Assembly (NCBI GenBank): GCA_044869275.1
Contig: JBIOXB010000211.1
Location: 1-64,000, forward strand
Source of the DNA: a bacterium
Lineage (GTDB): Bacteria > Zhuqueibacterota > Zhuqueibacteria > Zhuqueibacterales > Zhuqueibacteraceae
Reading direction: 5' to 3'
DNA: 64,000 bases
Made by a program: the position numbers and the translations under genes. Numbering within the stretch: the stretch's first letter is position 1; every line of letters starts with the position of its first letter. Positions 1-64,000 of the stretch are shown here, piece by piece. The notes beneath the pieces were generated by a model. The model searched no databases. It was not told where the DNA came from and saw nothing but the letters and a program-made list of their open reading frames with translations.

Positions 1-1
1 C

Positions 2-496
2 AAAATGAATCTCGGCAGCAAGATGATTTTGGATGCGACGGTGAAAAGCAGAGAGGGGGAGTGGGAGACGGGGAGAGAGGGAGACGGGGGGAGGGTGGAA
101 CGAGTTGTGGGGAGGTTGCCGCGGGAATATCCGGCGATTCGTGAGGCGCGGATTTATCAGGACGCCTTGCTGGCCATTAAAGTGAAGGGCGAAGGCCGGA
201 CGGTTGTGGAGGAACTCGTGCGCATGCCGGAGTTGGCGGATTTGAAAATTATTTCCGCAGTGAGCGAAGATGTTGATTTGCAGCGCCAGGAGAGTTACAT
301 TTGGGGTATCTTCACGCGCTTCGATTGCGAGCGTGACGTGATTTTCACCACGCAGAAATTGCTGGGCATCAGCCCGGTTTATCGCGGCGTGATGGGCATC
401 GACGCGACCTGGAAGCCCGGGTATCCCGAGCCGCTGGTGATGAGTGATGAAGTTCGCGAAAAAGTCAAACGCCGCTGGGAGGAATATTGGCGATGA
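2..496 (+). CDS. UbiD-family decarboxylase, C-terminal part (5'-truncated by window)
   Basis: GSKMILDAT, WGIFTRFD..RD and GIDATWK motifs typical of the UbiD C-terminus; lies upstream of mqn genes. Confidence 0.75.
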   Translation, partial: KMNLGSKMILDATVKSREGEWETGREGDGGRVERVVGRLPREYPAIREARIYQDALLAIKVKGEGRTVVEELVRMPELADLKIISAVSEDVDLQRQESYIWGIFTRFDCERDVIFTTQKLLGISPVYRGVMGIDATWKPGYPEPLVMSDEVREKVKRRWEEYWR

Positions 497-555
497 GTTT
501 GTAGCCGTGTTTTTGATTTTTTGTTCGCACATATCGCAGAAAAGGATTCCACCTC

Positions 556-2442
556 ATGTCTCATTTCCCTTCGATTCGCTTTCGTGATCAACGCTTGTTT
601 CCGATTTGGGAAAAAGTGCAAGCCGGCGAGCGTTTGTCCCAGCAAGACGGTGTGACCATGTTTGCCAGCGACGATCTCATGTCGCTCGGCAAAATGGCGC
701 ACGCAGTGCAGCGCGCCAAAAGCGGCGATGCCGTGTACTTCGTCGTCAACCGGCAGGTCAATCCCACCAACATTTGCGTGCTGTCGTGCAAATTCTGCGA
801 CTTCGCGGTGAAGGCCAATGATCCGGTGGCATACGAAATGACCATGCAAAATATCCTCCAGAAGCTGAGTGACGACCTGCACGAGGTGCATGTCGTCGGT
901 GGTTTGCATCCGGAATGGCCCTGGGAATTCTATCTCGATATGATGCGGCAGATCAAAGCGCATTTTCCGCAGATTGACATCAAGGCGTGGACCGCGGTGG
1001 AAATCGATTTCTTTTCCAAAAAATTCAAACTGCCGGTCGCCGAGATTTTGACGCAATTGAAGGCCGCGGGCTTGACCACCATGCCGGGCGGCGGCGCGGA
1101 GGTTTTTTCGGAGCGCGTGCGCCGGCTGCTGTTTAATCAAAAGATCGGCGGCAAGCGCTGGCTGGAAATTCACGACACCGCGCATCGCCTCGGGATTCCC
1201 ACCAACGCCACCATGCTCTATGGCCATGTAGAGACCTATGAAGAGCGGGTGACGCACATGATCAAATTGCGCGAGCAGCAAGAGCTCACGCGCGGGTTCA
1301 TGAGCTTCATCCCGCTTGCCTTTCAACCCGGAGATACCGGCATTAAGATACGCTACACCTCGGCGATAGATGATTTGAAGACCATTGCCATTTCGCGCCT
1401 ACTGCTCGATAATTTCCCGCACCTGAAAGCGTATTGGATCATGCTCACCGAGCAGGTTGCGCCCGTGGCATTGTGCTTCGGTGCCGATGACATGGACGGC
1501 ACCGTTGGCGAAGAACGCATTGCACACGCTGCCAAAGCGACCAGCCCGATCGCACTCGCCAAAGAACACGTGATCAAACTGATCCAAAGCAGCGGCAAAG
1601 TGCCGGTCGAGCGCGACATTCTTTACAATCCCATTGCGGTACACGACCAAGATACGGTCGGACAGATTCCGTATCTCAATTGTGTGCCGTTTTACGATCG
1701 TTTCGAGAACCGGCCGTTCCGCATCTTGCCGCTCACGCCGCGCCAGATGGGCCGCATCGCCGAAGTCCAACAAATCGACGGCGGTCCCTTTTCTCTGCTG
1801 GATTACTGGCGGGTGGAAAAAGCCTACGAAGCGCTCGACTACGGCATTGCCGTGAAAAATTTTGCGCGCAGCGTGGTGCTCTACTCCAACCATAATTGGA
1901 TGGAGCTGAACGGCAAGCGTATCGGCATTACTTCCGATACTTCAACTTCCGTTGAATTGCTGAAAGTTTTACTCGCGCGTAAATATGGCGTGACCGCCAA
2001 ACTGGAGCGCATGCATCCGGTGTTTCAAGCGCAGGAAGCGGAGCAATTCGAGGCGGTGCTGGTGATCGGAGACGAAGCCTTGTTGCGTGCGAAATCCGGG
2101 CTGGCAAATTTTCATTTCGTGTTTGATCTCGGCCATGAATGGCATGAGTGGACCGGCCTGCCGTTCGTATTTGCAATCTGGGCTTTGCGCCGCGGCGTGA
2201 GCGACGAGAAAAAACGAGCACTGATGCAACAACTCGAAGAGGCGGCGCTCGATGCCGACCAGCGCCATCCCAACTTCGGCGCGTGGCACGGCAAACGTTT
2301 GGGCCTGACGCCGGCGGAAGTGCAAATGTATCTGGATGGGTTTGTGTACCGGCTGCGCGAACAAGAGCGGGCGGCGATGGAGAAGTTTCGGTCGCTGCAG
2401 ACTGAGCTGGAGATTGCGAACTCAGTCGCAATAGTTGAATAA
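556..2442 (+). CDS. mqnE: Fused aminofutalosine synthase (MqnE, radical SAM) and chorismate dehydratase (MqnA)
   Basis: NPTNICVLSCKFCDF (CxxxCxxC), PGGGAE, NATMLYGH; C-terminal ~260 aa with GQIPYLN, VIGDEAL and DLGHEWHEWTGLPFVFAIW (MqnA/MqnD family). Confidence 0.88.
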   Translation: MSHFPSIRFRDQRLFPIWEKVQAGERLSQQDGVTMFASDDLMSLGKMAHAVQRAKSGDAVYFVVNRQVNPTNICVLSCKFCDFAVKANDPVAYEMTMQNILQKLSDDLHEVHVVGGLHPEWPWEFYLDMMRQIKAHFPQIDIKAWTAVEIDFFSKKFKLPVAEILTQLKAAGLTTMPGGGAEVFSERVRRLLFNQKIGGKRWLEIHDTAHRLGIPTNATMLYGHVETYEERVTHMIKLREQQELTRGFMSFIPLAFQPGDTGIKIRYTSAIDDLKTIAISRLLLDNFPHLKAYWIMLTEQVAPVALCFGADDMDGTVGEERIAHAAKATSPIALAKEHVIKLIQSSGKVPVERDILYNPIAVHDQDTVGQIPYLNCVPFYDRFENRPFRILPLTPRQMGRIAEVQQIDGGPFSLLDYWRVEKAYEALDYGIAVKNFARSVVLYSNHNWMELNGKRIGITSDTSTSVELLKVLLARKYGVTAKLERMHPVFQAQEAEQFEAVLVIGDEALLRAKSGLANFHFVFDLGHEWHEWTGLPFVFAIWALRRGVSDEKKRALMQQLEEAALDADQRHPNFGAWHGKRLGLTPAEVQMYLDGFVYRLREQERAAMEKFRSLQTELEIANSVAIVE

Positions 2443-2611
2443 ACAGCCGGCACTATCTCAAGCAGAAGAGAAGTGGCAGACGTCCTGGTTCAAAGGGTGT
2501 TACTGCATCGTCCTGGGTATCGACAATCTCGACTTGGCTTTCAATTAAAACGAGAGCAAATTCAAAAATCATTGCCAATTTGAGAAGGCAAAACAACTTT
2601 TCGGTGTTCCT

Positions 2612-3553
2612 TTGTCCAAGTACCCCGAAATCGATCTCCGCAAAGTCAAAACCTACCCCGTGCGGCAGCGCCACAGCAAGGTGCATCGCGAAGAGCTGGC
2701 GCAGCCGTTTCGGCGAGGGGATTTTTTTGAGACCTTCTGGCATTCGTTGCCGAATATTCTGGCAGCCAAGGATTTGCGGGAATTGGTGCAGCGGATTCTC
2801 GCAGCGCGTGAGCAAGACAAACCGGTGATCGTGATGATGGGCGCGCACGTGATCAAAGTCGGTTTGTCGCCCCTGCTGATCGATTTGATGCGCAAGAATT
2901 TTATCACCTGCCTGGCCATGAACGGCGCGGGCGTGGTGCACGACACGGAATTGGCTTTGTTCGGACAAACTTCGGAAGAAGTTGCCGACGGCCTGGCCGA
3001 TGGCAGCTTCGGCATGGCGCGCGAGACGGGTGAGTGCATTAATCAAGCCGTGGCCGGAGGAAAATCGCTCGGCCAGGGATTTGGCGAAGCCGTGGGCGCG
3101 GCGCTGGCGAAAACTCAAAGCGGGAACAATCTCAGCTTGCTGGCGACCGCCTTTGAGTTAAATATTCCGGCGACCGTCCACGTGGCCATTGGCACCGATA
3201 TCATTCACCAGCATCCCAGCGCAGATGGCGCAGCGTATGGCGAGCTCTCCTTTCGCGATTTCAAGATCTTTACGGCGCAAGTCGGGCATATCAACGACGG
3301 CGGCGTGGTACTGAACATTGGCTCGAACGTGCTCATGCCGGAGGTTTTTCTCAAAGCGCTCACGGTTTGTCGCAACCTCAATCCTCCCGTCAACAATTTC
3401 TATACGGCCAACTTCGATATGTTCGCGCATTATCGCCCACGCGTGAATGTCGTGCAACGGCCCACGCTGCAGGGCGGCAAGGGTTACAACTTCATCGGGC
3501 ATCATGAGATCATGATTCCGCTTTTGGCCGCGGCCTTGAAAGAGCTCAGTTGA
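2612..3553 (+). CDS. Conserved hypothetical protein, deoxyhypusine-synthase-like fold
   Basis: MGAHVIKVGL, HVAIGTDIIH and GHHEIMIPL conserved blocks; TTG start. Confidence 0.6.
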   Translation: MSKYPEIDLRKVKTYPVRQRHSKVHREELAQPFRRGDFFETFWHSLPNILAAKDLRELVQRILAAREQDKPVIVMMGAHVIKVGLSPLLIDLMRKNFITCLAMNGAGVVHDTELALFGQTSEEVADGLADGSFGMARETGECINQAVAGGKSLGQGFGEAVGAALAKTQSGNNLSLLATAFELNIPATVHVAIGTDIIHQHPSADGAAYGELSFRDFKIFTAQVGHINDGGVVLNIGSNVLMPEVFLKALTVCRNLNPPVNNFYTANFDMFAHYRPRVNVVQRPTLQGGKGYNFIGHHEIMIPLLAAALKELS

Positions 3554-3577
3554 GCTTTAGCGCACGAAGGAGATGGC

Positions 3578-4255
3578 ATGCGAAAAGCAACCTCGCTCCA
3601 GCCTGCGAGCACAGCCCGTCTCATCCTCCTCCCGGCTTTAATTAGTTTGGCCGCCACCTGCTTCCGGCTCGTGGGTGAGCTGCAGCATTGGCCGGAGAAG
3701 TGGTTCAGCACTGGCACCAGCGGTATTACGCCGAGCGGCACGAATTGGCTGGTCGGCATCACGTGGCTGGCGCTTCCTTTTGGTATTTACTTTGCGTTGA
3801 AGTTGGCGGCAGCAGGAGAAACGCCGGCTCGCCCTGCTCAAGCGATTGGCCTCGCCGTTCTCGGCGTTACGGTCATGCTGATTGGGCTGCGTCTGATCGT
3901 TCCTCTTTTGCCTATTCCCTTTCCTGCCATTCTGCTTTTCATCTGGCTGGCGATGGCGGTCGCGGCCGCAATTCAAATGTTCGGCTGGCCGGCTCTGTTT
4001 AAAACGCTGCTGGCCTATGGCGTCTCCGCACGCCTTCCGGTCGTGCTGGTGATGTTTCTCGCGATGCTGGGCAATTGGGGTACGCATTACGACTACGTGG
4101 GCATGCCTGAGCCTTTTCAGATGAGCCTGTGGCGAAAGTTTTTTTGGCTCGCTTTTTTTCCGCAATTGATTTTTTGGATCGGCTTTACCATTGTGACGGG
4201 ATCGCTAACCGGAACGGTCGCAGTTGTGATTCGTCAGTCTCTCAAAAAATCGTGA
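3578..4255 (+). CDS. Integral membrane protein of unknown function
   Basis: About six hydrophobic segments; GAAGGAG RBS upstream. Confidence 0.7.
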   Translation: MRKATSLQPASTARLILLPALISLAATCFRLVGELQHWPEKWFSTGTSGITPSGTNWLVGITWLALPFGIYFALKLAAAGETPARPAQAIGLAVLGVTVMLIGLRLIVPLLPIPFPAILLFIWLAMAVAAAIQMFGWPALFKTLLAYGVSARLPVVLVMFLAMLGNWGTHYDYVGMPEPFQMSLWRKFFWLAFFPQLIFWIGFTIVTGSLTGTVAVVIRQSLKKS

Positions 4256-4636
4256 TCATTGCTTTTGTGCAATTGAAATACCTTTGGGAATACTTTTATT
4301 CCATTTTGGCTTGACAATATCCACGTCACTGCAAAGCTCGGAAAGAAAGGCGCGAAGTGCGCAAGGAACCACAAGAACTATAGGCGAAACTATGCTGCCT
4401 TGGCGTGCTTTCGGCGTCCATTGCGGTTAAAGCAGTTCAACTGAACACTGCAACATTAGATTCACGTTCTTGCACAAAAAAACCTGTACTGTCATTCTGC
4501 AAGAATCTTCTCATGATACAATATCACAGTCCATGCCGGCCCTGCGCCTAGCGCTGGGGAAGATCCCGAAGCTTCAGGATCACATCTCTGGCGGTGGCAC
4601 TGACTTGACGTTGTGGTATTAACTTGACGCGACAAA

Positions 4637-5410
4637 ATGAAGAGCGATCAAATTTATTTTTTTCTACGGCGCTTCAGCGTGAGCAGAATCCCAGCCTTTT
4701 GCGCCGTGCTCATCGCTGGTACGGCAAATCTCAACGCGCAAGATTTGGCCTGGCAAGATCGCGGCGATCGCCATGAGGGCGTGATTGCGCGGGAGAATAT
4801 TTCAGGCGGTTATTTCAAGCTGCTCGGCGTCCGGGTGGAGGAGGGGGAGCAGCTCCAAAAAACAGCCGTCAACCTGCAAATCTCCTTCTGGCTGCCCTCG
4901 CCGCAGGTCCTCAACATTCGCGTGTATGAACCGCACAGTAATTATTGGATGGTCCCGCATGCCAAAAAATTTTCAGCGCAGATGCAGTCCTTTGCCTGGC
5001 CGCTGGCGCCCGTGATTCGCGCTCTCAATTTGGAGCTGCAGCAATTGCAGGTCTTGGTTGCAGATGAAAATGAAACGCTGTATTTTCCGGCGCGGCTCTT
5101 CACCTCCGCGCCACCGGCTTCGGCCGATTGGCGTTATCTCTTCAGCTTCGACAGCAAAGGCAGCGTCGAACTCGCAGGAACCATCACGCGCGAGTCCGGC
5201 AAGCAACTCGTGCCCGTGAAGAAATTCACCCTCACAGAAGAGTATCCGGGAAGAGTGCGCATCGTTTGGGATGGAAAAGACAGCGCCGGCCAGGAGACGC
5301 CTAGCGGTGTTTGCCGCTTGCAACTGCAAGGCTCGATTTATTTGAGCGACAGTGAAGAAACTCTGACCGTGGACGTGCGCTTCATGCATCGAGGCAAAGT
5401 TGAGCGATAA
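4637..5410 (+). CDS. Secreted hypothetical protein with FlgD Ig-like C-terminus
   Basis: Signal-peptide-like ...NLNAQ; C-terminal IVWDGKDSAGQETPSGV. Confidence 0.65.
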   Translation: MKSDQIYFFLRRFSVSRIPAFCAVLIAGTANLNAQDLAWQDRGDRHEGVIARENISGGYFKLLGVRVEEGEQLQKTAVNLQISFWLPSPQVLNIRVYEPHSNYWMVPHAKKFSAQMQSFAWPLAPVIRALNLELQQLQVLVADENETLYFPARLFTSAPPASADWRYLFSFDSKGSVELAGTITRESGKQLVPVKKFTLTEEYPGRVRIVWDGKDSAGQETPSGVCRLQLQGSIYLSDSEETLTVDVRFMHRGKVER

Positions 5411-6563
5411 TCCGAATCCGGTGCGCCGTGTGCTGCTCGTGCTGGGCGGGACACTGGTGCTGGCCACGTTGGTCGTGTTGGTGCTGGCGTTTCTACCGAA
5501 ATCGACCATCGTGGAATTCACCTTGCAGGTCAAACAAGTATCGTTCACCGTGCCCGCACCGCGACCGCCGGATACGGCGATTTTATTTTTTGATCCAGGC
5601 TTGAAAGTCACCGCCCTGCAATGGAAGGGTGCGGATAATTTTCTCGCCGCCACCGGCAGCTCGGCTGCGCCCGCGGACACGATGCGTTTGCCGCGCGAGA
5701 GTCCGGTGAGCTTGAGCAGCGCCGGAACTTTTCATCCCTTGCTGCGATTGCGCGGCGAAACGCGTTTGTCCCTCCAGCCTTTTCGCCAGGACAGAATTCT
5801 GCTCGCGCTGACGCCTGCACACGCTGCCCCTCATGTCTGGCAAAACAGCGTGGAATCCGGCCAGGCCTTGCGCATGCGTTGGGAGGGTTCGTCTGCCTCC
5901 TCGGCAGAAGGCTCCACTCAGGAGGCGGATTGGGCGCCTTCTCATCCGCCGGTTTTCTTCAGTGGTGGCAGCCAACCGGCCGAGCTTGGGTTGCGCTTGC
6001 CAGCCCAAGCTGCCGCAGCGACGACCGTGATGCAAGTCATCGCAATCGAGTCCGGCCAGGCTTCTGAACCCAAGCACGTGCCCATCGTTTTGCCGGAGGC
6101 GCAATTGTTGTTACCAGCGGGAGATCGCCTCATTTTCTTAAAGAAAGAAAAAGACGCTGACGGTGTTTTGCTCTGCGACAACCTTGCCGTGCGCGCCCCG
6201 GAATTTTATCGCCTCTCCGGCTTTCAAGAAGAGAGTTTTCTGCTGGGAGGCCAGGTCCGCTTTCCCGCAAAGGAAAAAGAACCAATGGAGTTGGAGCGCG
6301 ATTTTTTTCTACGCATCGAAAGCGCGGAGCCGCTGCGCCTCAAAGCGCTTCGCCTGAGAAACAGCACGCTCGAGCTCGTGTTGTGGGGCAAGCCGCGCCG
6401 AGTCGAACTGGGCCCGACTCTCGGTTTGAGCAACGAACTTTTGCCCAGCTACTTCACGTGGCTCTATACCCATCGTTTGGGCACCTTGATTTTTTCGACC
6501 CTGACCGGTGTGGTGACGGCTTGCTTGGGCTTGTTGAAATTGATCGGCATGCTGAAATCATGA
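5400..6563 (+). CDS. Membrane-anchored hypothetical protein (N- and C-terminal TM helices)
   Basis: Hydrophobic helices at both ends flanking a beta-rich region; overlaps the upstream ORF. Confidence 0.65.
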   Translation: MSDNPNPVRRVLLVLGGTLVLATLVVLVLAFLPKSTIVEFTLQVKQVSFTVPAPRPPDTAILFFDPGLKVTALQWKGADNFLAATGSSAAPADTMRLPRESPVSLSSAGTFHPLLRLRGETRLSLQPFRQDRILLALTPAHAAPHVWQNSVESGQALRMRWEGSSASSAEGSTQEADWAPSHPPVFFSGGSQPAELGLRLPAQAAAATTVMQVIAIESGQASEPKHVPIVLPEAQLLLPAGDRLIFLKKEKDADGVLLCDNLAVRAPEFYRLSGFQEESFLLGGQVRFPAKEKEPMELERDFFLRIESAEPLRLKALRLRNSTLELVLWGKPRRVELGPTLGLSNELLPSYFTWLYTHRLGTLIFSTLTGVVTACLGLLKLIGMLKS

Positions 6564-6710
6564 TGCGGAGGCGCATGCCTTCGCCCGGTCGATTCTTATT
6601 GCATGTCATTCTGGAAGAATCTTTTTAAGATTTATCACACCACGCATAACAGAAAAAGATTTTTCCGGGAGGACAAACCAATTTAAACGAAGGACTGGGG
6701 TTTTCGCCCA

Positions 6711-8078
6711 ATGAAGGATGCAATGAAAACATTTGGATTGGCGGCGTTGTTCGTGTTGGGCTCGGGAACGGCAACCTGGCCCGCGATAGACAGTGAGCAG
6801 CTCAATAAGAGCACGGTCAAAATCACGGTGAAACACGGTGGCGGCGCCGAGGCCGGTGCAGGCGTGGTTTTGTGCCATCAGAACGGCGTGCTTTATGTTC
6901 TGACGGCAAAGCATGTGTTGTATGGCGGCACGGGCACTCCTTTTACCGGGGTTTCGGCCGTGGAAGTGGAATTCTATCAGAATCGCTGGCCGGCGGTCAA
7001 GGCCGAGCGCAGTGCGTTCGAAATCAAGCGCGCCACCAACAAAGATCTGGCCATGCTGCAAATAAAAATGGCGGGCGATCACTTGGCGCGCGCGTGGACC
7101 GGCAAATCGGCCGGCCTCAAACAGCTCGATGAAGTTTATACCACCGGCCATCCCGTGAGCATGTCCAAAAATTGGCTTGCCATGAAGGGCGAAGTGAACG
7201 AGGTCGGCGAATTCATTCTCTATTCCGCGAATGTGGAGGAAGGATATTCCGGCGGGCCAGTGGTGAATCAGAAGGGCGAGCTCATTGGCCTCAACGTCCA
7301 GATTGCCAAAACCGGCGAGAGCGGCAAAATCGCGCATGCACTGCCCATCGATGAAGTGTTGAGCACGATCAGCCCCTGGCTCGATCTCAATTGTTTGCAG
7401 AAAAAAGAGGCGCAGTCCGCCAGTCAAACGCAGGGACTTGCTGATACACCCGATTCGGACCTATACACGATTTTCAACACGTACTACGGTCTGCGCCAGG
7501 CCGGCTCGAAAGACCTCTCGGCTTACAGGCGTTGGGCAGAGCAAGCCGAATCCGCCGTGCGCGCGCAGTATCCGGAATCCCGCACCGCGCGCGAGCTGGA
7601 ACGGCTGAGTACTTCTCTACAATCCGTTCGCGATGAAACAGAATTGGAACTGACACTCCGGGAAATGGAGTACACTTTTGAGGATCTGGGCCAGGAATTG
7701 GAAGTGATTTTGCAGGGCGGTGAACTTGGCACCGGGAAAACTTCGAAAGATCCCTGGGCGGGGGAATATGTTTTGACCGGCACCCGTGATCTCTATGGCA
7801 ACATTTATTCGCCGCCTTACGTGCAAGGCACGCTCAAAATTCAGAATACCGGCTCCCAGCAGTACGTCCTGACTTGGCAAGTCACACTTTTGCAGGCCTA
7901 TCTCTCGCAAAACATCACTGGAATACTCAACGGCTATGTTTTTTCTGGCACGGTTTCGAATTCGACCCTAGTTGTCAATAACGGCTTGTTTTGGCAGGCG
8001 ACGTTCGGCAGCATGCAAGACGGCTTGACCACACTGTTGAGCGATGGCGCCACATGGTTTTGGCGCAAGCAGCGATGA
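6711..8078 (+). CDS. Secreted trypsin-like serine protease with unknown C-terminal domains
   Basis: Signal peptide; catalytic triad motifs LTAKHV, KDLAML, GYSGGP. Confidence 0.8.
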   Translation: MKDAMKTFGLAALFVLGSGTATWPAIDSEQLNKSTVKITVKHGGGAEAGAGVVLCHQNGVLYVLTAKHVLYGGTGTPFTGVSAVEVEFYQNRWPAVKAERSAFEIKRATNKDLAMLQIKMAGDHLARAWTGKSAGLKQLDEVYTTGHPVSMSKNWLAMKGEVNEVGEFILYSANVEEGYSGGPVVNQKGELIGLNVQIAKTGESGKIAHALPIDEVLSTISPWLDLNCLQKKEAQSASQTQGLADTPDSDLYTIFNTYYGLRQAGSKDLSAYRRWAEQAESAVRAQYPESRTARELERLSTSLQSVRDETELELTLREMEYTFEDLGQELEVILQGGELGTGKTSKDPWAGEYVLTGTRDLYGNIYSPPYVQGTLKIQNTGSQQYVLTWQVTLLQAYLSQNITGILNGYVFSGTVSNSTLVVNNGLFWQATFGSMQDGLTTLLSDGATWFWRKQR

Positions 8079-8129
8079 AGTGGAAGTGGGCGTGCGCTTT
8101 TACCGGCACAACCGCAAAGGGGGTGAATA

Positions 8130-11100
8130 ATGCCGCTATTTCTTCTCCTGATCTTAATCATCTTCAATCCGCTTGCTCTTCGCTCGCAAACCCTTCCATC
8201 AAATTCGAACATCTCGGCATCCAGCACGGCCTTTCGCAAAGCACGGTGTATTGCATTCTCCAAGACCGGCAAGGCTTCATGTGGTTTGGCACGCAGGCGG
8301 GCGTGAATAGATACGACGGTTATAAATTCACAGTCTATCAGCAAGATGTGTTCAATTCGACTTCGCTGGCGCAGAACGAGATTGTTGTGATATGCGAAGA
8401 TCACACGGGTACGCTCTGGCTGGCCAGCTCAAATCGGGCTACGCTCAATCGCTTTGAGCCTGAGCAGGAGCGTTTCACTCGTTTTGCTCATGACCCGAAT
8501 AGTCACCACAGCCTCAGCAACGGCGGCATTACGGCCCTCTATGAAGATCACACGGGCACATTTTGGGTTGGAACCCAAAACGGATTGAATAAGTTTGATC
8601 GCGAAAATGAACAGTTCACCCGTTTTTTCCACGATGAAAGGGATTCCAATAGCATTAGCGATAATGCCATCTCCTTCATTTCTGAAGATCACACTGGCGC
8701 GCTGTGGATTGGAACAGCCGGCGGCGGCCTGAATCGCTACGATCCAATGACCAGGCGATGGACTCGCTTCGTCCATGATCCGAAGAACTCTCTCAGCCTT
8801 AGTCATCCCAGTGTCAGAGCCATTTTTGAAGACCGATTTGGCACGCTCTGGGTTGGAACTTTTGGCGGTGGGCTCAATCGGTTCAATCGCGAGAGCGGTC
8901 ACTTCACCAGCTTTGTCCATGATGCCAAAAATCAACACAGCATCAATGGCAATTATGTCTGGGCTATTTGCGAAGATTCCCTTGCGCCCAATATCCTGTG
9001 GGTGGCAGCGGATGGCCTCAATCGTTTTGATCCTAACACACAGCAGTTTACCCGCTTCGTCAATGACCCCCAAAACCCGCGCAGCCTCAGCAGTGATTAC
9101 GTGGGAGCGCTGTGTGTTGATCGCAACGGCACGCTGTGGGTGGGAACCATGGGCGGTGGGTTGAATCGTTTTGATCACAAAACCGGGCAATTTATTCATT
9201 TCACGGTCAAGGATGGCCTTCCTGGTAATTTCGTTGCTGGGATATTGGCCGATGATCTGGGGCGCTTGTGGTTGAGCGGTAACGGCCTATCCTGCTTTGA
9301 TCCACAAGCGCAAACGTTCCGAAACTTTGATGTGACCGATGGCTTGGCCAGCAATGAATTTCTCATGCCAAGCCAGCACAAAAGCAATGATGGTGAAATG
9401 TTTTTCGGAAGCGCAAGCAGCGGTTTTACCGTGTTTCATCCCGATAGCATCCGAGACAATCCCTATATCCCGCCAGTGGTTATCACCGCTTTCAAACGCT
9501 ACAATACGGATAGCACTTCGGGTATTGCCATACAAGAAAAAGGTGTTTTTGCCAGGAAAGAAATTTCGGTTTCATATAAGGATAAAGTGTTGAGCTTCGA
9601 GTTTGCAGCGTTGAGCTACCGCAGCACTTTTAATAATCAATATGCTTACAAGCTCGAAGGCTTCAACAATACCTGGACTCAGCTCGGCACGAAGCGCGAA
9701 GTGACGTTCACAAATCTCGATCCGGGCGAATACACACTGCGCGTCAAGGGCTCCAACAACGACGGCGTTTGGAGCGAAGAAGGCACCTCGCTCAAGATCA
9801 TCATCACCCCGCCGTGGTGGCGCACGCGCTGGGCTTATGTCTGTTATCTTATGCTCTTCGGCGTGGCCCTCTACGGCTGGCGACGTTTCGAGCTCAATCG
9901 CGCGAAGCTGCGCAACGAGCTGAAGATGAAAAATTTCGAGGCGCAGAAGCTGCAAGAAATGGATCACATGAAATCGCGCTTCTTCGCCAACATCTCGCAC
10001 GAATTCCGCACACCGCTGACGCTCATTCTCGGGCCGGTGGAACAAATGAACTCAGGCGAGTTTAGGGGGAACGTCAAGGAAGCGTATGACATGATTCTGC
10101 GCAATGGCCGGCGCTTGTTGCGTTTGATCAATCAATTGCTCGATCTTGCGCGAATTGAGGCCGGTCGCATGACATTGCAAACGCGGCAGGAGGACATTGT
10201 CAGCTTTCTCAAAGGCCTCGTGCTGTCGTTCGCTTCCGCTGCCGAACGCAAACACATCGCGTTAAATATTATTGCTGAGGATGAAAATCTCATCGTCTAT
10301 TTTGATCGCGACAAGCTCGAAAAGATCGTTTCGAATTTGCTCTCGAATGCGTTGAAGTTCACGCCGGAAGGCGGAATGGTAAGTGTCCAGTTAGCAGAAA
10401 GCAGTGAACAGTTGCCGGCTAAGAAACTGCCCACTGCCCACTGTTTACTGATCACTATAAAAGACACCGGCCCCGGCATTTCTCCCGAGCAACGCGACAA
10501 GATCTTTGACCGCTTTTATCAAGTCGATGCCTTGCACACGCGCGAGCAGGAGGGCACGGGTATCGGCCTGGCGCTCACGAAAGAATTAGTGGAGTTGCAT
10601 CACGGCGAGATTATTGTTGAAAGTGAAGTTGGGCGCGGTACGACTTTCATCGTGCGGCTGCCGCTGGGGAAAGCGCATTTGAAGGCGGAAGAAATTGCCA
10701 GCGATCAGTTATCTGTGGTCAGTGATCAAGCAAGTGACAAGTTACAAGTGGCAAGTGGGAGGGATTCTGATTTTCCTTCAATCCAACAATCCCTCACTCC
10801 ATCAATCCGGGAATCAACAACCAGCGACGAAACCCTCATTCTCGTCGGCGAAGACAACCGCGATGTGCGGCTTTATATCCGGCAATATCTCGAGCCGGTT
10901 TTCAAAGTGATTGAAGCGGTGGATGGCCTTGACGGTGTGGAAAAGGCTTTGGAAATCATTCCCGATCTCATCATCAGCGACGTGATGATGCCCAAACGCG
11001 ACGGCAATGAGTTATGCCGCATTCTGAAAGCCGACGAGAAGACGAGCCACGTGCCCATCATCATGCTCACGGCCAAAGCCGATCGCGACAGCAAAGTACA

Positions 11101-11584
11101 GGGCTTGGAAATCGGCGCGGATGATTATCTTATCAAGCCGTTCGATTCCAAAGAGCTGCTGGCGCGCGTGCACAATCTCATCAAACAGCGCAGACAATTG
11201 CGCGAGCGCTTCAGCCGTGAAATCGTTTTGAAGCCGCGGGAAATCGCTATCACGCCGATGGATGAAGTTTTTCTCAACAAAGTGAAAGCGGTAGTGGAAA
11301 AATATTTGGGCGAGGAAGATTTTGACGTGGAAATATTGAGCCGTGAAGTCGGAATGAGCCATTCCCAGATTCACCGCAAGCTGAAGGCGCTCACCAATCA
11401 GTCTGCCAGCCAATTCATTCGCTCGCTGCGGCTGCACCGCGCCGTGGAATTGCTCAAGCAAAAAGCCGGCACGGTCGCGGAAATTGCCTATCAAGTGGGC
11501 TTCGGCAGCCAGGCTTATTTCACCAAATGTTTTCATGAGCAGTTTGGGTGTTCGCCGAAGGACTATGTTAGAAAAGACACTTGA
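8130..11584 (+). CDS. Hybrid two-component sensor (beta-propeller/Y_Y_Y, HisKA, HATPase, REC, AraC); signal peptide out of frame near 8190
   Basis: Reg_prop repeats (D..G.LW.GT), FANISHEFRTPL, NLLSNALKFT, GTGIGL, ISDVMMP, IAYQVGFGSQAYFTKCF. Confidence 0.9.
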
Positions 11585-11602
11585 GTGGTGATTCGAGGTG
11601 AA

Positions 11603-12160
11603 TTATCGCAGCAGAGATTCCAGGTTTTCAATGACATCGCTGCGTTCGAGCCCCTTCAGCTCTGCAGCATGAGCACGCAAGTAGGTGAGCTGTAATTTTG
11701 GTTTGTTAAAAGCTATCAAAGCCCTCACATCGGCTACATCTTTGTCTCTTGCAGCGAAGAGCTTGAAAATGATTAGGTCCTCAATAGTGCAGACATTGAT
11801 TTCTACCTCGCCAAACATTCTACGCTGGCTGCGGGCGATGGCCTGCCGTTCCAGTCCACTCAAGCCCGCTGCCACGTCCACACGTATTTGCGTCGTTTGA
11901 TGGCGCAGCGGTAAAACGAAGAAGCGCTGAAAAAACGCCAGCGCGTTTTCCTTCACGGGTACAAAATCGTGCTCGAAAATTCTATAAATCCGGTCGAGTT
12001 GATCAATTTCGGCAAAGAGGGTGAGATCTATATCCTGGGTGGTACGCGCTCCGCCGTGAACGAGATTGGCGATACCTCCAATGACGGTATATGGAGTTTG
12101 ACTTTCAATACAAATGCGGTCAAGGTCAAGAAGCGTCTGCTCGAAGGGCGTCATGCTCAT
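11603..12160 (-). CDS. Nucleotidyltransferase-fold protein (toxin-like, DUF6036-type)
   Basis: VIGGIA..HG..RTTQDID and EDLIIFKLFAARDKDVAD motifs. Confidence 0.7.
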   Translation of the reverse strand: MSMTPFEQTLLDLDRICIESQTPYTVIGGIANLVHGGARTTQDIDLTLFAEIDQLDRIYRIFEHDFVPVKENALAFFQRFFVLPLRHQTTQIRVDVAAGLSGLERQAIARSQRRMFGEVEINVCTIEDLIIFKLFAARDKDVADVRALIAFNKPKLQLTYLRAHAAELKGLERSDVIENLESLLR

Positions 12161-12377
12161 GCTCGCGTAATTGGGAAAACAGCTCTTGCAGCATGACGTG
12201 GTGCTGAATGTCCGCCTCCACTTGCGCGGCGGTATTTGGCGAACGCAACCACGTGCGATAGGCAACTTCCAAAAAAGAAACAAAATCCTTCAAAGCGGGT
12301 TGCGGCTCGGGCGCAATCTCATTCAAAACCTCGTACTTGCGCCAAAACTGCGTTATGTATTTTTCCTGGTCCGTCAT
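12126..12377 (-). CDS. Small protein, probable antitoxin partner of the nucleotidyltransferase
   Basis: 83 aa, overlapping upstream gene in a two-gene unit; GAAGGA RBS. Confidence 0.55.
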   Translation of the reverse strand: MTDQEKYITQFWRKYEVLNEIAPEPQPALKDFVSFLEVAYRTWLRSPNTAAQVEADIQHHVMLQELFSQLREHEHDALRADAS

Positions 12378-12836
12378 GATTGTCCTTCGTGCCGTTTTGT
12401 TGAATTCTGTCTGCGATCAAATATAGTCAATTTGTCAATCGTGAACAACACGGATTTTGATGGAAATATACTGGGACATTTCATCCCTCTGGGGATTGAA
12501 TACATTCTTGGTCTGCTTTTGTGATTTCCCCGTTGTGAACCGTGCACCTCCCCGACCTTGACTTCCGCGCGTTCACTCTTCGTTTGAGCTGGTTCAAAAT
12601 TTCCATGCTCAAAACGCCGGGCGCTCTGCCCCAAGACAGAATAACAAGTTACACCGCGTAGCAGCCCTCCATGCAATATAAGTTAAAAGCTTTGCAATAT
12701 AGGTTAGAGATTTCGCCCTCCCTTTTTTCTAAATTAACGCACAATTCACGCTCTCATCCTGCACAAGTGAAGCCGAAAGTGCATCTCAAGTTTTTTATGT
12801 ACAACTCCGGCTTTGTCAATCAAAGGAGGGTCAGCC

Positions 12837-14553
12837 ATGAAATCGAAACTGTATCCATGGGCGTTTTCGAACCTGAGTCGAATGTGCCGTTTCTGCCGGC
12901 TGCGCGACGTGGCCATCACTTCTCTGTTGTTGGTGCTATTTATTGCACTACTTCCGACCTCGGCGTGGCCACAAACGCTATGGATCAAACACAACAATAA
13001 TCCCGTTTTGGATGCCGGGCCGTCCAGCGCGTGGGATGGCGGACGGATTTTCTATCACTTCATCTTTTTTGATGGAGCACAATACCGCATGTGGTACACC
13101 GGATACAATCCCACTTTGAACGCGCGGCCGGCAATCGGTTATGCGGCCTGGACCTTCGGACAGTTGGGATGATTCCGGTGCGGTCGCAACCTCCGTCCAC
13201 TACGATGGCACAACCTACAAAATGTGGTACGAAGGCGTCACTGGCATCGGGCGTGCGATTTCTTCCGACGGTATTCAATGGACCAAAGACCCGGCCAATC
13301 CTATGTTTGATGGGGACGCGCTGCAAAATTGGGAAAGCCAGGGAGTCGGACATCCTCGCGTCCTCTTTGACGGCCAAAAGTACCGACTTTGGTATATCGG
13401 CGTAGACGAAAAGGTCGACATCCGCATTGGATATGCCAATACTCCGTTGACGCACGATATGATGGTGGCTTCATTTCCAGAGCATCTGCAGAGAGTGCCC
13501 AAGCTCGCGAATGTTGCACCGAAGGTAATGCTCATGAATGCCGGCTTGAATGACGAATCCAACCTCGCCGTCACTTGTCAGATTGATTCCGCCGGGGTGA
13601 TCGTTTATTCGGATAAACAGGGCCTCACGCTTTTGCAAAGCCTCGCAACACGCGAAGTCACCTTCAAAAACTGGTGTACCTTCGGCGAGAAAAGCTACCA
13701 ATTTTCTTTCTTCACCATGAGATTAACCAACGGCGAGAACATCTTTAATGATACATTGCGAACAACCGTCAGCGTATCCAATCTCCTGGATGACTTTGAA
13801 ACTGGCTTTGGCAAATGGACTTCTGCCACGGGCTGGGGCATCAACGGCCAACGTTTTCATTCCGGCAAGTTCAGCATGGATGACAGTCCAACGGGCAATT
13901 ACGGCAACAACGTGAATAGCGCGGTGAATTATAATTTCAGCTTCGATCTTTCAGGGCAAAGCGCGGCGCACTTGTCGTATTGGAGTTGGAATGTTCTTCA
14001 ACCCAATGACTTCGGTTATGTCGAAGTGAGCACGGACAGCGGCGCGACTTGGAATCAACTCGGCGCGCGGCATGAAGGCGTGCAGCGCAGCTTCACGCAA
14101 GAATACCGCTCGCTCACGCCTTATTGCGGGCCCGGCTTCACAGATGTAAGAATCCGCTTCCGTCTCGTGACTGACGCGAGCGGCGTTTTTCCGGGCTGGA
14201 ATTTGGATGATATCGAAATTCACGAAGGCGAGTCGCCCACTGCCGTTGCGGAACAAGAGCCTCAAGGCGTGCCCCAAACGTTTGCTTTGCTCGGCAACTA
14301 TCCCAACCCCTTCAATCCCGAAACCACAATTGAATATCAATTGCCGCGGCCGGGCCGAGTCGAAATCGCAGTTTACAATCTTGCCGGACAACTCGTTCGC
14401 ACGCTACTCCAAGCACCTCAACCCGCCGGAAGATTCAAATTAAGATGGGATGGCAAAGATGATCGCGGTGCGAATGTGGCCTCCGGCGTTTATCTGTATC
14501 AATTGCAAGCGGAAGGATTTTCTGCAACCAAAAAGATGGTTCTGATGCGGTGA
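12837..14553 (+). pseudogene. Secreted glycoside-hydrolase-like propeller / immune-inhibitor-like / FlgD-T9SS CTD protein, broken by internal deletion and frameshift near 13145
   Basis: ORF1 has RBS AAAGGAGG, signal peptide and NNPVL..G..WD..Y.MWY.G..IGYA; ORF2 continues the same repeat in another frame and ends NYPNPFNP...WDGKD. Confidence 0.7.
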
Positions 14554-14603
14554 AGGCGCGGAGGGCCTGGCATTTGTTACTTTGATTTTTGAGAGTCACC
14601 GGG

Positions 14604-14641
14604 AGCGAAGTCGAAAGGTATTGTCTTGGTTCGACTTCGCT
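14604..14641. repeat. REP-like inverted repeat between convergent genes
   Basis: AGCGAAGTCGAA ... TTCGACTTCGCT perfect 12-bp arms. Confidence 0.6.
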
Positions 14642-14671
14642 TCCTGCTGATGACGGGGTTTGAATTCGTGC

Positions 14672-17600
14672 TCAATGCGACTCATACCCCTTCAACCCGC
14701 CGCGCGGCGCGATGAGCTTGAAATTCTGCAGCGACAATTCCACCTCCAGCTCATCGACCTCGATGAATTCTTTTCCATCTTTTATCATCACCGGCACATT
14801 TGAGAGCTGCAAAATTTCTTTGAATTTCGCCAAGGACTTTGCCCAATCGTGTTGATTCATTTCTTTGAGAATGCCGTGGGCGTATTGAAACGACTCGAGA
14901 CGGTTCTTGGGATCAAAGAAAAAGAAATTGCCGCGCGAGGCCCCGCCGAGCAGCTTGGTGCCAAGATACGGCCGGTCGTTGGTGCGCAACTTGCCGGCCG
15001 CATCGAAATGAACACCCGCGAAGTAAAAATTTCCGCCCATCAAAGATTCACCGGCGAATTTGCTGGCAGAGCCCAGAATCATCACCTCCAATTTCTGGCC
15101 GCGCGCATCGTCCACGGAATTCGTCCACGCGCGATCGACGACGTTGCCCATGATGAAAACTTTCCCGCCCTTGGAGGCATAACCGCAGACCTTGCCGGCA
15201 TTGCCGAAAACGTAAAGCTCGCCGTGGTGCATGCACATGCCGCAGAAATTTTGCGCATTGCCGTGCAGCCGAATCCCGCCGCCCTGCATGAACGCGCCGA
15301 AATACTCGCCCGCCGCGCCATAGACCTCCATTTCAACGTCATCCGTGTCGCGTGTGCCCATCACGGCGGTCGAGATCAAACGCTGGCCGCTGACGCGATA
15401 GAGCAGATAGCGCCGCCAGCCCAGCTCGTGGGCCCGGCGCAGAAATGCTGCCAAACAAAATTCGGGATCCGTGCCTTCCGGCAGGAAGCCGGCAGCATCA
15501 ATCACCAGACATTCTTTGGCAAAAGCGGGTTTGTTTTTGAACTGCTGCGCCTTTTTGCGATTGACGTGGAGGTGCCCCTCGATCAATCCTGCGGCCGTGC
15601 CGTCCAGCAAACGATTCAATTCATGGCGGGTAATATCTAACAATGAGCTCTTTGCCTTGTCGCCGGTATCGAGCGTGCGCATGTAGTCGTTCAGCCAGGT
15701 CAAGAGGTCCAGAACTCTTGTGAACGTCGTTTGAGTTTCCTTTACACCATCCACACCATGCGCGAGCACCCAACGATAGGTATTGAAATCCCACGTGGCG
15801 AGTTGGCGTGCAAACTCCGCGGGCGTGCTGTTGAGCAGCCGGCTCAAATTTAATTGCGCTTTGATCGCCGGCGGCGGCTCGTGCAGCGTTGCGCGGCTGC
15901 AACTGTAATGCCGGCCGAAATCTTCCGGCACGATGGGCTGGCCGTAGCGATCGATAAACTCGAAAGATCGAATGCGTTGTTGCTCGTCGAATTGGTAGCG
16001 GCTGATCATCCCGCTGCTCACCCAGGTGAGATCCGGCATCGCCCCATCGATCAAACCCTCACGATCCAGCAATTGCAGCATGCGCTGAATCGCCTGCTCT
16101 TCGGATGAAATGATACTAAAGGCGCGCGCGCCGCCATTTCCTTGGTCGATCCAGAACGCGCTCACGTTGGGGCGCAAGTCCGCGGGGTCTTTCAAATCCA
16201 CGCGCTCAGTGACTTTCGTGTAGGGGTTGTGGCGCAAACACAGATATTGATACGGGCCGTCAGGCGAGCTGGCGAACTCCACGCGCTGCACTTCCTCGAG
16301 CTGCGGCCGCAGCGCCGGAGCGACGAGATGCAGATCATCGCCGGTGGTCGGGGAAAAGCTTTCGAACAGAGCCCAATCCGGATATTGCCATTCGTCGGCG
16401 GTCAGATGAAATTTGAGCGCGGCCACCGCGGTATCGGTCGTTGCCAGAGGCGACAGTCCAAAAAACTCCACGCGTTGTTTGAGCGCTTCATAGTTTGTGG
16501 TTTCGCCGTTGTGCGTCAGGGCCGTGTGCAGATTTGAAAACGGGTGGCTGTTCATCTGTTCGACCACGGAGCCGGTGGCGAGGCGCACATGAATGATGTT
16601 GTTCGGTGCGGCCGGCGTTTGCCACGGTATTTCGCGGCCCGCGGTTTTCCAGGTTGCGAAATTTTTGCCGCACGACATGACGGCAGCAAGTCGCACCCGG
16701 CGGTTTTCATAACGATGCTCATATTGCGCGAACGGATGAGCCTGAATAAAATCACGCATGAGCTGCAAATACGGCTCGGGGTTCTCTTGCGCATTTTCCA
16801 TGATCGTTTTCACGTGCAGCGAGGAATGCCCTTGGCTCGCAAAACCGTTTTGCTGCGCGAATCTCTTCAAATGCTCCGGCGCGGCTTCAGAAACGTACAG
16901 CAAGCGCGTGAGCTCGAGCGAATGCTGGAAGACGAACAAATCCTCGGCCTTCTGCATGAAATGCGGCGACTGTTGATAGTTCTGCCGGGTGATCTTTGGA
17001 AACATGCCGGAGAGAAAACCCGTGCGCATGCGCCGTTGTCTCGCCGCCGCGCTGTTTGTGGCTGCGTCGCCTTCCGCCAGCAGCACGGTCTCGATATGAT
17101 GTTGCAACACTTCCGGTTTCACGCGGACGAAGAACGTGTAGAGATCGCCGGGATCAGTGCCGTCATGGCCGAACTCGCGGTAGTCGCGCTCGTTGCCATG
17201 GGCGTCGCCTTTGTAGCGCTCGCGCACCCGCGCCGCTTCGGTCTCAGTCTTGAAATCAAAGCAGGGCTCGAGAAAAACGCGGCGAATGCTGTTCATCAGT
17301 TTGGCGCGGCGATGCAAAACCAGCTCGCGCGCCGCAGCCCGCAACTCCTGGGTTGGTGCGTCGCGATGCTCCGCGCGCCATTGCAGCGCGAGATTCTCCT
17401 CCATCTCTTTTTGCAAAACGCCTTTCACCAGCACGCGATAGGCATAATCCTCCTGATGATCTGGAAAACACAGGGCCTTCGCCACGCCCACGCCGTCCAT
17501 GCCGCGATTTTTCATGCACGCCAGCGTTTCATCGAGAATGTAGCTTGGAATCGGCGCCGTGCCATTCACCGCGGCCACGCCACAATTGCTTTGCCCTGCC

Positions 17601-20600
17601 CGGGCGGGAAGAATTTCAGCAGGCTTGCGCTCATACGTTTCGTCGCGCTCGGCTTCTTTGATGACTTCTTTCTGCAGGCGCTCGCGGTGATCCACGCGCT
17701 CCTTCAATCCGATCCAGTGCAGCTTGTCATGGCGGCCGCGCAGCTCGCGAATATCCTTGCAGCCCAGCGCCGCCAGCGCGCGCATCACTTGCATCTGCAG
17801 AATGGTGAAGGTGTTGACGATCTGCAGCGCGTTCAATTCGACGTCACGCAGCTTTTGCATGATCAAATTGCTCGTCGCAATACCGCGCGAGCAGCCGTCC
17901 TGGCAATTGCGATTGCGGTCGCAGCCGATCGCCACCAGCGGCGCCGTGCCCCAAATGACACCATCCGCGCCCAGGGCCACGGCCTTGATCACGTCTTCAT
18001 ACGTGCGAATGCCGCCGCTGACGAAGAAACTCACGTGGTTGCGCAAGCCGTCGCGCACGAGCCGGTGGTGAATCAGCGGCACAGCGTATTCAATGTGCAT
18101 CCCCATCTGGCCCTTGATAATGTTGGGTGAAGCACCGGTGCCGCCGCGCGGGCCGTCGAGCCAGATTTCGATTTTCATGCCGTACTGCCTGGCATAAGCC
18201 GCGACCTCTGCCGCCATCTCGCCATAGCCCTCCTGTACTTTGCCAAACTTGGTGGCGACGATTTCATCCGTGTTGTCTTTGCCGATGCGTCCCAGGCCCG
18301 CGGCGATGAACTCAATGTCGATCGAGGGCGAAACTTTGATCGACACTACGGCATGGGGATTGATCATGCGCACGATATCGATGAACGCTTTCACGTCTTC
18401 AATCGAATAACAATTGTGGAACGGAAACGGCGAGATGATGCTGGTGTAGACAAAATTGATCACGTTCTGGGTTTCACGCAGCAAATTCTCGAACTCCAGC
18501 TCGTCGAGCTTGCTCTCCGCGTGCAGGTTGTAAATCCGTTCGCGCAGCTCGCGCAGATGGCGTTTTAATTCCTCCGTCACGTGCTTTTCGTCGCGCGCGC
18601 GATCGGCTTCTGCCAGCGCAGGCGGGGCGATTGTGTACAGGGGATGGTTCTCGTCACCGGCGATGCGCGCCAAGCGTTTCACCAAAGCCTCCAAACCCTC
18701 AAGATGCAATTCTTCCAAGCCTTCTATGCCGCGCAGGTAGGAGACGAGCTTGTTCACTTTCTTCGCGAGAATGTGGCCGCCGATGCCCATCTTCGCGCCC
18801 TGGCTGTAGGCGATCACCAGCCGTCGCGCTTTTTGCATGGTTTCCTTGGTCACACCGAACAAGCCGGTCTTCAATTCGGTTGAGATGTAAGCTTCGTCGT
18901 CGGTATCAATCACCGTCATAAAATGAAACGGCGCGAGCGAAGGATGCAAATCGAGTTGTGCGAAAACGTGTGCATGGGTGTGGGGGGTGCAGCCGTTCTG
19001 CGTCAGTATCTGCCGCACTTCTGCAATGGTGTAATTCCGCCCGTTTTCGAAGAAGGGCTTGATCGTTTGTATTTCATTCTCTGTAAAGAATATCGGCTCG
19101 CCTTTCGTGTTCAAAAAGAACGAAGTGGGATAGCCGCCTTCACCGGTGTCGCATTGCGTGCCCAGCGCGCGGCAGGCAATCACCTGCGCGCGCCACGTAT
19201 CCAATCCGATCGATCCGACGGATTTGCCGCCGAACATCCATGGTCCCGCCAGGATCAAGTCCTTGTCCAGGCGCAGCGCGGTGTTGATATGCTCCAATTC
19301 GCCCTCCGGAATGTCCATCGGGTCTTTGTTGTAAAGAATGCGCATCACGTCAAAGCCGTCGCCCAAGGCCCCCGTGGCTTTCACGTGGCGCAAATCGAGC
19401 ATGGCAAGATCGCCGGTGGCCATGCGGCCGATGGATTCGATCAGGTTGCCCGGCCACACAAAATCGCGCTTTAAGAGATTTTGATTGGTCTCCTCCAGGC
19501 GGTAAAAATCATGCGGCTGCGGCAGCGGCCGGATCATCCCGCGCAGCTGTGCATAGTGGCGCTGCGCCTCCTCCGCAATGGGTTCGCGCGTGATCAATTC
19601 CTCGTTCAACTGCGCGTACCGCACGAGGATGTCTTCGTCTTCGAAAATATCGCGCTGCAGGCGATGCTCGAGCTGATGAAAATCGATGAGACGCCCCTCC
19701 TCGCCCACGGTTTTTTTGATGTCCTTGAATCCGGCGGCGCCGAGCACTTCGAGGATTTGCACCTTGCGCGATTCGGCTTGATGGTTGAGGCGTTGCACCG
19801 CCCAATCGACCTCCATGCTCAACAGCTTTTCCGTGGTCGTGCGATTTTCCACATACGCGCGATAGGCCGTCGGGTCGAGCGCCAGCAGCGCGGCAAAATC
19901 GATGAGCGTGGCTTCGGCGCCGCGCTGAATCGTCTTCTGTGAATCCGAAGCCAGGCGAATGCCGCCGGAGGCGATGATGGAAACCTCATGCCGCATGCCG
20001 ATGCGCAAGAGATAATGATGCAACGCCTGCACCGCGTTCGAAGTGACGAAGTACTCGTCTTTGTTGCGCAAGCCGTGCACGTGTAAAATATCAACGCCCA
20101 GATCGAGAAACTCATTCACCTTCTGCTTGATCGCGGGCGCAAGCATGCTCATGCCGAGGAGATCGTACTCCGAGATTTCCAGATACCCGCTGATCAGCGG
20201 CTGCTGTCCGCCTTCATGGCGCGCGCTGTCACGAATAAAAGGCAGAGTACGGCCGATATTGGCGTCGTGCTTGAGCTCGAACGCCGGCATGCTCCAAAAA
20301 TCCAGCAAGAATTCGCGATTGGTGTTGGGATTCACGGTCAGGCGGTGCATGAGCTCATGATCCACGCGCGGCATGATCACACGCGGCAGGCGTTGATAAT
20401 GGCCCTCGCGCAGAAAATATTCGTAATAATCCAAAATTGTGCGCGTGTACATCACCACCAGCGCGCCCTGCCTCTCCGCCACCTTCATCATGGCCAGCTC
20501 GATCTTGCCGTTGCATAATTGCTCGATGACGTTGTACAGGATCGGCGTGCGCAACTTGAGCAGCCGCGAGGTGTGAGGGCCATGGCCGCTCACGATCCGG

Positions 20601-23512
20601 CCGTTGCCGTCGAACTTGCAGAAGTCCTCGCGCTTGCCGAGGATCACGGCGAGCTCCTCGTCCGGGTCGCCTTCGTGCAGGCGATTCTGTGCCGGGCCGA
20701 CGATGTGAAAATGCGAGAAGCGCTCGGCGTCGAAACCGATGCCCATGTGCCGGTCGCCCTGGCCCATGCCCGACACCGGAATTTGCCCGGTGGAAGCCTC
20801 TTTGTCGATCTCCATGATGATTTGTTCGGTGACGTAAAGATCGGACACTTCCGTGACCGGCGTGGAGCGCTGCACCACAGTGGTATCGTGAATGCGCTGC
20901 TGGCGGTTGATCCAATATTTCTTTTCCTCGAGATCGACCGCGTGCGCGACCGCGCGATCGAGCGCTGTACGCTCCAGTTGCGCGGCTTTGTTTTGCGGGC
21001 AGAAATTCACGCAGGCATTGCACAGCGCGCAATTCACATGCAGCAGCTCGGGAATCTCGCGTGCATGGCCAATGCGGGCGCCGTAGGTGCAGGCATTTTC
21101 GTGGCTGCACATGCCACAGCGGATACAGGTTTCGGGATCGATAAAAAGCTTGCCGTATTCATAGCCGCGCGGATAAATCACCTTCAACCCGTGCTGCAAA
21201 TGCGATTTTTCTTCTTTTTGTTGCGCGAGCGTGTGCGGCAAATACTGCGGACTCTCCTTCATGATTTGCCAGAAGCGGTCGATGAACTCGGTCTTCTGCG
21301 GTTTGTTGAGACCCAGCGCGCGAATGAAATTTTGATCCGCTTCGACCATGTCGTAAAGCCGGGTGAGCGGAATGTCAGTCGGGCACACGCGCGTGCAGTT
21401 GTCACAGCGCGTGCACACCAGGAAGCCCAGCGCTTCTGCTTGCGAGATTGCTTCGCCGGCGGCAATGCGGTTCGCGGTTTTGCGCCGCGTGATGGGCGTC
21501 GCCGCACCGAGCAGGCCGAACACGTCCGAGGTCGGGCACACGCGCTCGCAACTGTCGCATTCCGCGCACACCGCCGTGATTTCCGCCAGCGGGTGGCGTT
21601 CCGCTTTCAATGTGGAAGGGACCACTTTCGGGAAAAGCAGCGTGCCGATTTTCCAAATGGCGCCACTCAGCGGATTTTTGAGGTAGCGCTGCGGATCTTC
21701 CGCATTTTTATCGAACAATCTCACCAGGATTTCCTGCGCGCGCACCATGGCGTTAAAAGCAAAACGCGGAAGCAGGCGTTGCTTGCTGGCATTCAGAAAT
21801 TTGCCGCGATTGAGCAGCCTGCGCTCGTCGCTCCGGGCCTTCAGCGCTGCCAGCTTCTCATATTTTTGCGGGAAGGATTTTTTGAAGGCGCGCAGGAACG
21901 GCAGATTCCAGATGCCGATGCCGTACGGTTTCGCGCCGAAGTGCAGCGCCATTTGCGTCATATACGGCACCAGGGCGAAGTACAATTTGTGGCGGAAAGT
22001 CTTGGTGTCGGCCAGCAAAATGGATTGGATCAACATCTCTTCCGGGTTGATCACGTGGCCTTCGGTCTTGATTTCGAGATCGAGCAGCTCGCGCAAGGTA
22101 CGGCGCAGCAGCTGCATGTATTGTGGAAACGCCGCAAGCGGAATCACGGTCTCGCTCACCAGCATCGAAGGGCCTTTTTGCTTCATCTGCACCGGCTTGT
22201 AGCGATGCTCCCAAAACCTGTGCGCGAGCGCGGTGGGCAATTGGCGATAACTCAGTTGCCCGTGGCGCAAAGACGCGCCGCTGGCGCCGAACAACCGCGA
22301 GCGCACAGCCAACTCGTAATCTTCCGCGGTGTCGAAATTGAGCACGAGCACGTGATCCGGCTCACCCAGGGGGTGCAAGGCCTGCAAATCTTCGCGCGCC
22401 TCCTGCAGCCGTTTTTCATCGTCATGGGCGAGCGCGCGATGCGAAGCTTCTGCGAGATGCTCGCGTTCGATTTCGACCGTGAGTTTGATGAATTCACGAT
22501 CGAAATAAATGATCGAAGAGGGCCGCAGGCTTGCCTGGCCAACCAATTGGATAAACTCTCGCGCCGCCTCGCGCGTGGGCAATACCAGTGCAAACGGCTT
22601 GCTCGCGGTTTCGTATTCCTTCACCTGAACGCGCGCGCCCACGACCATGCCGAGCTGGCCTTCGCTGCCAAAAAACAGATCGAATTCTTCTTCGTCTTTG
22701 TGCAAAGCCTTGAGCTCGCCGCGCGGTGTGATCACCAGCAGCGCCTCGACGGAATTCTTCACCGCACCGTATTTGTACGCCCCTATGCCAAGGCCGCCGG
22801 TGACGATCCAGCCGCACAACGTGCCGCTGTTAGGATTGGTGATGTCCTGCCGCAAAGCCAGGCCGTGATCCTTCAACGTCTTGCGCAATGTGGGAAACAA
22901 TGCGCCCGCGCCCACCGTGATCATGTGCGCGGCGGCATCGACCTGCACAAAGTCGAGATAGGAAAGATCGAGAATCTTGGCGCCTTCGAGCGGGATGCAG
23001 CCGCCGAACGGCCACGTGCCGGCGCCGCGGATGGTGTAATGCACTTTGTGCTGATACGCCCACTCCACGAACTGGCGTGCGTCGGCAACGCTCACCGGCC
23101 GCACGATGAAAGAAAACTTGATATCGACCAAAAGCTTCTTAAACAACCGCGGCACCATGGCGGTGCCGGTGTCGTTGCCGTAAATCTCTTTTTGTACTTC
23201 ATCGGGCACGAAGATTTCGGTTTCCTTGGAAAGCCGCTGGCGCAGCTCGGTTACCGCGGCCTCGTTGAGCGCCGGTGCAGCGGCGCCGTTTGGCAGCGCG
23301 CTGAATCCACGAAAGAGCAATTGCCGCGCACGACGCTGCTCGGCCACGCGCTCAGCACTCGAGCTCTGCAAAAGAAAATCAAATGGCGAGCCGGAGGAAG
23401 CAGCCGGTTGATCTCCATTGGCGCCAGTTTGCTGCCATGCACGGCGGCGCAACAAGCTTGTGGATGAACCGGCACGGTCGGCGTAGTCCAGGTGGGGAGC
23501 AGTCGAGGCCAT
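14672..23512 (-). CDS. 2946-aa multidomain glutamate-synthase-like protein: FAD-linked oxidase, two ferredoxin modules, degenerate FMN barrel, FMN barrel, GATase-II, GXGXG
   Basis: RGAGT/GSEGQLG/LNRGK; four CxxCxxC motifs; TGEGG, SQGAKMG, DGPRGGTGA, SGGIRT, CDRNRNCQDGC; SNCGV..RG..HVRLATG..HNGE; C-terminal G.AG..G repeats. Confidence 0.88.
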   Translation of the reverse strand: MASTAPHLDYADRAGSSTSLLRRRAWQQTGANGDQPAASSGSPFDFLLQSSSAERVAEQRRARQLLFRGFSALPNGAAAPALNEAAVTELRQRLSKETEIFVPDEVQKEIYGNDTGTAMVPRLFKKLLVDIKFSFIVRPVSVADARQFVEWAYQHKVHYTIRGAGTWPFGGCIPLEGAKILDLSYLDFVQVDAAAHMITVGAGALFPTLRKTLKDHGLALRQDITNPNSGTLCGWIVTGGLGIGAYKYGAVKNSVEALLVITPRGELKALHKDEEEFDLFFGSEGQLGMVVGARVQVKEYETASKPFALVLPTREAAREFIQLVGQASLRPSSIIYFDREFIKLTVEIEREHLAEASHRALAHDDEKRLQEAREDLQALHPLGEPDHVLVLNFDTAEDYELAVRSRLFGASGASLRHGQLSYRQLPTALAHRFWEHRYKPVQMKQKGPSMLVSETVIPLAAFPQYMQLLRRTLRELLDLEIKTEGHVINPEEMLIQSILLADTKTFRHKLYFALVPYMTQMALHFGAKPYGIGIWNLPFLRAFKKSFPQKYEKLAALKARSDERRLLNRGKFLNASKQRLLPRFAFNAMVRAQEILVRLFDKNAEDPQRYLKNPLSGAIWKIGTLLFPKVVPSTLKAERHPLAEITAVCAECDSCERVCPTSDVFGLLGAATPITRRKTANRIAAGEAISQAEALGFLVCTRCDNCTRVCPTDIPLTRLYDMVEADQNFIRALGLNKPQKTEFIDRFWQIMKESPQYLPHTLAQQKEEKSHLQHGLKVIYPRGYEYGKLFIDPETCIRCGMCSHENACTYGARIGHAREIPELLHVNCALCNACVNFCPQNKAAQLERTALDRAVAHAVDLEEKKYWINRQQRIHDTTVVQRSTPVTEVSDLYVTEQIIMEIDKEASTGQIPVSGMGQGDRHMGIGFDAERFSHFHIVGPAQNRLHEGDPDEELAVILGKREDFCKFDGNGRIVSGHGPHTSRLLKLRTPILYNVIEQLCNGKIELAMMKVAERQGALVVMYTRTILDYYEYFLREGHYQRLPRVIMPRVDHELMHRLTVNPNTNREFLLDFWSMPAFELKHDANIGRTLPFIRDSARHEGGQQPLISGYLEISEYDLLGMSMLAPAIKQKVNEFLDLGVDILHVHGLRNKDEYFVTSNAVQALHHYLLRIGMRHEVSIIASGGIRLASDSQKTIQRGAEATLIDFAALLALDPTAYRAYVENRTTTEKLLSMEVDWAVQRLNHQAESRKVQILEVLGAAGFKDIKKTVGEEGRLIDFHQLEHRLQRDIFEDEDILVRYAQLNEELITREPIAEEAQRHYAQLRGMIRPLPQPHDFYRLEETNQNLLKRDFVWPGNLIESIGRMATGDLAMLDLRHVKATGALGDGFDVMRILYNKDPMDIPEGELEHINTALRLDKDLILAGPWMFGGKSVGSIGLDTWRAQVIACRALGTQCDTGEGGYPTSFFLNTKGEPIFFTENEIQTIKPFFENGRNYTIAEVRQILTQNGCTPHTHAHVFAQLDLHPSLAPFHFMTVIDTDDEAYISTELKTGLFGVTKETMQKARRLVIAYSQGAKMGIGGHILAKKVNKLVSYLRGIEGLEELHLEGLEALVKRLARIAGDENHPLYTIAPPALAEADRARDEKHVTEELKRHLRELRERIYNLHAESKLDELEFENLLRETQNVINFVYTSIISPFPFHNCYSIEDVKAFIDIVRMINPHAVVSIKVSPSIDIEFIAAGLGRIGKDNTDEIVATKFGKVQEGYGEMAAEVAAYARQYGMKIEIWLDGPRGGTGASPNIIKGQMGMHIEYAVPLIHHRLVRDGLRNHVSFFVSGGIRTYEDVIKAVALGADGVIWGTAPLVAIGCDRNRNCQDGCSRGIATSNLIMQKLRDVELNALQIVNTFTILQMQVMRALAALGCKDIRELRGRHDKLHWIGLKERVDHRERLQKEVIKEAERDETYERKPAEILPARAGQSNCGVAAVNGTAPIPSYILDETLACMKNRGMDGVGVAKALCFPDHQEDYAYRVLVKGVLQKEMEENLALQWRAEHRDAPTQELRAAARELVLHRRAKLMNSIRRVFLEPCFDFKTETEAARVRERYKGDAHGNERDYREFGHDGTDPGDLYTFFVRVKPEVLQHHIETVLLAEGDAATNSAAARQRRMRTGFLSGMFPKITRQNYQQSPHFMQKAEDLFVFQHSLELTRLLYVSEAAPEHLKRFAQQNGFASQGHSSLHVKTIMENAQENPEPYLQLMRDFIQAHPFAQYEHRYENRRVRLAAVMSCGKNFATWKTAGREIPWQTPAAPNNIIHVRLATGSVVEQMNSHPFSNLHTALTHNGETTNYEALKQRVEFFGLSPLATTDTAVAALKFHLTADEWQYPDWALFESFSPTTGDDLHLVAPALRPQLEEVQRVEFASSPDGPYQYLCLRHNPYTKVTERVDLKDPADLRPNVSAFWIDQGNGGARAFSIISSEEQAIQRMLQLLDREGLIDGAMPDLTWVSSGMISRYQFDEQQRIRSFEFIDRYGQPIVPEDFGRHYSCSRATLHEPPPAIKAQLNLSRLLNSTPAEFARQLATWDFNTYRWVLAHGVDGVKETQTTFTRVLDLLTWLNDYMRTLDTGDKAKSSLLDITRHELNRLLDGTAAGLIEGHLHVNRKKAQQFKNKPAFAKECLVIDAAGFLPEGTDPEFCLAAFLRRAHELGWRRYLLYRVSGQRLISTAVMGTRDTDDVEMEVYGAAGEYFGAFMQGGGIRLHGNAQNFCGMCMHHGELYVFGNAGKVCGYASKGGKVFIMGNVVDRAWTNSVDDARGQKLEVMILGSASKFAGESLMGGNFYFAGVHFDAAGKLRTNDRPYLGTKLLGGASRGNFFFFDPKNRLESFQYAHGILKEMNQHDWAKSLAKFKEILQLSNVPVMIKDGKEFIEVDELEVELSLQNFKLIAPRGGLKGYESH

Positions 23513-23552
23513 GAGGTGTTCTCCTGAGGTGAAATGATTGGCGCAAATGCAA

Positions 23553-23618
23553 AATGCCCCGTCCGTTCCTGGTGCATGATCTCATGAGCTACCGGCGCAG
23601 AGGAACGAGAGGGGCATT
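23553..23618 (-). promoter_or_regulatory. Long leader hairpin upstream of the giant glutamate-synthase-like gene
   Basis: Nested complementary arms AATGCCCC/GGGGCATT and CGTTCCT/AGGAACG. Confidence 0.5.
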
Positions 23619-24138
23619 GGCCCGAAAAGAATAAGTTTTATTCGCGCTGCATAATTTTTCAGAAGTGCGTGGATAACATTCAAGCGTTATCGTGTGGCAG
23701 GAGAATAGTGAAATTTATTTTGCCGCGCAAAGAGATTTTTTGAGCAGCGCCTTGTTATTGTGCTGAAGGGATCATTTTAAACTAAAGGGAACTGCGGGAG
23801 AATTCGTTGGTTGTGGCGCTGCGCGGGAAGAATAGGCTGGGATAATGAGTGTTAGATTTGCAATGATGTAAGTCTAGCAAGAGGGTGATTGATTCCTTAG
23901 ATCTTGACACCACGCTCTTCCACCATTCGTAACAACATGTCTCTAAAATGGACAAACCCAGGGAATCTTACTGGCAAATATAAACATCTCACCCCTTGTG
24001 AGCAAGGCTGATTTCGGCAATGCGCGCTTGACTTTTTCCATACTGCGCTTAAATTGATTTCGACACAATGGCCCGTATTCCAGCCGACGCTCCATCCCGA
24101 ATTCAATCCACACGGGTTTTGATAAAATTGACTCGGTC

Positions 24139-26448
24139 ATGATTGGCAGAGCCATATCACATTATCGCGTCTTGGAAAAGCTTGGCCAGGGCGGCATGGG
24201 CGTGGTTTATAAAGCTCAAGACCTCAAGCTCGACCGCTTTGTCGTGCTCAAATTCCTTCCACCCGATCTCACCCGCGATGAGCAAGCCAAAGCGCGCTTC
24301 ATCAACGAAGCGCGCTCGGCCTCGGCGCTCGACCATCCCAACATTTGCACGGTTTATGAAATCAACGAAAGCGACGACGGGCAGTTGTTTATTGCCATGG
24401 CGTACTATGAAGGCGAAACGCTGAAGGAGAAAGTGGGCAGTGATCAGTTATCAGTAAACAGTGTGATTGAGATTGCCACGCAAATTGCGAACGGCTTGAC
24501 TCGGGCACATGAGGTAGGCATCGTGCATCGCGATATCAAACCGGCGAACATCATGGTCACCAAACGCGGCGAAGTGAAGATTCTCGATTTCGGTTTGGCC
24601 AAGCTGGCGGGACAACAGCATCTCACCAAAACCGGCGCGACCATGGGCACAATTGCGTACATGTCGCCCGAACAGACGCAAGGTTTGCCAGTGGATCATC
24701 GCACCGATATTTGGGCGCTGGGCGTGGTGATGTATGAGATGATTACCGGACAACTGCCGTTTCAGGGGCATTACGATCAAGCGGTGATGTATGCGATTGT
24801 GAATGTCGAGCAGAAACCGGTTTGGCAACTTCGGCCCGAAACGCCAATGGGGTTGGTAGAGGTTGTTGCAAAGAATTTGAATAAGAATCCGGGAGAACGG
24901 TATCAACATGTTGAGGAATTGCTTCAAGATTTGAAAACAGGCGGCCGCGGAGTTGCGAGCAAAGTTTCGAGCAAGCCCACGCTACCTCGAAAAAATTCAT
25001 TACAGAAACGATGGCCTGTTTATGCGTTATTGGCAGGCCTATTTGCTGCGTTCACATTTGCCGGGATTCACTTTCTTCCGAAATCAACGCAAGCCATCGA
25101 TTCCATTGCCGTGTTGCCGCTGCAAAATCTCTCCGGCGATCCGGAGCAAGATTACTTTGCCGACGGCATGACCGAAGCGTTGATAGCGAACCTGGCCAAG
25201 ATCAAATCCCTGCGCGTGATGTCGCGGACCTCGGTGATGCAATTCAAAAACACGCGCGAGCCTTTGCCGGAGATTGCCAAAAAATTGCGCGTCGATGCTA
25301 TCGTGGAAGGTTCGGTGGCGCGGGCGGGTAATCGCGTGCGGATTACCGCGCAGTTGATCGAGGCGGCAACCGATCGGCATCTGTGGGTGGAGAATTATGA
25401 TCGTGACCTCCGCGACGTTCTTGTGTTGCAGAGCGAAGTAACGGAAGCGATTATGAGTGAGATGCGAGTGCAGTTGACGCCACAAGAAGAACAGCGTCTG
25501 ATGGTGGTGCGGCCAGTTGATCCCGAGGCGTATCAGCTTTATTTGAAAGGCCGGGACTTTATGAGTAATTTCAATTGGGATAAAGGCTTGCAATGCTTTC
25601 AAAAAGCGATAAGTATTGACCCGAATTTTGCTCCGGCTTATTCTGGTGTTGCAGGAGTATATTTGCAATTCATGACCGGAGGCACGTGCTACGGGTTGCC
25701 GAAAGAAATGTTTCCCAGAACCAAAGCTGCCGCATTGAAAGCCTTGGCACTAGATGATACAGATGCCGAAGCTCACGCGGCACTCGGCGCGATGAAATTC
25801 TATTACGAATGGAATTGGAATGAACCGGAGCGCGATTTTAAACGTGCTCTTGAATTGGCGCCGCAGAGCGCCGGCATTTATCAAAGTTTTGCTACGTATT
25901 TAGTGTTGGTAGGTCGATTCGACGAAGGCATTGCGTTACACAAGAAAGCCATTGAGCTCGATCCTCTCTCTCCATCCTTAAGTATCACTTTAGCTTTTGG
26001 TTTTTTTTATGCGCGCCGTTATGACGAGGCAATTGCGTACCTTCACACGATGCTGCAGTTATATCCTGAACATCCCATTGCATACTATCAGCTTGTATGG
26101 CCTTACATCTTGAAGAAAATGTACAAGGAGGCTCTCGCGTTTCATGATAAACTGCCGGAACCTTTTGTGAAGGCATATGTTTATGCTGTCGCTGGTCAGC
26201 GCGAGGAAGCTTTACAAATACTTGATGAGCAATTGAAGCGCTATCAAGCTGAGCAATGCGAGCCCTTCAATTTTTCGTATGTCTATCTCGCTTTAGGCGA
26301 TATCGACCAAACCTTTTATTGGTTGAACCAAGCTTACGAATATCGTTCTGGCTATATCGTTTGGCTGAAGACCGAGCCAATGTTCGACCCTATACGCACC
26401 GATCCAAGGTATGTAGAATTGTGCAGGAAGATTGGGTTGAAAAATTGA
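24139..26448 (+). CDS. Hanks-type Ser/Thr kinase with TM helix, TolB-N-like domain and TPRs
   Basis: LGQGGMGVVY, HRDIKPAN, DFGLA, YMSPEQ; SIAVLPLQNLSGDPEQDYFADG; TPR helices. Confidence 0.92.
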   Translation: MIGRAISHYRVLEKLGQGGMGVVYKAQDLKLDRFVVLKFLPPDLTRDEQAKARFINEARSASALDHPNICTVYEINESDDGQLFIAMAYYEGETLKEKVGSDQLSVNSVIEIATQIANGLTRAHEVGIVHRDIKPANIMVTKRGEVKILDFGLAKLAGQQHLTKTGATMGTIAYMSPEQTQGLPVDHRTDIWALGVVMYEMITGQLPFQGHYDQAVMYAIVNVEQKPVWQLRPETPMGLVEVVAKNLNKNPGERYQHVEELLQDLKTGGRGVASKVSSKPTLPRKNSLQKRWPVYALLAGLFAAFTFAGIHFLPKSTQAIDSIAVLPLQNLSGDPEQDYFADGMTEALIANLAKIKSLRVMSRTSVMQFKNTREPLPEIAKKLRVDAIVEGSVARAGNRVRITAQLIEAATDRHLWVENYDRDLRDVLVLQSEVTEAIMSEMRVQLTPQEEQRLMVVRPVDPEAYQLYLKGRDFMSNFNWDKGLQCFQKAISIDPNFAPAYSGVAGVYLQFMTGGTCYGLPKEMFPRTKAAALKALALDDTDAEAHAALGAMKFYYEWNWNEPERDFKRALELAPQSAGIYQSFATYLVLVGRFDEGIALHKKAIELDPLSPSLSITLAFGFFYARRYDEAIAYLHTMLQLYPEHPIAYYQLVWPYILKKMYKEALAFHDKLPEPFVKAYVYAVAGQREEALQILDEQLKRYQAEQCEPFNFSYVYLALGDIDQTFYWLNQAYEYRSGYIVWLKTEPMFDPIRTDPRYVELCRKIGLKN

Positions 26449-26694
26449 TTAGAAGTTTGCTACAAAATTTCTTGACTAGTGGTCCAACATTCCAGGATTT
26501 CCAAGTTTTAGAAAAGACAAAGCTGATGCTTCCAATTTTTAATATGCCTAAACTCTGCAAAATATCTCTCCTCTTGACTTCCAAGTTTTGGTAAGCTTTC
26601 CTGCCATTTAGCCATTCTTGCTTGATAATCGCCCGCTCAGGTTAACACAATCAAATTCAACCTGTTGAGACATCTGGCATATACCCGCAACTAT

Positions 26695-26710
26695 TGGCAT
26701 TATTCTTGGC
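26695..26710 (+). promoter_or_regulatory. Imperfect sigma-54 (-24/-12) promoter candidate
   Basis: TGGCAT-N5-TTGGC versus consensus TGGCAC-N5-TTGC; about 60 nt before the ATG at 26771. Confidence 0.3.
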
Positions 26711-26770
26711 TATGCCCTCACTAAATCAATTCTGTACTGATTTACCAGCTAATTTTGTAAGGAGAGTATC

Positions 26771-28108
26771 ATGATCAAGCTTAGACAATTTTGCATACTG
26801 CTGGTAATGGCTATTTTAATAGTTGGCAGTGTAGGAACGGCCCAATGGATTCCCCAACCTTCACCTTTGCCAGTAGGCGTACCAGCGCATTTCTTTTATC
26901 CTGTGAATGAAAATATTATCTGGGGAATTGGAATTACCGAGGCGGGACCGTCTCAAGGCGTCATTCGAACTGTCGATGGAGGCAAAAACTGGCAACTCAC
27001 GACCATCACTGCCGCAACAAACTTATGGTTCGACGATGTCTTTGCCAGCGATAGCAGCATTGCATGGGTTTCCGCATTTGATTTCAATCTAAGCTTAGTG
27101 GGAGGCATCTTCAAGACAATTGATGGTGGCAAGACCTGGGTAAGGCAACCCAACCTTTTTGACAGATCAGGAACGGCGCCATTGTGTGTTTATTTTTTCG
27201 ACGTAAAAGATGGCCTTGCCATTGGCGATTCACCTATTGACGGCTATTTTGAAATTTATACGACAACTGATGGCGGCGATAATTGGACACGAGTGCTCAA
27301 GGACAGTATTCCTCCTTTAGCAGTTGGCGGCGAATTTAGTGTCAACAATAGTTATGCTGCGCAAGGGAACTCCTTTTGGTTTGGCACTTTTCCCGGTCGT
27401 GTATATCGCACGACCAATCGTGGAAAGAGTTGGGCGGTATCAGACCCGGGACTTGGTCCAACCACGGTAGTGTTTCTCGCTTTTCGGGATGAGCTCAATG
27501 GTTTGGCGACCAGATATTTCCCGGATCGCAATCGTTTCGCCAAAACCGCCGATGGAGGAAAAACATGGACCATCAGCAATTCACTCCGCGGGATAACCGG
27601 GCCAGTTAAATTTGTTCCAGGCACAACGGCAACTTATATCATCGGTTCTAGAGGTTATTTTGGAGAACCGCCGGGCTCCACTTATACTTTGGATGGCGGC
27701 ATCACTTGGAAGATGATTGATAATCTCTCACATACCGTCCCCGCATTTTTTTCTCCACAAATCGGTTGGATCGGCGGTGACGACTTTATCTATAAATGGT
27801 CCGGCCCAGCCTTGCCCGTCAATGAAACATTGAGCGAGTTGCCAGTTCATTTTGCGTTGAGCCAAAACTACCCCAACCCCTTCAATCCCTCCACCACTAT
27901 TCGTTATTCATTGGAGCAAACCGAACGTGTTTCGTTGAAAGTCTTCAATCTCGCCGGGCAAGAGGTCGCCACGCTGATTGAGGGCAAACAGAATGCGGGC
28001 GAACATCATGTGCAATGGCAAGCGGAGGGCGCGCCGAGCGGGGTTTATTTCTATCGACTGCAGGCAGATAAGAAAGTGGAAACGCGGAAGATGATTTTGA
28101 TGCAGTGA
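26771..28108 (+). CDS. Secreted BNR/Asp-box (YCF48-like) beta-propeller protein with T9SS-type CTD
   Basis: Repeated T.DGG..W motifs; QNYPNPFNPSTTIRY...SGVYFYRL; signal peptide; AAGGAG RBS. Confidence 0.85.
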   Translation: MIKLRQFCILLVMAILIVGSVGTAQWIPQPSPLPVGVPAHFFYPVNENIIWGIGITEAGPSQGVIRTVDGGKNWQLTTITAATNLWFDDVFASDSSIAWVSAFDFNLSLVGGIFKTIDGGKTWVRQPNLFDRSGTAPLCVYFFDVKDGLAIGDSPIDGYFEIYTTTDGGDNWTRVLKDSIPPLAVGGEFSVNNSYAAQGNSFWFGTFPGRVYRTTNRGKSWAVSDPGLGPTTVVFLAFRDELNGLATRYFPDRNRFAKTADGGKTWTISNSLRGITGPVKFVPGTTATYIIGSRGYFGEPPGSTYTLDGGITWKMIDNLSHTVPAFFSPQIGWIGGDDFIYKWSGPALPVNETLSELPVHFALSQNYPNPFNPSTTIRYSLEQTERVSLKVFNLAGQEVATLIEGKQNAGEHHVQWQAEGAPSGVYFYRLQADKKVETRKMILMQ

Positions 28109-28165
28109 CGGCGCATGGCGCGGAGGGCATGGCGCCTAGCGGTCAGTTTTAGCGCTGTAATTCTC

Positions 28166-28204
28166 AAAAGCGGATCAGGAAGAGGTTGTTCTGATCCGCT
28201 TTTC
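28166..28204 (+). terminator. Intrinsic terminator
   Basis: AAAAGCGGATCAG ... CTGATCCGCTTTT stem with T tract. Confidence 0.7.
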
Positions 28205-28312
28205 TCCTTATGAGGCGCCAGCTTGAAAAAGCTCTTTCTTTTGAAGGTAGTTTTAGGTAGTTTTCATCAGAGAAATGGAATGGGAAAGAGTAACCTTTAA
28301 GGAGTCGATAAC

Positions 28313-28648
28313 ATGGAGACGGTCCAAATTCAACTGCCGTCCAAACTGGCGGAGCGCATACGCCGGGAGATGCCTACCGATGAAGCGTTGAGCAAATTCG
28401 TCGCCGAGGCGATCCAGCTCCGGTTAGAAAAACAGCAGGAAGAGAAAACGGACAGAGAAAAAGCGTTGCACGCACTTCGTCAAGCCGGCTTCGTCATGTC
28501 GGCTGAAAGGCAGCGTTCCATGGCCGAAGACCTGCTGGCGAAATTATCGTTGCCAAAGACTACGAACCGTGCCGAGGTGGAAACTGCCTTGGCTAAACTC
28601 AAAGTCCCCCTTTCAGATGAAATCATCTCGATGAGAGGCGATCGCTGA
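28313..28648 (+). CDS. Putative antitoxin (RHH-like N-terminus)
   Basis: Directly precedes the PIN gene with TGATG overlap; AAGGAG RBS. Confidence 0.7.
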   Translation: METVQIQLPSKLAERIRREMPTDEALSKFVAEAIQLRLEKQQEEKTDREKALHALRQAGFVMSAERQRSMAEDLLAKLSLPKTTNRAEVETALAKLKVPLSDEIISMRGDR

Positions 28649-29109
28649 TGTTCTATTATTTTGACAGCAGCGCAGCCGTTAAACGATATGCACCAGAAAA
28701 GGGAAGTGATTGGGTGAAAACTGTCATTGCGCGATCGGCAGGCAACACCGTTTACCTTGGCCAAATCGGCGTAGTAGAAATCGCTGCAGCCTTGAGTAAG
28801 AAAGTGCGTTCGAAAGAGCTGGCCAACGAGGAATACGAGGCATCCTTTGGGCTATTTCTCGCGGACGTGGAAAATTATGAGTACTTTACCGCCCCACTGC
28901 ATGACGAAGTGATCTGGCGCGCCGTGGACTTGACCAAGCGGCATCCTCTACGAGGATACGATGCCGTGCATCTGGCTACCGCTATTACTCTCAATACTCT
29001 CCAGCTTGAAGCAAATCTCCCTTCGCTTACCTTCGTCTCTGGCGACAAACTCTTATGCGATGCGGCCCAAAAGGAAGGATTCACGGTCTATAATCCCAAT
29101 GAGCATTGA
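28648..29109 (+). CDS. vapC: VapC-family PIN toxin
   Basis: YYFDSSAAVKRY..E.GS and LRGYDAVHLA..FVSGD. Confidence 0.88.
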   Translation: MFYYFDSSAAVKRYAPEKGSDWVKTVIARSAGNTVYLGQIGVVEIAAALSKKVRSKELANEEYEASFGLFLADVENYEYFTAPLHDEVIWRAVDLTKRHPLRGYDAVHLATAITLNTLQLEANLPSLTFVSGDKLLCDAAQKEGFTVYNPNEH

Positions 29110-29313
29110 GGCGATCCCGCAATTGTACCAAATTTCACACGGCGCCGGCGTCTGCTGTGCTTCTTAATGTTGGCTTCGGGATCAGCAACGATTTCCGGCA
29201 TTCCCCAAAGCAGAGCTAAACCCGCGCACGCATCGCCGTATGCGGCGAGGATCGAGTCTGGTACGCCGTTTTCAATGTCTTTGGCGTGCGTCGCGATTCG
29301 ATCAAGAAGTTCA

Positions 29314-29564
29314 TCACGCCGCTTGAAGATTGAGATATTCGATTTCTTCATTCGCAACAACGGCTTTGGCATAAGCAAGACACGCCCGAATGTCTTCCGG
29401 CTCCAGGTCGGGATAATCTTCCAGCAGCTCCCCCTCCGTCACTCCTTTTGGCTGAGCAAATCCAAAATCATTTCAACTGAGATGCGAAGCCCGCGCACGT
29501 TCGGCTTGCCATCGAAGATGCGGGGATCGGAGGTGATTCTTTCCCAAAGCGAGCGATGTGACAT
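29314..29564 (-). pseudogene. DUF433 antitoxin, frameshifted, followed by a truncated DUF5615-like toxin start
   Basis: Own translation: MSHRSLWERITSDPRIFDGKPNVRGLRISVEMILDLLSQ, then shifted GVTEGELLEDYPDLEPEDIRACLAYA; next ATG (29314) gives MNFLIE. Confidence 0.75.
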
Positions 29565-29882
29565 TTGATCTCCTTTAATTATGCATTTATGACTCTTGTC
29601 GATATCATGAGTTTACGAAGCCGCAAGGGGTCTGCGGTAATTGTCCATCTGTCTTTGATTGACGTCTTTTTGATGGCTTCGTAGGAATTGTCAGGCGACG
29701 CCATTCCAACTCATCTTACAATATCCATGGGCAATTTATGACTCATTTCATGCCTTTGCAATGAAAAATTTCTTGTCTTTGCATTCCTCTGGCGCGAATC
29801 GATTTGCCTTCCCTTCATGTTTCTATTGTTTTTCTCTTCTGCTTTTCTTGACTTTCGCCGGAAAGTTCGTAGATTCACCGGC

Positions 29883-31409
29883 ATGAAAACCGCCGATCAA
29901 AACTGGGAACGCCTCGTCGATCTCGCCTGCCTGCTCCACCAACAAAATGATTTTCATGAGATTCTGCGCGTGGTGGCACAACAAGCGGCGAGCCTGCTAC
30001 AAGCTGAGATCGCCTTAATCTTGATGATTAATCCCCGCTCGCTTGAAACGGTCAAAACGGTGATGCGCGAAGGCGAGCTGCAGGACGAGCGCAAATTTAA
30101 GGCATTTCACCATCAAATCAGTGGTTGGATCATGAGCAACCGGCTGCCGTTGTTGTGCGAAAACATCAAACAAGACGCCCGTTTCAGCGGCGTGACGTGG
30201 CGAGAGGCGGCGGTTGAAGCGGTGCTGGGCGTGCCGCTCTCATGCGAAGGCACGCTCTTGGGCACGCTGATCTTGTTGAATAAAACAGCGGAGAAAAAAT
30301 TCACCGACCTCGACCTCGCCTATCTGGAAAGACTGGCGGTGATGGCCGCGCCCTATTTGCGCAACGTACAGAAGATCGCGGAATATTTCGAAACGCCTCT
30401 GCCGGAGGCGGCGTTGTTCGCGAAGTACGAGCAAGCCGGTCTACTCGGCAAAAGTCCGAAATTCATCGAGCTGCTCAAAGCCATTGAAGCCGCCACGCGC
30501 TGCGACGTGCGCGTGTTGGTTGAAGGTGAGACCGGAACCGGGAAGGAATTGGTGGCGCGTGCCATTCATCGTTTCAGCCGGCGCAGCGGCCAGCCGTTCG
30601 TCGCCATTGATTGCGGCGCGATCCCCGAAAACTTGATCGAAAGCGAGCTGTTCGGCCACGTGAAAGGTGCCTTCACCGGCGCGCTGCAAGAGCGCAAGGG
30701 CCTGTTCGAGGAGGCGCATCAAGGCACGCTGTTCATGGATGAAATCGCCAATCTGCCCTTGCACATTCAAACCAAATTCATGCGCGTGCTGGAGCAAAAT
30801 GAGGTTCGTCCGCTGGGCAGCAACGTCGCTCGCCAAGTCGATGTGCGCGTCATTGCCGCCTCCAGCCGTTCGCTGCGCGAGCTCATGAGCAAACAGCTTT
30901 TTCGCGAGGATTTGTTTTACCGCTTGCATGTTTATCCCCTCAGAGCGCCTTCTTTGCAGGAACGGCTGGAAGACATTCCTTTATTGGCGCATCATTTCTT
31001 GCAGCATTGCGCCCGGCAACAACAAAAGCAAGTCGAGAGCTTTCACGACAGTATTTTGCTTTATATGAAGCAACGCTCCTGGCCAGGCAACATCCGGCAA
31101 TTGGAAAACTTTGTCGAGCGGCTGGTGACGCTGTCAAGGCCTGAAAGCAAAACCATAAAGCTGGAAGATTTGCCGGTTGACATCAGAGCGGAGGTGAAAA
31201 AAAATGATGTAGATCATGCGGAGACTGCCGGCTTTTCATCTTTGACGGAAAGCCTGGCAGTTTATGAAGCGCAGCTCATTCGCCAGGCGTTGTCCCAGCA
31301 TCGTGGGAATCAATCTCAGGCGGCAAGGCATTTGCGCATTCCCGTGCAAACATTGCAATATAAAATGAAGAAGCTTGGCATCGCTCCAACCTCTGTGCGA
31401 AAGAAATAA
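29883..31409 (+). CDS. GAF + AAA+ sigma-54 enhancer-binding protein with Fis HTH
   Basis: GETGTGKE, ESELFGHVKGAFTGA, FREDLFYRL, WPGNIRQL, GNQSQAA. Confidence 0.92.
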   Translation: MKTADQNWERLVDLACLLHQQNDFHEILRVVAQQAASLLQAEIALILMINPRSLETVKTVMREGELQDERKFKAFHHQISGWIMSNRLPLLCENIKQDARFSGVTWREAAVEAVLGVPLSCEGTLLGTLILLNKTAEKKFTDLDLAYLERLAVMAAPYLRNVQKIAEYFETPLPEAALFAKYEQAGLLGKSPKFIELLKAIEAATRCDVRVLVEGETGTGKELVARAIHRFSRRSGQPFVAIDCGAIPENLIESELFGHVKGAFTGALQERKGLFEEAHQGTLFMDEIANLPLHIQTKFMRVLEQNEVRPLGSNVARQVDVRVIAASSRSLRELMSKQLFREDLFYRLHVYPLRAPSLQERLEDIPLLAHHFLQHCARQQQKQVESFHDSILLYMKQRSWPGNIRQLENFVERLVTLSRPESKTIKLEDLPVDIRAEVKKNDVDHAETAGFSSLTESLAVYEAQLIRQALSQHRGNQSQAARHLRIPVQTLQYKMKKLGIAPTSVRKK

Positions 31410-31495
31410 ATAGCGGCAGAGAGATTGAGCATTTGTATCGTGCCCGGTGCTGAAGAAGATTCAGACTGTATAAAAATGCTTGGTTTCAACGCCGG

Positions 31496-31547
31496 CTGAG
31501 CTTGTCGAAGCCGGATCTTTGAACTTAGCACCCTTCGACAAGCTCAG
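31496..31547. repeat. REP-like palindrome
   Basis: CTGAGCTTGTCGAAG ... CTTCGACAAGCTCAG perfect 15-bp arms. Confidence 0.7.
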
Positions 31548-31639
31548 GGTGCGGCATTCCCAGGTTTTCACACAGTCAGATTCTTCCAGAATGACAGAGT
31601 AGAGGGCGTGAGCATCAGGAATAGTACTGAGGTCAACTC

Positions 31640-33367
31640 ATGCACGGCGGCGACCGCATCGCAGAAGTTCTGAAAGCCCAGGGTGTGCAATTCCTTTTCA
31701 CTTTGTGTGGCGGGCATATTTCTCCCATTCTTGTGGGCTGCAAACAGCGCGGCATGCGCGTGATCGATGTGCGGCATGAAGTCACGGCGGTGTTTGCGGC
31801 GGATGCCGTGGCGCGCTTGACCGGTATTCCCGGCGTGGCGGCGGTGACGGCCGGGCCCGGCGTGACGAATACCATCACCGCAATCAAAAATGCCCAGCTC
31901 GCGCAATCGCCGGTGATTCTGTTGGGCGGAGCGACGGCTACGGCGCTGAAAGGCCGCGGCGCATTGCAAGACATCGATCAAATAGCTTTGTTCCGGCCGC
32001 ATGTAAAATGGGCGAAATCAGTGCGCCGCGTGCGCGATCTCGGGCCGGTCCTGGCAAATGCCTTCACCATTGCACAAAGTGACGTACCCGGCCCCGTGTT
32101 CATGGAATGTCCGGTGGATTTGCTCTATGAGGAAGCGACGGTGCGCGAATGGTATGGCTTGAAAGCACAACCCGGAAAATCGCTCGCCGAGCGCGCGCTC
32201 AAATTTTACCTCGACCATCATGTCAATCGCTTGTTTACCGGCGCAGCGTCAACGCTTTCGACCGCACGCGCGATTTTTTCCATACCACAGCCCAGTGGTG
32301 CAAGTATAGCTCAGGCCGCAAAAAAATTATCGCAAGCCGAGCGCCCTCTCCTGCTCGTGGGAAGCCAAGCTTTGCTGGATGCCGCCCATGCTGCACCAAT
32401 CGCAAACGCAGTCGAGAAACTCGGCATTCCGGTTTACCTTTCCGGCATGGCGCGTGGCTTATTGGGCCGGCGGCATGCGTTGCTTATGCGCCACAAACGC
32501 CGCGAAGCCTTGCGTGAGGCTGATCTTGTCGTCCTTGCAGGTGTGCCTTGTGATTTTCGCCTCGATTATGGCCGGCACATTCGCCGCAGCACGTTTTTAA
32601 TTTCCGCCAATCGCAGCCGCGCAGATTTGAACAAGAACCGCCGCCCCCATCTCGGCATTCGCGGCGATGCCGGAATCTTTCTGCAAAGATTGGCGGAACA
32701 ATTCCATCCCTCCGAACGCTGGCAAGCTTGGCGCGAGCAATTGCGGCAGCGCGATCAAGCGCGTGAACGAGAAATTCGCGAGCAAGCGGCGGTCACCAAG
32801 GATCTCGTCAATCCCTTGCAGCTCTGCCGGGAGATTGAGAAAAGGATCGCTGATGACAGCATCATCGTCGCCGATGGCGGTGATTTTGTGGCTACGGCCT
32901 CGTATATCATGAGTCCGCGCGGGCCGCTCACCTGGCTCGATCCGGGCGTGTTCGGCACGCTTGGCGTCGGCGCCGGCTTTGCACTGGGCGCGAAACTATG
33001 CCGGCCCGATGCTGAAGTTTGGATTATCTACGGCGATGGCGCGGCGGGATATAGTCTGGCAGAAATCGATACCTTCGTGCGGCATCAAATTCCAGTGATC
33101 GCCGTGGTGGGCAACGACGCCGGCTGGACGCAGATCGCGCGCGAGCAGGTGGTAATGCTCAACGATGACGTGGGCACGGTCCTGCGGCACTCTGATTATG
33201 AACGCGTTGCGGCAGGTTTTGGTGGGAAGGGATTCTTGTTAAAAGACATGGACCAGATTGAGCCAATTCTCGCACAAGCAAAACAAGCAGCAAAAGCTGG
33301 CCAGCCGGTATTGATCAACGCCCATTTGGATAAAACGGAGTTTCGTAAGGGATCGATCTCGATGTGA
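31640..33367 (+). CDS. ThDP-dependent enzyme, acetolactate-synthase-like (IlvB-like / 2-hydroxyacyl-CoA lyase family)
   Basis: [25 protein letters not shown]...GND ThDP motif. Confidence 0.85.
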
Positions 33368-33384
33368 ATGACAAGTGGTGTGGG

Positions 33385-35979
33385 TCAACCCGATCCCCGC
33401 ATACGGCCATAGAAATTCTTGATTTCCTCAAAAACCTCTTCCGAATTCCCGCCCGCTATCCGGCATTCGGGCAGGGATTCCAAAAACAAACGGCCGTAGT
33501 ATTTCGTCGCGATGCGGTTGTCGAAAATCGCGATCACGCCGAAATCGGTTTTGCGGCGGATCAGCCGGCCAAAACCCTGTTTGAATTTGATCACCGCCTG
33601 AGGCACGGAGAAATCCATAAAGGAATTGCCGCCGCGGCGGTCGATCGCTTCCACGCGCGCTTCGATGATCGGCTCCGTCGGCACGCGAAACGGCAGCCGC
33701 GGAATGATCACGCATTCCAGGGCTTCGCCGTGCACATCCACGCCCTGCCAGAAGCTGTCGGTGCCAAACAAAACCGACCCCACTTTGCTTCTGAATCTTT
33801 CCAACAAACGATGGCGATTCTCCTGCCCCTGCTTCAGCGCGAGGAATCCTTTGGCATTCAACTCCGGCGCGAGCAAATTATAGATTTGATTGAGCAAGCC
33901 ATAAGCCGTGAACAAAATAAAAGCGCGGCCTTGCGAAAGCTCGAGCGTGCGCGCCAGCAGTTGTTTCAAGGCTTGCGGATAACGCCCTTCCGTGGGCGCG
34001 GGAATATCCGTGGGAATCGCGAGCAAAACCTGTCGGGGATAATCAAAGGGCGATTCGAGTTGGATGCTGGTACGCCGCGCGGCCTCGATGCGATTCAGTC
34101 CGAGCCTTTCCTCCAAAAAGCTGAAGGATTTTCCCACCGCCAGCGTTGCGGAAGTGAGCACGACGGTGGGGAACGCTTCGAAAACTTTTTTTTGCATGAT
34201 CGGCGCGATGTCCAGTGGCGCGCTGTGCAAACGCACGATGTTGCCGTAACGCGATGCTTTCAGCTCCAGCCAGCGCACGAGGTTTTCGTCGTTGCTGAGC
34301 AACACTTGCTCGAATTCCGTGGCCAGCGCCGACAGCCGGTTGGCCTGCGCCATGAGGTCGAGGGCGAGCGAAGCCGCCTCGCTGCCGATGTAGTGCTCCG
34401 CCGTGTCGAACAGGCTGTTGAGCTTGGCCAAAGCCTCGGTGCATTCGCGCAGCGTGTTCAAAAAGCTCGGCACGTGCTGGGACAGTATTTCTTGAAAATT
34501 CCGGTCCTGGCACAGCGCCGGGGTCAATCGAATTTTTGCTTCACTGAATTCTGCCTGGCGCCTGGAGATGCCCCATGCGAACAGCCGCTCCATCACGTTG
34601 CCGAGGGAGAGTTCGAGATTCTGCACCAACGGCGCGCACAGGCCTTCGGCTTGCTCTCGAAATTTTTCCAGCAGCGAGCGCGTAAGGCGGCCGGCATGCT
34701 TTTGCATCTTGACCATCGTGAACGGCAAGAGTCCGGTCGCTTTTTTGTCTTTGAAACGATAGAGTTTGTGCAGAATGCGCAAAAAGCCGTGATAACTCGC
34801 CGCCGCGCCAAAGTAGGTCGAGGCCACGTCTTCGATATCGTGCCCTTCATCCAAAATGATGCGATGGTACTTGGGCAACACGGCGACTTCTGAGCTCATG
34901 CCGCTCTCCGCGCGCACGGCGAGATCGGCGAAAAGAATGTGATGGTTGGCGATGAGCAGGTCGGCGGTGGCGGCACGGCGGCGGGCGTTGTAAAAAAAAC
35001 ATTCATTGTAAAAGGGGCATTTCGCCCGCAGCGTGGTGTCGCTCTCGGATTGAATCTTTTCCCACACTGGCTCGCTGGGCAGGAAGCCAAGGTCGGATTT
35101 GCTGCCCTCGGCAGTTTTCTTCGCCCAAGCGAGAAGGCTCAGTAATTCCTGCTGCTGCGCCGTGTCAGAAAACAAGTCGGGCTGGGTCTGCACTTCGGAC
35201 AATTTGCGTTTACAAGCGTAATTGGTGCGGCCCTTCACCAGCGCCGCGCGAAACTTTGTTTGCAGCGTCTCCTGCAAGAGGGGAATGTCCTTTTGCATCA
35301 ATTGCTCCTGCAGGTTGATCGTGCCCGTTGCGATCACCGTGCGCTCGCCGTTGCGCACGCTCCATTCGAGGGCAGGCAGAAGATAGGCGAGCGTTTTGCC
35401 CGTGCCTGTTCCCGCTTCCACGATCGCAATCTTATTCTGGTTGAAAGCGTCGGCGACATGCTCGAGCATGCGCTGCTGCTGCGGCCGGGCTTCATAGTGG
35501 TCGAGCTTGCGCGCGACGGGACCGCTGGCGCCGAGCCAGGCATTCAACTTTTGCACCTCGAGGAGGTGGATCTTTTTCTCGCGCTGCGGCTCGACCACGA
35601 CGTAAATGTCGTCCACCTGATTGTTGACGATGTAAAACGCGACAGATTCGTTTCCCAGCTCCGAGGCAATGCCGGCGTCGGCGTTGGAAGGCTGCAAAAC
35701 GCCCGAGGGATGATTGTGCATCACCGCGTCGCCGGTGTGCACGACATTCATGATCGCCGGCACCATGTTTTTATTGCCGCGCGCGACCACCTGTGCAGAT
35801 TCCACCACGCCTTTGATATTCACCTTTCCGACGAAAAAGACTTCATTGCCGCGCGCTTCGAGAATGTGATGGCGCATATAGGCAATGGCCTCATCGGAGA
35901 GATAGGATTTGATTTTGGGAAGGGGTTGTGGCATGGCTGGTTGCTCGTTACGCATTGCTGGCACATCGACCTCACGCAC
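33385..35979 (-). CDS. dinG: DinG-family helicase with N-terminal JAB/RadC-like domain
   Basis: EAGTGTGKT, DEGH, SATL, FWQGVD, QGFGRLIR; N-terminal HNHPSG..PS..D; start uncertain. Confidence 0.88.
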   Translation of the reverse strand: MREVDVPAMRNEQPAMPQPLPKIKSYLSDEAIAYMRHHILEARGNEVFFVGKVNIKGVVESAQVVARGNKNMVPAIMNVVHTGDAVMHNHPSGVLQPSNADAGIASELGNESVAFYIVNNQVDDIYVVVEPQREKKIHLLEVQKLNAWLGASGPVARKLDHYEARPQQQRMLEHVADAFNQNKIAIVEAGTGTGKTLAYLLPALEWSVRNGERTVIATGTINLQEQLMQKDIPLLQETLQTKFRAALVKGRTNYACKRKLSEVQTQPDLFSDTAQQQELLSLLAWAKKTAEGSKSDLGFLPSEPVWEKIQSESDTTLRAKCPFYNECFFYNARRRAATADLLIANHHILFADLAVRAESGMSSEVAVLPKYHRIILDEGHDIEDVASTYFGAAASYHGFLRILHKLYRFKDKKATGLLPFTMVKMQKHAGRLTRSLLEKFREQAEGLCAPLVQNLELSLGNVMERLFAWGISRRQAEFSEAKIRLTPALCQDRNFQEILSQHVPSFLNTLRECTEALAKLNSLFDTAEHYIGSEAASLALDLMAQANRLSALATEFEQVLLSNDENLVRWLELKASRYGNIVRLHSAPLDIAPIMQKKVFEAFPTVVLTSATLAVGKSFSFLEERLGLNRIEAARRTSIQLESPFDYPRQVLLAIPTDIPAPTEGRYPQALKQLLARTLELSQGRAFILFTAYGLLNQIYNLLAPELNAKGFLALKQGQENRHRLLERFRSKVGSVLFGTDSFWQGVDVHGEALECVIIPRLPFRVPTEPIIEARVEAIDRRGGNSFMDFSVPQAVIKFKQGFGRLIRRKTDFGVIAIFDNRIATKYYGRLFLESLPECRIAGGNSEEVFEEIKNFYGRMRGSG

Positions 35980-36109
35980 AATATAACGATTTCTTCATAA
36001 AAAGAAAGGCCTGGTTACGGCGTGGGAGGCATAGGCATGAAAAATTACACCTTGCTTTCATGGAGGAAAATTATCAAATTTTGTGTGTAAAGATTGGGGG
36101 CCGGACTAT

Positions 36110-36166
36110 ATGGACGATTTGAGGTGGATCGAAAAATCGGCGGAGAATCTGGCTGTAGCAGCTTGA
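36110..36166 (+). other. Small ORF MDDLRWIEKSAENLAVAA within a structured intergenic region
   Basis: GGGGG upstream; overlapped and followed by hairpins. Confidence 0.3.
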
Positions 36167-36411
36167 GTTGCAGCAAACTCCCGCGCGGCTGAAAGTCTAA
36201 GCTTCAGCCCATGGCTTTCAAAATCATGCCCAGGCCGAATTTCCCTGCCGCCGCCAACATTCGCGCTTGACTTTGCTTCTCTAGGTCTATAAATTTGCTC
36301 TGCTTTTTTCCCAATCTCTTCGCGCGATACAACGGTTCGCTCATGAACCAGGACGAATTGATTTTTTCATGAGCGCGATTGGCTGCCAACCCTCACCAAC
36401 TGGAGCACGCC

Positions 36412-37410
36412 ATGATCCGAAAACTCGTGACTATTGAGCGGCATATCATCGAGCAGCAAAAGTCCTTTCCCCAGGCGACAGGCGAGTTTTCGGCTTTGCT
36501 GTACGACATGGCGTTTGCGGCCAAAATCATTTCACGAGAAGTGCGGCGTGCGGGACTGGTCGATATTCTCGGCTTTACCGGCGCGGAAAACGTGCAGGGC
36601 GAGATGGTGCGCAAACTCGACGAATTCGCGGACGATGTCATTTTTCGCGCGATGGACCACACCGGGCGACTGTGCTGCCTGGCCAGCGAAGAGCGCGAGG
36701 ATTTGATTCCCATCCCGGACGAATTCAAATGCGGCCATTATGTCCTCCTGTATGATCCCCTCGATGGTTCTTCTAATGTCGATGCCAACGTCAGCATCGG
36801 CACGATTTTCTCGATTCATCGCAAAATCAGTGCTGGCGAGCGCAGCGAGTTGAAGGATGCTTTGCAGGCTGGCGCCAAGCAGGTGGGCGCGGGCTATGTG
36901 TTGTACGGCTCCTCGACCATTCTGGTTTATACTTCGGGACAAGGGGTGCATGGTTTCACGCTCGATCCGACCGTGGGCGAGTTCTTGCTTTCGCATGAAA
37001 ATATCAAAATGCCCGCGCGCGGAAAAATCTACAGCGTAAATGAAGGGAATGCGGCCAATTGGGACCAGGGTATGCGCGCCTACGTCGAACATCTCAAGGC
37101 TGACGATAAAGCCACGGGCCGGCCGTATTCGTCGCGTTACATCGGCTCCCTGGTTTCCGACTTTCATCGCAATTTGTTGTATGGCGGAATTTTCATGTAT
37201 CCCGCCGACCGGAAAAATCCCAGCGGCAAATTGCGCCTATTATATGAAGCCAATCCGCTGGCTTTCATAGTTGAACAAGCCGGCGGTGCGGCGAGCGACG
37301 GCAAACAGCGCATCCTGGACATTGCACCGAAAGCGCTGCACCAGCGCACTCCCTTGCTCATCGGCTGCGCCGAAGACGTGCGCGAAGCCGTGCGCTTTCT
37401 CGCCCAATAA
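36412..37410 (+). CDS. fbp: Class I fructose-1,6-bisphosphatase
   Basis: [40 protein letters not shown]. Confidence 0.95.
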
Positions 37411-37580
37411 ACTGCTTGACTCGTGCGAAAAAATTATATAACCTTACCGGCGCAAAATACGATGGACCAGCGTGAAGGTTGATCTCAGAATATCAGAGTA
37501 CAAGGCAACCGGGGGCTGCACGATCTTCACGTGTTTAATTCACACTTCAGTTTCAAACTCAATCAGGAAAGGGGGCGTTT

Positions 37581-38024
37581 ATGGCCTCACGTGGAGTAAA
37601 CAAAGTCATCTTAATCGGTCATGTCGGGCGCGATCCGGAGATTAAGTATACTCCGGGAGGAACCGCGATTGCCAATTTCAGCGTGGCGACGACGGACGCG
37701 TACAAAGACAAGGCCGGCAACCTGCAGGAGCGCACCGACTGGCATCGCATCGTTGCCATGGGCCGCACCGCGGAAGTCATGGGCGAGTACCTCAAGAAAG
37801 GGCAGCAGGTTTATGTTGAAGGCCGGCTGCAAACGCGCTCTTGGGACGATGACAAGGGGCAGAAACGCTATATCACCGAAATTGTCGCTCTGAGCGTGCA
37901 ATTTCTCGGCAAGAAATCCGAGGGCGGGGGCAACAGCAGCACTGGCTCCGCCGACATTCCGCCGCCTTCTGATGATTATGCCGCGCCTGCAGGAGCACCC
38001 AGTGAAGAAGATTTGCCCTTCTAA
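37581..38024 (+). CDS. ssb: Single-stranded DNA-binding protein
   Basis: [23 protein letters not shown], acidic tail EEDLPF. Confidence 0.97.
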
Positions 38025-38063
38025 AAAAACTGCAGCGCGCTGGTCTTGACGCTTACCCATCTT

Positions 38064-38098
38064 AAAATCCGGGTCCATGCGGGACTCGGATTTTTTTT
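38064..38098 (+). terminator. Intrinsic terminator after ssb
   Basis: AAAATCCGGGTCC-loop-GGACTCGGA followed by T8. Confidence 0.65.
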
Positions 38099-38104
38099 AC
38101 TACC

Positions 38105-38509
38105 ATGATGCGACCATCCGAACCCCTCGTAGCTGCAGCGATTGCCGCCAAACACAAAGCGCTGGCACCTTACTCCAAGTTTCGCGTCGGCGCGGCGGTG
38201 ATGACGGCGCAAGGCAAGATCTTCGACGGCTGCAACATTGAATCCAGCTCTTATGGCTTGACCTGTTGCGCCGAGCGCGTGGCATTATTCAAGGCATTGT
38301 CGGAAGGAGAAAGCGACTTTGTCTCTGTCGCGGTTGCTGCGGATACGGAGGATTTTTGCACGCCCTGCGGCGCATGCCGGCAAGTGTTATGGGATTACGC
38401 GCGCCGGGCGCGAGTCATTCTCGTCAATGCCAATAGCGATACCAAAGAGTTCGCGTTGGCAGAGCTCCTGCCGCAGGCGTTCGACGACCATTTGTTATTA
38501 CAAAGGTGA
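38105..38509 (+). CDS. cdd: Cytidine deaminase
   Basis: APYSKFRVGAA, CAER, PCGACRQ. Confidence 0.95.
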   Translation: MMRPSEPLVAAAIAAKHKALAPYSKFRVGAAVMTAQGKIFDGCNIESSSYGLTCCAERVALFKALSEGESDFVSVAVAADTEDFCTPCGACRQVLWDYARRARVILVNANSDTKEFALAELLPQAFDDHLLLQR

Positions 38510-38512
38510 GGT

Positions 38513-39142
38513 GTGAGGGAGCGAGGTATCTTAATTGGTCTGGCCGGCGGCTCAGGTTCTGGTAAAACCATGGTGACGCGGCGGCTGATCGAACAATTGG
38601 GCTCGGACCGCGTCATCGTGGTGGAGCAGGATTCGTACTACAAGGATTTGAGCCACTTGCCGTTCGAGGAACGTGCGGCGCAGAATTTCGATCATCCCGA
38701 GGCCATGGATTCTGAATTGCTGATCCAGCATATTCAAACCTTGTTGCTCGGTCGCACGGTCGAAATTCCGGTCTATGATTTTACGCGCCATTTGCGCCAG
38801 CCTGACACGCGCAGCACCGGCCCCCACGATGTGATCGTCTTGGAGGGCATCTTGATTCTCGACAATCCCAGGCTGAGGGAGTTGATGGATATCAAAGTCT
38901 ACGTCGATACCGATGCCGACGTGCGCTTCATCCGCCGTTTGAAACGCGACACTCAGGAACGCGGCCGCTCGACGGCCGCTGTGATCGCGCAATATGAGCG
39001 CACCGTGCGGCCCATGCATCTGCAATTCGTCGAGCCCACCAAACGCTATGCCGACATCATTATCCCCGAGGGTGGCTTCAATGAAGTGGCGATCGATTTG
39101 CTGCGCACGAAAATCGAGGCGCTGCTGCGCGCCCGCCGCTAG
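38513..39142 (+). CDS. udk: Uridine kinase
   Basis: GLAGGSGSGKT, QDSYY, NFDHP, RRLKRD..ERGR. Confidence 0.95.
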   Translation: MRERGILIGLAGGSGSGKTMVTRRLIEQLGSDRVIVVEQDSYYKDLSHLPFEERAAQNFDHPEAMDSELLIQHIQTLLLGRTVEIPVYDFTRHLRQPDTRSTGPHDVIVLEGILILDNPRLRELMDIKVYVDTDADVRFIRRLKRDTQERGRSTAAVIAQYERTVRPMHLQFVEPTKRYADIIIPEGGFNEVAIDLLRTKIEALLRARR

Positions 39143-39201
39143 AGGGCAAGATTGACTGCATGATCACGACGAGGCAATTTTGGAGGAAATGACCTGAAGC
39201 T

Positions 39202-39759
39202 ATGATCGGCAAGAATTCCACAGGCTCTCTCGAAATCGTTTGCGGCAGCATGTTTAGCGGCAAAACCGAGGAATTGATACGCCGGCTTCGGCGCGCGCAA
39301 ATTGCCAAACAACGCGTGGCGATTTTCAAGCCGGCCCTGGACAGCCGCTATGGCAGCGATCACATCGTCTCGCACAGCGAGCAGAAGCTGCGCTCCGAGC
39401 CGGTGCAAAACGCGCAAGAGATTCTGCAAAAGATCGGGGACGCGCAGGTCGTGGGCATCGACGAGGGCCAGTTTTTTGATAACACCCTGATTGCCGTATG
39501 CAACGAGCTGGCGCATCGCGGCGTGCGCGTCATCGTCGCCGGGCTGGACATGGATTATCGCGGCGTTCCCTTCGAACCGATCCCCCAGCTCATGGCGATT
39601 GCCGAGCATGTGACCAAGACCCAGGCAATCTGCATGCAATGCGGCGAGCCGGCTGCGTTTACCCAACGTTTGACCCCGGCGCGCGATCGCGTCGTCGTCG
39701 GTGCCAAGGAAATGTACGAAGCGCGCTGCCGCCAATGCTACATCCCGCCGGAGAATTAA
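39202..39759 (+). CDS. tdk: Thymidine kinase
   Basis: [29 protein letters not shown]. Confidence 0.95.
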
Positions 39760-39787
39760 AGGAAACGCCCGCGCTGGAACGAAAACG

Positions 39788-40660
39788 ATGAACGAAGATC
39801 GTGGAGCGAAAATGCGCGCCGCAGAACCGCCTCAGGAGCTGGTTGATGCCGAAGCCCTGGCACAAGCCGCCGTATTTCTGCGCCGCCAGATGCCGCTTGC
39901 CCCGCGCCTCGCCATCATTTTAGGCTCGGGGCTGGGACCATTTGCCGATCACGTGCGGGAAGGCCTCGTGATTCCAACGGCGGAGATTCCGCACTATCCA
40001 CGCTCCACCGTGGCCGGCCATGCCGGCCGGTGGATTTTTGGCACGATTGCAGGCAAGAGAATCCTCGCCCTGCAAGGCCGGGTGCACATGTATGAAGGCT
40101 ATCCGCCGGCAACGGTTGGATTTCCCGTGCAGCTCATGGCCGAACTGGGCATACAAAAACTGATCGTCACCAACGCTGCGGGCGGGCTGAACATGCATTT
40201 CGCGCCCGGCGATTTGATGCTGATAGACGATCACCTCAACATGATGTTCGCGAATCCTTTGCGCGGCCAGCATCGCAAAGAATGGGGCGAGCGCTGGCCG
40301 GACATGTTCGCGCCCTACACACCCGCGCTACAAGAAATTGCTCTGCAAACGGCGCTGGCGTTGGGTATTCCTTTGCGTCGCGGCGTGCTGTTCGCGGCGA
40401 AGGGCCCGAGCTATGAAACCGCGGCGGAAGTGCAAATGGCGCGGCGCTTGGGTGCGGATGCCGTCACCATGTCCACGGTGCCGGAAGTGATCGTGGCAGT
40501 TTCACGCCGCATGCAGGTGCTGGGCATTTCGTGCATCACCAATCTCGCCACCGGCTTGTCGCAGGGCAAATTGGATCATGAAGAAGTTACGCACACCGCC
40601 AATCGCATCAGTGCAACGTTTACACGCCTGCTGACGGGAATTATCAGACGCATTGCGTAA
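39788..40660 (+). CDS. punA: Purine-nucleoside phosphorylase (trimeric type)
   Basis: IILGSGLG, STVAGHAG, GRVH.YEG, TNAAGG, GPSYET.AE, MSTVPE. Confidence 0.92.
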   Translation: MNEDRGAKMRAAEPPQELVDAEALAQAAVFLRRQMPLAPRLAIILGSGLGPFADHVREGLVIPTAEIPHYPRSTVAGHAGRWIFGTIAGKRILALQGRVHMYEGYPPATVGFPVQLMAELGIQKLIVTNAAGGLNMHFAPGDLMLIDDHLNMMFANPLRGQHRKEWGERWPDMFAPYTPALQEIALQTALALGIPLRRGVLFAAKGPSYETAAEVQMARRLGADAVTMSTVPEVIVAVSRRMQVLGISCITNLATGLSQGKLDHEEVTHTANRISATFTRLLTGIIRRIA

Positions 40661-40755
40661 ATGCACCATGCAGAGCCTTAGCCGCCATCACCGCAAAGGC
40701 CAAACCGGCACCGCAGTAATAATTGGTTAAAAATTTAATCTTTCCTCTCGTGGCT

Positions 40756-41163
40756 ATGCAAAACCCCAGTCGAAAAGCCAAAGGCGGACGCAGCAGCAAG
40801 CGCACACAGTTGCTGGTCGTAGGCGACCGTGTTTTGATCGAGCCGGACGGCGGCGATGAGCGCACCGATGTGGGATTATACTTGCCCAAATGGGTGGTGG
40901 AGAAAGAATCCGTGCAAGGCGGGCGCATCGTGGCCACCGGACCGGGCACACCGCTGCCGGATTTCAAGGAGATGGACGACGAGCCGTGGCGGCCCACGCG
41001 GCGCGAGTCGCGCCACGTGCCCATGCAGGCGCGCAAGGGGGACTATGCGATTTTTCTGCGCAAAGCCGGGGTAGAAATTAGAGTGGATAATAAGAACTAT
41101 CTGGTCGTGCCCCAGGGCGCAATTCTCGTGCTCATGCGCGATCAGGCTCACGACGAGGGGTGA
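40756..41163 (+). CDS. Stand-alone GroES/Cpn10-family protein
   Basis: GDRVLIEP..GLYLP..GRIVATGPG; no groEL adjacent. Confidence 0.75.
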   Translation: MQNPSRKAKGGRSSKRTQLLVVGDRVLIEPDGGDERTDVGLYLPKWVVEKESVQGGRIVATGPGTPLPDFKEMDDEPWRPTRRESRHVPMQARKGDYAIFLRKAGVEIRVDNKNYLVVPQGAILVLMRDQAHDEG

Positions 41164-41259
41164 AAAGACTCCGCAGCGCCAGACAAAACCGGCGTGTAGA
41201 AGCCATACGACAGCCCCTTCCGGCCGGTGGTGCGCCAGCATAATTTTTGGAATCAAAGC

Positions 41260-41288
41260 TTGCATTTTTGAAAATTTCGGTTTATCTT
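41260..41288 (+). promoter_or_regulatory. Sigma-70-like promoter for csp
   Basis: TTGCAT-17 nt-TATCTT. Confidence 0.45.
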
Positions 41289-41449
41289 GCTCCGCAACTT
41301 TGGTACACCGTTTTTGCTCTAAATGCGTTGCCTTCTCTCAACCGGAGAAGATGTAATACTGGATTGTTAAGTTCCGCGAGCCCAAGCCTGCCGGTTTTAA
41401 ATCACGTATGAGATCAGGCCGATGTTGTTGAATGCAGCGAGCGATCCAT

Positions 41450-41590
41450 CCGGTTTACCCGCACGCAATAACGTGGGTAGGATTGTCCCAGATGATCCTG
41501 TTCCAGGTGGGAAATAGGACGGCAAAAGCTGGTTGTACGCAACAACAGTCTCCCGCAGCAGATCTGCCGCGGGATCATTACAACCAATCT
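41450..41590 (+). ncRNA. Structured csp 5' leader or cis-regulatory RNA candidate
   Basis: Several stems: GGTTGTA/TACAACC enclosing TCCCGC.GCAG/CTGC.GCGGGA; TCCTGTTCC/GGAAATAGGA; TACCC..ACG/CGTGGGTA. Confidence 0.5.
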
Positions 41591-41607
41591 TAATGAAAGG
41601 GACGGTT

Positions 41608-41808
41608 ATGGAAACCGGCACCGTGAAGTGGTTCAATGAGGCCAAAGGCTATGGTTTTATTCGTCGAGAATCCGGCGATGACGTGTTCGTGCACTTCAAG
41701 GCCATCGTGGGCGAAGGCTTTCGCACGTTGAACGAAGGCGAACGCGTGCAGTTCGAAGTCGAAAAAGGCCCCAAGGGCTTGCAGGCCGCCAAAGTTAAAC
41801 GGCTGTAA
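41608..41808 (+). CDS. cspA: Cold-shock protein
   Basis: [28 protein letters not shown]. Confidence 0.93.
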
Positions 41809-41826
41809 TATCACTTCAAGAAAATC

Positions 41827-41863
41827 AAACCCCGCTCGCGGATTTTTTCGAGCGGGGTTTTTT
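41827..41863 (+). terminator. Intrinsic (possibly bidirectional) terminator
   Basis: AAACCCCGCTCG ... CGAGCGGGGTTTTTT. Confidence 0.75.
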
Positions 41864-41878
41864 AATTTAAGCCTTTTG

Positions 41879-41911
41879 AGACCCGCCAGGTTTTAAAAAC
41901 CTGGCGGGTCT
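41879..41911. repeat. Perfect REP-like palindrome
   Basis: AGACCCGCCAGGTTTT-A-AAAACCTGGCGGGTCT. Confidence 0.7.
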
Positions 41912-41917
41912 TAGAGG

Positions 41918-42667
41918 TCAAGTCGCCTGCTCTGTGGGCCGCAGCAGAATTTGATTGATATCGACGTGCGGCGGTTGCGTGAGCGCGAACATCACCGCGG
42001 CCGCCACGTCCGGCGCCTGCATGAAACGCATCGGCGGATGCGCTTTGAAGGCTTCCCATACTTCCGGGTCGGTGATGTGCGAGGCCAGCTCCGTGGCCAC
42101 GGCGCCGGGCATGATGGTGGTCACGCGAATCGGTGTCTTTTCGCGCGCCAGCTCGAAGCGCAGGCCCTCGGAAATCCAATTCACCGCCGCCTTCGTGCCG
42201 CTGTACACCGCCGAGCCGGGAAAGACTTTAAGGCCGGCGTCCGATGAGATGTTGACAATCTCTCCGCTATTCTGCGCGCGCAGTACCGGCAGCGTTGCCG
42301 CGATGCCATGCAACACGCCTTTGATATTGATGTCCACCATGCGCAGCCATTCTTCGATTTTGAGATTCCGCATGAAAGAAAGCAGCATCACGCCGGCGTT
42401 ATTAATGAGAATGTCGCAACGCCCGAATTTTTTGAGCGTCTGCTGCACCGTGGTCTGCCAGTCTTCCGGCCGGGTGACATCCATCTGCGCGATCACCGCT
42501 TCCCCGCCATGGTCGGCGATTTTTTTGTTAAGATTGCCTAGGCGGTCTTTGCGGCGCGCCGCGAGGGTCACTTTCACGCCGGCTTGCGCCAAGGCCCACG
42601 CCGTGGCTTCACCGATGCCGCTGCTCGCACCGGTGACAATGGCGGCTTTGCCTGCAAGGGTGCTCAT
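41918..42667 (-). CDS. SDR-family NAD(P)-dependent oxidoreductase
   Basis: [17 protein letters not shown]. Confidence 0.92.
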
Positions 42668-42990
42668 CTACAATCTCCTGACAGTGGTTTTTGGGCCGTT
42701 TGGTAACTGCTCACGTGCCTCTGTGAACCACCAAATAAACGAAATACACGAAAAGTCATCGCGAATTTGAAAATAGTCTTTGCCAAATTCAGGCTCTTAT
42801 TCGTGTTTTGTGTGTTTCGCGGGCTGAAAACTTTGAAACCACAATTCTTCATAAACAGAACCATTTTTTTATCCGTTGGAATTTTTTTCTTTGTGAACTC
42901 GTTGGTTTGAATCCCGAGTGAGTCGGGATTCGCTGGACGGCTACCATGCCTGAATGCAAAAGAGTAATGCAAACTTCGGAATGAACTCGC

Positions 42991-43650
42991 ATGCCTCTCT
43001 CTCACGGCAAACTGCAAATCGCGCACACGGTTTATTTTTCCGTTCATGCTCCAGAAGCGGGCGGGCCGTGGCCCATGTTGATCATTTTGCACGGCTTTGG
43101 GCAAGCGGCAGCGGAATTCATCAATGTTTTCTCAGCTTTGCCCGAGCACGGAATTTTGGTAGCGGCCCCACAGGCACCGCATCAATATTACAAAAATTTC
43201 ATCGAGCGCCGCGTCGGTTTTTCGTGGTTGACGCGCTACGAGCGCGATCAATCGATTCAGGACTTTGTGGGCTACATGGAAAAGTTCCACGATCTGCTCA
43301 CCCGTACTTATGCTATCGACCGGCACCGTATTTTTGTGCTGGGATTTTCGCAAGGCGTGTCCATGGCCTATCGCTTGTGGGCGCATGGCCAAATTCCTCT
43401 GGCAGGCCTGATCGCTTGCGGCAGCGATTTGCCGCCGGACGTTGCCGAGCGCCTGCCGGCAATGCCGCCGCTGCCGGTGTTGCTGGTGCATGGCCGGCGC
43501 GATCAGGTCGTGCCGCTGTCCAAGGCGCATGAAGCGCTTGCCCGGCTTTTGGCGCAAGGCATACCCGCCGATTTGTTCGAATTCGAGGGCGAGCATCTCA
43601 TTCCGCCGGAGGCGATGAGGCGCATCGCGCAGATGATGGAGAAGAGATAA
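42991..43650 (+). CDS. Alpha/beta hydrolase (carboxylesterase/phospholipase family)
   Basis: LHGFG, GFSQG, HG..D.VVP, GEH. Confidence 0.85.
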   Translation: MPLSHGKLQIAHTVYFSVHAPEAGGPWPMLIILHGFGQAAAEFINVFSALPEHGILVAAPQAPHQYYKNFIERRVGFSWLTRYERDQSIQDFVGYMEKFHDLLTRTYAIDRHRIFVLGFSQGVSMAYRLWAHGQIPLAGLIACGSDLPPDVAERLPAMPPLPVLLVHGRRDQVVPLSKAHEALARLLAQGIPADLFEFEGEHLIPPEAMRRIAQMMEKR

Positions 43651-43682
43651 AAGCCATTTGCTTTGAAGCTGTCCGGCAGGGT

Positions 43683-44840
43683 TTAGTCGCTCGGCGACTC
43701 GCCAACATAAATTTTCGGCAGCCGCAAGCTGAGCTTCGTCATAATATCGTAAGAAACCGTCCCGCCCCAGGCCGCGAGATCGTGCACAGAAATCACCTCG
43801 CCGTTTTGTTCTCCCAGCACCACGCTCTCATCCCATTGCTGCACCTGCGGAATTTCGGAAACGTCGACCATCATCGCATCCATGGCATTGCCGCCCACCA
43901 CGGGCGCGCGCCGGCCATGTATCAAAACAAAACCGAGGTTGCGCACGCGCGGAAATCCGTCACCGTAACCCAGCGGAATTACCGCGATGGTGCGGGGCGC
44001 AGACGCGGTGTAACGCATACCATACCCCACGTGATCGCCGGCTTGAATGAGGCGCAGCGCGGCCACTCGCGCTTTGACTTGCATGATCGGTGCGAGATCG
44101 GGAAGGCGGCGGCATACTTGGGAGGGATACACTCCGAGCGGTAATATGCCCAGGCGCACCATGTCGAAGTGCGCCCGCGGCAAATCGAGATAGCCGCCGC
44201 TGTTGCAGGCGTGCCGAATCGGGAAGAGAACACCACGTGCTTGTAACTGTGCCAGAACTTCTTGGAAGCGGCGCAGTTGTTCGTTGGCAAAAGTCTTATC
44301 CAGCTCGTCGGACATGGCGAAATGTGTCATGAGTCCGGCGATCCTTAGGCTCGAAAAAGCGCCGATCTTCTCGAGATTTTTAGCGGCCCCGGTCCAACGC
44401 ACGCCGTAGCGGCTCAAGCCGGTATCGATTTCGGTGTGCACCGTCGCTTGCCGGTTTTCTTTGCGCGCCAACTCGTGCAGGCGCGAAGCCTGGTGCTCGT
44501 CATTCACTATGCAGGTGAATTGATGCGACAAGCAATAAGGCAGTTCGTCCGGTGTTCTTTCACCAAATAACAAGATTTCCGAGGTGACGCCAGCCTCGCG
44601 CAACTGCATGGCTTCTGCCACCGTGGCCACCGCCAAACCGGCGGCACCCATGCGCAAATCTTCTTTGGCGATAACGGCCGCGCCATGGCCATAGGCATTG
44701 TCTTTCACCACGCCGCACCAGCGCAATGGCGCAGGCATATCGCGACGAATAATGTCGAGGTTCCGGCGCAGCTTCTGCACGTCAATTTCAACCCATGCCG
44801 GAGCCTGCAGCGGACGCTTGGCGGGAATTGCCTCAGCCAT
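43683..44840 (-). CDS. alr: Alanine racemase
   Basis: VVKDNAYGHG, DTGLSRYG, HACNSG, VGYG, GYGDG. Confidence 0.9.
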   Translation of the reverse strand: MAEAIPAKRPLQAPAWVEIDVQKLRRNLDIIRRDMPAPLRWCGVVKDNAYGHGAAVIAKEDLRMGAAGLAVATVAEAMQLREAGVTSEILLFGERTPDELPYCLSHQFTCIVNDEHQASRLHELARKENRQATVHTEIDTGLSRYGVRWTGAAKNLEKIGAFSSLRIAGLMTHFAMSDELDKTFANEQLRRFQEVLAQLQARGVLFPIRHACNSGGYLDLPRAHFDMVRLGILPLGVYPSQVCRRLPDLAPIMQVKARVAALRLIQAGDHVGYGMRYTASAPRTIAVIPLGYGDGFPRVRNLGFVLIHGRRAPVVGGNAMDAMMVDVSEIPQVQQWDESVVLGEQNGEVISVHDLAAWGGTVSYDIMTKLSLRLPKIYVGESPSD

Positions 44841-46131
44841 AGATGCCGCGCAGCATCAACGTCTGGGCGACGCGATCGATCGCCAGGATGTAGGCCCCAA
44901 TGCGCATATTGACTTTGTATTTTGCCGCGGCGCCGTTGACATCGTTCAGCGCTTCGGTCATGATGCGCGTCAGGCGATTGAATACATCGTCCTTCGGCCA
45001 GAAATAGCCGCCGCGATCCTGCACCCATTCGAAATAGCTCACCGTCACGCCGCCGGCGTTGCACAAAATGTCGGGAATGACGACCACGCCGCGTTCGGCG
45101 AGAATGGGATCAGCTTTGGCCGTCGTCGGGCCGTTTGCGCCCTCGGCAATGATCTTGGCCTTGATGCGGCCGGCATTTCTGCTGTTGATTTGATCTTCCA
45201 AGGCGCAGGGCGCCAACACTTCGCATTCCAATTCCAGCAGTTCTTCGTTGCTGATTCTGTCTCCGCCTTTGAAGCCTTCCAGCACGCCCTTATTCTGGTC
45301 GCGATGGGCAATCGCTAGCGGGATGTCGATGCCGTTGGCATTGTAATAGCCGCCACTGACGTCGTTAATCGCGATGACTTTACAACCCATTTCATGAAAA
45401 AATCTCGAGGCGATGGAGCCCACGTTGCCAAAGCCCTGCACCGCGATGCGCGTTTGCTTCGGCCGCAGGCCCATTTTTTCCATCATCGCACTGGTGGTGA
45501 TCACCACACCTTTCCCCGTGGCCTCGACGCGGCCCTGTGAACCGCCCAGAAAGATGGGCTTGCCCGTGACCACGGCGGTCGTGGTGTGTCGCATGTGCAT
45601 GGAATAGGTGTCCATGATCCAGCCCATGACTTGTTCGTTGGTGTTCACGTCCGGCGCGGGCACGTCGCGCTCCGGTCCGAACACCTCCAGCAAGTTTGCC
45701 GTGTAGCGCCGTGTGATTTTTTCGAGCTCGACTTTGGTGAGCTGCTTGGGGTCGCATCTCACTCCGCCTTTCGCGCCGCCGAAGGGAAGGTTGACCACCG
45801 CGCATTTCCACGTCATCCACGCCGCCAGCGCTTTCATTTCCGCCAGCGTCACCTCCGGAGAATAACGAATACCGCCTTTGGACGGCCCGCGCACGTCGTT
45901 GTGAATCACACGATAGCCTTCAAACACTTCGATACGGCCGTCATCCATTTGTATCGGAATAGCGACAATGATTTGTTTCTGCGGCGTTTTGAGATATTCG
46001 TAAATGCCTTTGTCGAGATTCAAAATGTCGGCGGCTACTTGAAAACGCGCCATCATCGATTCAAAAGGATCGTCGTCGCTGGCTTTGATGGGCGCGGATT
46101 CAACGTACTTAAAAGGTGTTGCAGTCGCCAT
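44833..46131 (-). CDS. gdhA: Glu/Leu/Phe/Val dehydrogenase (glutamate dehydrogenase)
   Basis: GPSKGGIRY, MTWKC, GGAKGG, PAPDVNT, QGFGNVG, EGANGP, VSYFEW. Confidence 0.92.
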   Translation of the reverse strand: MATATPFKYVESAPIKASDDDPFESMMARFQVAADILNLDKGIYEYLKTPQKQIIVAIPIQMDDGRIEVFEGYRVIHNDVRGPSKGGIRYSPEVTLAEMKALAAWMTWKCAVVNLPFGGAKGGVRCDPKQLTKVELEKITRRYTANLLEVFGPERDVPAPDVNTNEQVMGWIMDTYSMHMRHTTTAVVTGKPIFLGGSQGRVEATGKGVVITTSAMMEKMGLRPKQTRIAVQGFGNVGSIASRFFHEMGCKVIAINDVSGGYYNANGIDIPLAIAHRDQNKGVLEGFKGGDRISNEELLELECEVLAPCALEDQINSRNAGRIKAKIIAEGANGPTTAKADPILAERGVVVIPDILCNAGGVTVSYFEWVQDRGGYFWPKDDVFNRLTRIMTEALNDVNGAAAKYKVNMRIGAYILAIDRVAQTLMLRGIYG

Positions 46132-46209
46132 GAAAATCTCCTCCTCGCGCTGAGGGTTGAGTTGCCAAGCAAAATAGACGGGATGAACAGAAAGGGGACT
46201 GGCCCGGAA

Positions 46210-46371
46210 TTATTTCGATTCGAGCGTGCGCGGAGACGGTGATTGTTCCTGCTGCAAGCGGCGGAGCACTTCCTGCACCACTTTGCGAATCAGCGCCGGA
46301 TCCGCGTCCGGCCCCAATTCGCGCAAGGTTTCGCGCACGATGCGCCGCAGCAATTCATCGGTGATTTCCAT
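46210..46371 (-). CDS. Small helical hypothetical protein (53 aa)
   Basis: MEITDELLRRIVRETLRELGPDADPALIRKVVQEVL, amphipathic helices; upstream of gdh. Confidence 0.55.
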   Translation of the reverse strand: MEITDELLRRIVRETLRELGPDADPALIRKVVQEVLRRLQQEQSPSPRTLESK

Positions 46372-46564
46372 ATAAAATAAAGAAGCCGCAGTTCGTGGAC
46401 GCGGCTTCAACGGGAAGAAATATACGAGATTTTGGGATTCGTGCAAGGAATTTCTCTGGTGGCGAAACAAAACGCTTGTATTTCCCGGCCGGCTTGCTTA
46501 AATCCTCGCCAATTTCACCCTTCCAATCTTACGGATCGTTTGTGTTGTGCAAACCGGAGCATGC

Positions 46565-47755
46565 ATGAAACCTGCCGTAGCACGGATGACGGAAACTTTC
46601 ACCGAATCCGTCATCCGCGAGATGACGCGCCTGACGCTGTTGCACGGCGGCATAAACTTGTCGCAGGGCTTTCCCGATTTTCCCGCGCCGGAGGAAGTCA
46701 AAGAAGCAGCGGTCGTGGCGATCCGCGGTGACTTCAATCAATACGCCATTACCTGGGGCGCAGTGCCGCTGCGTGAAGCGATCGCCCGAAAAGCCGGGCG
46801 CTACAATCGCTTGGCGGTCGATCCCGCAAAGCACGTCACGGTTACCTGCGGCTCGACCGAGGCGATGATGGCCACGCTGCTCGCGCTCATCAATCCTGGC
46901 GACGAGGTGATCATCTTCGAGCCTTTTTATGAAAACTATGGGCCGGATACGATTCTCGCGCATGCCACGCCGCGCTTCGTTAAATTGCGCCCGCCACATT
47001 GGGAATTCGATGAGGGCGAATTGCGCGAGGCGTTCAACCATCATACGCGCGCGATCATCATCAATACGCCCAACAATCCTACGGGCAAAGTTTTTTCGCG
47101 TAAGGAATTGCAATTCATCGCGAACCTGTGCCAGGACTGGGAGGTTTTGGCCATCACCGATGAAATTTACGAACACATTTTATACGACGGCGCGAAGCAC
47201 GTCAGCATCGCCAGTCTCGAGGGCATGGCCGAGCGCACGGTGACGATCAATGCGATTTCAAAAACCTATAGTTTAACCGGCTGGCGTGTGGGCTGGGCCA
47301 TTGCCCCGGAAAAGCAAACCAATGCCATCCGCAAAGTACATGATTTTCTCACCGTCGGCGCGGCGGCCCCGCTGCAGGAAGCCGCCGCCGTGGCATTGCG
47401 CTTGCCGGAGAGTTATTATGCGAATTTGGCCGACATGTATCTTGCGAAGCGTAATCGCTTGCGGGATATTCTGCAAGCGGCGGGATTCTCCTGCTGGCAG
47501 CCGCAGGGCGCGTATTATATCATGTGCGACGCCTCAGAGTTGATGCGGCGAACGGGCCATTCCAATGACAATGACTTCGCGCGCTGGATGATTCGTGCCA
47601 TCGGAGTGGCGTCAGTGCCGGGCTCGAGTTTTTATCAAAATCCGGAAGAGGGCAGAACCCAGGTGAGGTTTTGTTTTTGCAAGAAGGAAGAAACGCTGCG
47701 GGAGGCGGAGGAGAGATTAGAAAATTTCAAAGCCCAAAAAACAAATTCCAAATAA
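46565..47755 (+). CDS. Class I/II PLP aminotransferase
   Basis: INLSQGFPDF, NTPNNPTG, DEIY, SKTYSLTGWRVG. Confidence 0.92.
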   Translation: MKPAVARMTETFTESVIREMTRLTLLHGGINLSQGFPDFPAPEEVKEAAVVAIRGDFNQYAITWGAVPLREAIARKAGRYNRLAVDPAKHVTVTCGSTEAMMATLLALINPGDEVIIFEPFYENYGPDTILAHATPRFVKLRPPHWEFDEGELREAFNHHTRAIIINTPNNPTGKVFSRKELQFIANLCQDWEVLAITDEIYEHILYDGAKHVSIASLEGMAERTVTINAISKTYSLTGWRVGWAIAPEKQTNAIRKVHDFLTVGAAAPLQEAAAVALRLPESYYANLADMYLAKRNRLRDILQAAGFSCWQPQGAYYIMCDASELMRRTGHSNDNDFARWMIRAIGVASVPGSSFYQNPEEGRTQVRFCFCKKEETLREAEERLENFKAQKTNSK

Positions 47756-47844
47756 ATTTCAATTAGATTGCATCATTCCAAATTTTTCTTATTTTAGTTA
47801 TAGACAGATCAAGCAAGAATTCTTTTTGATTGAGGAAATCCACT

Positions 47845-48093
47845 ATGGCACGGATTGAGATTGGGCAATATCTGGCGGTAGACACCCGCGTCTGCGGCGG
47901 GCGATTGATCTTCAAGGGAACACGTATTCTGGTCGCGGATGCGTTAGAGTTGATCGAAGCAGGGTATACGCCGGAAGCGACAGCAAAACAGTATCGAGGT
48001 CTAATCACTTCAGAAGCAGTACGCGAAGCCAAATCACTTCTGCTCCGAGGCTTTTTAAAAGAAACGATCAGCAGAGTCAAGGCCGCCGCGTGA
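47845..48093 (+). CDS. DUF433 antitoxin
   Basis: DTRVCGGRLIFKGTRILV. Confidence 0.8.
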   Translation: MARIEIGQYLAVDTRVCGGRLIFKGTRILVADALELIEAGYTPEATAKQYRGLITSEAVREAKSLLLRGFLKETISRVKAAA

Positions 48094-48479
48094 TTCTGCT
48101 GGATCACAACATCCCCGAAGACCAAGCGGAACAGCTTCGGCGATGGCGTATTCGTTTTCGTCAGATTGGTTATGAGGTGGGGCGCCCCGAATGGGATGAT
48201 CAGCAAGAGATTCTTCGCTACTTGCATCAAACCAAGCGCATAACGTTTTTCACACGCGATTTGGGCTTCTTTCATCCCCGCTTTTGCCACTCAAATTATT
48301 GTCTCGTTGTAATCACCAGCCACGTTCTGGAAACTGCTGCAATGATTCGCCGGTTTCTACGCTATCCTGGATTCAAGACACATGCAAAGCGTATCGGAAA
48401 AGTTATAAAGCTTTCGTCAGCGAAAGTTGCGTGGTGGGAAAAGGGGCGCCAGTATCAACAAAACTTGGCTTGGTTGTAA
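48090..48479 (+). CDS. DUF5615-like PIN toxin
   Basis: ILLDHNI..D..I..FFTRDLGF; GTGA overlap with the DUF433 gene. Confidence 0.75.
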   Translation: MILLDHNIPEDQAEQLRRWRIRFRQIGYEVGRPEWDDQQEILRYLHQTKRITFFTRDLGFFHPRFCHSNYCLVVITSHVLETAAMIRRFLRYPGFKTHAKRIGKVIKLSSAKVAWWEKGRQYQQNLAWL

Positions 48480-48506
48480 GAGTAGTCCAGAGTTCGCTTT
48501 GTCCGA

Positions 48507-48860
48507 TTAGACTACTTGATTGAATTCTGACTCCAGTTGCGAATTAAGAGTCACGCATTCGCGAAGTATGACCAGACTCCATCGAAGAAGTTCCTGATCG
48601 CGTGCAGCCTCAGCCACTGGACCATTCGAATTCTTACCTCCGTGAAAGAGATTGTTTCGAACACTTCGGATCAGCCTTATGATGAATTTCTCATCAGATT
48701 CACCAGTCTCTTGTATTGATTCCTTCCAGTCAAGTTGCTGATTCAGGACATATTGCTTCTTTGGTGGCTTATTCTTTAAATCGGTTACGGTCTGCTGAAA
48801 CTCAGAACTACGAATGGTTGCGAATTTTCCCGAATTCAACTTATAATAAACTGTATACAT
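48507..48860 (-). pseudogene. Possibly truncated HEPN-like protein
   Basis: AT-rich; VRNNLFHGGK (RxxxxH); 5' end abuts a repeat-like element. Confidence 0.5.
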
Positions 48861-49030
48861 CCGTGGTTTATTTTTTTGGGTATTCCGTGTGTTTAGTAAA
48901 AAACCTAGCAGATTCTCAGCCTGTCCGGCTTCTGGGATAACCCCATCATCCCATCTCAACAAAAATTGGCGAAGCCCGACTTGCGCGCTACATCGTTCCA
49001 AATTAAGTGTGCAAGTCGGACTTCACAGCG

Positions 49031-49390
49031 CTACCACACCACCTGATCCTTGATATACCGCCGCGTGTTGGCGGGATGGTAATCCTTCTCGATCGGCCGG
49101 AACACTTCACGAAAAAAGGAACGGTCGACCTCGATGCCGTCCACTTTCGGGTCACGGCCGGGAATGATAAAGAGTGCTTGCGGCTTGGCAATGGTGCCCA
49201 GCACTTCGATCTTGTCCAAAAACATCCGGCTGCTGGCGGCATTTTCGTCGATCACCGGTGCCGGCAAGGTATCGGCCCCAACCATCGTCGCCGCTGGAAT
49301 CGTCATTTCTTTCGCGTCTTGCGCGCGGACCAGGCTGGAGCCAGCGCAGACCATTACGAAAATCGCAAATGCAAAAAAGGCCTTTTTCAT
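49031..49390 (-). CDS. Small secreted protein, CglF/GltF-like
   Basis: Signal peptide; IEVLGTIAKPQALFII...RSF resembles the CglF/GltF core (from memory, not searched). Confidence 0.5.
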   Translation of the reverse strand: MKKAFFAFAIFVMVCAGSSLVRAQDAKEMTIPAATMVGADTLPAPVIDENAASSRMFLDKIEVLGTIAKPQALFIIPGRDPKVDGIEVDRSFFREVFRPIEKDYHPANTRRYIKDQVVW

Positions 49391-49433
49391 AAAACCCTCG
49401 TGCGTTTCAGTATGGCTTTTGATCTATTTTCCA

Positions 49434-50465
49434 TCATCCCATCTTCACAAACACCACCGGATAAACCACCTTTACACTGCCACTGGTGATGGCATCATAA
49501 CGCCAGCGCCGCACCGTGTCGAGAATGTCCTGCTGCAGCAGCGGCAAGGCGATTTCTGATTTCAGAATATTCACGCTGCCAATGGAGCCGTCGGCGTTGA
49601 TGGTGACTTCTACCTCGACCTTACCACCGATGTCGGGATTCGTCTTCAAGTGTTTCTCGTAAATGTACTGCAGGCGGCCCATGTTGTCGGTGAGCACTTT
49701 GCGCAGCGATTCCTCCGAACGCGCCCCCATGGCCTCTTTCGAGCCGCTCACCTGGCCCAGGCGCTCCACGTTGACGCGGCCTTTCTTGCGCATGGCCACG
49801 CCTTCACCGGCATCCGTCCGGCCGATCAAATCGTCGATGCCTTTGCCCTGCTTGCTGATCGCTTCCAGAGCATTCTCGTCCACCTCTCCGGTGGTATTGT
49901 GGCCGCGCCCCACTTTAAGCGAGCGGCTCATTTTCAAATCTTTCACCACGCCGTCGGCTTCCTGCATATTTAGCGCAATCTTGCCGTCGGCATTGTCGCT
50001 TTCGGAGACGCCATCCAACATGCCCAGCACGCCAATGGTATTCACATCCACTTCTTGCGCGCCTTTTTGCGCGTTGATGGCGCCGTTGGGGTTGTCGGCG
50101 TTATCGTTGCCCGGTGTCTTGACTTGCCTTTCTGCCGTGCCCACATCTTCGCTCGGCTTCGTAGATCCGGGAGTCACCAGCTCAGGCTCCTTTTGCCTCT
50201 CCACCGGTTCCGGCTTGGCGGGCTCGGGCGGAGTTTCGTTTTCGTCCACGAAGTCGATCTGGCGAATCTCCATGACTTCCGGGGGGTTGATGATAGTGTG
50301 CGTGAGCGATAATGCGAAAATCAACAAGTGCACCAGAAAAGAGCCGCCCAGGGCGACCCCGAAGCGTTTCGAAGGGTCATACCCCGCCGACGAGAGAAAT
50401 GAGGCCGAGGGCTTCAATCCTGCAGCCGCCACGTTTCCTGCAAATTTAGCTTGTGCTTTTTTCAT
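49434..50465 (-). CDS. TonB-like protein with AgmX/PglI-type C-terminal domain (GltG-like)
   Basis: TM with S...H (SFLVH), Pro/Glu linker, LQYIYEKHLK.NP.IGGKVEV..TI..DG..VVYPVVF. Confidence 0.8.
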   Translation of the reverse strand: MKKAQAKFAGNVAAAGLKPSASFLSSAGYDPSKRFGVALGGSFLVHLLIFALSLTHTIINPPEVMEIRQIDFVDENETPPEPAKPEPVERQKEPELVTPGSTKPSEDVGTAERQVKTPGNDNADNPNGAINAQKGAQEVDVNTIGVLGMLDGVSESDNADGKIALNMQEADGVVKDLKMSRSLKVGRGHNTTGEVDENALEAISKQGKGIDDLIGRTDAGEGVAMRKKGRVNVERLGQVSGSKEAMGARSEESLRKVLTDNMGRLQYIYEKHLKTNPDIGGKVEVEVTINADGSIGSVNILKSEIALPLLQQDILDTVRRWRYDAITSGSVKVVYPVVFVKMG

Positions 50466-50536
50466 ATCGGCTTCATCTCGGAATAAACAAATTGCTTCAC
50501 AGCGGTGACATCCTCACCGCAAAAGTCTGCTCGAGC

Positions 50537-50968
50537 TCACCCGGCACGGCGCGCTGGGCGCGGTCGTTGCAGGGTGGCGATGGCCATTTTTTTCGCGCCG
50601 CTGCGCTTGGCGATGCCCATCAATTCCAAAATCTGTTTGTGCGTGACCTCTTTGTCGGCGCGAATCATGACCAAACGATCCGGATGTTTGGCCACGATCT
50701 TGCGCAATGCCGGCTCCAGCTGGGGCAAGGGCATTTTGGTGTCATTGAGCGCGACCTCGCCGGCAACCGTGAGCGTAATCGTAACATTGTCTTCCGATTT
50801 CGTGTCGATCGTCGCTGCTTTCGGCAGGTCAACGGCCACGCCCGCCTTCTCATTCAACATCGGTGCGGTCACCATGAAAATGATCACCAACACCAGCGCA
50901 ATATCGACCAGAGGCGCGAGCTGCATATTGGAAATAATGCCGCCGCCAGATGAACCACCCGCATGCAT
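50537..50968 (-). CDS. exbD: ExbD/TolR-family protein
   Basis: APLVDIALVLVIIFMV, VDLPKA, IRADK. Confidence 0.9.
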   Translation of the reverse strand: MHAGGSSGGGIISNMQLAPLVDIALVLVIIFMVTAPMLNEKAGVAVDLPKAATIDTKSEDNVTITLTVAGEVALNDTKMPLPQLEPALRKIVAKHPDRLVMIRADKEVTHKQILELMGIAKRSGAKKMAIATLQRPRPARRAG

Positions 50969-50969
50969 G

Positions 50970-51389
50970 TCATTTGCTCCTGCGTTTCACAATGGACAAA
51001 TCCTTCGCGCCGGCCTGCCGTGCCGCGTCCAGCGTGGCCACGACACGGTCATGAATCACTTCCTCGTCCGCACTGATCACCACCAGCTTCTTTTTGCTTT
51101 TGGAAAGCAAATAGCGCAAGCTGTCGGTCAGGGCGGGTGGCGCCACCGGCACGCTGTTGATCAAAATCTCGCCGTCTTGCTTGAGATATACCTCCGCGCG
51201 CAGCTCAGTTTGCTCCGCGCTGCCCGCCGCCGCCTGCCCCACTGCGGGCGTCGATACCGTGATGCTCGATTGCATGATCAAGGGCGTCATGACCATGAAA
51301 ATCACCACCAGCACCAGCGCCACGTCGATCAGCGAGGTGAGATTGATTTCGTTCAAACCGCTGTCGGTTTTGTTGTATTTGCTTTTCAT
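50970..51389 (-). CDS. exbD: ExbD/TolR-family protein
   Basis: EINLTSLIDVALVLVVIFMV, ISAD, AARQAG. Confidence 0.9.
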   Translation of the reverse strand: MKSKYNKTDSGLNEINLTSLIDVALVLVVIFMVMTPLIMQSSITVSTPAVGQAAAGSAEQTELRAEVYLKQDGEILINSVPVAPPALTDSLRYLLSKSKKKLVVISADEEVIHDRVVATLDAARQAGAKDLSIVKRRSK

Positions 51390-51406
51390 CGTTTTTGCTC
51401 GCGGCC

Positions 51407-52018
51407 TCAAACAATGCCGAGAATAACGTGCACCTTTTTCGTGGCCGCTTCGATTTCTTCCATGGTTGTGCCGACGCGACGCAAAAAGTAATTGTACGCG
51501 ATCACCGCGGGAATGGCCACCACCAAACCGGCGGCAGTCGTGATCAAAGCCTCAGCAATGCCGGCTGCCACCACTGAAGGCCCACCCGAGCCGGAGGCAG
51601 CAAGATCGCCAAACGCACGGATGATGCCGACGACGGTACCGAACAGCCCGATAAAGGGCGCGATGTTTCCCATGGTGCCGAGAATGCTGAGAAAGCGTTC
51701 CATTTTGATTTTCTCTTCCAGCGCGGCGGCCTCCATCAATTCCGTCACGCCTTTGCCGCCGGGCGTAAAACTCTCCAATCCCACTCCGATGACCACGGCC
51801 AGCGGCGCTTGATGGCGATGGCACAAATCGAGACCGGCTTTCGTGCCGCCGTCGCGCAGCGAGCTTTGTAAAGCCGGAATAAAAACGCTGGCCTTGAGCG
51901 TGGTGCGCCGGAAATAGAGCCAGCGCTCGAAAATGAACGTGATCGCCACCAGTGAGCATCCAAAAAGAATGATGAAGGTCGGACTGCTGGTGACGGTTTC
52001 CCAAAAATTAATTTCCAT
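51407..52018 (-). CDS. exbB: MotA/TolQ/ExbB proton-channel protein
   Basis: APFIGLFGTVVGII, GIAEALITTAAGL. Confidence 0.92.
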   Translation of the reverse strand: MEINFWETVTSSPTFIILFGCSLVAITFIFERWLYFRRTTLKASVFIPALQSSLRDGGTKAGLDLCHRHQAPLAVVIGVGLESFTPGGKGVTELMEAAALEEKIKMERFLSILGTMGNIAPFIGLFGTVVGIIRAFGDLAASGSGGPSVVAAGIAEALITTAAGLVVAIPAVIAYNYFLRRVGTTMEEIEAATKKVHVILGIV

Positions 52019-52092
52019 GACTGATCTCCACTAGTCTGCTTGACGAGAAGGTCCTCATACCGAATATGATTGAAATGATACTTTGCACTGTT

Positions 52093-52167
52093 GATGCTGG
52101 ATGCTTGATCCTGGATACTGGATGCAATCTCATTATCATCCAGTATCGAGAATCCAGTATCCAGAAT
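52093..52167. repeat. Inverted heptamer tandem repeat
   Basis: (GATNCTG)n left arm and (NATCCAG)n right arm. Confidence 0.75.
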
Positions 52168-55100
52168 CAGTCTTCGTTGCCTTTGGCCGAAGCGGTATTC
52201 AAGCTATGGCCATTTGGCGCTGAGGAGCCGGTGGTCGCGCCGCTATCGGGGGGAGGCTGCTCCGCTCCGCCTGTGCTATCCGGCGCGGTGCTCTGCTCAT
52301 AGCCGAGCTCGGTCGCCAAAATCTGAACGCGCTCGCGGCTTTTCTCCACCCAGGGATTGGCAATGCCGTTCTCTTCCGCCTGGCGTAGCGTGCCTTGATA
52401 GGTTTCATAAGCACGCTCCTTGAAGGGCCGGACTTTCAGCGCGAGCTGTGCTTCATATTTCGCCTGCACTTCTTCGGTGAGATTGGCGGGGCGCGGTGAG
52501 GCCCAAAACGCACGGCCGAACTCTTCATAGGTTTCGCCGATACGGAACGAGGCGGCGGTGAACCACTCTGCCACCTGGAATGTGGCCGCTTCTTTATACG
52601 CATTCACCACTTCCGTAAACAAGGCTTGCTTGCGCTGCAAGCTTTTGTCGAGAGGCGGTTCGAGATTGATCTGCTTGTAATCTTCGAACCGCATTTCGCC
52701 GAGCCGGAATTGCGCTTGTGCCGCCATGTACGGCTCGGCGGCCAGGCCCTTCTCCATGTTTTGACGATAGCGCGCAATAGTGCGTTGGTAATAATCACTC
52801 GCGTGCGTGTAATCCTTGCGTTGATAATGAATCTCGCCCACCCGGCACAACGCTTCCAAATACTGGTCGATTTCGCCTGGATAATCGGCGAGATAGCGAT
52901 CGTAATTCTTCAGCGCATTCTCGAGCAAACCGGCGTTTTCATAACAGCGCGCCGCTGCGAAAACGGATTTGGCGGCATACGGCGAATGCTCCCTCGCCGT
53001 CACCAGTGCCAGATAATTCTGCGCGGCGCGCGTCCATTTGTCCAGTTCTTCACACAGCAGGGCGGCGCGAAACAGTGCTTCATCGATGCGCGGCGAGTTG
53101 GGGTATTTGAGGTAGAACTTTTCGTAAATCTCGATGGCTTTTTCCTTGTCGCCGGCCTTGTCGTACTGCACCGCGGACTCCGCGAACGCCATCTCGGCAA
53201 TCGCGCTGTCCTGGCTGGAGGCGGCGACGTTTTCAAACGCTTTGGCCGCCAACGCCAGCTCGCCGCGTTCTTTAAAGCCTTCGGCGAGCTTGAATTTTGC
53301 CGAGCTGATCAAGCGATGCGCTTTCGCCACCTGGCGCACGGAATCGGGAAAATTCTCCACCACTTTGCGCGACCATTTTTCCGCGGCGAGATAGCCTTTG
53401 TCGGTCTTCATTTCCATCGCGCATTGCGCGTGCAGCAAATGCGCCTGCACGATATATTTCGATTGCGGCAGATCGGCAATGATCTTTTCGTAGACTTGCT
53501 GTGCCATGCCGAAAGCGTGCATATTGTAGAGCGTCTCGCCGTACTTCATCATCACCTCCGGCAGGCGCTCGCTCTTGCCGAGCTGGACGACGAAATCATT
53601 GCACGCCAGGAGCAGCTTGGAAAAGATGCGGTTGGGCACCTGCAAGGTGTCGCTCTGGTTGGTGCCAAGAAAATTCGCGAGCACGTACTGCGCCGTGTCC
53701 GGCGCGCTCGCCAGGTGCAATTCTTCAAAATGGCTGAGAATGCGGTTGTAAGCCGCTTCGTCGCGGAATTCCGAAGCCGGGTAATTCACCATCACGCGCT
53801 GATACGCCTCGGCGGCCGCTGCATATTCTTTGATATCGTAATGGCATTCGGCGAGATAGAAAGCCACTTTACCGGCGTTGGTCGCGGCGGGGAATTTTTC
53901 CACGTATTGTTTATAGCGTTTGATCGCGCGCTGGTAGTCTTCGGGACTGGCGCTTTGCTGCGCACGTGTTTGCGCTTCGGTGGCGAGGATGTACAAATTC
54001 TGCTCCGCCAGGGCCAGCGTTTTGTCGCGCACCTTCTGCTGCAGCGAATCACTCTTGGTCAGCTTGGAGTACTTCTCGATCCACGCGCTGCCGGGGCCGT
54101 AATCTTTCACCAGTTTTTCGCGCGCGGCTTCGGCGTTTTTGGCGTCACCGCTACGCAAATAGTTCTCGACGATTTTATTCTGTAGCAACGGCGCCTCTTC
54201 ATAGAGCGGCCACAGCTCGAGCGTGATGGCGAGCGTCTTGTTGGATTCGTCGTAGAAATTGCGGCTCTGATAGATGTCGGCGAGCTTCAGGAAAATGTTG
54301 AGGCCATAATCTTTGCCGCGGAATTTGTCGAGAAACTCGCGCGTTTTCTCGGGCCCGCCGTATTCGGCAAAGCATTGCGCCAGATATTCGATCGCTTCCT
54401 GGCGCAGATCGGCCTTGGTTTTGCCCAACACCTCGGCGTTCACCGCTTTATCCACGAGATTCAGATCGTCGATCAAATAGATGAACGTGCTGATGGCTTT
54501 GGCAAAATTATCCACGTTGAAATACGACCAGGCCAGCTTGTAAAGCGCCATGTCGAAAAATGGATTTTGCCATTGGTTCAACAGCTTGGCATAATAATCC
54601 GTGGCCAGGCCGTATTCCTTTTTGTCAAAATAATACTCGCCCAGGCGGAAGCTGGCCTCCAGCACGTAGCCACTGTTGGGATAATCTTCAAGCAGCCTCT
54701 TGAAATAGTCGCGCGACAAGTCGCGATTGCCCTCTTCGAGCTGGCAGAGCGCGATGCGATAAATCACTTTATCGTTGAACGAGGCGGTGGGATATTGCTG
54801 TAAAACCTTATAACCCATTTCCAGGGCTTTGCCGTAGCTGACGCGCGGCATCACCGGCTCGGCTTTGAGCTCGCCCGCATCGAAACGCTTGAGACCGGCG
54901 TCATAAGCCTGCATTGCTTTGTTATAGTCGAAAGCCGAACGCTTGACGTACAATTCGACCAGCTGAAACATCACGCTCGGCGTGAAGTCGCTGCTGGGGT
55001 ATTTGCGGATCAGCTCCTCGCCCTGCACGATTGCCGCCTCCAAATCTTTCACAATGATGGTGTCGCGGCGGGCGAGCTGGAGATCGGCATTTTGCGCATA

Positions 55101-55199
55101 GGCCGGCGCGCTCATCCAGGCGGCGCAGCCCAACAGCATGGCCGTCAAGGCGGCAGTACGCGCCTTGTGGAATTGTGGGGGTCTCATAAGGAAACTCAT
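52167..55199 (-). CDS. Large exported TPR protein (GltD/AgmU-like)
   Basis: Signal peptide AYA-Q; many TPRs (YP.S..A.FRLGEYYF, ALYKLAWSY). Confidence 0.8.
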   Translation of the reverse strand: MSFLMRPPQFHKARTAALTAMLLGCAAWMSAPAYAQNADLQLARRDTIIVKDLEAAIVQGEELIRKYPSSDFTPSVMFQLVELYVKRSAFDYNKAMQAYDAGLKRFDAGELKAEPVMPRVSYGKALEMGYKVLQQYPTASFNDKVIYRIALCQLEEGNRDLSRDYFKRLLEDYPNSGYVLEASFRLGEYYFDKKEYGLATDYYAKLLNQWQNPFFDMALYKLAWSYFNVDNFAKAISTFIYLIDDLNLVDKAVNAEVLGKTKADLRQEAIEYLAQCFAEYGGPEKTREFLDKFRGKDYGLNIFLKLADIYQSRNFYDESNKTLAITLELWPLYEEAPLLQNKIVENYLRSGDAKNAEAAREKLVKDYGPGSAWIEKYSKLTKSDSLQQKVRDKTLALAEQNLYILATEAQTRAQQSASPEDYQRAIKRYKQYVEKFPAATNAGKVAFYLAECHYDIKEYAAAAEAYQRVMVNYPASEFRDEAAYNRILSHFEELHLASAPDTAQYVLANFLGTNQSDTLQVPNRIFSKLLLACNDFVVQLGKSERLPEVMMKYGETLYNMHAFGMAQQVYEKIIADLPQSKYIVQAHLLHAQCAMEMKTDKGYLAAEKWSRKVVENFPDSVRQVAKAHRLISSAKFKLAEGFKERGELALAAKAFENVAASSQDSAIAEMAFAESAVQYDKAGDKEKAIEIYEKFYLKYPNSPRIDEALFRAALLCEELDKWTRAAQNYLALVTAREHSPYAAKSVFAAARCYENAGLLENALKNYDRYLADYPGEIDQYLEALCRVGEIHYQRKDYTHASDYYQRTIARYRQNMEKGLAAEPYMAAQAQFRLGEMRFEDYKQINLEPPLDKSLQRKQALFTEVVNAYKEAATFQVAEWFTAASFRIGETYEEFGRAFWASPRPANLTEEVQAKYEAQLALKVRPFKERAYETYQGTLRQAEENGIANPWVEKSRERVQILATELGYEQSTAPDSTGGAEQPPPDSGATTGSSAPNGHSLNTASAKGNED

Positions 55200-55200
55200 T

Positions 55201-56594
55201 TTAGTTCTGTCTTGGCATTCCCTTCAAGAACAAAGCCCGAGCCTTGCCGTATTCGGCATAAGCCCGCCAGTGGCGTCGCGATTCCTTTCGCACCAACTCG
55301 GAGCGCACCTGCTCCAAACTGAACGAGACCTCATCGAAGGTCTTGCGCTCTTTTAAAATATTCTCGATCAACTGATCCTTCGAGCGCGCCAATTGCCCGT
55401 AGTGGTCTTGGAGGTATTTCGGCAACTGGCCCGCGCCCTCCATCCGGATCGAGTCGATCAATTTCGATTCCAACACCAACAAACGCACTTTGAGCTTTTC
55501 GAGCAAGCCTTCCTGCTGGCGCAGGCCTGCTTCGACCAGGCCCATCTGCTCGCCAATGCTGCTGCCTTCGGGATAGCGTGCGATGATGTAGTCGTACTCT
55601 TTGACGGCGAAATCATAAAATTCGAGCTTGAGATAGGACTGGCCGAGCAGGAAATGGGCTTCCTCGCCGAACTCGGAAGCGTCATATTTTTTGATGAGCT
55701 CGTTGAGCGTGACCACGGCGCTCTGAAAATCGTTCATCTTGATCGACGCCCAACTGCGCGTCAGCAGCGCTTGGGGAAAGTCTTGGTTTTCTTCCCTAAT
55801 GTGGCGCAGATGCGCGATCGCTTCCTGATAGTAACCCAGCTCGTAATAAATCAAGCCCAGGGTGAGATGGGCGTTGGCTCTCACCTCACGTTGCTCGTGG
55901 CGCAGCAGCGGCTGACTGAGCACCTTGCGAAAAACCTGGACTGCCTGCGTTATGCTTTTTTTTTTAGATGGCAAAGGCCGATGGTGTACAAACCGTAGTC
56001 GTAGTATTCGCTGCGCGCGCCGATTTTTTCCAGCATGGCAGCGGCGGCGTCATAATCGTGCTGGTGGAAGTGGGACATGCCGCCGAAATAATGCACGCCG
56101 TCCATCAAATCGGCTTGCGCATACTTGGCGGCAATGGCATCATAAATCTTCAGGCTCTCGGCGTAGTTTTCGGCTTGATACTGAATGCGCTGCAAGCCGT
56201 ACAGGCCCTGCGCCACATGCGCGCTGTTCGGAAACTTGGTGACCAGAAAACGAAACATCTTGTGCGAAGAGTTGAACATGTCCATCGAATACAGGCTCTC
56301 GCCCAAGTGGCACAACACGCCGTCAGCCTGTGTGAACGCCGGATAATAGTCCAGCAGGATGATCAATTCGCGCGCGGCTTTCCAATAGGCGCGTTCGAAA
56401 TAAAATTGTTGTGCACTGCGGTAAATTCGCTGCGCGACCTTTTCCATGTTGCGATCGACGGCGCGATCCGAGGCGGGCGGGGCGTCGCTTCCGCCTGCGG
56501 GCAAAGCATGGCTCGCACCCGGGCCCGCGCACCATGCGCAAGCCAGGGCCATCGCCATCATGCGAAATCGTCTGCTGAGAGTTGCGTCCTTCAT
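55201..56594 (-). CDS. Exported TPR protein split into two ORFs by a frameshift in an A10 tract (55956-55965)
   Basis: TPR pattern continues across YTIGLCHLKKK / SITQAVQVF. Confidence 0.75.
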
Positions 56595-56659
56595 TCCACT
56601 ACCGGTCTTGAGCTGGTTAGGTGATATGTTGCATCGGCTGGTTTCAAAAGCACGGCGGA

Positions 56660-57754
56660 TCAGCGCGGCGGATCCTGTTCGCCAGTTTCTTTTGCCTCCG
56701 GCTGCTCTTGCAGCGCGTCTTCCATTTTCTGCAGGCTATCCTGTGCGGTTTCGCGCTTGGTTTTGATCTCATCCAACTGCTGCAGCGCGCGCTTGTCCGC
56801 GCGCTTGTCCACGCGCTTGGCGGTGGCGAGCGGAGCACTGCTTTCCTCCTGCCGGCCGCCGAATTGATAGTTGACGCTCAGGATCAGTTTCCAATCGGCA
56901 TAGTCTTTCTGAAAACTCGTGGAAACCGGATTGCTTACCAGTCGGTGCAAGCCGAGGTCGGCGGCAAGATCGACAATCAAATTCCACGGGCCGAGAAATT
57001 TGACGCCTTGCGTGAGGCGCGTGGAGTTTTCGGCAAAAGTCACGCTGTCGTTTTTGGCAAATACCTCGCCGGTGTATTCCGTGTGGAAAACGAAGGAGTG
57101 AATCGGGAATTTGATTCCGGCGCCGAAGACATATTGGTCCCGATTGGAAGCGAACACAGCGCCCTTCAAATCATGAGCGAGATAGCCGAAGTTCATATAC
57201 AGCTTCAATGGCACCAGCGGAAATGACTGCGTCATATCGATCGTCGCGAGCCCCATGATTCCCACTGCCATTTCGCCGGAAGAGTAGGGCTCATATGGCA
57301 CGTTCGCGTTCTTGGCGGTGGGCAGCACGGTGAAGCCATACAAGCCGGTGGAGATGCCGCCCAAACGCACGGGCAATGCCAGTTTCAAGCCCAGGCGCGT
57401 GTCCCCCGGTGGCCCCCAGACGTGCTTTTGATCGTCTTGATAGGGTGTGGCTTGCAACGTCACTTCGAGGCTTTGCGTCAAGCCCAGCGTGAAGCCGAGG
57501 TTGAAAGTATAGTCCTTGCCCAATGTTCTGCCGCCGCGCTTGGAAGGATCGAGATAGGTCAGAAAGCTGGAATGCACGAAAAACTGGGAGCGGCCGAGGG
57601 GTTCGGCGGTAAAGACGCGCAGCAAGCCGCGGCCGCCGTAAATGGTCGTTTGTGCCGAGGCCAGAGCGGCCATCCCAAGCGTGACCGACAAGAACAATGA
57701 ACCGGTAATGATCTTCTTCAATTGGAGGAACACGATGCTTGATCCCTTCTGCAT
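56660..57754 (-). CDS. Outer-membrane beta-barrel-like protein with coiled-coil tail
   Basis: Signal peptide ASA-Q; alternating beta-strands; GDTRLGLK; last strand LSVNYQF. Confidence 0.65.
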   Translation of the reverse strand: MQKGSSIVFLQLKKIITGSLFLSVTLGMAALASAQTTIYGGRGLLRVFTAEPLGRSQFFVHSSFLTYLDPSKRGGRTLGKDYTFNLGFTLGLTQSLEVTLQATPYQDDQKHVWGPPGDTRLGLKLALPVRLGGISTGLYGFTVLPTAKNANVPYEPYSSGEMAVGIMGLATIDMTQSFPLVPLKLYMNFGYLAHDLKGAVFASNRDQYVFGAGIKFPIHSFVFHTEYTGEVFAKNDSVTFAENSTRLTQGVKFLGPWNLIVDLAADLGLHRLVSNPVSTSFQKDYADWKLILSVNYQFGGRQEESSAPLATAKRVDKRADKRALQQLDEIKTKRETAQDSLQKMEDALQEQPEAKETGEQDPPR

Positions 57755-57965
57755 AAGCTGTCTGGTTGTCTCGCAAAAATTGGCGCGGCCGTTTCGGCGC
57801 ACGCCCATCTGCGTCTGGCCGCGAAAGTGATAGCTCGACGTAACAATCGGTTACGATGGCTTTTTGTGCACAATGACAGATGTACCGCCACCGGAGCCGT
57901 TTTGCGATTCAGGATTTTATCGAGGGGATAAAAATCGCGCGACTGAATAAAGTGTGCTTAACCTT

Positions 57966-57981
57966 ATCAAGGATCATGCCA
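57966..57981 (-). promoter_or_regulatory. Imperfect sigma-54 promoter candidate for the TPR/ExbBD operon
   Basis: Minus strand reads TGGCAT-GATCC-TTGAT (GC at -12 replaced by GA). Confidence 0.3.
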
Positions 57982-58223
57982 GTAGGCGGGGGCGAGATCG
58001 GGCCGGTGCCACCTCCTCGCCTGCCCTTAAAAAACGCAATAACTGCGATATAAAGCGAGGTCACTCGGAGGGTTGTACGCAGTCATGGGCGGGCGATTTG
58101 CTTTCAACCTCATGACTCAGACTGAAACACGAGGATTTGCAAAATTCCGTTTGTGTAAGTGAAAGAGGGATGAAAAAAATGCTGGCGAAGGGAGGCTTGG
58201 GAGCCGAAGTTCAGACTGAAATA

Positions 58224-59228
58224 TCATTCCTGCCATGCAGGTTGCGCCGGCTGGCGCACGGCAGGCACGACCACCGGCCGGTCGTGGCGGGCCATCAGGC
58301 CTTCTATAATGAAAGAGAGCAGAATGCCAGCGACGGCGTCCAAAATGTAGTGATACTGCAAAATGAAAGTCGAGATCGTCAACAGGGCGACCGGCACGAA
58401 CAAGAGCCAGAAAGCTGTACGGAAGTCCTTGCGCAGGGTCAGCCACAAGGTCCAAGCCGCCGCGACATGTGAGCTGGGAAATGCCGCGCCGACCACCGCG
58501 CTTTGCTTTTGAATCAATATCACCGCCTTAAAGAAAAATCCTCCCGACACCAGCTTGTCGATGTGAACGTTCAAAGCGTGATGCGGGCCACGCGCCGGCA
58601 ACAGCAGAAACAGAGTATAGCACGTGTACATCACCACGCACATCCGGCCCAACACGCGCTCGAAAGAAAGTGAGCGCGGTTTGCCGTTTTGCCCTTCGGG
58701 GGCGCGGTAATGCAGCCATGCCACCAGCGGAATCAGGAGGAAATATCCCCAATAAGCGCAGGCAAGAATTTCGACTTTCACCGCATCTAACCGCGGCACG
58801 AAGAATTCCCACCCGTGCCAGCCGTGCAACAGGAGAACATCGCTGCGAATCAAATACGGTTCCAGCCAAAAGGGAAAAAGCACACTGACGACCCTTCCCA
58901 CTTCGCCGAAGAAAAAAGTCAGGCACAGGATAGGATACCAATAGCGCAGCAAGCGCAGCGCGGCGGGCAATGATTCCTGCCGGTGAATCAAGGCAAGCAC
59001 GGCAATGACGATCACAGCATGGCCAAACAGCATGGCAGCGCCCGCCGCCGGTAATCTGCCGAAGAACCATTGCAACAAAGGCAGGACGATCAAGACGCTC
59101 AGCGTGAGCTTATCAAAAAGAAAAAGCTTTCGATATAACGCCGTCAAAAGCCTGGTATCTTGCGAAAATGGCAAAGCGCTCTCCCTCGATTTCCGCTCTG
59201 ACAGACCGTCGAAAATATGTTCCAACAT
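58224..59228 (-). CDS. PAP2-superfamily membrane phosphatase / AUR1-like protein
   Basis: PARGP, AFPSSH, YHY..D; multiple TMs. Confidence 0.85.
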   Translation of the reverse strand: MLEHIFDGLSERKSRESALPFSQDTRLLTALYRKLFLFDKLTLSVLIVLPLLQWFFGRLPAAGAAMLFGHAVIVIAVLALIHRQESLPAALRLLRYWYPILCLTFFFGEVGRVVSVLFPFWLEPYLIRSDVLLLHGWHGWEFFVPRLDAVKVEILACAYWGYFLLIPLVAWLHYRAPEGQNGKPRSLSFERVLGRMCVVMYTCYTLFLLLPARGPHHALNVHIDKLVSGGFFFKAVILIQKQSAVVGAAFPSSHVAAAWTLWLTLRKDFRTAFWLLFVPVALLTISTFILQYHYILDAVAGILLSFIIEGLMARHDRPVVVPAVRQPAQPAWQE

Positions 59229-59301
59229 GCCAAGAATAGCAAAAATTTCACGAAAAATCAACCTGCTCTTGCATTTCGCCGGCGTGGGTGGAAGGTTTTG
59301 C

Positions 59302-59330
59302 TTGACTTTTGAAAGCCGGTTTGATATTAT
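59302..59330 (+). promoter_or_regulatory. Strong sigma-70-like promoter
   Basis: TTGACT-17 nt-TATTAT. Confidence 0.65.
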
Positions 59331-59339
59331 GCCTCGGAT

Positions 59340-59480
59340 TCTAATGATCCACGCGCACACCATTGCGGCCCGGAGTGCCGCCGAGCTTGCGTGCCACTCT
59401 CTCCTTGGGAAAGGAAAGCGAGCGTGAAAATCCAAATCAGGAAGCGCCTTGGTCCCGCGTGGACACACTCCGCAACTTTC
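59340..59480 (+). ncRNA. Candidate compact 6S-like RNA
   Basis: Rod fold: TCCACGCG/CGCGTGGA, central bubble with AAAATCCAAA, GCTTGC/GCGAGC, TCCTT-GGGA-AAGGA apex; directly after a promoter. Confidence 0.45.
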
Positions 59481-59545
59481 GGCCGCTGCCTGTAGAAATT
59501 ATTGCCACCTGAATTTTTCTCATCGCTAAACAGCCTGATCAGATC

Positions 59546-60469
59546 ATGAGTCTTTACGGGCAATCCTATCGTTTCGAGATTGGCGCGGGCATGACCTCCG
59601 CGGTGAAGTATTTGATCATCGCGAATTTCGGCTGCTTTTTGTTGCAACATTTTTTCGGATCATCCCTGGCGTGGGCCGCTTTGGTGCCGGCCAAGGTGGT
59701 GCACGAGTTTGCCGTTTGGCAACTGTTCACATACATGTTCCTGCACGGCGGCCCGTGGCACATCATCATCAACATGCTTATGCTGTGGATGATCGGTTGC
59801 GAAGTGGAGCGCTATTGGGGCGCCAAACAGTTCCTGATATACTATTTCGTGTGCGGCATCGGTGCCGGCATCTGCCAAACCTTGGTACAAATACTCTTCT
59901 TCGATCCGCAGACGAGCGTGATCGGGGCTTCCGGCGCCGTCTATGGTGTTTTGATGGCTTTCGGCGTGCTTTTTTCCGACCGCACGATTACGTTGCTGCT
60001 TTTTTTCATTCTGCCGGTGCATATCATGGCCAAGTATCTGGTCATGATCATGGCTGCGATTTCGCTGCTGATGGGGGTTTTTGGCGATGACAGCGGGGTG
60101 GCGCATTTTGCGCATCTGGGCGGAATGCTGGTAGGATTTGCGTATCTCAAACTTGACTGGCGCTGGCAGGCACTTGGCCGCAAAGCCGGGAATCTATTTG
60201 AGTATCCTGCAGCGAGCAGCGGCGCGCGGCGCGGACTGCCCGCTCTCAAAAACTGGTTTCGCCGGCGCACGGAACAGCGCCGGCAAATGGAGGCGGTGCG
60301 GCGCCGCCAGCGCGAGCTGCACTTGCGTGAGCGCGTCGACGCTATTTTGGACAAGATCAATGAAGTCGGATACGAGAATTTATCAGAAGAAGAAAAACAA
60401 ATTCTCAGACGGGCCAGCCAATCGCTCAGCCGGGAAAACCTGCGGTCGCAAGATTACGGCCCGAATTGA
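59546..60469 (+). CDS. Rhomboid intramembrane serine protease with C-terminal helical (DUF6576-like) domain
   Basis: WQLFTYMFLH, GASG, AHLGG, VDAILDKI...GYENLS.EEK. Confidence 0.9.
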   Translation: MSLYGQSYRFEIGAGMTSAVKYLIIANFGCFLLQHFFGSSLAWAALVPAKVVHEFAVWQLFTYMFLHGGPWHIIINMLMLWMIGCEVERYWGAKQFLIYYFVCGIGAGICQTLVQILFFDPQTSVIGASGAVYGVLMAFGVLFSDRTITLLLFFILPVHIMAKYLVMIMAAISLLMGVFGDDSGVAHFAHLGGMLVGFAYLKLDWRWQALGRKAGNLFEYPAASSGARRGLPALKNWFRRRTEQRRQMEAVRRRQRELHLRERVDAILDKINEVGYENLSEEEKQILRRASQSLSRENLRSQDYGPN

Positions 60470-61982
60470 AAACAAGCCTTGCCCTGTCAGCGTTCTTTGC
60501 TGCTCCCTGCTCTCGCTCCTCAGCCTGCCGCTGGTACTCTGCTTTTTCCTCGCGCCCATTTCACGCGCCTTCTCCCAGATCGCGCAAAACGAGCTCAAGG
60601 TCGTGCGCACCGATGTCGGTGAGAATTTCGATTTCGTTGCTCTGGCAGATTTGGCCGAATTGCTAAATCTGCGCACGTTTTACAGTGAAAAAGCACGCAA
60701 AGTGATCCTGTACGTCGGCGGCGCACAAGTCAAGGTCACGGCGATGAATCCTTTCGTGCAAATCGGCGATCGCATGGTGCAGATGCCGATGGAAACGCGC
60801 TATGCCAACGACGATATTCTCGTACCGCTCGCGGCCTTCACCGCGCTGCTGCGTCCGCTGTACCGCGGCGACTGGCCGAAGCAGTTGCAGCCGGCCGCCG
60901 CCGTCGTCCCGGAAAAAGCACCACCCCCGCCGCCGAACATTTTCAAAGTACTGGTCGAAGACAAAACCAACGGCACGCTGATTCGCATTCAAACCGCGCA
61001 GCCGTTTTCGCGCAAGAGCGTCACCACCCGCGCCAGCCGCGACTGGATGTACGTTGACATTTTAGGCGGGCGCATGGCGGCCGATGCGGTCGCGCCGCTG
61101 TCCGCGACGAAATTGGTGAAAGAAGTCAAGCCGCAGCAAACCGGGGAAGTGGCCCAGATTTCTTTCCGGCTGCTGCAAGACATTGACGCCAGCCGCATCA
61201 ACGTCAGCGGGCAAGGCAACGACATCTGGGTGTCCATTCCCACGCAGGAAGTGGTGCCGGAAGAAGTGCTGCGCAATCTGGACAAAGAAAGGCAGAAGTG
61301 GCGCATCGATGCGATCGTGATCGATCCCGGGCACGGTGGCAGAGATCCCGGCGCGATCGGGCCCTCCGGCATTAGAGAGAAAGACGTTACGCTGCAAGTC
61401 GGCTTGCGCCTGCGCAAATTGATTGAAAAGGACATGGGCTTGAAGGCCATCATGACGCGCGACACCGACGAGTTCATCAAGCTCGACGAGCGCACGCAAA
61501 TTGCCAACGCCGCGCAGGGCAAGCTGTTCATCAGCCTGCATTGCAACGCCAACCGCAGCCGGCGCGTGAACGGTACCACGACTTATTTTCTCGGCCCGGC
61601 CAGAACCGATGAGGCTTTGGAGGTCGCGCTTTTGGAAAATTCCGTGGTCAAGTACGAATCCGACAAGGCGGCGGCCAGTGATGAGGAATTTATCCTCACC
61701 GCGATGGCGCAGAATGCCTTCAACCATGAGAGTGAAAGTCTCGCGCAAATCGTGCAGGAAGAGATGGAAACGGTTGTGAACCTGCCCGATCGCGGCATAT
61801 ATCAAGCGGGCTTCTACGTTTTGGTCGGCGCCTCCATGCCCAACATTCTGGTGGAAATGGCCTTTATTTCCAACGCCAAGGAAGAACGCCTGCTCAATTC
61901 CTCCGAGGTGCAGCAGAAAATCGCACAAGCCATTTGCAATAGCGTGAAGCGGTTCAAGCAGAAGTTTGAAACGGGGTCGTGA
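60466..61982 (+). CDS. N-acetylmuramoyl-L-alanine amidase (Amidase_3); start uncertain
   Basis: IDPGHGGRDPGA, EKD, FISLHCNA, LVEMAFISN; signal-like hydrophobic stretch near 60490-60580. Confidence 0.85.
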
Positions 61983-61984
61983 GG

Positions 61985-63655
61985 TTATAACCTCGACGCC
62001 ACCAGCTTCACATCCGCTCCGGCCCAGGCTTTTACAAAACGCTGATGCACCGCTTCGGCTTCGTCTTCTTTGCCCTGCGCCCTCAGGCTTTGCTGCAAAC
62101 CCCATAACGACCAGCCGTTTTCCGGATACTTTTTCAAATCTTCTGCATAAACTTTTTGGGCTTCAGCCGCGCGCCCGGCTTCCAGCAATACCGCGCCCAA
62201 ATTGTGTCGCGCCGGCGTGTACCAGGGCGGCGGTTCGTCGTAGGTCAGGGCGTCTTCGAAGCGCACCGCGTTCTGCAAATGCGCGATCGCCTGCTCGAAT
62301 TGTTTGTGCTTTGCCGCCAGCTCGCCTGCCAGCATCTCCCGCGCAATCTGCATCAGATCGAAGGTCGTGTTGATATCCCAAATCGTCACGCCCTTGAGCG
62401 TGGTGTCCGCAGCAATGGCCTGCACTTTTTCAAGCTCTTGCGCAGCGGGGTCCATTTGATCCGTTCTCGCATAAGCCATGCCGCGTGCGAAATGCCAAAC
62501 GCCGTTGGGATAAACCAAATCGACCTCCGGTGCCGAGGCTTGCAGTATTTCGGCCCATTTGCCGAATTTCACCAAGGCGTACAACGGAATAGTGGTGTAA
62601 TGCTGCAGCGTGCCGTAACCCGGCGCGCGCATGAGTTGCGGGTCTTGGTGCATGGCCATATGATACGCCGCATTTAGCGCCTGTTCACTGTTGCCCGCAA
62701 AAGTCGCAGCGGCAGCAAGAAAATGATGATTGTGCGGCACGTAAGCCACGGGATACATGCCTTGGGCGTGGCATTGCGTGATATAAGAGCTGTCGGCGGC
62801 AATCGCCCGTTCGTTGGCAATGACGGCATCTTGATAGCGCCCGGTGCGGAGGTAAATATGGGCGGGCATGTGCACCAAATGTCCCGCATTCGGCACGAGA
62901 TCGCGCAGCAAATCCGCGCTGGCCAGGGCGTGCTCCGGATGTGACGAAGCTTCGATCGTGTGAATGTAAAAGTGGTTGAACCCCGGATGTTTGGGCCAGC
63001 GCTGCAATCCCGCTTCCAGCGTACTCACGATTTCCGGCGTCCACGGCTTGGGTGTACCGTCCAGCTCCCAGTATTTCCACGGATGCAAATCCATCAGCGC
63101 CTCGGCAAAGAGCGCCGCGGCATCAGCCTCGTCAGGGTAGCGCTGCACAAGTTCGCGCATGGCGTTGGCATAAGCTTCGTCCAGGGGCTTGCGATCGGTG
63201 ACCGCCGCGGCGGCATAACGTTGCGCCAAAGCGTTGATGAATGCTTGTTCTTCCGCACTGGCTTTGGGCGCCAAAGCCCGCGCTTTTTGAATCGCCGCGT
63301 ACGCATTGGGAACTTCAGCATTGTCCATCGCCGCGTTGATGTTGGGCCCGAGCACCAGCGCGATGCCCCAGTACGCCATGGCGCAATCCGGATCGAGGCG
63401 TGCCACTTCGCGAAACGCGCGTTCGGCTTCCTTGTGATTGAAAGCGTATGCCAGCGTCAAGCCCTGGTTGAAAAAGCGCTGCGCCATTTCGCTCTTGGTG
63501 CTGACGGGATGACGCAGGTCACCCATGCCCTCGAGCAAGGGGGCGAGGCGGCCGGTGGTTTCATCCTGTGATTGCTGGTCGCAACCGAGCAGCGGCAAAA
63601 GGAACAATGCCACTGCTATCAACGCCAAGCCCCTCACGCGGAAAGTCACCATCAT
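61985..63655 (-). CDS. TPR lipoprotein with His-rich metal-binding-like motifs
   Basis: Lipobox LLGC; AFNH.EA, HFYIH..E, GHLVHMPAHIY. Confidence 0.8.
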   Translation of the reverse strand: MMVTFRVRGLALIAVALFLLPLLGCDQQSQDETTGRLAPLLEGMGDLRHPVSTKSEMAQRFFNQGLTLAYAFNHKEAERAFREVARLDPDCAMAYWGIALVLGPNINAAMDNAEVPNAYAAIQKARALAPKASAEEQAFINALAQRYAAAAVTDRKPLDEAYANAMRELVQRYPDEADAAALFAEALMDLHPWKYWELDGTPKPWTPEIVSTLEAGLQRWPKHPGFNHFYIHTIEASSHPEHALASADLLRDLVPNAGHLVHMPAHIYLRTGRYQDAVIANERAIAADSSYITQCHAQGMYPVAYVPHNHHFLAAAATFAGNSEQALNAAYHMAMHQDPQLMRAPGYGTLQHYTTIPLYALVKFGKWAEILQASAPEVDLVYPNGVWHFARGMAYARTDQMDPAAQELEKVQAIAADTTLKGVTIWDINTTFDLMQIAREMLAGELAAKHKQFEQAIAHLQNAVRFEDALTYDEPPPWYTPARHNLGAVLLEAGRAAEAQKVYAEDLKKYPENGWSLWGLQQSLRAQGKEDEAEAVHQRFVKAWAGADVKLVASRL

Positions 63656-63709
63656 TTTTCCTCCTTTGGCAAGAAAACCGAAATTGTGATTACCACGGGG
63701 TTGCCACCG

Positions 63710-64000
63710 TTACTCGCAGGTCTCGCACCTGGTCTTGGGTTCGAAAGCAATCACGCCGCCGCGCCGGTCTTGCTCGATCCGGCAACATTCCAGGAACATC
63801 GTTTTTAGCATTTGCCGCCCACGCTGGACGCGCGATTTTGCGCCGGAGAGCGAGAGCCCTTGCTGCTGGGCAACTTCCCTCTGCGTTAAACCCTCGATCT
63901 CCGAGAGCATGATCGCCTGCCGGTACGCGGGGGGTAGTTGTTGAATGAACGGCAGTACACAGCTTGACAACTCCCTCTGTGCAGCTTCTTCATTCTCAGA
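63710..64000 (-). CDS. ECF sigma factor, SigZ-like, C-terminal part (truncated by window)
   Basis: LP..YRQAI...EGLTQREVA...SLSGAKSRVQRGR..LK....CC..E.D.RG. Confidence 0.8.
   Translation of the reverse strand, partial: SENEEAAQRELSSCVLPFIQQLPPAYRQAIMLSEIEGLTQREVAQQQGLSLSGAKSRVQRGRQMLKTMFLECCRIEQDRRGGVIAFEPKTRCETCE

Follow-up and report, generated by a model that had tools for sequence, protein, structure and literature searches.

A conserved giant fusion protein with a putative glutamate synthase core and a fused flavoprotein module

The DNA window analysed here (the whole stretch of 64,000 nucleotides) encodes on its minus strand a single 2,946-residue protein that, on balance, we favour as a fused, self-cleaving glutamate synthase polyprotein with its own electron-input module. 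For characterised glutamate synthases, PMC8097209 and PMC3448663 name NADPH, NADH or ferredoxin as the source of electrons. In the boldest reading, the giant could represent glutamate synthases that draw on a donor of a new class, in which electrons pass from an organic substrate to a metal-free VAO/PCMH dehydrogenase and from there to the synthase.

A conserved 2,946-residue fusion protein

The gene and its parts are arranged as follows.

14672..23512, minus strand: whole ORF (P0001), predicted fused glutamate synthase polyprotein; 2,946 aa from an ATG, frame uninterrupted
23521..23525, minus strand: Shine-Dalgarno-like purine run in the sequence, 8 nt 5' of the ATG
21773..23245, minus strand: VAO/PCMH FAD oxidoreductase module, approximately residues 90-580 (Pfam, conservation, structure comparison)
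21353..21580, minus strand: ferredoxin 1, predicted 2x[4Fe-4S]; Cys 649, 652, 655, 659, 700, 703, 706, 710
20978..21151, minus strand: ferredoxin 2, predicted 2x[4Fe-4S]; Cys 796-838
19673..20845, minus strand: barrel 1, degenerate full-length GltB2 duplicate (sequence, profile, structure comparison)
17708..19387, minus strand: barrel 2, putative catalytic FMN synthase domain (residues, structure comparison)
17585..17707, minus strand: linker, residues 1936-1976, poorly conserved and of low confidence (pLDDT < 50 at model residues 586-613)
17582..17584, minus strand: codon of Cys1977, predicted class II amidotransferase nucleophile (alignment, structure comparison)
15938..17584, minus strand: class II (Ntn) glutamine amidotransferase with insertions (Pfam, residues, structure comparison)
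14858..15520, minus strand: GXGXG beta-helix, GltB3-like (Pfam, NCBIfam)

The domain order and the four cysteine clusters given in the first-pass annotation of this DNA were borne out by Pfam and by residue positions. Within the ORF, Pfam places FAD_binding_4 at residues 135-268 (E 1e-24), FAD-oxidase_C at 309-571 (E 0.006, under the cut-off), Fer4 at 648-714 and 790-842, GATase_6 at 2304-2365 and GXGXG at 2722-2874, with a Glu_synthase match (E 3e-61) split over three stretches; the cysteine clusters begin at residues 649, 700, 796 and 828. Two structure models, each of a part of the giant, have pTM values of 0.63 and 0.53. Rfam gave zero matches over 12000-30000, and a scan of 14300-14900 at the 3' end of the gene returned no promoter-like site and two terminator-like sites on the plus strand.

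The giant architecture is real and conserved. A search for it in other genomes found 71 further clusters of KSB1/Calditrichota type, 2,786-2,992 aa long and with 52-85% identity, and because these match over 95-100% of the length, the ORF is not an assembly join. Additional subfamilies comprise proteins of 2,530 aa (Syntrophaceae/Desulfobacterota) and of 3,000-3,300 aa, and the long homologues total 107; residue conservation is given below as group consensus and from alignments of 33-44 rows. In sequencing run X1, one contig covers the whole stretch with 0 differences (X1 is possibly the source of the same DNA), and runs X2 and X3 yield contigs that have depth in all 30 bins; no joint was listed, and no RNA run is listed as containing the stretch. 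Together with the 71 full-length relatives, these contigs rule out an assembly join or read-through. In the literature searched, in which subscription journals were thinly covered, we found neither the giant architecture nor the mvhD-linked split form considered below.

The first-pass statement that the window holds no gltD fits a Pfam scan of 21 of its larger ORFs. In the host genome, whose assembly is 94% complete, a canonical gltB is present, TIGR01317 has no match above the cut-off, and a TIGR01316 (SudA/NfnB-type) gene was found. Since that gltB is interrupted by a contig end, its gltD may be unassembled.

Relationship to split glutamate synthase operons

Its sequence relationships make a fused operon, once coding for split subunits of archaeal type, the best reading of the giant. 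In metagenome relatives the core is spread over three genes, usually behind an mvhD-like gene: gene 1 encodes a ferredoxin and a degenerate GltB2, gene 2 a ferredoxin and a catalytic GltB2, and gene 3 the amidotransferase and beta-helix. An mvhD/FlpD gene lies at most 1.5 kb upstream in 18 of the 28 split loci with room for it, and the FAD module and ferredoxin of the giant fill the slot of this gene. The same doubling is visible inside the giant, where residues 790-1270 form a colinear copy of ferredoxin plus GltB2 and residues 1376-1935 a second copy, ferredoxin 2 corresponding to the ferredoxin at the N-terminus of one archaeal-type GltB2 copy. In a tree, the catalytic barrels of giants and split forms make up one clade (support 99/99). 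One relative, P0244, has the same modules but with the amidotransferase and beta-helix placed first.

The first-pass annotation had described the protein as a permuted GltB. A simple circular permutation of canonical GltB is ruled out because both barrels are GltB2-type and group with the split operons, so the protein is better described as the fusion of a split operon with a duplicated GltB2. Compared with the split archaeal/Thermotoga-type GltB1, GltB2 and GltB3 (e.g., L018:4573-6084), the giant contains GltB2 in duplicate, with one copy degenerate, is a single chain, and has a donor module that is not an NAD(P)H oxidoreductase.

The giant and the well-studied enzymes GltB/GltD (Azospirillum brasilense; PDB 1ea0, 6s6s) and GltS (Synechocystis; 1llw) have in common an FMN/[3Fe-4S] barrel with the same active-site positions, a class II amidotransferase with a leader before its Cys, a beta-helix, and a degenerate barrel directly upstream of the synthase barrel (PMC8097209). 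Whereas GltB, of approximately 1,500 aa, runs amidotransferase-central-FMN-beta-helix, the amidotransferase of the giant follows the synthase barrel and has Cys1977 as its nucleophile position. Moreover, the giant gene lacks a GltD-type subunit and has two ferredoxin modules and a VAO/PCMH flavoprotein fused in. It scores 125 bits against a cut-off of 1,047 for canonical GltB (PRK11750; NCBIfam) and falls into a separate clade in the tree.

Synthase site and amidotransferase

The giant is very probably an active glutamate synthase, with the net reaction Gln + 2-oxoglutarate + 2 electrons -> 2 Glu. In barrel 2, positions E1458, Q1571, K1574, R1594, E1705, K1726 and T1792 are invariant in 38 of 38 rows and align to Synechocystis E903, Q969, K972, R992, E1013, K1034 and T1065; we take these seven to be 2-oxoglutarate/FMN-binding residues. 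The [3Fe-4S] cysteines that follow the barrel (1864, 1870 and 1874) are likewise invariant (38/38), and the model of barrel 2 superposes on 6s6s with Z 28.1 and rmsd 3.3 over 352 aligned residues. Departures from GltB consist of A1568 for K966, a spacing between the last two cluster cysteines that is one residue shorter and, in the subfamily of this giant, K1430 for M875 and a helical insertion near 1600-1690.

The amidotransferase keeps C1977, R2003, R2310, T2313, N2335, G2336 and D2360 invariant; C1977 and the last five are so in 38 of 38 rows, and these five match GlmS R73, T76, N98, G99 and D123 in the alignment. By sequence it is nearer to GlmS than to GltB, and its probability against a profile of 4 GltB glutaminase sequences is only 1.9%. 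Its model matches 8w7d (Z 15.3, rmsd 3.0, 216 aligned) and 1xff (Z 13.4), and the PurF and GlmS structures align from model residue 613, which is Cys1977. A Cys occupies this position in 37 of 37 locus proteins.

Since Cys1977 is internal in the chain, activity would require cleavage. Where the amidotransferase is encoded by a stand-alone gene, a leader precedes the Cys in all 12 cases (28-41 aa in 11, 94 aa in one), with no Met adjoining the Cys in any of them, and linker 1936-1976 is the equivalent of this leader. The leaders in the split relatives make processing of the giant likely, and, given synthase activity, cleavage just before Cys1977 is predicted with high confidence. A. brasilense GltB is listed at both 1,515 and 1,479 aa, a numbering offset of 36 residues. 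An internal nucleophile that needs release by cleavage did not feature in the first-pass annotation.

In the giant family, a class II amidotransferase lying within a 330-kDa chain is predicted to undergo internal self-cleavage. In the proposed mechanism, the Ntn domain would cut the chain before Cys1977; the N-chain of approximately 1,976 aa would comprise the FAD module, two ferredoxins and both barrels, the 970-aa C-chain would comprise the glutaminase and beta-helix, and the two chains would stay associated. By homology, Cys1977 would then hydrolyse Gln and deliver ammonia to barrel 2, where it would add to 2-oxoglutarate and the resulting imine would be reduced by FMN.

Genomic context

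In subfamily B (Desulfobacterota-type), glnA lies at most 1.5 kb upstream of the giant in 25 of 30 loci with room for it and is not close upstream in the other 5, and carA lies at most 3.5 kb downstream in 25 of 32 loci. Among 39 loci, amtB is nearby in 5, P-II in 7 and glnD in 4. No conserved nitrogen context was found among 15 loci of subfamily A.

Giant-type proteins provide the only PF01645 matches (E <= 1e-25) in 9 of 16 giant-positive genomes of the host phylum, the other 7 having another synthase-type gene, and 9 of 10 subfamily-B genomes, picked from the 39 loci, have no second strong synthase match; in three subfamily-B loci, a second, Thermotoga-type split synthase cluster adjoins the giant. 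In many uncultured Syntrophaceae/Desulfobacterota and KSB1/Calditrichota genomes, no glutamate synthase other than the giant family seems to be found, in which case its donor would decide how these organisms pay for ammonia assimilation. The invariant catalytic positions, the glnA context and the mvhD-slot position all support the first-pass proposal insofar as it describes a glutamate synthase complete in itself, with an Fe-S chain and a flavoprotein fused to it.

The FAD module and the electron donor

The FAD module possesses the FAD-binding half of the VAO/PCMH fold, and its nearest solved folds are D-lactate dehydrogenases (8jdb: Z 30.1, rmsd 2.9, 425 aligned; 7qh2: Z 29.4). With LctD (7qh2), mouse LDHD (8jdb), human D-2-HGDH (6lpn) and GlcD it has the whole fold in common, as well as an Arg and the first His. 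PMC7801405 gives five residues strictly conserved across D-2-HGDH, D-LDH and GlcD; of these, the giant keeps the Arg (R437) and the first His (H486), and has Q496 in place of the second His, P529 in place of the Glu and Y530 in place of the catalytic His. Two of the three zinc-ligand positions are changed; all three remain intact in 27 control rows aligned alongside. On these residues we reject a classic metal D-2-hydroxy acid dehydrogenase, and 2-hydroxy acid oxidation by a GlcD/D-LDH mechanism, as put forward at first pass, is not supported in that form.

Unlike these enzymes, the giant has an invariant set of Lys, Glu, Asp, Tyr, Trp and Asn. The site comprises W434, R437, K444, E454, H486, D502, Y530, W535 and N536, in which Y530 (the catalytic His position) and R437 (the C1-carboxylate Arg) are invariant in the giant family. 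Scores are far under the family cut-offs (NCBIfam glcD 54.9 versus 567.9 bits, YdiJ 27.4 versus 1,350), and no named family lies above the cut-off among 6 relatives of this FAD clade, for which the Atlas names are generic only. Because the known catalytic set is missing, we take substrate oxidation from conservation, which suggests that the FAD module is probably a substrate-oxidising electron donor. It would oxidise a small anionic molecule at a metal-free site of Arg, Lys, Glu, Asp and Tyr, and pass the electrons via as many as four [4Fe-4S] clusters to the [3Fe-4S] centre and the FMN of barrel 2. The eight cysteines of ferredoxin 1 are invariant in 44 rows, and this ferredoxin accompanies the FAD module in stand-alone relatives. 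Elsewhere the FAD-ferredoxin module is fused to CCG domains, GcvH domains or a membrane subunit, and FAD-Fd-Fd-barrel 1 proteins also exist.

Alternatively, the giant could be a glutamate synthase whose FAD module serves as a GlcE-like relay or docking unit, with electrons arriving from ferredoxin, ETF, an Hdr/Mvh complex or a separate dehydrogenase subunit. The missing catalytic His and two metal ligands are consistent with this, as are the protein-borne donors encoded in split loci (mvhD with hdrABC in L093, an hdrA-like gene in L109) and one relative that carries three fused GcvH domains, a hint at a substrate bound to protein. We nevertheless consider it unlikely, given that the cap holds its own invariant polar set, common to 109 of the 181 rows aligned, among them stand-alone proteins of 480 aa, and that in tandem-FAD relatives the domain that by eye looks decayed is the other one, not of this type. 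In addition, a PF02913 search of the host genome found no stand-alone GlcD-type partner, the sole other match being a 986-aa frame.

That the donor is lactate, glycolate or 2-hydroxyglutarate (for the last, net 2-HG + Gln -> 2 Glu) is distinctly unlikely, even though the reaction is thermodynamically favourable and the D-lactate dehydrogenase-like fold, the carboxylate Arg and one His all point that way. Tyr530 or His486 would have to act as the base, in a mechanism that is new and needs no metal. According to PMC7801405, human D-2-HGDH loses its activity when any one of His441, Glu475 and His476 is changed, and the counterparts of all three are replaced in the FAD module, whose glcD and YdiJ scores also argue against this donor.

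A precedent for non-pyridine-nucleotide input into a GltB2-type synthase is the putative F420-dependent FGltS(I/II) of methanogens, proposed from gene context; as PMC3448663 describes it, the input there is a separately encoded FrhB-type subunit, with no fusion and no duplicated barrel. Through the giant, a large flavoprotein clade without an assigned family becomes linked to glutamate synthesis, and being tied to a measurable glutamate output makes the substrate of this clade screenable.

N-methylglutamate synthase MgsABC presumably has the same three domain types on split genes; it serves methylamine use, whereas the context of the giant is ammonia assimilation. That barrel 2 oxidises glutamate or a methylamine-type amine, with the FAD module reducing an acceptor as in an N-methylglutamate-synthase-like or reverse reaction, or that an uncleaved enzyme works on free ammonia, is very improbable: the deviations in barrel 2, the canonical gltB of the host, the metF gene adjoining some split loci and the GlmS-like amidotransferase would fit, but the glnA-giant-carAB operon, the giant as sole synthase in many genomes and the full conservation of the glutamine site and E1705 argue against it. 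Among the annotated neighbours, we noticed no methylamine genes.

Barrel 1 and the GltB central domain

Barrel 1 occupies the position of the GltB central domain and, like that domain, would act as a non-catalytic scaffold. It retains a flavin-phosphate motif ending at R1186; the substrate loop is missing, as are all three [3Fe-4S] cysteines, whose loss may break or reroute the electron chain. Those cysteines are kept in 7 of 8 split gene-1 proteins, in a comparison drawn from the columns of the deleted loop and the cysteines. Against a 4-sequence profile of the central domain, barrel 1 gives a probability of 87.6% (E 3.5e-6), and against the FMN domain 42.6%; its structural match is the FMN domain (6s6s; Z 16.2, rmsd 4.4, 249 aligned).

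Since the split relatives keep the cluster cysteines, the giant has lost them and its copy is nearer to the central than to the FMN domain, the duplicated barrel may be a surviving intermediate to the GltB central domain. Tentatively, the giant could then be a self-processing polyprotein that preserves this intermediate and whose synthase takes its electrons directly from an organic substrate by way of a metal-free VAO/PCMH dehydrogenase, with no need of NAD(P)H, ferredoxin or F420. An older proposal derives the GltB central domain from a duplicated FMN barrel, and the giant family offers a test of it.

The giant gene is real and conserved

Window 14672-23512 (-): uninterrupted ORF of 2,946 residues (the giant gene)

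Pfam bears out the domain order proposed in the first-pass annotation, with FAD_binding_4, a weak FAD-oxidase_C match, two Fer4 modules, three Glu_synthase stretches, GATase_6, and GXGXG. The gene stands isolated between unrelated genes on the opposite strand, and the GC content across its region (0.55-0.59) is similar to that of most of the window. Among the best 120 of 216 homolog matches (1,620-5,156 residues), 71 clusters of 2,786-2,992 residues match the giant over 95-100% of its length with 52-85% identity; most of those that carry a name belong to Calditrichota or KSB1 (subfamily A). A further 35 listed clusters, of approximately 2,530 residues, carry the names Syntrophaceae or Thermodesulfobacteriota (subfamily B), and a third subfamily of 3,000-3,300 residues keeps the same domain order. 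The architecture that the annotation had suggested looking for elsewhere is thus present in other genomes. The distant third subfamily includes L129:7082-16963, L130:6496-16182, P0204, and P0232, from other genera of the giant's own family.

We rejected an assembly product, given the 71 near-full-length homolog clusters and the sequencing runs: X1, possibly the source of this DNA, has one contig across the whole stretch with 0 differences, X2 and X3 cover it in 30/30 bins, and the read and contig check of the three runs listed no joint. The architecture is real and conserved. With barrel 1 as query, the giant gene was found in 17/151 genomes of the phylum Zhuqueibacterota, including its own, so that its distribution is patchy. 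In genome G095, a break after ferredoxin 1 splits the gene, and a 461-residue gene (L083:4372-5757) sits between the pieces; by eye, its product resembles an AlbA/Schlafen-type DNA-binding protein.

Split relatives point to an origin by operon fusion

P0199 is a natural FAD-ferredoxin-ferredoxin-barrel 1 protein. A search with it gave 35 metagenome loci, and the 22 longer than 4 kb were annotated. In most of these, gene 1 encodes a ferredoxin plus degenerate GltB2 (approximately 460 residues), gene 2 a catalytic GltB2 (approximately 505 residues, sometimes fused to gene 1), and gene 3 an amidotransferase plus beta-helix (approximately 870 residues). Of the 28 split loci with room, 18 have an mvhD/FlpD gene no more than 1.5 kb upstream, and some loci adjoin metF, metV, hdr genes, glnA, or gdh; sequence patterns guided the choice of these loci, which do not form a random sample. 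A 34-row tree, flagged by the tool for long branches, unites 13 giant and 11 split catalytic barrels in one clade (support 99/99). Canonical GltB, Thermotoga-type GltB2, and three further stand-alone barrels fall outside it, and the giants make up one side of a branch supported at 91/85. The split gene set, the upstream mvhD, and the shared clade together argue that the giant is a fused split operon, with a FAD-ferredoxin module in the usual place of mvhD.

The split form is seen in metagenome loci L088-L118 and L131, where each GltB2 carries a ferredoxin, genes 1 and 2 are often fused, an mvhD-like gene lies upstream, and metF, metV, hdrABC, glnA, or gdh are near. This form may represent a separate glutamate synthase fed by Hdr/Mvh; a literature search found no paper describing this mvhD-linked three-gene form.

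Locus L018 encodes a stand-alone ferredoxin-GltB2 that has two alignments to the giant, one colinear at residues 792-1270 (22%, E 2e-14) and one, in pieces, to barrel 2 (best E 4e-34). The double alignment, also examined for subfamily B, indicates that ferredoxin 2 and barrel 1 are a degenerate GltB2 duplicate, with barrel 2 as the working copy. Barrel 1 has no substrate loop or cluster cysteines but retains the flavin-phosphate motif; the three cluster cysteines are kept in 7/8 split gene-1 proteins and absent from the three giant barrel-1 copies tested. Against profiles from four canonical sequences only, barrel 1 matches the GltB central domain at 87.6% versus 42.6% for the FMN domain, the split gene-1 proteins score 85.6% versus 98.6%, and the two domains match each other at 38.2%. 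The GltB central domain has been proposed to have arisen by duplication (PMC8097209). There are hints that barrel 1 is an intermediate in that event, although a structural search paired it with the FMN domain.

The FAD module as probable electron input

The FAD module has the fold of D-lactate dehydrogenase (Z 30.1 to 8jdb and 29.4 to 7qh2), and the earlier assignment to the GlcD/D-lactate dehydrogenase type holds for fold and for R437 and H486. It fails for the remaining three of the five residues (Arg386, His434, His441, Glu475, and His476) given as essential and strictly conserved in D-LDH and GlcD in PMC7801405; here, Q496, P529, and Y530 stand in. We aligned 169 of the 174 relatives together with 12 family rows. 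The full essential set is held by 27 classic rows; the Pro-Tyr pair of the giant's family is common to 109 rows, in which the Arg, Lys, Glu, Asp, and Trp positions are for the most part conserved. This clade, which falls below every curated family cut-off tested, is found as a lone protein, together with a ferredoxin, CCG domains, or GcvH domains, or on glutamate synthase. Relatives of the module (P0281, P0276, P0222, and P0271) are fused to three GcvH plus CCG domains or to a membrane subunit (NrfD-like by eye), or are tandem, behind a decayed copy.

Since a conserved site sits on a module joined to different acceptors, the module reads best as a dehydrogenase that plugs into them. We somewhat favour the giant being a fused-operon glutamate synthase polyprotein with this module as substrate-oxidising input. 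Domain order, conservation, residue identities, folds, gene context, and the split and permuted relatives are observed; the cut at Cys1977, the occupancy of the clusters, the path of the electrons, and the chemistry of the donor are inferred. The main rival, a module that merely relays electrons, would fit the replaced residues but sits poorly with the conserved site, and we consider it unlikely. More doubtful still is a 2-hydroxy acid as donor: the fold and R437/H486 would allow it, the three substitutions would demand a new mechanism, and the flavoprotein falls outside the metal-dependent 2-hydroxy acid dehydrogenases.

Synthase site and amidotransferase

Barrel 2 retains the positions aligned to Synechocystis E903, Q969, K972, R992, E1013, K1034, and T1065, which we take to be functional synthase residues. 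These seven and the three cluster cysteines are invariant in 38/38 rows, and the model matches A. brasilense GltS (Z 28.1, rmsd 3.3, 352 aligned). Unlike GltB/GltS, barrel 2 has A1568 in place of K966, K1430 in place of M875 (subfamily A), and a shorter last cluster-cysteine spacing. Another amine reaction might accommodate these differences, yet it is improbable beside the invariant site; the giant appears to work like a glutamate synthase, but is not canonical GltB.

Class II amidotransferases need their nucleophilic cysteine at a free N-terminus. The structural alignment of the amidotransferase model to PurF and GlmS begins at Cys1977, whose equivalent is present in 37/37 locus proteins, and positions equivalent to GlmS R73, T76, N98, G99, and D123 are invariant in giant amidotransferases. 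The approximately 40 residues ahead of Cys1977 are variable and of low model confidence. A leader (28-41 residues in 11, 94 in one) precedes the cysteine in each of the 12 stand-alone relatives examined, and none has a Met beside it; A. brasilense GltB has PDB entries of 1,515 and 1,479 residues, numbered with an offset of 36. Leader removal thus seems an existing part of this enzyme's life, and the upstream fusion would merely lengthen the leader. We predict a cut at Cys1977, into chains of approximately 1,976 and 970 residues. Cys1 is the glutaminase site of glutamate synthase (PMC8097209).

P0244, a 3,152-residue circularly permuted relative, places amidotransferase and beta-helix before FAD, barrel 1, and barrel 2; the two halves therefore behave as exchangeable units.

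Gene context and other glutamate synthases

Among 39 subfamily-B loci, whose counts are non-independent because the genomes are related, 25 of the 30 that have room carry glnA no more than 1.5 kb upstream, and 25/32 have carA on the downstream side within 3.5 kb; amtB, P-II, and glnD are near in 5, 7, and 4. Among 10 hand-picked subfamily-B genomes, of unstated completeness, a further PF01645 match at E <= 1e-10 is absent from 7, while 2 have a weak match and 1 has a strong one. At E <= 1e-25, the PF01645 matches in 9 of 16 giant-positive phylum genomes are all giant-type; a canonical-length GltB accompanies the giant in 3 and a different stand-alone barrel in 4. No conserved neighbours were found around the gene in 15 subfamily-A loci. 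In L016, L018, and L026, a second glutamate synthase cluster, of the split Thermotoga type (GltB2, ferredoxin, NADH oxidoreductase, GltB3), lies immediately upstream, with glnA genes.

The giant's own genome has two glnA genes, both away from it, and one SudA/NfnB-type gene. The proposed check for gltD and canonical gltB gave a split answer: the assembly has no gltD-family match over cut-off, but it does hold canonical gltB (G000:C68:1-4350), truncated near its 3' end by a contig edge.

Full-text literature searches turned up no description of this architecture. In concept, the closest precedent is the putative F420-dependent glutamate synthase (PMC3448663 and bioRxiv 10.1101/2021.09.25.461819).

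Other genes in the window

556-2442 (+): 628-residue radical SAM/CofH-MqnC domain fused to a menaquinone-biosynthesis (PF02621) domain
44833-46131 (-): Glu/Leu/Phe/Val dehydrogenase adjoining alanine racemase, 21 kb from the giant gene
31640-33367 (+): TPP enzyme, 81% identical to one encoded approximately 4 kb from the giant gene of another genome in the genus

The proximity of the TPP enzyme to the giant gene is probably genus-level synteny.
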